Part shown: positions 1 through 20,000 of the stretch, piece after piece
Layout of the letters: every line of letters begins with the position of its first letter
How positions within the stretch are numbered: the first letter of the stretch is position 1
From: an uncultured virus (IMG/VR IMGVR_UViG_3300032007_000033)
Taxonomy: Duplodnaviria > Heunggongvirae > Uroviricota > Caudoviricetes
Strand: one strand, 5' to 3'
Virus record (IMG/VR): IMGVR_UViG_3300032007_000033
Coordinates: 115,410-135,409 of that record
DNA length: 20,000 nt
The notes under the pieces: model-generated
The model's database searches: none
The model's input: the letters and a program-made list of their open reading frames with translations, nothing else
Told to the model about the DNA's origin: nothing
Program-made: the position numbers and the translations under genes

Positions 1-618
1 CGATTGCGGAAAACTAGCAGGATGCTTTCTTTGAAACTCATCCATGTCGTTGCCTTGGTCGTATTTCCAAATATTGAACCGCCTTCCGTATTCCTTCGAA
101 ACATATTCCCTTCTGATTCTTCCGTTGTCTGCGGTAAACTTGTTCCGACCTGTTCCACTATCAGTCAATCCCGCTTTATGGACATTCTTTCTGTCATAAA
201 TCAAATTGTGCGTTTTCAAGTCGCCTTTCGTAAACACGAACATATACTCAAAATTTTGAAGATAGAAATTGTTGCTTCCACAAGCCCCAATCCCTTGCTT
301 TTCATAAATCATTGTATCGCCCAACTTGAATCCTATCTCCTTGAAACGCAACGCTTGCTTGAAAGATGTTCCGCTTTCGTCTCCGTCCTTGGCGGAATCT
401 CCGACAACCCAAACAATCGCCCCCCCCCATTTCAAAACGCGCCACAGTTGGTTGACTACGCCCTCAAACACATCGAAATTCCAAACGCAAGTGTCATTGT
501 ATGTCCGTAAATCGTCATATGGAGGAGATGTGACCACCAAATCGACGGATTCGTCCTTGATGTTTTTCTTCATGACCTCCACATTGTCTCCGAAATACAA
601 ATCATAATCTTTAATCAT
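1..618 (-). CDS. N4/N6 DNA methyltransferase (beta-class, SPPY), runs off the window start
   Basis: Not in the ORF track. Manual translation from ATG 618 gives MIKDYDLYFGDNVEVMKKNIKDESVDLVVTSPPYDDLRTY...LWRVLKWGGAIVWVVGD...DTMIYEK...KHPASFPQS. GGAGG RBS near 628-632; overlaps the stop of the upstream methyltransferase. Confidence 0.9.
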   Translation of the reverse strand, partial: MIKDYDLYFGDNVEVMKKNIKDESVDLVVTSPPYDDLRTYNDTCVWNFDVFEGVVNQLWRVLKWGGAIVWVVGDSAKDGDESGTSFKQALRFKEIGFKLGDTMIYEKQGIGACGSNNFYLQNFEYMFVFTKGDLKTHNLIYDRKNVHKAGLTDSGTGRNKFTADNGRIRREYVSKEYGRRFNIWKYDQGNDMDEFQRKHPASFPQS

Positions 619-1432
619 TGAACAAACCTCCTTCAATCCCATAATTGTACCACAAGCATTCAACTCTGTCGCTATTGGAATTGGGGGAATTGTATTTATA
701 CAAATTCCAACCGTTTTTCACTAGATTGTCATAAATCGGATGTTCGTAACCGCTAATCAAAAACTTGCCTTTTCCGTTCAAAACCGCGTCCACGAACTTC
801 TCATGCTCACTGTCAGACATTTCACATTCGTATTCAGTTCCGCTACTCCTAGTGTCGTGGACATAAGGAGGGTCGAGATAAAAGAAAGCGTTTTCATTGT
901 CATATTTCTCAATCAAGTCGAAAATATCGCGATTCTCTATTATCACGGAACTCAACCGATTGTGTATTTCAAACAATCCGTCAATGGAGGAAAGATAATC
1001 CGAAACCGATTTGCTCATGTTCCTTCTGACAATCAATGTCGTGGAGAATCCGCCGACTCCATTAAAAGACGAACGATTCACATAAAAATATTTATAGGCT
1101 CTATCTAATAAAGACAACTTGTTTTCGTTTAATTCTTCAATGAATTCTTTTCTTATGTCGGCGGAGTAATATGTCAAATCCAACTTTTCCTTCATCCGTT
1201 CAAAAAGTTCTTTGTCGGAAAGAACCTTAAACAACGAATGAACATTCTTGCCCAAGTCGTTGTAGATTTCCAACTTGTCCTTTTCTTTGGCGAACAACAC
1301 GGAAGCCCCTCCGCCAAAACCCTCGATGTAAACAGAATAGTCTTTTGGAAAATGCGAAACAATAATATCTGTCATATAGGATTTACCACCATAGTATTTT
1401 ATTGGACTATTCAACTTTAATTTCTCCCACAA
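611..1432 (-). CDS. Dam/D12-class N6-adenine DNA methyltransferase
   Basis: Motifs PIKYYGGK, YIEGFGGGASV (SAM binding), IYNDL and FYLDPPY (catalytic). Start codon uncertain. Confidence 0.92.
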   Translation of the reverse strand: MWEKLKLNSPIKYYGGKSYMTDIIVSHFPKDYSVYIEGFGGGASVLFAKEKDKLEIYNDLGKNVHSLFKVLSDKELFERMKEKLDLTYYSADIRKEFIEELNENKLSLLDRAYKYFYVNRSSFNGVGGFSTTLIVRRNMSKSVSDYLSSIDGLFEIHNRLSSVIIENRDIFDLIEKYDNENAFFYLDPPYVHDTRSSGTEYECEMSDSEHEKFVDAVLNGKGKFLISGYEHPIYDNLVKNGWNLYKYNSPNSNSDRVECLWYNYGIEGGLFND

Positions 1433-1757
1433 TGTTTATATATTTTAATGAACCAATCGGATTTTCACCATCTTCCAAATAAGGCAAATGTTTTTCTATA
1501 GTATGTAAAATTGCATACATTAAATTTTCACAAATATATTCATAACGCAAACTTTCCATAAATCGATATATTTCATCTACACTTTCTTTAGGAAATCTTG
1601 GTTTTTTAATTAATCTTCCATCTATATACCAATTCGCATAAATACAATAATCTGCAGAATAAACTCTAACTTCTTTATTTTCATATTTAGCAGAATAAAT
1701 ATTTTTTTCTCGTTTTGTAGAAACGATATGTTCTTGAATCCAATGTTTGTAATACAT
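1407..1757 (-). CDS. hypothetical phage protein
   Basis: 116-aa ORF, GGAG upstream, tightly packed in the minus-strand gene run. Confidence 0.7.
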   Translation of the reverse strand: MYYKHWIQEHIVSTKREKNIYSAKYENKEVRVYSADYCIYANWYIDGRLIKKPRFPKESVDEIYRFMESLRYEYICENLMYAILHTIEKHLPYLEDGENPIGSLKYINIVGEIKVE

Positions 1758-1760
1758 TCA

Positions 1761-1937
1761 TTATCTCCAATAATTGAAATACAAAGGCAAAAAAATCATA
1801 GCACCAAAAATTAAATTAGATATTACTTTTGAAATCAAGACACAAATTATAGCAGTTTTTCCTTCTACCTTAAAATTAATGTTCAAAATGATACAAATAA
1901 ATCCTATGACAACACAAGCAATTTCTAATTTATTCAT
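1761..1937 (-). CDS. small two-TM membrane protein (58 aa)
   Basis: Manual translation MNKLEIACVVIGFICIILNINFKVEGKTAIICVLISKVISNLIFGAMIFLPLYFNYWR; GAGG RBS; fills the gap between neighbours. Confidence 0.65.
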   Translation of the reverse strand: MNKLEIACVVIGFICIILNINFKVEGKTAIICVLISKVISNLIFGAMIFLPLYFNYWR

Positions 1938-1958
1938 TTTATACCTCTTTCATATATT

Positions 1959-2186
1959 TTATTTTCCATAAATATGAATACTCAAAATATTTCTTTCTTC
2001 ATATTCATAAATTTCAAAATAAGTAACTTTAACATTACCAAAATCATAGACACACCATTTGCTAACTTCACCATCAACTATATCATATTCGTAATTCGTT
2101 CCTTCCTCAATATCAAAAATTTCAACTTCATCTATATCGGAAAAATCAGTCATATCTAAAAATTCTTTTACTGTTTTATTACTCAT
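1959..2186 (-). CDS. acidic hypothetical protein
   Basis: Likely start MSNKTV at 2186, overlapping the upstream stop. Confidence 0.65.
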   Translation of the reverse strand: MSNKTVKEFLDMTDFSDIDEVEIFDIEEGTNYEYDIVDGEVSKWCVYDFGNVKVTYFEIYEYEERNILSIHIYGK

Positions 2187-2796
2187 ATGTAATTTCTCTT
2201 TCCTTACACCAATCTTCAAGGTTATTTTCTACCCACTGAATCAATTCACAAGCGTATACATAATTTGGAGAAATTGATTTCGCATTGTCAATAATATTAG
2301 AAACTGTTTCGTGCAAATTTGAACTATCAAATTCTTCCTTCAAAAATTCATATATTTCATCAAATGCACGATATTCATTTGGCTCTATTCCAAATCGAAA
2401 TTTATCATCAATTACCTCTTTAATTTCTTCATCAAGTTCATCATAATTTTCAACTCTATACAAATCACACACATATTCTTTTACCAACTCTTCGAGTTTT
2501 TCTTCATCCACTTCATTAGGATAAATAGGATAAGAACTTGCTTCACACTTTCCACTCCAATAACTAGTATTTATATAATCACCTTTAAAGAAAGTGAAGA
2601 TGTGGCATATATCTCTACCGAAAACATAAGTTCCCATATCTCCACTGTAAAATAATTTGTTGTCCGCATAAATTAAACGAACAAAATATGTTTTATCATC
2701 ACGATTTTCGTTTACATACAATCTAACAACAAGAATGTTTCCTTGTTTCTCAATATCAATTATTTTATATCTTTCAACAAGTTCTTCCTTAGTCAT
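2179..2796 (-). CDS. hypothetical phage protein
   Basis: 205-aa ORF with ATGA coupling to the upstream gene and a GGAG RBS. Confidence 0.8.
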   Translation of the reverse strand: MTKEELVERYKIIDIEKQGNILVVRLYVNENRDDKTYFVRLIYADNKLFYSGDMGTYVFGRDICHIFTFFKGDYINTSYWSGKCEASSYPIYPNEVDEEKLEELVKEYVCDLYRVENYDELDEEIKEVIDDKFRFGIEPNEYRAFDEIYEFLKEEFDSSNLHETVSNIIDNAKSISPNYVYACELIQWVENNLEDWCKEREITYE

Positions 2797-3173
2797 TTTT
2801 CTAACTCCTTCAAAAAATCTTCTGCTTGTTTATAAACTTTCTTTGAATTTATAGACCTATTTTCTTCAGGTATTCCTATAGTTGTATAATCCTTACAAAA
2901 CCACATAAGTTCTTTTATGATTTTCTTTGTTTTATCTTTTAATTCTTTAATCTCGTTATTTTTGAAATTTTCAAGTTCATAATATTCCATTTTTTCATCT
3001 TCAAGAAATCCCTCTAGTTTACCGTTTTCTTTATTCAATTGTTCATTTTCATCATTCATAATTTCCCATACTTGTTGAATAAGATGTACTCTACTCGGTG
3101 GATTAGGCAAATCTTTCATTTTTTCTGTAAGTTCCTCTCTAGTCATTTTCATCAAACTCCTTTTCATACTCAT
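2793..3173 (-). CDS. hypothetical coiled-coil protein
   Basis: 126-aa charged helical ORF downstream of a consensus promoter. Confidence 0.7.
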   Translation of the reverse strand: MSMKRSLMKMTREELTEKMKDLPNPPSRVHLIQQVWEIMNDENEQLNKENGKLEGFLEDEKMEYYELENFKNNEIKELKDKTKKIIKELMWFCKDYTTIGIPEENRSINSKKVYKQAEDFLKELEK

Positions 3174-3222
3174 TTTTTAATAATATTTAATTTCATAATT
3201 TCTCCTTACATCTCCATCTATG

Positions 3223-3263
3223 ATTATATAATAAGTGATTTATTTTGTCAATAAAAATTATCA
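3223..3263 (-). promoter_or_regulatory. sigma70-type promoter with shared upstream element
   Basis: TTGACA (3251-3246), 17 bp, TATAAT (3228-3223); upstream TGATAATTTT element shared with the 4646 and 17796 promoters. Confidence 0.85.
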
Positions 3264-3321
3264 ATAATTTTATAAGTATTTGGAAAAATATCGGAACAGA
3301 TTAAAAGAATGGGAGAATAGC

Positions 3322-3353
3322 AAAAAAAAAGGCTCGGAAACAACCGAGCCTTT
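3322..3353 (-). terminator. intrinsic terminator
   Basis: AAAGGCTCGG-loop-CCGAGCCTTT stem followed by a long U run on the minus strand, just after the 3370 stop. Confidence 0.85.
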
Positions 3354-3369
3354 CCAACTTAAATCGGAA

Positions 3370-3696
3370 CTACGCTTTTTTGGCGACAAAAACTCCGAAG
3401 ATGATTGAGATGAGAGCCACGACCGCGCCTGTGATTGCCTCGAATACATTGGACTGCAATCCGCCGAGAGCGCAAAGGGCGCCGCCTGCGACAGCGAGAA
3501 CGATAATTACGACGGTCTTCCAAGTGAAGGTTCCTTCTTCCTTAGCCTTCTTGATTGTGGCCACGATTACAGCCGCCAATCCGAAAGCGGCCAAAGCGAT
3601 TTCAACAATCGTCGCACCAGCGAAGTTGGCGAAACATCCGATTCCCACGGCAACGGCAAACAACACCGCGCCCACGATTCCTAGAACTTTGTTCAT
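3370..3696 (-). CDS. four-TM membrane protein, holin-like candidate
   Basis: AGGAGG RBS before ATG 3696; four hydrophobic segments arranged as two similar halves; basic C-terminus. The holin role is inferred only. Confidence 0.55.
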   Translation of the reverse strand: MNKVLGIVGAVLFAVAVGIGCFANFAGATIVEIALAAFGLAAVIVATIKKAKEEGTFTWKTVVIIVLAVAGGALCALGGLQSNVFEAITGAVVALISIIFGVFVAKKA

Positions 3697-3781
3697 AAGT
3701 TCCTCCTTCAATATTGAAAATTTAACTCAACATTAAAGATAGTTGTGAAAAATGTCAATACCGAAGTTGAATTTCGAACGG

Positions 3782-4301
3782 TTATTTGATTTTTCCATTC
3801 ATATAATCGTCATACAGATTCACAAAAGTCAAATCTCTTTCCGTGAATTCTCCGTCAGAATCTAGATAATCAGGTGTATGCAAAGACTTAATAATATAAA
3901 ATTCTCCGCTAATAGGTTCAAGTTTGATGTACAAATCTCCAATATTCACATCGTTGGCGTGGGAGTCGTATGTTTCAAAATTTTCAATATAGAAAACCCA
4001 ATATAAATGCCCTTGCTTAATCGCTTTAATACAATCATCTTCAGTTTCACACCACATGGGATAAATCACATCGATAAAATTCTTGAACCTTATTTCAGAA
4101 ATGATGTTGTGCTTAATTACCTTTTCGGAGAGTTCGCGACCTGTTTTGTTGAAAAATTCGTTTTTTGAATGTGTAGTTCTTTCCGCCTTCTTCCCATTCG
4201 CAATCTTGCAGTTTGGGATTTTGTCTTATGAAATCCTCAATCATGGATAAAACTTCGTCTTTCACGACAGTTCTAGCGACCTTATGTTCGTTCAATTCCA
4301 T
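3782..4301 (-). pseudogene. hypothetical gene apparently split by a frameshift (ORFs 4113-4301 and 3782-4069)
   Basis: The frame of the downstream ORF is open well upstream (EFFNKTGRELSEKVIKHNIISEIRFKNFIDVIYP). Removing one A from the A6 run at 4161-4166 fuses the two ORFs. Confidence 0.45.
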
Positions 4302-4302
4302 A

Positions 4303-4611
4303 TTAAAATCTCCTATCAAATATGCAATTTAAATTTTTATGATAAACATCATAATATTCAACTGAATCTCCGTCCTCTATTTTTCCAAAATCATACTTCA
4401 TGTCTGAGCATGGTTCGTGTTTAAGCCAATATTCTTTATCGTTTGATTTCGCATAAACTTTGTCATGCGACAACATGTCCCTAGCGGTTTCCAAATCGTC
4501 GATTTCTCCGATAAATTTCCATTTGACGCTCTTTGATTTATCATTGAATATTCCTTTCACCTCGTAAGGAAGTTGAGACTCTTTGCTTGACAATACATAA
4601 ATCCTGCACAT
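4303..4611 (-). CDS. hypothetical protein
   Basis: 102 aa, AGGAGG RBS, promoter upstream. Confidence 0.8.
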   Translation of the reverse strand: MCRIYVLSSKESQLPYEVKGIFNDKSKSVKWKFIGEIDDLETARDMLSHDKVYAKSNDKEYWLKHEPCSDMKYDFGKIEDGDSVEYYDVYHKNLNCIFDRRF

Positions 4612-4645
4612 ATCGCCCTCCTAAAATAGTTGGCTCTTAACTTAA

Positions 4646-4686
4646 ATAATAACACATTTCTCGCATTTTGTCAAGTAAAATTATCA
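4646..4686 (-). promoter_or_regulatory. sigma70-type promoter
   Basis: TTGACA (4674-4669), 17 bp, TATTAT (4651-4646); 21-bp TGATAATTTTACTTGACAAAA identical to 17816-17836. Confidence 0.8.
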
Positions 4687-4866
4687 CACCTCTAAATACT
4701 TTTGGATGTCCAAAATCTCCATTGTGGGCTTTCCTTCGTATTTCATGTCCCAATGAAACCAAGCGGTCACCAAGCAACCGCACTTGAACTTCATTTCGTC
4801 CTCATCGAACTTGTCGTAGGCAATTTGTCTGTCAAAAATATAAACTGTCTTGAGATGATTCCACAA
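4684..4866 (-). CDS. small hypothetical protein or remnant
   Basis: 60-aa ORF without a clear start or RBS. Confidence 0.35.
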   Translation of the reverse strand: MWNHLKTVYIFDRQIAYDKFDEDEMKFKCGCLVTAWFHWDMKYEGKPTMEILDIQKYLEV

Positions 4867-5032
4867 TTCATTCCTATATCTATTGTACGCACCGAAATAA
4901 TTTGTACGACCAATTACAATTCATGATTTTCAATTTTTTTCATAATTATATATTGTATTTCTACTTAAATTTTTTTACAAAAATTCGACAAGAAAATGCC
5001 ACCCTTTATGGTGGTTATATGAATTGCCGTAA

Positions 5033-5443
5033 TCATCCTTGATTTTCAATGCAATGTTTCAAAGTGGTCTCCGACACACAACCAATTGAAGTGCAAAAAT
5101 AACCTCTTGTCCATAAATTATGTTTACCGCTCCAATAAAAGTTTATTAAATAATCGTTGTGATTTTTCCAAGCATAAAATGTAGAAATTTGTTTCAAATT
5201 ATGAATTATATCAGAAATTTGACAAGTCGGAGTAGCATTAATCATTAAATGAATATGGTCGGCTTTAGTTAAATCAATTTCCATAGTTTCTATTTTCCAT
5301 TTATTTTGTTTGGATTCGGCAATTTTCATATATGATTTTATATCTTCCGAGATATCTTTCAGACATTTCTTTTTATATTTTGTTGAAAAAATCATATGAT
5401 ACTTGATTTTATATTTTTCATGATTAAAATGTTCGTAATCCAT
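5033..5443 (-). CDS. tnpA: IS200-family HUH (Y1) transposase, probably inactive
   Basis: YHMIFSTKYKK, HUH motif DHIHLM, LWTRGYF. The C-terminal motif reads HCIENQ where YIENQ is expected. Confidence 0.92.
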   Translation of the reverse strand: MDYEHFNHEKYKIKYHMIFSTKYKKKCLKDISEDIKSYMKIAESKQNKWKIETMEIDLTKADHIHLMINATPTCQISDIIHNLKQISTFYAWKNHNDYLINFYWSGKHNLWTRGYFCTSIGCVSETTLKHCIENQG

Positions 5444-5523
5444 AAATACTCCTATGTAAAATTTAACTATTTTATATAGTTAAATTATTAACTATTTTAC
5501 ATAGAGGATTAACTATTTATTGT

Positions 5524-6819
5524 ATGACAGAATCGGAAAGATTACTGAAAAACAACAAGATTTCTCAAACAAAACATGAAACTATTTCACGACATGAAAA
5601 GATGAATTGTCGTACATATACTTTTAAAATACAAGAAAATTCATTAAACAATCAACAAAAAGAATTTCTTAAAATGATTTTCATTGAACAAAAATGGTTG
5701 AAAAATTATATTCTAAATTGGTGCGAGCAAGACAAAGAAAATAAATTGACCAAATTTGACACCAAAATTACAAAAATAACACATAAAGATAAAGTTATGA
5801 ATGATGTTGAGGTAGAATTAAAATATCTATCCGCGCAATCAAAACAATGCCTTGTATCAAGAATGTATTCAAACATCAAAACTTTGCATACCTTAAAATC
5901 TAAAGGATTACAAAAATGTGGAAAATTAAAATATTCAAAAGAAGAAAAAATAATTGATTTGAAACAATACGGATGTTCGCATAAAATTATTTCAAAAAAT
6001 AGATTCAAAATAAGCGGATGTAAAAAACCATTCAAAGTAAATGGTATGAATCAATTTATAGAGATTCCAAACATAGAGTACGCCAACGCTAGATTGTTAA
6101 ACCGAGCAGACGGATGTTATGTTCAATTAGTCTGTTACATTCCTAAAGAAAATAAAATTAAAAACGAAAAAATAAATAAAACCATAGGTATTGATTTTGG
6201 TTGTTCTACATCTTTCACAACAAGTGAAGGTGAGAAAATTAATGTGTCAATTCAAGAAAGCGAGCGATTGAAGCGTTTGCAAAGGAAATTCGCTAGACAA
6301 ACAAAAGGCTCAAAGAATTGGCACAAAACATTAGAATTAATCAAAAAAGAATACCAAAAACAAACCAATCGAAAAGATGATATTTCCAACAAAATTATTC
6401 ACAAATTTTCACAATATAAAACGATTGTGATTCAAGACGAGCAATTAAAAAATTGGTCAAAAAATCATCATGGGAAGGCAATTCAACATTCAATTTTGGG
6501 AAGAGTGAAATCAAAATTAAAGACCAAAGAAAATGTCGTGATTTTGAGCAAAACTGTTCCCACCACAAAACTATGCACGAATTGTGGAGTTTATCACGAT
6601 GAATTGAAAGTTTGGGATAGAACTTTCAAATGTGAATGTGGTGTTGAAATGGACAGAGATGTTCACGCTTCAAAAAACATGGTTTGGTTTTATGAAAATA
6701 ATGTAGGTGTGGAACGCACCAATATTAAGCGTGTGGAGATGGAAGCACTAGTTCTTGGGGTTATTCGTAACTCAAAGAACCAACTTGTGTCGAAGAAGCA
6801 CGAAGCCTACTCCCTTTAG
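5524..6819 (+). CDS. tnpB: RNA-guided endonuclease TnpB
   Basis: RuvC-I IGIDFG, RuvC-II region IVIQDE, zinc finger CTNC...CEC, RuvC-III DRDVHASKN. Confidence 0.92.
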   Translation: MTESERLLKNNKISQTKHETISRHEKMNCRTYTFKIQENSLNNQQKEFLKMIFIEQKWLKNYILNWCEQDKENKLTKFDTKITKITHKDKVMNDVEVELKYLSAQSKQCLVSRMYSNIKTLHTLKSKGLQKCGKLKYSKEEKIIDLKQYGCSHKIISKNRFKISGCKKPFKVNGMNQFIEIPNIEYANARLLNRADGCYVQLVCYIPKENKIKNEKINKTIGIDFGCSTSFTTSEGEKINVSIQESERLKRLQRKFARQTKGSKNWHKTLELIKKEYQKQTNRKDDISNKIIHKFSQYKTIVIQDEQLKNWSKNHHGKAIQHSILGRVKSKLKTKENVVILSKTVPTTKLCTNCGVYHDELKVWDRTFKCECGVEMDRDVHASKNMVWFYENNVGVERTNIKRVEMEALVLGVIRNSKNQLVSKKHEAYSL

Positions 6820-6831
6820 GGAGTAGGTAGT

Positions 6832-7299
6832 TCACATCTCCAATCTTTCTTGCAAGTTTCTTCCCAACGCCTCCGCGCATTGGTAGAAGTCAAATGTCTG
6901 CGGTTGGCAAAATTTCAAATCTTCCTCCAAATCAAGAATCCCTTTTCTTCCAACCTTAACCTCCGCAATTTCCTTATCCAACTTGGAGCAGAACCATCGA
7001 GTATTGTCATAGGCTTTCTGCAAGGATTCGACCGCGTTGTTGATTTTGTTCTCATACGAGGCTTTCATCTCGTTAAACTTTTTCTCCGCTTGGAGCATGT
7101 CCTCGTTGTTCAACAAGTTGATTTCCGAAAGAAGGCTTTTTCCAACCTTGGGACAACAGTCCAACACCAACTCTCTAACCGCGTCAATTTCATTGTTGAA
7201 TGCAATCAAAGGAAACACGCCTTTAATTTCCGTAGTTTCCCTTCGTTTCTTGTCCTTTATTTTTTCTTCGCACCAAGCGATTATTTCCTCATAACTCAT
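6832..7299 (-). CDS. hypothetical protein (stop codon supplied by the IS right end)
   Basis: 155 aa, GGAGG RBS; the TGA lies inside the terminal TTCAC of the IS. Confidence 0.75.
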   Translation of the reverse strand: MSYEEIIAWCEEKIKDKKRRETTEIKGVFPLIAFNNEIDAVRELVLDCCPKVGKSLLSEINLLNNEDMLQAEKKFNEMKASYENKINNAVESLQKAYDNTRWFCSKLDKEIAEVKVGRKGILDLEEDLKFCQPQTFDFYQCAEALGRNLQERLEM

Positions 7300-7326
7300 A
7301 TGTTTTCCTCCATAAATCGTTTCTCT

Positions 7327-7527
7327 TCATTTTTCGCTCGTCGCCACGCAAGCGACATCTCCATGCTCTTTCTTCAAAGACTCAATTTCCTTGATTATGG
7401 TGGGAATCCTTCTCCTAACGAATGTTCCGAGAAATCCGTCATCAAAGCGGACACCGCAAGAACAGACAACTTTTCCCTCGGCCTTTTCAAGCCATTCATC
7501 ATATGAATATTTGGCGACTCTTCCCAT
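7327..7527 (-). CDS. small hypothetical protein
   Basis: 66 aa, AGGAG RBS. Confidence 0.65.
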   Translation of the reverse strand: MGRVAKYSYDEWLEKAEGKVVCSCGVRFDDGFLGTFVRRRIPTIIKEIESLKKEHGDVACVATSEK

Positions 7528-7537
7528 TCAACAACTC

Positions 7538-8455
7538 CTAGAAATCGAACAATTCCTTTTTAGTCTGACTGTCCGCGACCTTTACGCAAGCGCAACCTCT
7601 TTTCTTGAATTCCTCTAAAAAGGACTTCCTCTTATCGTCATAAAAGTAGACGATTTCCGCCCCTTCCATTCCATCGAATGTTCCGTCGAGAATGTAGCGA
7701 ACATGCAGAAAGTTCTTGTAGTCGAACGGATAGGATTGAATCCCCAAATCGTGGCAACCAAAACACATGTCGTCCTCGTTTCTAGTTCCTCCGCATATCG
7801 CCTCGATGTAGAATTTATCCTTGTCGATGTAGGGCTTCAACGCGTCAATAATTCCCTTTCTGTCCAACTCGGACTCCACGACCAATATTCTGTGCGGTTT
7901 CTCGATGCAGTCCTTTCCCAAGTACCTAGCGGAAATCAATGAGCGGTTTATCCATTTGGATATGTTCTTTCCGTTGCTTCCGTCGCGAGAGTCGTAAATC
8001 TTGAACGGATATGACACCGAGTAAGGGTCTACTCCTTTCGGCAAATTCGTCTTCAAACACTCGCAACCCTTGGTGTATTTCTTCATCTCCTCTTTCATGA
8101 CTTTCCATGTCGGACGACTCTTGTAGTAGTTCTTCAACTTGAAGTGGGCGGTCTTACAGTAATATTTTTGTCCGTCGTTCAACATGACTTCTCCGCAGAA
8201 ATCGTTGAGGTGGACGCCTATTCCCATTCCTTGGTAGTCAGGCAACACGACAAGCCTATGACCCATGTAAAAATCACGAATGTCTCCGTTCGGCAAGAGC
8301 AACATCGCCCTAAAACCGACCAATATATCGCCCCAATAGCATATGAACACTCGGCAAGGAGCCAAATTCGCCTCTTGGGTCAAATAATGATATTGCCTAA
8401 ATATTTTCCAAAGGCCTTCCTTCTTTGAGTTGTCCGCGACCTCGTAGACGGACAA
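7538..8455 (-). CDS. GNAT-fold acyltransferase domain protein (probably the C-terminal part of an ATPase fusion)
   Basis: Acyl-CoA-binding motif HRLVVLPDYQGMGIG; FRQYHYL; weak independent start; reachable by a -1 shift from the upstream ATPase. Confidence 0.75.
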   Translation of the reverse strand: MSVYEVADNSKKEGLWKIFRQYHYLTQEANLAPCRVFICYWGDILVGFRAMLLLPNGDIRDFYMGHRLVVLPDYQGMGIGVHLNDFCGEVMLNDGQKYYCKTAHFKLKNYYKSRPTWKVMKEEMKKYTKGCECLKTNLPKGVDPYSVSYPFKIYDSRDGSNGKNISKWINRSLISARYLGKDCIEKPHRILVVESELDRKGIIDALKPYIDKDKFYIEAICGGTRNEDDMCFGCHDLGIQSYPFDYKNFLHVRYILDGTFDGMEGAEIVYFYDDKRKSFLEEFKKRGCACVKVADSQTKKELFDF

Positions 8456-9114
8456 CTCAATTCTTTTTTTAGTTCAACTCCTCGGCAATCATAAACCTTC
8501 TCGTCGTCCAAGTCCACCACAATATCAGGTTCCATATAGTCTATATAATCCTTGTGGCAAGAGCAGAAAACGACCTTCTTCAAATTGTGCTTGACGATAT
8601 ACTTCTTCACTCCGATTACTGTGGAAATCGCCACATTTCTGTCTACGGTTGATGTGAACTCATCGAAACACATCTCCGACTGAATGTTCAAGGCCAAGTC
8701 CGCCCTAAAGCCCTCGCCCACAGAGAGCACATTTCTAGGACGGCACCAAGTAGGGACGGTGGACAATCCGACCGAAGCCAATCTGTCCATGCAATCCTCC
8801 TTGTCAGTGAAGTCGAAGTTGGAAATCACGGACTTGGAGCAATCATATTTCTTGATTTTCTTCTCGAAGAAAGGAAATTCCTTGAGAAGTTGGGATTTTC
8901 CCGCTCCGCTTCGACCGCAAATCACGCAAGTGCGATAGTCAATCTCGTTCAAAACCTTCGGCAGTCTATAAGGATAGAATTTACTCTCTCCCACGAATTC
9001 ATAGTCAAAATAAGATTGTGCCAACTGAGTGTATTCATCGCACGGAATCTTTGAAACCAAAGGCTCGTCCTTGCGTTGCAGAGAGCACAAAACTTTGCAA
9101 TCTTGATAGTTCAT
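8380..9114 (-). CDS. soluble ABC-type ATPase
   Basis: Walker A GRSGAGKS, signature LSVGEGFRA, Walker B MCFDE, H-loop CSCH; AAGGAG RBS; no permease nearby. Confidence 0.88.
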   Translation of the reverse strand: MNYQDCKVLCSLQRKDEPLVSKIPCDEYTQLAQSYFDYEFVGESKFYPYRLPKVLNEIDYRTCVICGRSGAGKSQLLKEFPFFEKKIKKYDCSKSVISNFDFTDKEDCMDRLASVGLSTVPTWCRPRNVLSVGEGFRADLALNIQSEMCFDEFTSTVDRNVAISTVIGVKKYIVKHNLKKVVFCSCHKDYIDYMEPDIVVDLDDEKVYDCRGVELKKELSCPSTRSRTTQRRKAFGKYLGNIII

Positions 9115-9138
9115 TCAATTTTCTCCTTGAATGAAAGG

Positions 9139-9168
9139 AGTTTATCACATTGATTTGGTTTTTGTCAA
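9139..9168 (-). promoter_or_regulatory. probable sigma70-type promoter
   Basis: TTGACA (9168-9163), 18 bp, TGaTAAACT extended -10, upstream of the ATPase. Confidence 0.55.
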
Positions 9169-9179
9169 GGAAAAATTGC

Positions 9180-9210
9180 AAAAAAAAGACGGCCACCCAA
9201 GACCGCCTTT
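9180..9210 (-). terminator. intrinsic terminator
   Basis: GGCGGTC-loop-GGCCGTC stem followed by a U run on the minus strand, after the 9229 stop. Confidence 0.75.
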
Positions 9211-9228
9211 CCGCGAATTCGAGAAAAG

Positions 9229-9447
9229 TTATTCCTCGTCTTTAACTTCTTCCGAAGTTTCGGTCTGTTCCTCAACCTTTTCTTCGATTACAGTTTCCTT
9301 CGTCTCAACCTTTTCTTCCTTTTTAGGCTCAACAATCGGAGTTTCCGCAACTTCCTCTTTTTCCACGATGGGAAGGGTGCTTGAGAAACTTACAACCTCT
9401 CCGTCCAAAGAAACTTTGTTGGTGTTCTTCATGAAATCATTAACCAT
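9229..9447 (-). CDS. small Glu-rich protein
   Basis: AAGGAGG RBS before ATG 9447 (MVNDFMKN...); acidic low-complexity tail. Confidence 0.7.
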   Translation of the reverse strand: MVNDFMKNTNKVSLDGEVVSFSSTLPIVEKEEVAETPIVEPKKEEKVETKETVIEEKVEEQTETSEEVKDEE

Positions 9448-9467
9448 TTTCCATTCCTCCTTAAAAA

Positions 9468-9806
9468 TTAATCTATATATCCAAAAGCCTTCATTCGACT
9501 CTCGACTTCCGCGGAATTCGAGCACATCACGACGAAATCGCTCAAGCCTCCGTCCGAAAAATAAACTCCTTCGTCTCCAAAATATACTTCCTCGAACGAT
9601 TCCGCAGAATACAAGACGAACTCGTTGTCTCCGTCGTTGAACGAAATGCTCTCCCCCTCAAACCCTTCGACCGCTTCCACTGTCGGCGACCATATGTTGG
9701 TTATGTTGCTCGATTCGTCGACATAGGAAACTCCGTCAACCTCGATTCCGTCGAATAAACTCAAAAACTCGCAATTTGTCATGTGTTTCGTGATTCTTTC
9801 GCTCAT
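9468..9806 (-). CDS. acidic hypothetical protein
   Basis: Likely start MSERITK at 9806, avoiding overlap with the upstream ORF. Confidence 0.7.
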   Translation of the reverse strand: MSERITKHMTNCEFLSLFDGIEVDGVSYVDESSNITNIWSPTVEAVEGFEGESISFNDGDNEFVLYSAESFEEVYFGDEGVYFSDGGLSDFVVMCSNSAEVESRMKAFGYID

Positions 9807-9820
9807 TTTGAATTCCCCAA

Positions 9821-10297
9821 TCAATCGATGAATTTCTTTCCGCCTTCCCAATAGTCGGAGGAAACCATCACTCCCACGGTGAACCTTCCTTCGAAATTGA
9901 GGGAAACTTGCTTGGCAACTTTGGCGCACTTGGAGTAACTTTCGAATTCATTGATTTGTCCGCACATCTCGTCGCCGACTTGAACGCCTTCGTCCAAGTC
10001 CATCACATAAAACATCGCTCCGACGGAAGCGGATTCCTTGATTTCCTCGCCTTTGAACAACTTTGTTTCCACTTCATCTATAAATTTGTATAGAGTTTCC
10101 CTCATCTCGTCGTCCAACGGCAAGGTCTCCACTATGTCGTCCGCCACAGACTCGATTTCGTCGAAGGGGTATTGGGGCTTCGTTCCTTTCTTCAAGTTCT
10201 TCGCCACCTCCTCAAGAATTTGGCAGTCCACTATCACAAAGTCTTCGTCCGTGTGGCTATAGGCGAAATCAATCACTTCCTTGATTCCCATAATCAA
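9821..10297 (-). CDS. hypothetical protein
   Basis: 158-aa acidic ORF packed in the operon. Confidence 0.75.
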   Translation of the reverse strand: MIMGIKEVIDFAYSHTDEDFVIVDCQILEEVAKNLKKGTKPQYPFDEIESVADDIVETLPLDDEMRETLYKFIDEVETKLFKGEEIKESASVGAMFYVMDLDEGVQVGDEMCGQINEFESYSKCAKVAKQVSLNFEGRFTVGVMVSSDYWEGGKKFID

Positions 10298-10573
10298 CTA
10301 CCTCGCGAGATAAAAGCCTAGAACATCGGCTCTGAACGAATATGTGGCCTTGAGTTGCAAAATGTTGTCGTTAGCCAAACAAACTTCAATCAAGCCGTCG
10401 TAAGCCCAAACATGTTGAACCTCCAACTTGGCCACAGAAACAATGTCCTCTATGAGGTTTTCCAAATCATTGATGTATTTTATCTTTTTAAAATCCGACT
10501 CCAAATCCGCCAAATTCTCGTCGTAACATTTGAAATCTTCAAATTTAATGTCTTGATTGTAAAGTTTCATCAC
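10298..10573 (-). CDS. hypothetical protein
   Basis: 91 aa, AAGGAGG RBS. Confidence 0.75.
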   Translation of the reverse strand: MMKLYNQDIKFEDFKCYDENLADLESDFKKIKYINDLENLIEDIVSVAKLEVQHVWAYDGLIEVCLANDNILQLKATYSFRADVLGFYLAR

Positions 10574-10592
10574 GCTCTATCCCTCCTTAAAA

Positions 10593-10961
10593 TCAACTAG
10601 CCTTCTTTGTCCAAGTCACATTGATTGTGATGTCGCCCTTGATTGGGTTCTCGCAGTCTTCCGTGACAATTGACTCATTGTATCTATAAGTGGGGTAGTA
10701 GTCCGTCACGCTTAAATCCTTCTCGTGAATCGCGTTGCCGATTGTCTCGAACGGTTGGGCGGTGTATGTGGCGCTAGTTCCTCCGTTGTCCGAATTGGTG
10801 AAAGTCACCGTGAATGTGGTCGGAGTGGGGGTTGTGTTGGGAACTCCGCCACACATGAGGGTTTGGGCGTCGTTGGCGAAGTTTCCTCTGAAAGTGGTGT
10901 ATGAATATCCGTGTCCGTTCATTCCTTCCTTGTTGTCGTTCAAATTGAAATTGTTGGGCAT
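10593..10961 (-). CDS. probable virion accessory protein with a Pro/Thr linker and small beta domain
   Basis: PNTTPTPTT linker, then FTVTF...DITINVTW resembling InlB B-repeat-like domains; AGGAG RBS; TTAACTATTTTA motif upstream. Confidence 0.55.
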   Translation of the reverse strand: MPNNFNLNDNKEGMNGHGYSYTTFRGNFANDAQTLMCGGVPNTTPTPTTFTVTFTNSDNGGTSATYTAQPFETIGNAIHEKDLSVTDYYPTYRYNESIVTEDCENPIKGDITINVTWTKKAS

Positions 10962-11027
10962 AATTTTGTCTCTCCTAATGAATAAATTTTGATAAAATAG
11001 TTAAAAATTCATTGCTCAATCTAGTGG

Positions 11028-11354
11028 AACGGCTTTAATGAGTTTAAATTTGCCAACGACCAAAACGAATTAAGCGAGTGGTATGACTTCTACACCTACA
11101 ACAACGATTCTTGGGTTATGACTTCCGCTCCTTATGATGGATTTATAACCGCTATATCTAGAGGAAGTAATGGAGCAAGCATTAACATTTTTGTAAATGA
11201 TATAATTATAGCCGCCAATTCAAACGCAGATTATGGAATAAATGGTCAAGGTGAAGTTGCGTTTAGAAAGGGTGATAAGTTAGAGATTACTAGTTCTTTT
11301 AGGGATAAAGGTTACATCTGTTTCTACGAAAAGCGCGACTACTCCAACCGATAA
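11028..11354 (+). CDS. silent variable C-terminal cassette 1 (family A)
   Basis: Frame opens at the site: NGFNEFKFANDQNELSEW...PYDGF...FRKGD...YEKRDYSNR; no RBS/ATG. Confidence 0.88.
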   Translation, partial: NGFNEFKFANDQNELSEWYDFYTYNNDSWVMTSAPYDGFITAISRGSNGASINIFVNDIIIAANSNADYGINGQGEVAFRKGDKLEITSSFRDKGYICFYEKRDYSNR

Positions 11355-11366
11355 TCATTCAAGTGG

Positions 11367-11714
11367 AACGGTCATTATGAGTTATTGAAAATCACCACCG
11401 ATGAACAATGGACAGGTCGCTATTGGAACGATGGAAAGAAAATTTATACAAGAATGATATCCAACACAAAATCCTTTATGTATCATTCTTTTGTCGAATT
11501 ATTTTCATATTCAGATTATAATATAGATACATTAATCTCAGTTCAAGAAACTCCTTTTTCTAATAATATAGATAGTTATTTCTTTAAATGTAACGCTTAT
11601 GGATTTGATGTATCATTTGATAGGAAAGTTAGAGCGTGGAACACTTACACAGGTGGTTCTACAGTAACTAAATCATACATATTAATTATTGAATACACCA
11701 AAACATCTTCCTAA
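11367..11714 (+). CDS. silent cassette 2 (family B)
   Basis: NGHYELLKITTDEQWTGRYWNDGKKIY...IEYTKTSS. Confidence 0.88.
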   Translation, partial: NGHYELLKITTDEQWTGRYWNDGKKIYTRMISNTKSFMYHSFVELFSYSDYNIDTLISVQETPFSNNIDSYFFKCNAYGFDVSFDRKVRAWNTYTGGSTVTKSYILIIEYTKTSS

Positions 11715-11722
11715 TTTAGCGG

Positions 11723-12049
11723 AACGGATGGAATGAGTTCGTTAATAATTGCGAGTTAAGCGAGTGGGAAGAGATTTCACTGAGCACTAACTCAAGCAAT
11801 CCAACCGTTATGACTTATGACGGATTCTTAATTGTAAGAAGTCCGAGTGGCTCAGGTGGCACTATATATGTTAATGGGTCTCCTATTGCTAATGCAACAC
11901 ATAGCGGGTACGGCGGAACGACATATGAAGGTTCAAGCGCAACTATACCTGTTAAGAAAAACGACGAAATATACAAGATTGTTGGAATGGGGGATACAAA
12001 TCCATCCTTTGTGGCCTACTACAAGAAACGCGACTACTCAAACAGATAA
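11723..12049 (+). CDS. silent cassette 3 (family A)
   Basis: NGWNEFVNNCELSEWEEISLSTNSSNPTVMTYDGF...YYKKRDYSNR. Confidence 0.88.
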   Translation, partial: NGWNEFVNNCELSEWEEISLSTNSSNPTVMTYDGFLIVRSPSGSGGTIYVNGSPIANATHSGYGGTTYEGSSATIPVKKNDEIYKIVGMGDTNPSFVAYYKKRDYSNR

Positions 12050-12062
12050 CTCACTCTAACGG

Positions 12063-12371
12063 AACGGCTTTAATGAGTTCGTGAATAACTGCGAGTTGGG
12101 AGAGTTGGAAGATATAAGCATTCCAACAAGTCCGATAACCATAATGCTTTATGACGGAGTTTTTTTAGGCACTGCTAGTTCCACAGAACCTTATGTAATA
12201 GACATTTTAGATGAAAACAATCAAATAATATTCGCTTGTATAGGTGGAGGAAGTTGGGGAGACACTTTCACTTTTCCTTTTAACAAAGGGGATAGAATGC
12301 GATTAAGGCAAGGTACTCCACTCTATAAAAAAGTTCGTTACTACAAAAAACGAGATTATTCCAACCGATAA
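12063..12371 (+). CDS. silent cassette 4 (family A)
   Basis: NGFNEFVNNCELGEL...MLYDGV...YYKKRDYSNR. Confidence 0.88.
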   Translation, partial: NGFNEFVNNCELGELEDISIPTSPITIMLYDGVFLGTASSTEPYVIDILDENNQIIFACIGGGSWGDTFTFPFNKGDRMRLRQGTPLYKKVRYYKKRDYSNR

Positions 12372-12383
12372 TCGTTATAGCGG

Positions 12384-12668
12384 AACGGCTACAACAATCA
12401 ACAATGGGTTCCTGATTACAGCAACTTATTGAATCCAGGTTCAACATCTTTTCCGTATACAGCGTCAGAAGATTGTTTCGTGATGTATTTTTGGGGTGTA
12501 AATGGTCAGTTGAAGATAGACGGAAATGCTGTTTCATGTTATACATCGCCAAGCGGCGTGTCCAATACAGTATTTTTTGGCTTTGTGCGTAAGGGGTCTG
12601 TTTTATCGACCTCAGCATCGAGCTTATCAAACGACCAGTTCCGAGTTTTTGGCTTGAGCAAAGTGTGA
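12384..12668 (+). CDS. silent cassette 5 (family A-like, PDY subtype)
   Basis: NGYNNQQWVPDYSNLLNPGSTSFPYTASEDCF...VRKGS. Confidence 0.85.
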   Translation, partial: NGYNNQQWVPDYSNLLNPGSTSFPYTASEDCFVMYFWGVNGQLKIDGNAVSCYTSPSGVSNTVFFGFVRKGSVLSTSASSLSNDQFRVFGLSKV

Positions 12669-12707
12669 TTTTGAAAAAAAGATATTTTAGCTGCCTAAAC
12701 ATAGAAT

Positions 12708-13031
12708 TTAGGCGGTAGGAACAGATTTATAACCAATGGTTCTCCAATTACCTGATAAACCTGCGGGGCCAAACATTCTAAATCCTGTCGTCTTTTTATA
12801 ATAATAGGCAAGATTATACCAAGGTCCACCCATACTATTACCTGAATCTGTCATAATGGACATAGAAACATTATAATTTATGTCGTCATACTCCAAAGGT
12901 AAAACTATATCGCTACCAACAGACGCGGTATTCCATTGTTCAAGCCTTCCATCTTCATACCAAATATACGATGGAGTTCCGTCATGGTTTATTGAAATTT
13001 GGTGTATTTTATTTCTGTCATTATATCCGTT
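12708..13031 (-). CDS. silent cassette 6 (family C, gp53-like tail-fibre tip)
   Basis: NGYNDRNKIHQISINHDGTPSYIWYEDGRLEQWNTASVGSDIVLPLEYDD...WRTIGY. Confidence 0.85.
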   Translation of the reverse strand, partial: NGYNDRNKIHQISINHDGTPSYIWYEDGRLEQWNTASVGSDIVLPLEYDDINYNVSMSIMTDSGNSMGGPWYNLAYYYKKTTGFRMFGPAGLSGNWRTIGYKSVPTA

Positions 13032-13047
13032 CCGTTAGAGTGAGCGA

Positions 13048-13362
13048 TTATTTATGCGGAACAAAAAACACTCCGTGTATTGGCATACCCGTTTGAGGAC
13101 GGTAATTTGTCATAACAACAGTATCGCCTTTATTAACCTTAAACATACAATTCAAAAATGTTTCATAATAATTATTTGTGGAACTTGCGCAAAGAACATA
13201 CACACCGTTTATCTGTAAATGCGTGTTAGCATAAGCAGCAACCATACCGCACAATTCTATCCACCCATTGTCAAGAACGGTATAATTGCTCAAATCCGAT
13301 TCAGAAATTTCCGTTCTGTTTGTGTAATCAGGGTTGTTAAATCCTATCTCATCATAGCCGTT
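13048..13362 (-). CDS. silent cassette 7 (family A-like, PDY subtype)
   Basis: NGYDEIGFNNPDYTNRTEISESDLSNYTVLDNGW...VNKGDTV...FFVPHK. Confidence 0.85.
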   Translation of the reverse strand, partial: NGYDEIGFNNPDYTNRTEISESDLSNYTVLDNGWIELCGMVAAYANTHLQINGVYVLCASSTNNYYETFLNCMFKVNKGDTVVMTNYRPQTGMPIHGVFFVPHK

Positions 13363-13375
13363 CCGCTAGAGTGAG

Positions 13376-13705
13376 TTATCTGTTAGAGTAGTCGCGCTTC
13401 TTGTAGTAACGAACTAGAGTATTTCGAATGTATCTATCAAGTGAACAATAAATTGTGTCGCCTTTTTTAATAGCGAGTTGAAGGAAATATCCGTAACGAG
13501 GTGAATCAGAAGCAAACATATAAGTCAACGCTTTCCCATTAATAACCAATTTGTATTCCCCACTGTTATCACCTTCTCCCTTTATACAGTCGAAAGTAAT
13601 GAATCCATCATAATCCATCACAGTCGGATTGTTGGAGTCTGTTGATAGAGTTATTGTTTCCCAATCGCTTAATTCACAGTTATTCACGAAGTCGTTATAG
13701 CCGTT
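13376..13705 (-). CDS. silent cassette 8 (family A)
   Basis: NGYNDFVNNCELSDW...MDYDGF...YYKKRDYSNR. Confidence 0.88.
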   Translation of the reverse strand, partial: NGYNDFVNNCELSDWETITLSTDSNNPTVMDYDGFITFDCIKGEGDNSGEYKLVINGKALTYMFASDSPRYGYFLQLAIKKGDTIYCSLDRYIRNTLVRYYKKRDYSNR

Positions 13706-13716
13706 CCGTTAGAATA

Positions 13717-14028
13717 TCACAGATTTCCTTTTACGAAAATCGAAGCTTCTACTTGCAATTTTCCGTTTCCACTATCTCCATATTGTCCATCCCAAATCTT
13801 AAAACTACTTGTTGTCACTGTTCCGATGTTAGTATGATAAGTTCCATTTCGTGCAGAATTTCCCATAGTAAGAATGACAGGTATTGAAGAATATGTTTTA
13901 GGATAATTGACGATTGCCGTTCCAATAGGAGCGGTTCCTCGAAATTCAAGAACACCGTCTATTTCTTCGCAATACAAAGTAAAACTATTGGTGCTTGTAT
14001 CACTCCAACGCTTTACATAATGACCGTT
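13717..14028 (-). CDS. silent cassette 9 (family C)
   Basis: NGHYVKRWSDTSTNSFTLYCEEIDGVLEFRG...VNYPKTYSSIPVI...IFVKGNL. Confidence 0.85.
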   Translation of the reverse strand, partial: NGHYVKRWSDTSTNSFTLYCEEIDGVLEFRGTAPIGTAIVNYPKTYSSIPVILTMGNSARNGTYHTNIGTVTTSSFKIWDGQYGDSGNGKLQVEASIFVKGNL

Positions 14029-14040
14029 CCACTTGAATGA

Positions 14041-14349
14041 TTATCGGTTGGAGTAGTCGCGTTTCTTGTAAAAGCGGACTCTTGAATACAGACTTCCTGA
14101 ATGGACTATTCGGATTCCATCATTTTTTATGAATGGAATGAAACCAAAACCTGTTCCTCCTTCTGGTCTATTGTCGCTAATTTCATTGCCATTGACAAAA
14201 ATTTTTAAGGTGGATGAACTTGATTGCGAAGTAAAACATAGCAAGAAACCATCATAACTCATAACAGTCGGATTATTTGGGTCTGTGCTTATAGATATGT
14301 TTTCCCACTCGCTCAACTTGCAATTATTAACAAAATCATTGTAGCCGTT
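14041..14349 (-). CDS. silent cassette 10 (family A)
   Basis: NGYNDFVNNCKLSEW...MSYDGF...FYKKRDYSNR. Confidence 0.88.
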   Translation of the reverse strand, partial: NGYNDFVNNCKLSEWENISISTDPNNPTVMSYDGFLLCFTSQSSSSTLKIFVNGNEISDNRPEGGTGFGFIPFIKNDGIRIVHSGSLYSRVRFYKKRDYSNR

Positions 14350-14398
14350 CCCCTAAATTAAATAACGAAATTTCGGCTATAAAAAATTCAAAAAAGTA

Positions 14399-14427
14399 TT
14401 GATTTTTAACCGCCCTAGATGTAAAAT
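14399..14427 (+). promoter_or_regulatory. probable sigma70-type promoter
   Basis: TTGATT, 17 bp, TAAAAT, upstream of the AAGGAG RBS and ATG 14462. Confidence 0.6.
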
Positions 14428-14461
14428 CGCATCCAAACAATACATATGCAAGGAGAAATAT

Positions 14462-15559
14462 ATGAAAATTTCAACAAAACCCTTTTTGGAAAATCTGAAG
14501 TCAATCAACAATGTGGTTTCTGATTTCGTCTACATCGATTGCACCGACGCGTCGAACTACGCGTTCTATGTGTCCACAGACACCCAAGCGATGAAAATTC
14601 CGCTTGAGATTTCCGATGTTTCGGATGAGGAAAAACAAGTCTATGTAATCAACAAGGTCGAATTCATCCACTTGGTTTCCTACGCCAAGGAATTTGTGGA
14701 GTTGAATGCGGACTATTCTTACGAAGCCAATGATGGTCAAGTGAAGGGAAAATTCGAAAAAAACGAGGGCTACTCCGACGAATTGGAGTCTAGGAAAGTC
14801 CTTTTTGACAACGAAAGCGAATACAAAGATTTCATGGAAGTTACTCCATCAATAATGAACGCAATCACAAGCGGTGGAATTTTCGTATCGCCTGACTCAA
14901 TCAAGCCGTCTGAAAGATTCTTGGACATTCAACACTCAAAAGTTTTCTCATATTCAAACTACAAAATTTACATGGACGGCATCGACATGGATGAGGAAAA
15001 AGAAGGCCTTTTGTCAATCGAAGTCTTGAAATCAATCCAATCGTTGGGAATCGGAGCGGTGGTCAAGAGCAACAACGACTCGTATCTCTGCACCAACGCG
15101 CAAAGAAGCATTTTCGAGTATTTCTCGACTCCCAATGATGTGGACTTTCATCCGCTTTTTTCGGAAGGATTCCAAAACAAACTAAAGGAAACCAAATCTT
15201 TCAACAAAATCGAGTTCAACATCGAGGAATTGAAGGCCAAATTAGACTACCTCTCGTTCTACGCCAACAAAAACCCCAACAAAATGTGCTTCTTGAACGC
15301 CAAAAAAGACGGAAAATTTTTCATTTCCACGGATGAAAACACCTTCGTGGAGGTTTCCGCCAAAATCGAAAAAAAGGAGCAATTCGAGGACATGTCGGTT
15401 CCAGTGGATTGCTCTTCAATGCAGTTGATTTTGTCAAAGGTCGGCAAGGAAGCGGAAGTTTGGAACATGTACATTTCAAACGACCCTTCCAAGAAACTCA
15501 TCGTCACCACATTTGGAGACACGGAAGAAACCGTAATCTTGGCCAAACTCAATGTTTAA
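14462..15559 (+). CDS. 365-aa protein, possibly a divergent DNA polymerase beta sliding clamp
   Basis: Start at ATG 14462 (AAGGAG RBS). Length, acidity and segments (MKISTKPFLENLKSI, IEFNIEELKAKL, VPVDCSSMQLIL, C-terminal TVILAKL) echo the DnaN layout. The CDS is solid; the function is tentative. Confidence 0.5.
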   Translation: MKISTKPFLENLKSINNVVSDFVYIDCTDASNYAFYVSTDTQAMKIPLEISDVSDEEKQVYVINKVEFIHLVSYAKEFVELNADYSYEANDGQVKGKFEKNEGYSDELESRKVLFDNESEYKDFMEVTPSIMNAITSGGIFVSPDSIKPSERFLDIQHSKVFSYSNYKIYMDGIDMDEEKEGLLSIEVLKSIQSLGIGAVVKSNNDSYLCTNAQRSIFEYFSTPNDVDFHPLFSEGFQNKLKETKSFNKIEFNIEELKAKLDYLSFYANKNPNKMCFLNAKKDGKFFISTDENTFVEVSAKIEKKEQFEDMSVPVDCSSMQLILSKVGKEAEVWNMYISNDPSKKLIVTTFGDTEETVILAKLNV

Positions 15560-15566
15560 ATTGACG

Positions 15567-15598
15567 AAAGGCGGTCTTTTTATGAGACCGTCTTTTTT
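15567..15598 (+). terminator. intrinsic terminator
   Basis: AAAGGCGGTCT-loop-AGACCGTCTTTTTT. Confidence 0.8.
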
Positions 15599-15673
15599 AA
15601 ATTTAACTATATAAAATGGAAAGGCCGAATTCACGATTCGGCCAATTCATCAAACTATAATAGAGGTTATAGA

Positions 15674-16873
15674 ATGACTAAGAAAATAGTTAAGAAATGC
15701 GAAGAAATTAAAATCTCAAAATTAAAAATAAACAACAAGTTAAAGAATGTGCAATTTTTATTGAAGAAAGAAGTGTTTGAACGGATGTGCGTAATATCCG
15801 ACTCTTGCTCCGACTTGTCGATGGCGTATGTTCCTTGGGTAGGAAAGATAGCCACGATAAAGAAGTCTGACGGAAAGAAAGAGGATGTATGTTTCCTTGA
15901 GCCTTGCGCGGAAAACAACTACGCGGACATCTCGTTCTTCGACGGAACGAAATACAAAAACTTCAAGGCTTGCCGAGTTAGAACATTGGAATCCGTTCCG
16001 ATGGACGGAAGCCTTCTCACATACTCGAAAGGAACAATCTCAGACTCCAACTTTTTTGTTTTCTATAGCGTCATTCCTAGCGAAATGGGAAAAATTTTGA
16101 TGATGACCGCCAAGACTTATGAATTCTTGACATCCAACAACTTCAACAAGCATATTAGAATGTTTAACATCAATGACGCGGACAAGGTGAAGAAGGCGTT
16201 TAATTTGTCCGACCGACAAATGATTTCAATCGACTTCTCCAAGGAATTTACAATGCGAGGGGACGAGAGAAAGAACGCAAGCGACAAAAGAAACGCTTGC
16301 TTGAAAACCCTCGCCTTGATGAAAAAAATCGACGAACGAAAGCCTTGCTCCAACTTGCGCACTCACTACGGACTCCAATACTCTGCGTTCAACTTGATGA
16401 GCGGAGAGATTCGACAGTTCCGCGACGCGGTCGCTAGAAACAATTTCTTTGATTCGTTGAACATGAAACTCGCGGACAACCACAACATTCTCTTGAATTG
16501 CAAAAACATGAGAAAAATCGTCGAGGGCGATAAAGTCGAGTCATTTAGGGCGAACATATTTGAGAGCGGTTGGGTAGTGTGTGAGTACATCGCGGATATC
16601 GTTGAGTTAGCCAAGTTCGTGAAATCATTGGTCATGAAATTGCTCGAAAAATCCAAGAGAACCGCCAAAAAGTTGCGCGAGATTTTCTCGAAAGCCAAGA
16701 AAAATTTCTTCAACATAATCAACAAAATTATAGACACTACAACCAAGATGAAATTCAATCTGCGGAAAAAATTCTCGTTCGCTAGAACTATGAAACTCTT
16801 GGAGACTGTTGTCGACGAAAAATCGCATCCTCTAAATTTCAAACTCAAACTCAAATTCAACAATTTGTGTTGA
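15674..16873 (+). CDS. basic hypothetical protein (399 aa)
   Basis: Long ORF with GAGG RBS and a Lys/Arg-rich C-terminus; no family recognised. Confidence 0.75.
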   Translation: MTKKIVKKCEEIKISKLKINNKLKNVQFLLKKEVFERMCVISDSCSDLSMAYVPWVGKIATIKKSDGKKEDVCFLEPCAENNYADISFFDGTKYKNFKACRVRTLESVPMDGSLLTYSKGTISDSNFFVFYSVIPSEMGKILMMTAKTYEFLTSNNFNKHIRMFNINDADKVKKAFNLSDRQMISIDFSKEFTMRGDERKNASDKRNACLKTLALMKKIDERKPCSNLRTHYGLQYSAFNLMSGEIRQFRDAVARNNFFDSLNMKLADNHNILLNCKNMRKIVEGDKVESFRANIFESGWVVCEYIADIVELAKFVKSLVMKLLEKSKRTAKKLREIFSKAKKNFFNIINKIIDTTTKMKFNLRKKFSFARTMKLLETVVDEKSHPLNFKLKLKFNNLC

Positions 16874-17145
16874 GAAAACGATTTAATTTTCATCTAATTT
16901 CCAATCTTCTCTCTTCCATTCTTTAAAGAATCATTTTAAAGTTCGTCTCAATCATATGAAAAATTCTTTCAATTTCATTGAATAAATTTTTTTCTTTTGA
17001 ATTTTAAAGAAAAAATAATAAATTTTATTTTAAAAATTCTTTTTCTTTAAAAATTTTTTAACAATATAAGATACCTTGCTAATTAAAAATCCATTTTTCT
17101 TTTCATTTTTTCAAGAAAATTTAAAGAAAAAAATGAAATTTTAAA

Positions 17146-17766
17146 TTAGCGGAGTATCTTTTTAGGCTTCTTCATTTTAGAAAAATAAACAATGAATCTT
17201 TTCATCGTATTCCACCTTACATTATAAAACTTGGCCAAGGAATTCACGCTCTCGCCTTCCTTAAATCTTCTCATTATCTCTTTTTGGTAGGGTCGGAGTT
17301 TCACTCCGTAGACGATTTCTCCCTTCTGTCGTCCTATCTTCTTTCCGTTCTTCCTAGCGACTGCCAATCCTAATTTGGTTCTCTCGGATATCAAATCGCG
17401 TTCTATTTGGGCGGAAAGTCCGAACGCAAACAACATTACTGTGGCGGTAATATTGCTTTTATCCAATGGGTTTAAGTCAAAATTGTTCTTGATTGCTATG
17501 ATTCTGACTCCTCTTTCCGCTATTTTGCTTACAATTTCGAACACCATTTTAAAACTTCTTCCCAATCGCGAAATTTCAGTCATGACCAATACATCGCCTT
17601 CTTGCAATTGTTGAATCAGTTGGCCTAAAAGCCTTTTGTGATAGTCAACAGTTCCGCTTTTCTTCTCGTAAACCCATTTGTCGATTTTAAATTTTTCGGA
17701 AATTGCGTCTTGTTGATTTTCAAGATTTTGTTCTTGAGTTGACACTCTTAAATAACCGTAGTTCAT
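17146..17766 (-). CDS. serine recombinase (resolvase/invertase family); putative shufflon invertase
   Basis: YGYLRVST (catalytic Ser), EKKSG, GDVLVMTEISRLGRS, AQIERDLISERTKLGLAVARKNGKKIGR, C-terminal HTH (SVNSLAKFYNVRWNTM); AGGAG RBS. Confidence 0.95.
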   Translation of the reverse strand: MNYGYLRVSTQEQNLENQQDAISEKFKIDKWVYEKKSGTVDYHKRLLGQLIQQLQEGDVLVMTEISRLGRSFKMVFEIVSKIAERGVRIIAIKNNFDLNPLDKSNITATVMLFAFGLSAQIERDLISERTKLGLAVARKNGKKIGRQKGEIVYGVKLRPYQKEIMRRFKEGESVNSLAKFYNVRWNTMKRFIVYFSKMKKPKKILR

Positions 17767-17795
17767 GTAAAACTCCTTTTTAATTGATTGACAAT

Positions 17796-17836
17796 CTTAT
17801 ACAATATATTTTTATTTTTGTCAAGTAAAATTATCA
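17796..17836 (-). promoter_or_regulatory. invertase promoter
   Basis: TTGACA (17824-17819), 17 bp, TATAAG; 21-bp block identical to 4666-4686. Confidence 0.7.
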
Positions 17837-17861
17837 TTTTTTTTTATATCCAATCTAGTCG

Positions 17862-18230
17862 AACGGTTGGAATGACTTCGTGAATAATTGCGAGTTGGGT
17901 GATATAGAAGATTACACAAACATAATTCCGCATGAAACAAGTGTGCCACAAAATTATTACACGGCGGAATACGATGGGTTTGTTGAGATTTCATTTGGGT
18001 CTAGTTCAACAACATCAAGGACAAAAACCTACTTGATAATTAACAACACCATCGTAGGATATGGAGGAACAGTCGGATATTTGAATAATTGCGGAGAAAC
18101 AGGAGGAAATATATGTGCTCCTGTCAAGAAAAATGATGAAATTAAAGTAACAACAATTACAAGTCCAACTTATTTTGAATTCAAAATTTATTGTAGATTT
18201 TATAAACTTAGAGATTATTCTAACAGATAA
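17862..18230 (+). CDS. silent cassette 11 (family A)
   Basis: NGWNDFVNNCELGDIEDY...EYDGF...PVKKND...FYKLRDYSNR. Confidence 0.88.
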   Translation, partial: NGWNDFVNNCELGDIEDYTNIIPHETSVPQNYYTAEYDGFVEISFGSSSTTSRTKTYLIINNTIVGYGGTVGYLNNCGETGGNICAPVKKNDEIKVTTITSPTYFEFKIYCRFYKLRDYSNR

Positions 18231-18243
18231 CTCACTCTAGCGG

Positions 18244-18597
18244 AACGGCCAAGTTGAGTTGCTTGGTTATTCGACAGAAGAGAGATGGACGGGCAAATAT
18301 TGGACTGACGGAAAAAAGATATATTCAAAAACATTTAGTGTAACTGCTAGCGGTGATTATACATTAAATAATGTTGACACTGTTATAAACTTTGAAGCCA
18401 CCGCTTTGAATAACAATTCATATTGGAGACCCTGTGACGGATTCTTAACTACTCTTGGGAGCAACCAAATAAACGGAACTACCATTGATGTTAATTATGC
18501 AGCAAACAAATTCCATATCGGCTACTTGGGAGAAGGTATGGGATATACATTCACAAAGGCCAATGTAACAGTTTATTACACTAAGACCACAGACTAG
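18244..18597 (+). CDS. silent cassette 12 (family B)
   Basis: NGQVELLGYSTEERWTGKYWTDGKKIY...YYTKTTD. Confidence 0.88.
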   Translation, partial: NGQVELLGYSTEERWTGKYWTDGKKIYSKTFSVTASGDYTLNNVDTVINFEATALNNNSYWRPCDGFLTTLGSNQINGTTIDVNYAANKFHIGYLGEGMGYTFTKANVTVYYTKTTD

Positions 18598-18600
18598 CGG

Positions 18601-18739
18601 TTGACAAAACCGCATTACTAGCCTTATAATGCCATTATTCGGGTGTGTTGACCCATTTGCACAGATGTGTCAAACCAACAAATAATCCTTGCGGAGACAT
18701 CACGGCACTGCGAATGCCGTCTTCGCAAGGATTTTTTTT
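18601..18739 (+). ncRNA. putative small structured RNA with its own promoter and terminator
   Basis: TTGACA (18601), 18 bp, TATAAT (18625-18630); hairpin TTGAC-CATTTG/CAGATG-GTCAA; long hairpin AATCCTTGCG...ACGGCA/TGCCGT...CGCAAGGATT followed by a U run. Confidence 0.55.
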
Positions 18740-19082
18740 AGCGGTTGGAGTAGTCGCGCTTTTTGTAAAAATTGCCAAAAGATTTAAAACTTCCAGCTTC
18801 AAGGCGTGTCAAAGAGCAATAAACTGAATCCCCTTTTGAAATTGCCAATGATTGTGAAACAGTAAAATTATAAAGTGATGAAACATTGTAATTATCAAAA
18901 AAATCAACTCCATTTATGTAAATGTGAAAATCTGAACCATTGCCTCCAGTTCCTGTTGTATTGAATCCTGCTCTTATGAATCCGTCATAATCCATTATTG
19001 TCGGATTATTGGGGTCAGTTGATAAAGTTATGTTTTCCCAACCGTCCAACTCACAATTATTAACGAAGTCGTTATGGCCGTT
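18738..19082 (-). CDS. silent cassette 13 (family A)
   Basis: NGHNDFVNNCELDGW...MDYDGF...FYKKRDYSNR. Confidence 0.88.
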   Translation of the reverse strand, partial: NGHNDFVNNCELDGWENITLSTDPNNPTIMDYDGFIRAGFNTTGTGGNGSDFHIYINGVDFFDNYNVSSLYNFTVSQSLAISKGDSVYCSLTRLEAGSFKSFGNFYKKRDYSNR

Positions 19083-19090
19083 CCGCTATA

Positions 19091-19831
19091 TTATAACTCT
19101 CGTTCTTTGTAGAACCGAGCTGAAAACATAGAAGTAGCAGAATCTGTTGGACCAATCATTTGAATTGAAAAAATATCACCCTTACTTACATAAGTGGAAT
19201 AAGAAAATTTATTAGCACTTCCACTTGTCGAAAAAATTTCAATTCCATTAATTGTTATACTTCTGTTATAAGATGTTTCAATTCCAAAATATAAAAAACC
19301 GTCGTAAGGACATACATAAGGAAAATAATTTGAAAATCGAGTATCTGCCCACGTATAGATTACTTCCACTTCGCTCAAATGCTCGCTCTCGCTTTGGCCG
19401 TTCGCATAGATTGAGTAAGTCGTTGATGAGAGGACTAATGGGTTACCAATAACCACAAACGCAGGATTTCCGCTTCCGTCGTCGCTCGTGTAATACATCT
19501 CCAACACAGTGTTGGGGTCGAGAACTTTGTACACAGTCGTTCCGCTTTCATCCATCGCGTGAATGGGAAGCGGTTGCAAAGTTCCGTTCACATTCGCGTC
19601 GACTTGAATTCCGTTCAAAGTCATGTAGTCAGTAGAGTTGGAGGCGTCGTGTCCTTGCGAGAACACTACCTTGAACGCCAAGTTGGTGTCAGGCGCGCTC
19701 TCGTCAAATCCCAACGGAAAAGTGACGCTCTTGGCCGAGCCTTTCGCTTGGCTCGCGATTAAAACATTTCCGAATCCGCATAAAGAGTAGTCCTTGTTCG
19801 TGGCTTCCTTCTTGAATGAATCTATGTACAT
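19091..19831 (-). CDS. expressed shufflon gene: 143-aa constant region plus cassette 14; probable tail-fibre/receptor-binding protein
   Basis: AGGAGG RBS and ATG. A crossover site is read in frame as SIYA-NG-QSE at 19389-19414. The C-terminal part (PYDGF...ING...VSKGD...RFYKER) is homologous to the silent family A cassettes. Confidence 0.88.
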   Translation of the reverse strand: MYIDSFKKEATNKDYSLCGFGNVLIASQAKGSAKSVTFPLGFDESAPDTNLAFKVVFSQGHDASNSTDYMTLNGIQVDANVNGTLQPLPIHAMDESGTTVYKVLDPNTVLEMYYTSDDGSGNPAFVVIGNPLVLSSTTYSIYANGQSESEHLSEVEVIYTWADTRFSNYFPYVCPYDGFLYFGIETSYNRSITINGIEIFSTSGSANKFSYSTYVSKGDIFSIQMIGPTDSATSMFSARFYKEREL

Positions 19832-19914
19832 ATTGTTCCTCCTAAAATTCTACAAATAAAATAGTTAATGTTTTGGGATTTTAGATGAAAAAATTCGGTT
19901 AGTCAATCTATGCG

Positions 19915-20000
19915 AACGGTTGGAATGACTTCGTGAATAATTGCGAGTTGGGTGATATAGAAGATTACACAAACATAATTCCGCATGAAACAAGTGTGCC
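19915..20000 (+). CDS. cassette 15 (partial; identical to the start of cassette 11)
   Basis: 19913-20000 is identical to 17860-17947. Confidence 0.8.

What the first reader, a model, noticed from the sequence alone, without database searches (positions are those of the whole stretch)
11016..20000. Large serine-invertase shufflon with at least 15 sites swapping the C-terminal domain of a phage protein
Seen: 15 related sites, each followed by an in-frame, start-less cassette beginning N-G-x-x-(mostly D/E). Only one is fused to a constant N-terminus with RBS and ATG (19831). Sites occur in both orientations and a serine recombinase lies between the two arrays. Known: Gin (Mu) and Cin (P1) switch two tail-fibre ends, Min (p15B) shuffles a handful, and the R64 shufflon uses the tyrosine recombinase Rci. 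Inference: a much larger multi-cassette system giving at least 14 alternative receptor-binding tips, probably a host-range switch that continues beyond the window.
Basis: partly seen in the sequence, partly recalled or inferred. Interest (0 to 1): 0.95.

Follow-up and report, generated by a model that had tools for sequence, protein, structure and literature searches.

The report
Twenty-cassette phage tail-fibre shufflon
A large phage from cattle gut carries a DNA-flipping enzyme and about twenty interchangeable endings for one small fibre-like protein, probably to change which bacteria it can attach to; it is a much larger version of the switch known from phages Mu and P1.

Summary
The window is the last 20 kb of a 135-kb myovirus contig. 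It holds exactly 15 copies of a 26-bp site (12-AA-12, imperfect dyad), found nowhere else on the contig. Each site is followed in frame by a start-less open cassette of 94-122 aa that begins N-G. Only one site is fused to a 143-aa constant N-terminus with a ribosome-binding site and ATG. A Gin-like serine invertase lies inside the array.

A second public contig is identical over 7,866 nt and runs 2.3 kb further. It adds four clear sites and one degenerate site, giving 20 distinct cassettes over about 11.2 kb. That contig, the window's own end and contigs from another study carry recombinant junctions placed exactly at the site cores.

All 59 homologues share the N-terminus up to Y-x-I-Y-A-(N/D)-G and then diverge. 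In related phages this domain ends J-type central tail fibres or sits in tail modules, next to a 64%-identical invertase and one or two inverted cassettes. Models give a trimer with C1q/TNF-like tips.

Verdict: a real serine-invertase multiple-inversion system of the Min/Gin kind, far larger than any I found in print. The host-range role is inferred.

The parts
19403..19831 (-). Constant N-terminal part (143 aa) of the expressed 246-aa protein. ATG at 19831, with AGGAGG upstream. It ends ...S-I-Y-A at the L arm of site 19389.
   Evidence: ORF 19091..19831; translation. It occurs once in the contig. 59 homologues share it up to Y-x-I-Y-A-[ND]-G. The model of it alone has pLDDT 85.3.
19091..19414 (-). 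Site 19389-19414 (TCAATCTATGCG-AA-CGGCCAAAGCGA) and the currently expressed cassette, 103 aa (NGQSESEHLSEV...FYKEREL).
   Evidence: The cassette model has a C1q/TNF-like jelly-roll fold, Z 8-9.3. P0004 is a relative that carries this cassette type as its C-terminus.
19903..20000 (+). Site 19903-19928. Its L arm is identical to that of the constant gene and it lies in the opposite orientation upstream of that gene. It is followed by a cassette start that copies 17862-17947 and runs off the contig.
   Evidence: In L029 the same L arm is joined to a different 113-aa cassette.
17146..17766 (-). Serine DNA invertase, 206 aa, with the catalytic serine in YGYLRVSTQEQ.
   Evidence: Pfam PF00239 1.3e-32; phrog_125 3.3e-45. 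The best solved relative is Gin, 4m6f, E 2.7e-18. It is 64% and 63% identical to the invertases of L020 and L035.
11016..11354 (+). Site 11016 and silent cassette of 108 aa (family A).
   Evidence: Its L arm is found joined to other R arms in L029 and in run X3.
11355..11714 (+). Site 11355 and silent cassette of 115 aa (family B, NGHYELLKITTDEQWTGRYW...).
11711..12049 (+). Site 11711 and silent cassette of 108 aa (family A).
12051..12371 (+). Site 12051 and silent cassette of 102 aa (family A).
   Evidence: Its R arm is joined to the L arm of site 11016 in L029.
12372..12668 (+). Site 12372 and silent cassette of 94 aa (no relative among the other cassettes).
12708..13043 (-). Site 13018 and silent cassette of 107 aa (no relative among the other cassettes).
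   Evidence: Its R arm is joined to the L arm of site 17850 in run X3.
13048..13374 (-). Site 13349 and silent cassette of 104 aa.
13376..13717 (-). Site 13692 and silent cassette of 109 aa (family A).
13717..14040 (-). Site 14015 and silent cassette of 103 aa (no relative among the other cassettes).
14041..14361 (-). Site 14336 and silent cassette of 102 aa (family A).
   Evidence: Its R arm is joined to the L arm of site 11016 in run X3.
17850..18230 (+). Site 17850 and silent cassette of 122 aa (family A).
18232..18597 (+). Site 18232 and silent cassette of 117 aa (family B).
18738..19094 (-). Site 19069 and silent cassette of 114 aa (family A).
15674..16873 (+). 399-aa ORF of unknown family inside the invertible region, convergent with the invertase. 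It may be an accessory part of the system.
   Evidence: No Pfam or PHROG match. A 38%-identical homologue (E 8e-72) lies in the same convergent position beside the invertase in L035. It has 25 homologues, none with a Pfam domain.
14399..15559 (+). 386-aa ORF of unknown family inside the invertible region. It is probably a passenger.
   Evidence: No Pfam or PHROG match. It shows no similarity to the L035 ORF. A terminator-like hairpin lies at 15566-15596.
18598..18737 (.). Spacer with hairpin and T-run between two convergent cassettes, terminator-like. A similar spacer lies at 12669-12707.
   Evidence: Sequence; terminator-like site at 18709-18727.

Best explanation
This is a multiple-inversion system (a shufflon in the wide sense) driven by a small Gin-like serine invertase in a large myovirus from bovine gut.

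How the switch works. One gene (19831..19091, - strand) supplies a promoter, a ribosome-binding site and a 143-aa constant N-terminal domain. That domain ends S-I-Y-A at the left arm of a 26-bp crossover site. The site consensus is TCAATCTAGCGG-AA-CGGCTATAATGA, two imperfectly symmetric 12-bp arms around an invariant AA. The core and right arm encode N-G, and each of the other sites opens a start-less cassette of about 100 aa in the same frame.

The invertase pairs two sites in inverted orientation, cuts at the AA/TT core, exchanges strands and so inverts the DNA between them. This puts a different cassette behind the constant part.

Layout. Sites stand in both orientations in convergent sub-arrays, so successive inversions make every cassette reachable. 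The promoter and N-terminus module is itself bracketed by inverted sites (19389- and 19903+). It can therefore flip to face either the left or the right cassette library.

Size. Together with the 2.3 kb beyond the window there are 19 clear sites, one degenerate site and 20 distinct cassettes over about 11.2 kb. That allows 20 alternative C-termini, one expressed per genome.

The protein. It is most likely a trimeric distal tail-fibre or receptor-binding protein whose C1q/TNF-like tip is exchanged, giving a phage population with mixed adsorption specificities.

Shown: the sites, frames and invertase family; recombinant junctions at the cores; homology to tail-fibre ends.
Inferred: that this invertase catalyses the exchange, that the tip binds receptors, and that host range changes.
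For: Sites and frames.
- 15 of 15 sites are confirmed and are unique to this 9-kb stretch of a 135-kb contig.
- All cassettes are open. 14 of 15 have a stop 1-4 codons upstream. One is fused to the constant part. P(open for 94 codons) is about 0.0013 per frame.
- Site arms match their own reverse complement at a mean of 6.8 of 12 positions, against 3.15 for random 26-mers. 2.3% of random 26-mers reach 7. The consensus matches at 9 of 12. Positions 12-17 (G-AA-CGG) are invariant in 19 of 19 sites.

Invertase.
- Pfam Resolvase 1.3e-32 and phrog_125 3.3e-45. The best solved relative is Gin, with the catalytic Ser aligned.

Recombinant junctions.
- L029 equals the window with 0 mismatches over 12063-19928 (7,866 nt). 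Yet it begins with the flank and L arm of site 11016 joined at the core to the R arm and cassette of site 12051.
- At site 19903, L029 continues into a cassette different from the one in the window.
- In run X3, from another study, one contig joins the L arm of 11016 to the R arm of 14336(-) on opposite strands (side 90). Another 865-nt contig joins the R arm of 13018(-) to the L arm of 17850(+) (side 255; 8 of 340 and 1 of 316 other letters).

Relatives.
- All 59 homologues keep Y-x-I-Y-A-[ND]-G and then diverge.
- Sets with the same N-terminus and different C-termini exist: P0004/P0027, P0005/6/9/11 and P0016/18/21.
- 11 of 20 cassettes have relatives that form the C-terminus of such full-length proteins.
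- In L015 the domain ends a 2,454-aa central tail fibre J (phrog_31 2.4e-67, PF24801). It is followed by two inverted start-less cassettes and an invertase (phrog_125 3.2e-44).
- In L020 a 256-aa homologue follows the tape-measure, Dit-like and Tal-like genes. It carries the same site, TCAATCTATGCG-AA-CGG, with an inverted copy and a 64%-identical invertase.
- L035, a 214-kb contig, has at least 6 start-less N-G cassettes around its constant gene plus a 63%-identical invertase.

Structure.
- The cassette is a C1q/TNF-like jelly roll (Z 8-9.3, rmsd 2.5 A over about 90 residues).
- For the constant domain the only match that stands out is the phage Pa193 baseplate/tail-fibre chain, Z 5.0, with the next at 2.7.
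- Three-copy model: score 0.89, best of 3 controls 0.00. The mark was reached by 20 of 30 proteins solved as pairs of one chain and by 1 of 23 solved as single chains. The runs agree in at least 66% of contacts, and the partner's pLDDT is at least 72. My own alignment and three copies were used, so the calibration holds only roughly.
Against: - No raw reads could be laid. All four runs are kept as contigs, which drop rare variants. In the two runs of the likely source sample (X1, X2) no site-to-site joint was listed. Contigs there only break at or near the sites. So coexistence of isomers in one population, and the rate of switching, are not shown.
- The junction L(11016)-R(12051) joins two sites of the same orientation. 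It needs either a deletion or two inversions, and short-read contigs cannot phase junctions.
- The third X3 joint (13357->19078) has a side of only 22 and is weak. I lowered min_likeness to 90, a setting at which the tool warns of foreign joints.
- In the window's own genome the gene is not next to recognised tail genes. The only tail hit in the 115 kb upstream is a tail sheath about 27 kb away. The expressed protein itself has no Pfam or PHROG match.
- Fold matches for the tip are only just above the tool's stated background of Z 7-8. Z 5 for the N-terminal domain is weak.
- No HTH domain of the invertase reached E 0.01 in Pfam.
- No receptor, host or enhancer is known.
Confidence: 0.8

Rival explanations
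1. The shufflon is real, but the protein is not a receptor-binding tail fibre. It could be another variable virion-surface protein (a head or neck fibre, or a decoration) or a non-structural protein whose variable end meets some other diverse host target, for example a defence or surface factor. The switch would then serve something other than adsorption specificity.
For: The expressed protein and all cassettes lack Pfam and PHROG matches. The locus lies among replication, methylase and transposon genes at a contig end, not in a tail module. C1q/TNF-like jelly rolls occur in many unrelated proteins, and the Z values are near background.
Against: The same constant domain, with the same junction, forms the end of a J-type central tail fibre in L015 and in the Treponema-labelled L027. 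In L020 it sits directly after the tape-measure, Dit and Tal genes. 15 of 60 homologues carry a phage tail collar domain (PF07484) as their variable end. The trimer model passes its controls.
Confidence: 0.12
2. The cassettes are exchanged by general or phage-encoded homologous recombination between the short conserved stretches (gene conversion of the pilS/pilE type). The invertase would be unrelated or would serve another purpose.
For: Some neighbouring cassette ends share 60-120 nt at 72-92% identity beyond the 26-bp site. The phage encodes a UvsX-like recombinase. One X3 joint (13690->13017) and several X6 joints lie outside the site cores.
Against: The clean junctions switch exactly within the core or shared arm, with 0 mismatches on the far side for 7.9 kb. 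The sites have the 12-2-12 dyad architecture with an invariant asymmetric core. Cassettes with no similarity to any other still carry the site. Invertase, site and constant domain are inherited together in distant phages. The exchange is reciprocal, by inversion, in X3.
Confidence: 0.04
3. The array is a frozen relic, or the apparent rearrangements are assembly artefacts at repeats. On this view there is no ongoing switching.
For: De Bruijn assemblies break and can mis-join at repeats. The window ends in a 97-nt repeat. No alternative joint was listed in the likely source runs.
Against: All 20 cassettes and the invertase are intact. The sites share only 14-17 identical bases where the alternative junctions occur, which is short for a mis-join. 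That remark about assembler word length is my own inference. Three independent assemblies (the window, L029 and Logan contigs of other studies) agree on the sequence and differ only at the sites.
Confidence: 0.04

Closest known systems
Min multiple-inversion system of phage-plasmid p15B (serine invertase Min, mix sites)
   Same: It uses a small serine invertase and several crossover sites in both orientations. Start-less 3' segments of a tail-fibre gene are shuffled behind one constant 5' part. PMC6109161 (passages read) describes it as multiple inversions by a serine recombinase that give variable tail fibres.
   Different: Min has six crossover sites. That number is recalled and was not seen in any call. 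Here there are 19 clear sites plus one degenerate site and 20 cassettes. The fibre protein and the site sequence are unrelated to Min's. The cassettes are about 100 aa and carry no chaperone genes. The promoter and N-terminus module is itself invertible between two libraries. The host is not an enterobacterium, so dependence on Fis is doubtful.
Gin (Mu), Cin (P1), Pin (e14) and the gin tail-fibre shufflon of Enterobacter phage FRphi
   Same: The invertase's best solved relative is Gin. The sites are 26 bp with a 2-bp core. The switch acts on the C-terminal part of a tail fibre. In FRphi, three C-terminal isoforms were quantified by long reads and only one infects the tested host (PMC13418256, passages read).
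   Different: Those systems have two or three alternatives, against 20 here. They are lambdoid, Mu or P1 type phages of enterobacteria. Their variable segments are longer and carry assembly genes (recalled).
Rin shufflon of Bifidobacterium and Eggerthella prophages
   Same: It has a constant N-terminal gene for the receptor-binding protein, several small variable C-terminal genes, short crossover repeats and an adjacent invertase (PMC6109161; PMC8778435; passages read).
   Different: Rin is a tyrosine recombinase with 11-bp asymmetric sites and has few cassettes. The recombinase here is a serine enzyme.
BV01-like Phocaeicola phage tail-fibre shufflon
   Same: It is an active multi-cassette shufflon at the distal end of a tail-fibre gene of a gut phage, and its configurations were counted in reads (PMC13596623 preprint, passages read).
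   Different: It has three cassettes, six protein variants, 10-bp directional motifs and a 1.7-kb region. The passages I read do not state the recombinase class.
R64 / IncI shufflon (Rci, PilV)
   Same: Many sites in both orientations shuffle the C-terminal segments of an adhesin.
   Different: Rci is a tyrosine recombinase. The target is a conjugative pilus tip, not a phage protein, and there are 7 sfx sites (recalled).

Membership tests
Serine DNA invertase systems (Gin/Hin/Cin/Pin/Min) | Small serine recombinase with an N-terminal catalytic domain and a nucleophilic serine | tested here: met
   PF00239 1.3e-32 over residues 3-143; phrog_125 DNA invertase 3.3e-45. Gin 4m6f E 2.7e-18, with YGYLRVSTQEQ aligned to GYVRVSTNDQ.
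Serine DNA invertase systems (Gin/Hin/Cin/Pin/Min) | C-terminal helix-turn-helix DNA-binding domain | tested here: inconclusive
   No Pfam HTH family reached E 0.01. The phrog_125 match runs to residue 192. The tail, GRQKG...SVNSLAKFYNVRWNTMKRFI, is conserved in L020 and L035 and looks like an arm plus HTH by eye only.
Serine DNA invertase systems (Gin/Hin/Cin/Pin/Min) | 26-bp crossover sites: two imperfectly symmetric 12-bp half-sites around a 2-bp core at which exchange occurs | tested here: met
   19 of 19 sites have an invariant G-AA-CGG centre. Arms are symmetric at a mean of 6.8 of 12 positions against 3.15 at random, and the consensus at 9 of 12. Junctions in L029 switch within the core or shared arm. 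The site sequence does not resemble hix or gix (recalled, not tested).
Serine DNA invertase systems (Gin/Hin/Cin/Pin/Min) | Fis-bound recombinational enhancer, usually inside the invertase gene | not testable with these tools
   The host is unknown and no Fis-site model was available. AT-rich repeats at 16900-17140 beside the invertase gene were noted only.
Serine DNA invertase systems (Gin/Hin/Cin/Pin/Min) | Inversion actually occurs between inverted sites | tested here: met
   Two 'opposite strands' joints lie exactly at the sites in run X3 (11026|14352 and 13032|17847). These are differences between closely related genomes, not rates within one clone.
Multiple-inversion system / shufflon (functional class) | More than two sites in both orientations, with one constant 5' part and several start-less 3' alternatives | tested here: met
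   8 + sites and 7 - sites in the window, and 10 + and 9 - with L029. There is one constant part.
R64-type shufflon proper (Rci) | Tyrosine recombinase of the Rci type | tested here: not met
   The only recombinase in the locus is a serine enzyme. So 'shufflon' applies here only in the wide, functional sense.
Phage tail fibre / receptor-binding protein | Homology to, or position in, a tail module | tested here: met
   Met in relatives. The domain is the C-terminal end of a phrog_31 central tail fibre J (L015). In L020 the homologue follows the tape-measure, Sipho_tail and Sipho_Gp37 genes. It is not met in the window's own neighbourhood.
Phage tail fibre / receptor-binding protein | Homotrimer with a distal binding head | tested here: inconclusive
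   Three-copy model: score 0.89, best control 0.00; the mark was reached by 20 of 30 solved pairs and 1 of 23 single chains; at least 66% of contacts shared; pLDDT at least 72. The tip has a C1q/TNF-like fold at Z 8-9.3, near background. These are predictions only.
Phage tail fibre / receptor-binding protein | Binds a host receptor and determines host range | not testable with these tools
   There is no host and no isolate.

The most novel reading that the evidence does not exclude
This may be the largest protein-diversifying site-specific recombination system yet seen in a virus. It would be a 20-way lottery in which the expression module itself (promoter plus N-terminal domain, about 500 bp between inverted sites) flips between two flanking cassette libraries. 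It would run on a Gin-like invertase in a host without Fis. A conserved 399-aa protein of no known family, inherited together with the invertase in large-phage relatives, may help or regulate it. The junction Y-S-I-Y-A|N-G would then be a universal splice point that lets rumen phages of different morphotypes trade about 100-aa trimeric tips.
Probability: 0.3. Interest if true: 0.85.

Novelty: new variant of a known kind. Interest (0 to 1): 0.77.

Why it matters
Phage-encoded inversion switches of tail fibres are textbook material, but the described cases offer two to a handful of alternatives. A locus with 20 intact, highly diverged tips (30-51% identity within the largest family, and several with no relative among the others) behind one fixed junction shows that site-specific recombination can give a phage a repertoire on the scale usually credited to diversity-generating retroelements.

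It also defines a so far unnamed constant domain and junction shared by at least 59 proteins from gut metagenomes. It links small two-cassette switches in siphovirus-like phages to large arrays in big myoviruses. It explains why assemblies of these phages break here.

The system offers a natural, modular set of small trimeric binding heads for studying how receptor specificity is encoded. It also raises a mechanistic question: how does a Gin-like invertase control directionality among about 20 sites, presumably without Fis?

Tried and rejected
- my first pattern, GVRAACGG, was badly chosen. It gave 5 matches against 3 expected and was dropped.
- a search of viral contigs with the single 246-aa protein found no relative. 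The profile search did.
- no earlier notes exist for this genome.
- Foldseek on the whole model gave only weak matches (TM at most 0.33 on the query for the rows with E <= 0.001) among tail fibres, C1q domains and carbohydrate-binding modules. I used them as a lead only.
- the constant domain has no solved match above Z 5.
- the ESM Atlas gave no usable hit for the 399-aa ORF.
- promoter-like sites are not above chance (27 found, 25.7 expected). One 10-of-12 match lies upstream of the constant gene (19906..19878, - strand) and is only noted.
- in X1 and X2 no site-to-site joint was listed. The listed joints at 16980-17190 lie in low-complexity AT-rich DNA with foreign depth. The joint 18770->19359 (side 20), the X3 joint 13690->13017 and the X6 joints at cassette ends (12715->18739, 12716->13382, 11079|19047) are not at the cores. 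I read them as different cassette content or order in those strains, not as evidence.
- host clues are thin. One relative is on a contig of a MAG labelled Treponema sp. and one on a MAG labelled Methanobrevibacter sp. Either may be a binning accident, so I name no host.
- searches for a described equivalent returned 0 and 1 (irrelevant) papers.
- two look-ups of older literature by recalled ids found nothing held, so the number of Min sites is from recall.
- the cyanophage 30-kb inversion preprint is a different phenomenon.
- the long-read gut phageome paper does not treat tail-fibre inversions in the passages read.
- A diversity-generating retroelement was considered and dropped. No reverse transcriptase appeared among the ORFs scanned. 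That scan was not exhaustive.

Full report
WHERE THE WINDOW LIES

The window is the last 20 kb (115,410-135,409) of a 135,409-bp linear IMG/VR virus record with an estimated completeness of 64%. I called 149 ORFs of at least 70 aa outside the window. Of these, 124 are at least 100 aa, and 121 of those were scanned against PHROGs; three that span locus borders were left out. The scan shows a large tailed phage. It has a tail sheath (phrog_23), UvsX-like recombinase, ligase, anaerobic ribonucleotide reductase, RtcB, primase, a Dda-like helicase, many HNH and homing endonucleases and several DNA methyltransferases. Runs that hold the stretch are bovine gut metagenomes.

THE OBSERVATION

A listing of every GAACGG in the window (31 places) picks out 15 that share a longer context. 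A weight matrix built from these 15 scores above 12 bits at those 15 places and nowhere else in 135 kb. A pattern written afterwards from the sites matches 17 times, against 0.27 expected. That test is partly circular, but the gap is very large.

Each site reads 12-AA-12. The codon AAC that starts in the core, followed by GGN, opens a frame that stays open for 94-122 codons in 14 cases. The 15th runs off the contig after 28 codons. In 14 of 15 cases a stop lies 1-4 codons upstream. Only the site at 19389(-) is preceded by an open frame, which reaches the ATG at 19831 behind AGGAGG. A random frame of this composition stays open for 94 codons with probability about 0.0013.

The cassettes are old and diverse. 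Seven form a family at 30-51% identity, with NGxN(D/E)FVNNCEL at the start and YYKKRDYSNR at the end. Two form a second family. Five, including the expressed one, have no relative among the others. The constant part occurs once in the contig.

THE RECOMBINASE AND THE SITES

ORF 17766..17146(-) is a 206-aa serine recombinase (PF00239 1.3e-32; phrog_125 'DNA invertase' 3.3e-45). Its best solved relative is Gin, and the catalytic serine is aligned.

The 19 clear sites (15 in the window and 4 beyond it) have an invariant G-AA-CGG centre. Their arms match their own reverse complement at a mean of 6.8 of 12 positions, against 3.15 for random 26-mers; 2.3% of random 26-mers reach 7. The consensus is TCAATCTAGCGG-AA-CGGCTATAATGA and is symmetric at 9 of 12 positions. 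This is the architecture of hix, gix and cix sites as I recall it, with an unrelated sequence.

THE ARRAY CONTINUES BEYOND THE WINDOW

A profile search of metagenome contigs returned L029 (10,268 nt), which encodes the constant part at 100% identity. Its reverse complement equals window 12063-19928 without a single mismatch over 7,866 nt and then runs 2,380 nt further.

The extension holds sites at 20253(+), 20582(+), 21470(-) and 22174(-) in extended window coordinates. It also holds one site-like sequence at about 21846(-), TCTTTCTAGGTG-AA-CGGCTACATAGC, which scores below my threshold but also opens a start-less 118-aa N-G cassette. The array ends near 22199, and another gene starts near 22275.

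The count is therefore 19 clear sites plus one degenerate site, and 20 distinct cassettes, over about 11.2 kb. The constant gene with its upstream region lies between two inverted sites with identical left arms (19389- and 19903+). This roughly 500-bp module can therefore flip to face either library. That last point is inferred from the geometry.

EVIDENCE THAT THE SITES RECOMBINE

(a) L029 starts with the 10-nt flank and left arm of site 11016 and passes at the core into the right arm and cassette of site 12051. All 8 differences from the window lie on the left-arm side.

(b) At site 19903 the window continues with a copy of cassette 17862 (98% repeat), while L029 continues with a different 113-aa cassette. 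The two share only the 14 nt AACGGTTGGAATGA at the switch point.

(c) In run X3, from another study, one contig joins 11026 to 14352 on opposite strands. This is the left arm of site 11016 joined to the right arm of site 14336(-), with side 90 and 9 ambiguous letters. An 865-nt contig joins 13032 to 17847 on opposite strands. This is the right arm of site 13018(-) joined to the left arm of site 17850(+), with side 255. Its two pieces differ from the window at 8 of 340 and 1 of 316 letters. Both are exactly what an inversion between inverted sites produces.

(d) A third X3 joint (13357->19078) is at sites, but its side is only 22, so it is weak.

Results against: in X1 and X2, the likely source sample, no site-to-site joint is listed. 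Among the 16 pieces shown for these runs (494 more were not shown), the ends cluster at the sites: 11044, 11350/11363, 12062/12069, 12383, 13034, 13358/13386, 14045, 14343, 17837/17866, 18220/18248, 19374/19396/19397 and 19919/19928. Others fall at the conserved cassette 3' end (18738/18765), and one falls elsewhere (11845). Breaks at repeats are expected in any case, so this is only suggestive.

All four runs are kept as contigs. Neither the frequency of isomers nor their coexistence in one population is shown. The junction in (a) joins two sites of the same orientation, so it needs a deletion or two inversions. Short-read contigs cannot tell which.

WHAT THE PROTEIN IS

The 246-aa protein and the cassettes have no Pfam or PHROG match. 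A protein search gave 60 hits: the protein itself plus 59 others. Most cover only the first 50-65% of the query. 15 of the 60 carry a phage tail collar domain (PF07484) further on, 2 carry PF21882 and 1 carries PF21939.

All 59 have Y-x-I-Y-A-[ND]-G at the end of the shared part. I read 16 of them in full. P0004 and P0027 have the same N-terminus and different ends after SIYANG. So do P0005/6/9/11, and so do P0016/18/21. P0002 carries the window's own constant part (99%) with yet another tip. 11 of the 20 cassettes have relatives (E <= 1e-5, at least 60 aa) that form the C-terminus of such proteins.

Twelve related loci in viral contigs, two in genomes and twenty in metagenomes were fetched.
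- In L015 the domain ends a 2,454-aa protein that matches central tail fibre J (phrog_31 2.4e-67; PF24801; collagen repeat). Two inverted start-less cassettes and a serine invertase follow it.
- In L020 a 256-aa homologue follows the tape-measure, Sipho_tail and Sipho_Gp37 genes. It carries the same site, has an inverted copy 630 nt on, and is followed by an invertase 64% identical to the window's and then a tail collar fibre gene.
- L027, a contig of a MAG labelled Treponema sp., repeats the L015 plan.
- L035, from a 214-kb contig, has at least 6 start-less N-G cassettes on both sides of its constant gene and a 63%-identical invertase.

So the small versions are Gin-like two- or three-way switches in tail modules. 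The large arrays belong to big phages.

STRUCTURE PREDICTIONS

For the alignments I used 53 of the 59 homologues. P0003, P0031, P0046, P0048, P0055 and P0056 were left out as truncated or near-duplicate.

The full model has a mean pLDDT of 77.5. Residues 152-245, the cassette, align to C1q/TNF-like jelly rolls. Examples are Cbln1 (Z 9.2, rmsd 2.5 A over 92 residues) and the phage KP1 baseplate (Z 8.9). The top row is a GOLD domain at Z 9.3. The tool's background is Z 7-8.

The constant part alone has a pLDDT of 85.3. It has one match that stands out, a chain of the Pseudomonas phage Pa193 baseplate/tail-fibre complex (Z 5.0, rmsd 3.3 A over 90 residues), with the next at 2.7.

A three-copy model scores 0.89, with the best of 3 controls at 0.00. 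The mark was reached by 20 of 30 proteins solved as pairs of one chain and by 1 of 23 solved as single chains. The runs share at least 66% of contacts, and the partner's pLDDT is at least 72. My own alignment and three copies were used, so the calibration holds only roughly. Both domains contribute to the interface.

MECHANISM PROPOSED

The invertase pairs inverted sites, cuts at AA/TT, rotates and religates. The left arm encodes S-I-Y-A of the constant part. The core and right arm encode N-G of whichever cassette arrives, so every product is in frame. The asymmetric core fixes polarity. Convergent sub-arrays are separated by hairpin and T-run spacers at 12669-12707 and 18598-18737. Inversions that use the left array also turn over the invertase gene and two other ORFs, as the X3 junction 13032|17847 shows.

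The sites, frames, enzyme family and junctions are shown. Catalysis by this enzyme, receptor binding and a host-range effect are inferred.

COMPARISON WITH WHAT IS KNOWN

By mechanism and logic this is the Min/Gin/Cin kind. Papers I read in passages:
- PMC6109161 describes Min, Cin and Gin as serine systems and Rin as a tyrosine system.
- PMC13418256 describes the FRphi gin shufflon, with three isoforms quantified by long reads.
- PMC13596623 describes a BV01-like shufflon with three cassettes and six variants.
- PMC8778435 describes Rin in Eggerthella.
- PMC9881135 is a systematic survey of programmed inversions. It states that it scanned bacteria only, not viruses.

Seven full-text searches turned up no phage system with more than a handful of cassettes and nothing on this protein family. 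That is the limit of my claim that it is not in print. Subscription journals and supplements were not searched.

Failing the Rci test means the word 'shufflon' applies only in the functional sense.

VERDICT

The feature is real. It is a new, much enlarged variant of a known kind, with a new constant-domain family and a possible accessory gene.

Noticed in passing
window 15674-16873 (+); L035 6430-7677: A 399-aa ORF of no known family lies inside the invertible region, convergent with the invertase. A 38%-identical homologue (E 8e-72) holds the same position beside the invertase in a different large-phage contig. It has 25 homologues, none with a Pfam domain. Two of them sit on contigs of the same length (33,089 and 3,674 nt) as contigs that carry homologues of the fibre protein, which may mean the same contigs.
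   Followed up: partly
window 16900-17145: An AT-rich stretch with repeated TTTAAAGAA(A)n motifs lies between the convergent 399-aa ORF and the invertase gene (repeat family D18). It attracts very high foreign depth in the laid runs. It is a candidate terminator region or protein-binding (enhancer-like) DNA. This was not tested.
   Followed up: no
window 19903-20000: The contig ends in a 97-nt copy (98%) of 17851-17947, behind a different left arm. L029 has another cassette there. The contig end therefore looks like a walk into a minority isomer, which would also explain why the assembly stops here.
   Followed up: yes
window 5033-5443 (-) and 5524-6819 (+): An IS200/IS605-type pair: a Y1 transposase (PF01797 2.2e-24) and a TnpB-like protein (OrfB_IS605 1.6e-11; Cas12f1-like TNB 5.1e-10) in a low-GC island (GC about 0.26-0.30). 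A second transposase of this kind lies at contig position 65.5-66.9 kb.
   Followed up: partly
window 7538-8455 (-) and 8380-9114 (-): Two ORFs that overlap by 76 nt match successive parts of one PHROG (phrog_11143: profile 8-191 and 213-326 of 357). The second carries a GNAT fold and the first a P-loop. This is either a split gene or a frameshifted one.
   Followed up: no
window 1-1432 and contig C1 in general: The phage carries many DNA methyltransferases (N6_N4_Mtase and D12 Dam-like in the window, and at least six more upstream). It also carries at least ten HNH or homing endonuclease genes, some of which interrupt or flank ribonucleotide reductase genes.
   Followed up: no
L029, extended window coordinates 20969-21184 (+): A 72-codon open frame with a hydrophobic C-terminal stretch lies in the spacer between the convergent right-hand sub-arrays. 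It may be a small membrane protein or nothing at all.
   Followed up: no
window 10593-10961 (-): A 122-aa ORF of no known family starts 55 nt from the first site of the left array. Its upstream region shares the word AAAATAGTTAA with the region upstream of the constant gene.
   Followed up: no
P0005: One homologue (341 aa) has a second junction-like motif (NYSVYADG) inside its variable part, as if two cassette-bearing units were in tandem. PF21882 is recorded for it.
   Followed up: no

Follow-up and report, generated by a model that had tools for sequence, protein, structure and literature searches.

Candidate crossover sites of a multiple-inversion switch in a rumen phage

A rumen phage carries an array of 26-base repeats that are very probably the crossover sites of a multiple-inversion switch operated by a Gin-like small serine recombinase that the phage itself encodes. 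In the window (the whole 20,000-base stretch analysed here), exactly 15 sites of the form TCAaTCTAGCGG-AA-CGGCTATAATGA span positions 11016 to 19928, eight of them on the plus strand and seven on the minus strand; the first-pass annotation had claimed 15 sites with this same first start and last end. The system belongs to the known Min-type multiple inversion switches, with a site sequence that differs from those of Hin and Gin.

The site array and its dyad symmetry

The left edge of the array is formed by site A (11016–11041, plus strand; TCAATCTAGTGG-AA-CGGCTTTAATGA), with cassette A (108 aa) at 11028–11354. It is followed on the same strand by site B at 11355–11380 (cassette B, 115 aa, 11367–11714), site C at 11711–11736 (cassette C, 108 aa, 11723–12049), site D at 12051–12076 (cassette D, 102 aa, 12063–12371), and site E at 12372–12397 (cassette E, 94 aa, 12384–12668). 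The next five lie on the minus strand, namely site F at 13018–13043 (cassette F, 107 aa, 13031 down to 12708), site G at 13349–13374 (cassette G, 104 aa, down to 13048), site H at 13692–13717 (cassette H, 109 aa, down to 13376), site I at 14015–14040 (cassette I, 103 aa, down to 13717), and site J at 14336–14361 (cassette J, 102 aa, down to 14041). Two plus-strand ORFs of 386 and 399 aa (14399–16873), neither with a Pfam, PHROG or PDB sequence match, lie in the invertible region between sites J and K. The gene of a 206-aa small serine recombinase (DNA invertase) is found at 17146–17766 on the minus strand, inside the invertible region and among the cassettes. Beyond it are site K at 17850–17875 (plus; cassette K, 122 aa, 17862–18230), site L at 18232–18257 (plus; cassette L, 117 aa, 18244–18597), and site M at 19069–19094 (minus; cassette M, 114 aa, down to 18738). 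Site N (19389–19414, minus) is the expressed junction, where the constant left arm TCAATCTATGCG is followed by AA and cassette N (103 aa, down to 19091). The last site, K2 (19903–19928, plus), repeats the constant-type left arm, and the remaining 72 bases of the window (19929–20000, plus) are identical to the start of cassette K (17876–17947).

The sites were first retrieved by a GAACGG-plus-context search, so that the letters G-AA-CGG are fixed by ascertainment. On both strands of the 135,409-base contig, the 15 sites score 28.7 to 39.8 against a weight matrix built from them; the next scores are 10.5, for the reverse strand of one site, and 10.2, for the best unrelated match. With the six core letters removed from the matrix, no additional site was detected in the whole contig. 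The array extends beyond the window, as a second contig of the same phage (L094) brings the number of sites to at least 19; the core is AA in all 15 window sites and in the four further sites of L094. When the 15 sites are aligned, information content stays high between −12 and +12 and drops outside. The consensus is TCAATCTAGCGG / CGGCTATAATGA. The two arms assort independently: the left arm TCACTCTAACGG is paired with two different right arms, and the right arm CGGTTGGAATGA with two different left arms.

Pairing across the AA axis holds at 100 of 180 arm positions in the 15 sites. The AA axis was the best choice; 112 other choices of axis and spacer gave a mean of 46 (sd 14), and the next three best share its axis. 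With the ascertained core left out, 74 of 135 positions pair, vs 26% in 20,000 26-mers drawn at random from the genome. In the consensus, 9 of 12 arm positions pair (binomial P ~6e-4), and the individual sites are imperfect dyads, since only 4 to 9 of 12 positions pair in any one of them. The 26-mer that the first-pass annotation quoted as its example (site G) is present at 13374–13349 on the minus strand, and the reverse complement of its right arm matches the left arm at 8 of 12 positions. The hix/gix-like 12-2-12 architecture with a different sequence that was proposed earlier agrees with the axis on AA, the outer TCA and TGA blocks and the inner block that recur in the sites.

Cassettes and the expressed gene

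All 14 complete cassettes are open for 94 to 122 codons from the AAC codon, as expected from the earlier proposal that exchange at the AA of an Asn codon preserves frame. The direction of the cassettes tracks the polarity of AA at 15 of 15 sites. Eleven of the 15 left arms contain an in-frame stop at −6 to −4, and three more have a stop just before the arm; because of these stops, the arms concerned are never translated. They nonetheless keep the motif and mirror the right arms, with TC at −12/−11 against GA at +11/+12. Site N alone has an open upstream frame, of 149 codons, and its left arm reads S-I-Y-A without a stop. It joins cassette N to a constant 5′ part of 143 aa (19403–19831, minus) that has its own start codon, and together they make up the 246-aa expressed gene (19091–19831). 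The inverted left arms of sites N and K2 bracket this promoter-plus-constant module, and banks of cassettes flank it on both sides. A consensus scan and reading of the sequence point to a putative promoter at 19878–19906 (minus; TTGACT-17-TAAAAT), followed by AGGAGG before the ATG, with the promoter-like −35 overlapping the left arm of site K2 at its outer end. Consensus matches of this type number 12, vs 10.3 expected in shuffles.

The expressed 246-aa protein has no Pfam or PHROG match. Its constant part is common to 60 protein clusters, which diverge directly after IYA[ND]G: in 57 of the 60 constant-part relatives GNP.V...IYA[ND]G is followed by unrelated sequence (41 with N, 16 with D), and no column past Gly145 is invariant. 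Behind the constant part, relatives carry the tail-fibre domains Collar, Gp53-like_C or Gp10_C; one follows a minor tail protein (L011) and another ends a 2220-aa protein (L098). For cassette N, the predicted structure is a beta-sandwich that resembles C1q/TNF-type heads and phage tail tips at a middling level (Z 6.2–7.7). The expressed protein may be a small tail-fibre-type (receptor-binding) protein.

The first-pass annotation regarded the NGxx[DE] peptide as a by-product of the DNA site. The mirrored, untranslated left arms are in keeping with this, as is the Asn codon, which is AAC at 15 of 15 sites vs 659 of 1633 Asn codons (40%) in 69 long ORFs of the phage. On the constant side, however, the protein family shows no variation in Y-x-I-Y-A-[ND]-G, and since this invariance exceeds what the silent left arms need, a protein constraint probably acts there too.

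The recombinase and known inversion systems

The enzyme is a small serine recombinase with an N-terminal catalytic domain and a C-terminal three-helix domain, and its closest solved relative is Gin. It matches PF00239 (E 1.3e-32, residues 3–143) and phrog_125 'DNA invertase' (E 3.3e-45, residues 1–192), and Gin is its best PDB sequence match (2.7e-18). The ORF is intact, and Ser9, in YLRVSTQEQ, aligns with Ser9 of Gin, which is Ala in the S9A chain 3uj3 (PMC3575834). In the structural model, a helix at 106–139 and a linker precede three helices at 159–197 (pLDDT 86–91), and Foldseek aligns the model with DNA-bound gamma-delta, Tn3, Sin, and Gin chains over 193–206 columns (E down to 7e-11). 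No Pfam HTH family was detected at the cut-off in the C-terminal part, where CENP-B_N gave a sub-threshold match only. By alignment count, the enzyme shares about 50 of 147 aligned residues with Gin (32% by Foldseek), and its identity to the closest phage invertases on deposit does not exceed 36% across most of the length.

A contig of a Treponema MAG was found to carry this constant domain together with the invertase. Spirochaetes are not known to possess Fis. The lineage-invariant residues Met111, Leu112, Phe113, Phe115, and Ile121 of the recombinase sit at Hin positions 105, 106, 107, and 109 and Gin position 114, and substitutions at the helix-E gating positions of Hin have been linked to Fis independence (PMC4513852; PMC3575834). 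As judged from these helix-E residues, which equal or resemble the Fis-independence substitutions, the use of Fis and an enhancer is unlikely.

Min of the plasmid-prophage p15B is likewise a single serine invertase acting on more than two 26-bp 12-AA-12 sites (mix) in both orientations (PMC3241671 Table 3; PMC6109161), and it is likewise described as joining silent 3′ cassettes in frame to one constant 5′ tail fibre part (PMC6109161). The Min-type layout is present here in the eight plus and seven minus sites, the 14 open cassettes and the one left arm with an open upstream frame. The p15B system is described with six mix sites, vs 15 in the window and at least 19 in the phage, and the half-sites are unrelated, with TTCCCC.AAACC / CGTTTT... 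given for mix and TCA.TCTAGCGG / CGGCTATAATGA found here. Further differences from Min/p15B are that the recombinase is only about one third identical to Gin, that it and two other genes sit within the invertible region, that two left arms enclose the promoter-plus-constant module, which has cassette banks on either side, and that 50,697 deposited phage records gave no match to the constant domain.

The two-site systems Hin/hix, Gin/gix, Cin/cix, and Pin/pix also rely on a 26-bp site in which two imperfect 12-bp arms flank a non-palindromic 2-bp core, and on a small serine recombinase whose C-terminal domain binds DNA, as predicted here. Their core, the point of strand breakage, is AA (hix, cix, pix) or GA (gix), and it is AA here and AA or GA in relatives of the present system. 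The earlier statement that Hin, Gin, and Cin sites are 26 bp long with a central AA thus stands for the length, for the 2-bp core and for hix and cix, while gix and bix are tabulated with GA (PMC3241671 Table 3). The arms found here do not fit the dix consensus TTC---AAAC- / -GTTT---GAA of the same table. The two-site layout is matched exactly by close relatives L056 and L098, in which a constant part is followed by two opposed cassettes with the invertase adjoining.

The shufflon of plasmid R64 also shuffles many C-terminal cassettes by inversion. So does the Rin shufflon of Bifidobacterium prophages, with receptor-binding cassettes (PMC6109161), though both systems employ tyrosine recombinases and short asymmetric sites (the 11-bp rix in Rin) vs the serine recombinase and dyad sites found here. 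A tyrosine-recombinase shufflon was rejected, as none of the 26 window ORFs scanned against Pfam belongs to that family and the sites are dyads.

Strand exchange at the sites and competing explanations

In the mechanism we propose, a recombinase dimer would bind each site with one subunit per 12-base arm, and two oppositely oriented sites would pair. Four strands would be cut with a 2-base stagger, presumably exactly at the central AA/TT, and half of the complex would rotate by 180 degrees before the ends rejoin. The AA dinucleotide differs from its reverse complement and would in this way set the polarity of the site. As the core and the frame are common to all sites (AA-C encoding Asn, GGN encoding Gly), any right arm with its cassette could be joined in frame to any left arm.

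Junctions were sought in contigs, and 14 joints are listed from runs X1, X2, X3, and X6. Three of the 14 lie at sites, all in X3, and one of the three has a short side of 22 letters. In the first contig, 11026 is joined to 14352 on the opposite strand, with nine shared letters that correspond to −2 to +5 of sites A and J. The second joins 13032 to 17847, again on opposite strands, at site F and the left arm of site K. In the third, 13357 (site G) and 19078 (site M) are linked on the same strand through 11 shared letters, and this joint could represent a deletion instead of two inversions. A further X3 joint (13690 to 13017) falls just outside two right arms (+14/+13), and six X1/X2 joints, the majority of them in an A+T-rich stretch, have sides of 20–24 letters. 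X1 and X2 are possible source runs, and none of their listed joints lies at a site. The contigs of these two runs do break at sites, although exact repeats of ~30 bases explain the breaks equally well.

Alternative forms of the junctions were also observed. In each of X3 and X6, one contig continues from the constant part into cassette N, and a second one stops matching at 19397/19399 (+4/+2). Contig L094 is identical to window positions 16898–19928 (3031/3031) and then continues into a different cassette after site K2, where the window has K. Across the three forms compared, only −2 to +12 is shared. In L097, a diverged constant part (72% identical) is fused to cassette G (96% identical) through a constant-type left arm and the right arm of G, which places the switch in −1 to +4.

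The junctions in contigs of related and identical phages place the exchange within 7–9 bases around AA, with individual brackets of 7 to 16 bases. The earlier claim that strands are exchanged at the AA, and that junctions should switch there, is therefore consistent with every junction examined and is resolved to 7–9 bases, short of a single base. Natural variants cannot narrow the exchange below −1 to +3, because G-AA-CGG is invariant. We infer from the family chemistry of serine recombinases that strand exchange would occur at AA itself. In Din-family sites of the 12-2-12 type, strands are reported to break at the AA or GA core, and a core mismatch to block ligation in the recombinant orientation (PMC3241671; PMC4817059).

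The width of the brackets leaves room for genuine serine-recombinase sites that are cut elsewhere within the invariant G-AA-CGG(C) block, where CGG at +1 to +3 is as invariant as AA. We consider this unlikely, since the dyad axis lies on AA and on no neighbouring position, and the solved or tabulated sites of small serine recombinases are cut at the dyad centre (PMC3241671 Table 3). Relatives of the system also argue against it. Nine of them keep one core each, AA in one and GA in eight, as illustrated by L098 and L099 (GA) and L056 (AA), and the first core base (A or G) alone among the site positions varies from system to system while staying constant within each, as expected of an overlap whose bases have to match before the ends can rejoin. 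Across six viral loci with a GA core, SG-RA-CGG 9-mers within 2.5 kb behind the constant site comprise nine GA and one AA, vs 4 GA and 18 AA in the remainder of the same loci (one-sided Fisher P 2e-4). A point against the favoured reading is that right arms in GA-core relatives are rich in A and have little symmetry.

It is very unlikely that the cassettes are shuffled by general homologous recombination across longer repeats (cassette ends and starts), with the 26-mer a coding or linker motif only. Some site pairs are indeed embedded in inverted repeats of greater length (118 nt at 80%, 63 nt at 90%, and 61 nt at 92%), and the four X6 joints fall in cassette bodies or at cassette ends, away from the sites. 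Against this stand the untranslated left arms, which are conserved and dyad-symmetric with the right arms, and the A × J joint in X3, where the repeat common to both partners is centred on the site and spans just 49 nt at 73%. In the two-site locus L056, moreover, the inverted repeat is essentially the 26-mer alone, and an invertase gene accompanies the sites in every relative neighbourhood read (L011/L056, L014, L017, and L098).

A fossil array, in which sites and cassettes persist after recombination has ceased, would fit the listed joints of X1 and X2 and is similarly improbable given that one left arm has two junction forms in DNA that is 100% identical (window vs L094), that X3 and X6 both show two forms at the constant junction, that the recombinase ORF is intact with its catalytic serine, and that the 14 cassettes are open.

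Under the inversion switch that we favour, a cassette brought to the left arm of site N would become the C-terminal tip of the tail-fibre-type protein. Such a switch would let the phage's own enzyme put many alternative tips on one tail protein gene.

The 26-base crossover site

The first-pass annotation had proposed a family of crossover sites with the architecture of hix and gix, two 12-base arms about an AA dinucleotide, though with a different sequence and with strand exchange at the AA of an Asn codon. The 26-mer quoted as its example lies at 13374–13349 on the minus strand, and its arms pair at 8 of 12 positions, as claimed. A search with the core plus its context returned 15 sites (8 on the plus strand and 7 on the minus, lettered A to N plus K2), and their span of 11016–19928 is the range claimed. 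Their consensus is TCAATCTAGCGG-AA-CGGCTATAATGA, and most of the information content falls within positions −12 to +12 counted from the core. When the whole contig was scanned on both strands with a weight matrix built from the 15 sites, the sites themselves scored 28.7–39.8 and the top non-site scores were 10.5 and 10.2, the former belonging to the reverse strand of one of the 15. A matrix without the six core letters found no further sites in the contig; it also gave high ranks to their reverse strands, in itself an indication of dyad symmetry.

The proposed 12-AA-12 dyad was borne out by a count of complementary positions, in which the AA-centred reading ranked first among 112 combinations of axis and spacer, with 100 of 180 positions paired (mean of the 112 combinations 46, sd 14). 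Ranks two to four are the AA axis again with the spacer defined differently. When the letters fixed by the site-finding procedure were left out, 74 of 135 positions paired, compared with 26% in random 26-mers from the genome. For the consensus, 9 of 12 arm positions pair (binomial P ~6e-4), and for individual sites 4 to 9 of 12. Left and right arm types are found in varied combinations across the sites, as expected if exchange happens between the arms. We regard the site as confirmed and the reading given in the annotation as supported, and we infer that the exact cut falls at the AA.

Each system keeps to one core. The core is AA throughout the window phage and at both sites of a relative, L056, and GA at all recognisable sites in eight further systems (L029, L049, L053, L055, L070, L093, L098, and L099). 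The window weight matrix performs poorly on relatives with a GA core, recovering only some of their sites, and a core-blind rule was adopted instead, under which any SG-RA-CGG 9-mer up to 2.5 kb behind the constant site was counted. Within this 2.5-kb zone of the six GA viral loci, GA occurred nine times and AA once, whereas the remainder of these loci held 18 AA and 4 GA (Fisher one-sided P 2e-4 versus the zone); the single AA 9-mer in the zone, in L053, has no arm pattern and was counted as a miss. The first core base is therefore the only site position that differs from system to system yet stays constant inside each. In the published table of sites of the Din family (the Hin/Gin/Cin/Pin/Min serine invertases), which marks the core as the place of strand breakage, AA is listed for hix, cix, pix, mix, and nix, and GA for gix and bix (PMC3241671). 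A mismatched core is described as preventing ligation in the recombinant orientation (PMC4817059), and the AA/GA split between sister systems offers a natural test of this core-matching rule.

Cassettes and the constant part

The frame proposed to run through the AA, in which these two letters begin an Asn codon, is open in all 14 complete cassettes (94–122 codons), a cassette being the ORF segment headed by each site. Cassettes always lie on the CGG side of the AA and end a few bases short of the following site. Site N (19389–19414) is the sole site with an open upstream frame, of 149 codons, and its junction lies within the 246-aa ORF at 19091–19831, the 5′ part of which (19403–19831, minus strand) is here called the constant part. 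An in-frame TAG or TAA occupies −6 to −4 in 11 of the 15 left arms (sites A, C–H, and J–M) and in the consensus left arm, while three further left arms have a stop immediately ahead of them. The constant-type left arm has TAT at −6 to −4, so that the expressed gene stays open. With stops in or just before the left arms of all sites but N, those left arms are never translated. They nevertheless keep their motif and mirror the right arms, which are translated, with TC at −12/−11 against GA at +11/+12 and TA at −6/−5 against TA at +5/+6, which argues that the constraint acts on the DNA. The Asn codon is AAC at all 15 sites, whereas in 69 long ORFs of the phage AAC accounts for 659 of 1633 Asn codons.

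A search of 5.8 billion protein clusters gave 60 relatives of the constant part. In 57 of the 60, the motif GNP.V...IYA[ND]G (41 with N and 16 with D) is followed immediately by unrelated sequence, and the alignment has zero invariant columns past Gly145. Domains of tail fibres, namely Collar, Gp53-like_C, and Gp10_C, occur in some of the variable ends of these relatives. The gene of viral contig L011/L056 comes after a minor tail protein, in the classic two-site layout with an adjoining invertase, and in a Treponema MAG contig the constant domain forms the end of a 2220-aa protein, with two sites and an invertase present. The domain is absent from the 50,697 deposited phage records searched. 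In a model of the 246-aa window protein the constant domain is confidently predicted and beta-rich, and Foldseek with this model returned no match at E ≤ 0.001. The cassette of this protein is modelled as a beta-sandwich, with only middling likeness (Z 6.2–7.7 in a wide fold search) to phage tail tips and to heads of the C1q/TNF type.

Related systems were also sought in viral contigs by the site itself. A 17-mer made of the constant-type left arm and core gave five loci, three of them chance matches without a site. A 15-mer with R gave 76 loci, from which a regular expression for the constant part picked out seven systems; L029 (the same contig as L014) was added by hand, and the remaining loci were taken as chance. 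In one contig, L019, the constant-type site is present, and a partner site was not found in its 10.4 kb. A contig of a MAG labelled Methanobrevibacter (L099) carries the constant domain and two GA-core sites, a label for which a binning error seems a more likely explanation than an archaeal host. L015 is a viral contig of 218 kb that encodes a related invertase; its PYYANGIWVI units were considered as sites and rejected as seven direct tandem protein repeats: the site-peptide-like repeats (L015:7600–8350) lie ~117 bases apart, in a single orientation, within one gene. Sites proper were not found in L015.

Recombinant junctions and the extent of the array

The window is the final 20 kb of a contig of 135,409 bases, classed as linear with an estimated completeness of 64%, and the public runs that contain its DNA carry labels of bovine or other gut metagenomes. 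Junctions were taken from assembled contigs only. Run X3 contains a related phage, most pieces of which are 95–99% alike to the window, and three of its contigs join distant sites. In one, 11026 is connected with 14352 on the opposite strand, and the nine letters common to both sides correspond to positions −2 to +5 in sites A and J. Another, also between opposite strands, links 13032 (site F) to 17847 (site K); by record coordinates, 11 letters between the two sides are unaligned. The third has a same-strand joint between 13357 (site G) and 19078 (site M), with 11 shared letters and a shorter side of 22 letters. These three are the only joints at sites among the 14 joints listed. One other X3 joint falls a little way outside two right arms; in X6, four joints fall in cassette bodies or at cassette ends, and in X1/X2, six have sides of 20–24 letters. 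Runs X1 and X2 may be the source, and among their listed joints none is at a site; their contigs break at sites, as the 30-base exact repeats would cause them to do anyway.

Expressed junctions vary as well. X3 and X6 each have one contig that continues from the constant part through site N into cassette N, and another that departs from the window at 19397 or 19399 (+4 or +2 of site N). In a short metagenome contig (L097), a constant part 72% identical to that of the window is fused to a copy of cassette G that is 96% identical, and the junction combines a constant-type left arm with the right arm of G, which locates the switch between −1 and +4. A 10-kb metagenome contig of the same phage (L094) is identical to window positions 16898–19928 at 3031 of 3031 bases, and beyond site K2 it has a different cassette where the window repeats the opening of cassette K. 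One left arm thus has two partners in identical DNA; the three forms compared have only −2 to +12 in common. In the window, the repeat of the cassette K opening (72 bases, 19929–20000) runs to the end of the contig, which probably ended there because the assembler met two population variants.

Beyond the window end, L094 has cassettes headed by sites at window-equivalent positions 19915, 20265, and 20594 on the plus strand and 21482 on the minus strand, and one more site near its own end, which brings the array to 19 sites or more. Two inverted copies of one left arm flank the segment from site N to site K2. Within this module are the constant part, a Shine-Dalgarno sequence, and a promoter-like match whose quality does not exceed what chance would produce. 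A flip of this module would turn the gene head from the left cassette bank to the right bank.

Other features share the invertible region and the window. Two conserved ORFs (386 and 399 aa; 14399–16873) lie inside the invertible region with the invertase; they match no Pfam or PHROG family, are >95% alike in runs X3 and X6, and gave nothing convincing in sequence searches of the PDB. Between the 399-aa ORF and the invertase gene, an A+T-rich stretch (16960–17147) contains direct repeats 105–117 bases apart, and its word depth in X1 and X2, many times that of neighbouring sequence, is probably due to low complexity. An IS200/IS605-type element lies within the phage at 5033–6819, comprising a Y1 transposase (5033–5443, minus strand; PF01797, 2e-24) and an adjoining TnpB-like ORF (5524–6819, plus strand) with OrfB_IS605 and Cas12f1-like TNB domains. 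Two overlapping minus-strand ORFs at 8380–9114 and 7538–8455 correspond to the first and second halves of phrog_11143 (positions 8–191 and 213–326) and may represent a split or frameshifted gene. A D12-class N6-adenine DNA methyltransferase is encoded at 611–1432 (PF02086, 6e-22; phrog_56).

The recombinase and its relation to known switches

A serine recombinase of 206 aa is encoded among the cassettes (17146–17766); its match to the resolvase catalytic domain has an E-value of 1.3e-32. Among the 26 window ORFs scanned, none matched a tyrosine recombinase family. Residues 1–192 match the PHROG family named DNA invertase, and the top solved relative by sequence is the Gin invertase (2.7e-18, with Ser9 aligned on the Gin nucleophile), at an identity of about one third. 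The closest invertases among the 50,697 deposited phage records share at most 36% identity over most of the length. A search of viral contigs with the recombinase alone as query found no relative; the relatives there required an alignment of two recombinases as query. A model built from six relatives has a catalytic domain and a long helix E, with a C-terminal domain of three helices that is predicted with confidence, and aligns over its full length to DNA-bound chains of gamma-delta, Tn3, Sin, and Gin.

Throughout the lineage, the helix-E gate has invariant Phe113, Phe115, and Ile121 (equivalent to Hin 107, Hin 109, and Gin 114), and residues 111 and 112 (Hin 105 and 106) form a hydrophobic Met/Leu/Ile pair, Met and Leu in the window phage. 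In Hin and Gin, Fis-independent activity is reported for F105M/L/I, H107Y, M109F, and M114V (PMC4513852, PMC3575834). The helix-E residues are a hint, not a result, that this Gin-like lineage may do without Fis. We hold as a tentative and somewhat doubtful proposal that the rumen and gut phages and the Treponema MAG contig represent a separate Gin-like invertase lineage that works without Fis or an enhancer, its gate residues equalling or resembling the Fis-independence changes, and yet keeps a serine-invertase shufflon larger than any other noticed to date (19 sites or more, with two cassette banks flanking a flippable promoter and constant-head module). Such a lineage would need its own means of favouring inversion over deletion.

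The window sites have the same layout as those of the Din family, and their arms lie outside the Din arm consensus as published (PMC3241671). The closest system is Min of p15B, described as a serine invertase with six sites (PMC3241671; PMC6109161), from which the window phage differs in its greater number of sites, its arm sequence, its distant recombinase located inside the invertible region, and its bracketed constant module. No phage serine-invertase shufflon with more than six sites was found in five-million-plus open papers, which is weak evidence that none is in print, and a 2023 survey states that viruses were outside its scan (PMC9881135).

The sites solve the geometry of Hin/Gin sites a second time, independently and with another sequence: 12-2-12 with AA or GA cores and different arms. 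Comparison of the two solutions could separate geometry from read-out in serine-invertase sites. They would also provide a new orthogonal pair of recombinase and site for inversion-based genetic tools. For the phages themselves, the array would mean host-range switching at a much larger scale, with at least 14 tips in one window, in rumen phages, and it places such a switch beyond the enterobacterial phages, the group in which these switches were defined.

Follow-up and report, generated by a model that had tools for sequence, protein, structure and literature searches.

A promoter-bearing constant module flanked by cassette arrays in a cattle-gut phage, and the case that it may itself be inverted

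Programmed inversion of tail-fibre genes is a textbook form of host-range hedging in phages, and the cases known to us offer two to a handful of alternative tips, read from a constant part that stays fixed. The locus described here raises the question of whether the constant part can itself be turned. It lies in a 20,000-nt stretch (hereafter the window, meaning the whole stretch analysed) that comprises the last 20 kb, positions 115,410 to 135,409, of the linear 135,409-bp virus record IMGVR_UViG_3300032007_000033, rated 64% complete, with window position 20000 at the contig end. The locus appears to contain one tail-fibre-like gene with about 20 alternative tips in three convergent arrays, in a layout that works only with an expression head that can turn. 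We consider it likely that this is a multiple-inversion system of the Gin/Hin type, which swaps the C-terminal ~100 residues of the protein and in which the constant module can turn.

The public runs containing the stretch are bovine gut metagenomes, and the host phage is a large cattle-gut phage of roughly 212 kb. Two independent assemblies break inside or beside the module: the contig of the window (G000) at 20000, and a 79.7-kb contig of the same phage (L017) at window-equivalent 19843. The two lengths (135.4 kb and 79.7 kb) give ~212 kb in total, in agreement with the 64% completeness estimate.

A preliminary description of this DNA reported a perfect 17-bp inverted repeat, and the repeat is confirmed. 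The sequence TCAATCTATGCGAACGG occurs without mismatch in exactly two copies in the window, at 19398–19414 (− strand) and 19903–19919 (+ strand), with the arms facing outward. Allowing up to three mismatches yields four matches in the window versus 0.02 expected, a number reached in none of 200 shuffles; the remaining two matches are sites a1 (11016–11032) and A (17850–17866). An exact scan with the 17-mer returned 36 metagenome and five viral stretches, of which only L031, L017/L018, L014/L015/L036/L044, and L045 are related to the locus; the others were dropped. The key relative, L031, is a metagenome contig of 10,268 nt that is identical to window positions 12061–19928, extends 2,380 nt beyond them, and is identical to L017 across 1,602 nt. 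The 17-mer also has nine single matches in GTDB genomes; neither the constant part nor the invertase has a relative there by tblastn, and these matches were read as chance. An exact scan of IMG/VR with a 23-mer comprising the promoter flank and site C gave no matches.

Each copy of the 17-mer belongs to a 26-bp crossover site (12 nt, AA, 12 nt), and the window contains a family of 15 such sites. Specifically, crossover site B (19389–19414, − strand, 26 bp) has a left half, TCAATCTATGCG, that encodes the S-I-Y-A of the constant part, a core AA, and a right half, CGGCCAAAGCGA, that begins the expressed cassette, while crossover site C (19903–19928, + strand, 26 bp) has the same left half as B, a core AA, the right half CGGTTGGAATGA, and an in-frame TAG four codons upstream; 19389 and 19928, the limits given in the preliminary description, are thus the outer ends of the two complete sites. 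The motif CTANNSGAACGG has 20 matches in the window versus 1.23 expected. Between 10.9 and 20 kb the core is matched 17 times, and 15 of these matches were accepted as sites; the match at 13923 was excluded as it is out of frame within cassette a9 with seven open codons, and the match at 15999 as it lies inside an ORF (15674–16873) and has no half-site pattern. Matches at 7718, 8286, and 11420 were also left out of the site count. All 15 sites in the window are followed by a cassette that is open in the NG frame (core read as Asn-Gly): 14 cassettes are complete, with 94–122 codons, and the fifteenth, after site C, is cut by the contig end after 28 codons. The probability of 94 open codons arising by chance is 0.008 per site.

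Alignment of 20 sites (those of the window plus six from L031) reveals an AA core followed by CGG in every one. The information content is restricted to 26 columns, and dyad symmetry is maximal at the AA core, with 136 of 240 complementary positions versus 30–80 at 15 other centres. The hix, gix, and cix sites have the same 12-2-12 geometry; the half-site sequence at this locus differs from that of gix and hix. Site orientation is set by the asymmetric AA core. Silent cassettes have a stop codon (TAG or TAA) within or immediately before every site; the exceptions are sites C and D, which carry a copy of the S-I-Y-A codons of the constant part and have a stop four or seven codons upstream.

The cassettes fall into three groups, with ten at 11.0–14.4 kb, four at 17.85–19.4 kb, and six beyond the window in L031. 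Array 1 (11016–14361) contains + strand sites at 11026, 11365, 11721, 12061, and 12382 and − strand sites at 13033, 13364, 13707, 14030, and 14351, and an in-frame cassette of 94–115 codons comes after each of them. Array 2 comprises site A with silent cassette A (17850–18230, +, 122 codons), site A2 with silent cassette A2 (18232–18597, +, 117 codons), site B2 with silent cassette B2 (18738–19094, −, 114 codons), and cassette B (19091–19402, −, 103 codons from NG to stop), which supplies the C-terminal part that is expressed in the arrangement of the window. Array 3, in L031, contains + strand sites C, c2, and c3 and − strand sites D, c5, and c6, with cassettes Z, c2, c3, D, c5, and c6 of 113, 102, 114, 96, 118, and 102 codons, all open in the NG frame. 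The preliminary description had suggested looking beyond the window for more cassettes, and this six-cassette right array is what lies there. The constant part is therefore inside the cassette field, as L031 carries a third array to the right of site C. The 20 cassettes form eight sequence families with a maximum pairwise identity of 51%; three families are shared between arrays, and three array-3 cassettes belong to families that are also present in arrays 1 and 2.

The convergent junctions of arrays 2 and 3 hold further elements. In array 2, the + strand of window 18601–18735 contains a perfect σ70 consensus (TTGACA-18 nt-TATAAT, 12/12) and, about 75 nt past it, a strong hairpin with a T run (−37.6 kcal/mol, z −4.4, with none of 200 shuffles as stable). 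The element may specify a ~100-nt RNA that inverts along with the segment; a search of the whole window against Rfam at gathering scores, the 18601–18735 hairpin included, gave no match. The corresponding place in array 3, the convergent junction on the reverse strand of L031 (window-equivalent 20987–21187), is occupied by an ORF of 66 codons that has a C-terminal hydrophobic stretch and an upstream TTGACA...TATAAT. Array 1 contains a 63-nt inverted repeat (11317–11379 and 14016–14078, 90% complementary) that comprises cassette tail and sites a2 and a9 and is of sufficient length for homologous exchange in addition to site-specific exchange.

Between sites B and C lies the constant module, and its anatomy is as the preliminary description had it, with the outward arms enclosing a promoter motif, a ribosome-binding site, and 143 constant codons. 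The constant part (19403–19831, −) starts with an ATG at 19831, ends in ...VLSSTTYSIYA, and contains an N-terminal domain shared with tail-fibre-like proteins. Joined to cassette B, it forms the expressed ORF (19091–19831, −) of 246 aa. A ribosome-binding site, AGGAGG (19843–19838, −), read directly, is positioned 6 nt ahead of the ATG. Upstream is a promoter-like sequence, TTGACT-17 nt-TAAAAT (19906–19878, −), that has 10 of 12 consensus matches; a promoter scan found seven such sites in the region versus 7.6 expected, so the match by itself proves nothing. The entire element and the ribosome-binding site are within the crossover points, and the promoter would therefore move with the module. 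The four innermost nucleotides of the left half of site C are shared with the −35 hexamer, so that binding of the invertase might gate expression during recombination as well.

The N-terminal domain of the constant part is common to 60 homologues of 159–417 aa, 14 of which have a precomputed assignment to PF07484 (phage tail collar). The pattern GNP.VLSS..Y.IYA.G is invariant in 40 of 40 aligned homologues, and the crossover site therefore falls on the domain boundary of the protein family. The same domain ends proteins of ~2450 aa in the related stretches L009 and L010 (57% identity to the constant part for the 2454-aa protein of L009); the ~2450-aa J-like protein, which contains collagen-like repeats, is matched by PHROG 31 ('central tail fiber J'). 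Pfam and PHROGs searches with the constant-plus-cassette protein, two cassettes, and two inter-array ORFs returned no family, and when the 246-aa protein was modelled with AlphaFold (mean pLDDT 76) and compared with the PDB by Foldseek, nothing matched at E ≤ 0.001. The highest-ranking but weak rows of that search (C1q/TNF-like jelly rolls, carbohydrate-binding modules, and fibre ends) were set aside. Because neither family nor significant fold matches were obtained, the target protein is assigned to the tail-fibre or receptor-binding type by homology only, and its role in receptor binding is correspondingly putative.

A small serine DNA invertase is predicted between arrays 1 and 2 (17146–17766, −, 206 aa), with the N-terminus MNYGYLRVST containing Ser9. 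It matches Pfam PF00239 (E 1.3e-32, residues 3–143) and PHROG 125, 'DNA invertase' (E 3.3e-45), and among solved structures its best relatives are 4m6f (E 2.7e-18) and 3uj3 (E 1.3e-17), both chains bearing the name 'DNA-invertase' and taken here to be Mu Gin. Judged by these matches, the recombinase is a Gin-like small serine invertase; it is the only recombinase encoded between the arrays and is of the serine type. Its start codon (17766) is 84 nt from the start of site A (17850). Upstream of the gene, at 17816–17836, is one copy of a 21-nt repeat, D8, that also occurs at window 3243, 4666, and 9160 and reads TTGACA, a 17-nt spacer, and TATAA on the minus strand; the D8 copies are probably a set of early promoters, and the TTGACA-17-TATAA upstream of the invertase gene would drive the invertase. 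Enzymes of the Gin/Hin type require an enhancer plus host Fis or HU, which counts as a reservation about the system proposed below, and dependence on supercoiling is a property of the class.

To the right of array 3, L017 1–8536 encodes a DNA polymerase, two methyltransferase-like proteins, and a pyrimidine-dimer glycosylase, and the tail-fibre switch thus sits among DNA-metabolism genes and not in a tail module. The locus stands as an island amid replication genes, a setting consistent with a self-contained expression module. Elsewhere in the window, at 5524–6819 (+), a 431-aa ORF with OrfB_IS605 and Cas12f1-like TNB domains is TnpB-like and lies within the phage.

Site C bounds the module on its promoter side. 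A reading in which the 19903 site and the sequence after it are an assembly chimera, with no true site upstream of the promoter, draws on the fact that the window ends, at the contig end, in a self-repeat (19904–20000 versus 17851–17947, 98% identity) of the kind typical of tangled assembly graphs. We regard this reading as highly improbable. In particular, positions 19832–19928 are identical in the independent contig L031, the junction of the C left half with the promoter flank is present again in L017 (86 nt, 98.8%), and the same junction is found in all four public runs, from three studies, that were examined as Logan contigs (X1, 19397–19928; X2, 19374–19919; X3, 19399–19932; X5, 19397–19919). 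Moreover, the end of the constant part and the C flank share just 17 nt, which we estimate to be shorter than the usual assembler k-mer sizes. The preliminary description had allowed for a chimera at 19903; the recurrence of site C in L031, L017, and the Logan contigs of four of four runs speaks for a genuine site. Two of the runs, X3 and X5, represent related strains, and these retain the site-bounded module with 19 and 9 letter differences, respectively, over about 530.

Comparison of the assemblies reveals alternative natural arrangements that are related by inversion. The left half of site C stays with the promoter flank in every case and has three partners in three assemblies: cassette Z in L031, cassette c3 in L017, and cassette A in the window. 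The order of parts in L017 is two inversions from that in L031 (C × c6, then c3 × C). X5 contains opposite-strand joints at 11026/14352 (sites a1/a10) and at 13032/17847 (sites a6/A), the latter turning 4.8 kb that includes the invertase gene, and X3 contains an opposite-strand joint at 11079/19047. In addition, contigs stop at or near the module ends in all four runs (X2 and X5 at 19919; X3 at 19932; X1 at 19397 and ~19942). From the partners of C, the X5 joints, and the contig stops at the module ends, it follows that the system is active, works across arrays, and includes site C. At its far end, L031 joins the a1 left half (window-equivalent 11006–11044) to the a4 cassette (12078), skipping three cassettes; since a1 and a4 are direct sites, this junction is either a deletion variant or the product of a contig that mixes isomers.

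In the mechanism that we propose, the small serine invertase would recombine the 26-bp sites and so exchange the C-terminal ~100 residues of the ~246-aa protein, the codons S-I-Y-A-N-G at the end of the constant part being themselves the crossover site; we infer that crossover occurs at the AA core. Recombination of site B with a + strand site on the left would invert cassettes and leave the constant part unmoved, recombination of B with C would turn the 0.5-kb module and direct its reading rightwards, into array 3, and recombination of B with the next + strand sites on the right would turn the module together with cassettes. The preliminary description had proposed that a flip of about 0.5 kb re-aims expression from the left cassette to the right one. 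In support of this, a flip would fuse SIYA-NG in frame to the right cassette; the flipped state itself was not seen, and the 0.5-kb flip is the smallest of several, as B × c2 and B × c3 would also turn the constant part. The right cassette visible in the window is a cut copy of the head of cassette A, and the resident right cassette is Z in L031. The further proposal that a flip makes cassettes of either orientation reachable is unnecessary, as nested inversions reach the six oppositely oriented cassettes on the left in two steps with the constant part unturned.

The evidence that bears most directly on turning is at the window end. The cassette head joined to the left half of C (19915–20000, +), truncated where the contig ends, is letter for letter that of cassette A (17862–17947), whereas in L031 cassette Z (113 codons) is the resident after site C. 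We read the window end as a recombinant junction between the left half of C and the right half of A; it is present in the last 72 nt of one contig only. Cassette A is on the constant-part side in L031 and is at 17860 in the window. Because left halves stay with their flanks, an inversion that spans the module is needed to produce this junction if only inversions act. To follow the consequences, we enumerated every arrangement within two inversions of the L031-type order, which gave 100 plus 5,986 new states. The constant part is turned in 24 of the 24 states that contain the C–A junction, and 16 of these 24 give the local order of the window (cassette B, constant part, promoter, C left half, cassette A). 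Two inversions or fewer suffice to reach every one of the 20 cassettes, and the six of array 3 require a turned constant part at minimum depth. Since cassette A is also present at 17860, the contig of the window has either to combine at least two isomers or to contain a duplication of A, and a duplication is unlikely because no pair of cassettes exceeds 51% identity.

The same junction could have a second origin, namely a deletion between the direct sites A and C that releases a 2,053-bp circle or forms a tandem, in which case it would be uninformative on flipping. The repeats 17851–17947 and 19904–20000 are indeed direct and 2,053 nt apart, the circle junction would read the same as the window end, and the far end of L031 joins the left half of a1 to the right half of a4, direct sites, in a deletion-like manner. 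Against this, the invertases of the family strongly prefer inversion over deletion, an excised circle would have no origin and what remains of the genome would be left without the constant part, and the a1–a4 junction could also come from an isomer-mixing contig. We therefore judge an origin by deletion improbable, and, even if it were correct, array 3 would still need a turned constant part.

A third reading is that the constant part is immobile in practice: site C and array 3 shuffle alone, as an unused or decaying store or in the service of another constant part, and the C–A junction is a true second copy of A, through strain variation or a recent duplication. Consistent with this, the only fully documented rearrangements of C, those between L017 and L031, are inversions inside array 3 that leave the module unturned relative to the right flank. 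Likewise, no flipped contig or read was seen, and the opposite-strand joint expected of one (19414/19902) is absent among the joints listed in the Logan contigs, although these contigs are unable to show the flipped state. The alignment of one X3 record (record 23) stops exactly at 19414 with 12 letters over, a hint that would fit a flipped module. A second constant part could be encoded outside the 135 kb and the 11 kb of L017 that were examined, the record being ~64% complete; by tblastn, however, the 135-kb contig has one copy of the constant part and L017 none. The six array-3 cassettes are all open in the NG frame, and three are in families shared with arrays 1 and 2. Sites B and C have the same left halves and the same AA core in inverted orientation, and we know of no mechanism that would exempt them from recombination. 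Finally, the 88-nt duplicate of A is 100% identical, versus the 51% maximum among the 20 cassettes, and cassette A is present only once in L031. An immobile constant part is thus, in our judgement, unlikely, if less so than an origin of the junction by deletion.

Taking the recombinant junction and the intact right array together, we conclude that the idea of a flipping constant module is very probably right. A fuller version, towards which we lean with some caution, is that the 0.5-kb module of promoter and anchor domain is a two-way reading head that flips naturally at appreciable frequency, is expressed in both orientations, and gives access to 20 receptor-binding tips through nested inversions, and that it is the first system of the Gin/Hin type with the constant part, and not the variable part alone, as the invertible unit.

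Comparison with five related stretches places the locus among simpler relatives. L010 and L014 are two-site systems and L009 is a four-site system, each with the constant part at one end and the invertase gene beside the segment; in L045, a short constant ORF stands behind another gene, with no upstream site, and L011 has no inversion system. An embedded constant part is present in none of the five. The outer site of L010 and of L014 carries a repeat of the constant part's left half, as do C and D at the studied locus, and a flipped module would recreate the canonical order, with the constant part followed by a segment between the identical left halves of B and D.

The locus shares with the Gin/Hin/Cin/Pin/Min class a small serine recombinase (206 aa, resolvase domain, Ser9), 26-bp sites with imperfectly symmetric 12-bp halves and an identical asymmetric 2-bp core in 20 of 20 sites, and an invertase gene beside a crossover site (84 nt from A). 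As in Min (p15B), Gin (Mu), Cin (P1), and Pin (e14), the C-terminus of a putative tail-fibre-type protein would be exchanged in frame, with a small serine invertase encoded alongside, and, as in Min, several sites allow many isomers. Min has only six sites, and the locus differs from all four in having 20 cassettes in three arrays over ~11 kb, with ordinary genes, including that of the invertase, between the arrays, and in lacking a tail-fibre assembly gene beside the cassettes. It also differs in the position of the constant 5′ part and promoter, which in Gin, Cin, Pin, and Min are outside the invertible segment at one end and here are embedded between arrays with sites on both sides. Hin, which turns a ~1-kb promoter-bearing H-segment in Salmonella as an on/off switch for one operon, resembles the locus in that the same enzyme family turns a short promoter-carrying segment; Hin is not known to have a coding 5′ part fused to alternative 3′ parts or cassette arrays. 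In the sapA system of Campylobacter fetus, one promoter segment between oppositely oriented cassettes inverts alone or with cassettes; recombination there is RecA-dependent and proceeds through long conserved 5′ regions, with no dedicated invertase or short sites known, and the moving piece, unlike the module described here, is not known to carry a coding constant part. Strict shufflons (R64/IncI, with the tyrosine recombinase Rci acting at sfx sites in pilV) differ from the locus in recombinase type (serine here) and in target, which here is tail-fibre-like and not PilV.

The Rin shufflon of Bifidobacterium prophages comprises, according to an excerpt of PMC6109161, a constant N-terminal part of a receptor-binding gene and several variable C-terminal cassettes with short crossover sites, with isomers found in sequence data, and is likened there to Min. 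Rin is a tyrosine recombinase that acts on 11-bp sites, and the cassettes are located between the constant part and the recombinase gene; a serine invertase and an embedded constant part set the studied locus apart. The excerpt of PMC6109161 and the relatives L009, L010, L014, L045, and L011 agree with the statement of the preliminary description that the constant part is fixed in Gin and Cin, and the same applies to Min and Rin. In PMC9881135, the inversion targets listed include phage tail genes, and the scan is stated to be limited to bacterial species, without viruses. Searches of open-access literature turned up no account of a serine invertase acting on a tail-fibre gene whose constant part is embedded.

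The nearest logic is that of the vsa locus of Mycoplasma pulmonis and the vpma locus of M. agalactiae, which work by the same 'reading head' principle with recombinases of the tyrosine type. In vsa, as an excerpt of PMC4534519 describes it, an expression site containing a promoter and N-terminal coding DNA is recombined into silent genes by site-specific inversions. The vsa and vpma systems differ from the present locus in that their targets are bacterial surface lipoproteins and not phage genes, and in having no Gin-type invertase or 12-2-12 sites. If confirmed, a turning constant module would account for both examined assemblies of this large phage breaking at the module, would provide a compact natural model for multi-state DNA switches, and would widen the known design space of serine-invertase systems; one phage locus would combine the moving promoter of Hin, the C-terminus exchange of Gin and Min, and the expression-site logic of the mycoplasmas.
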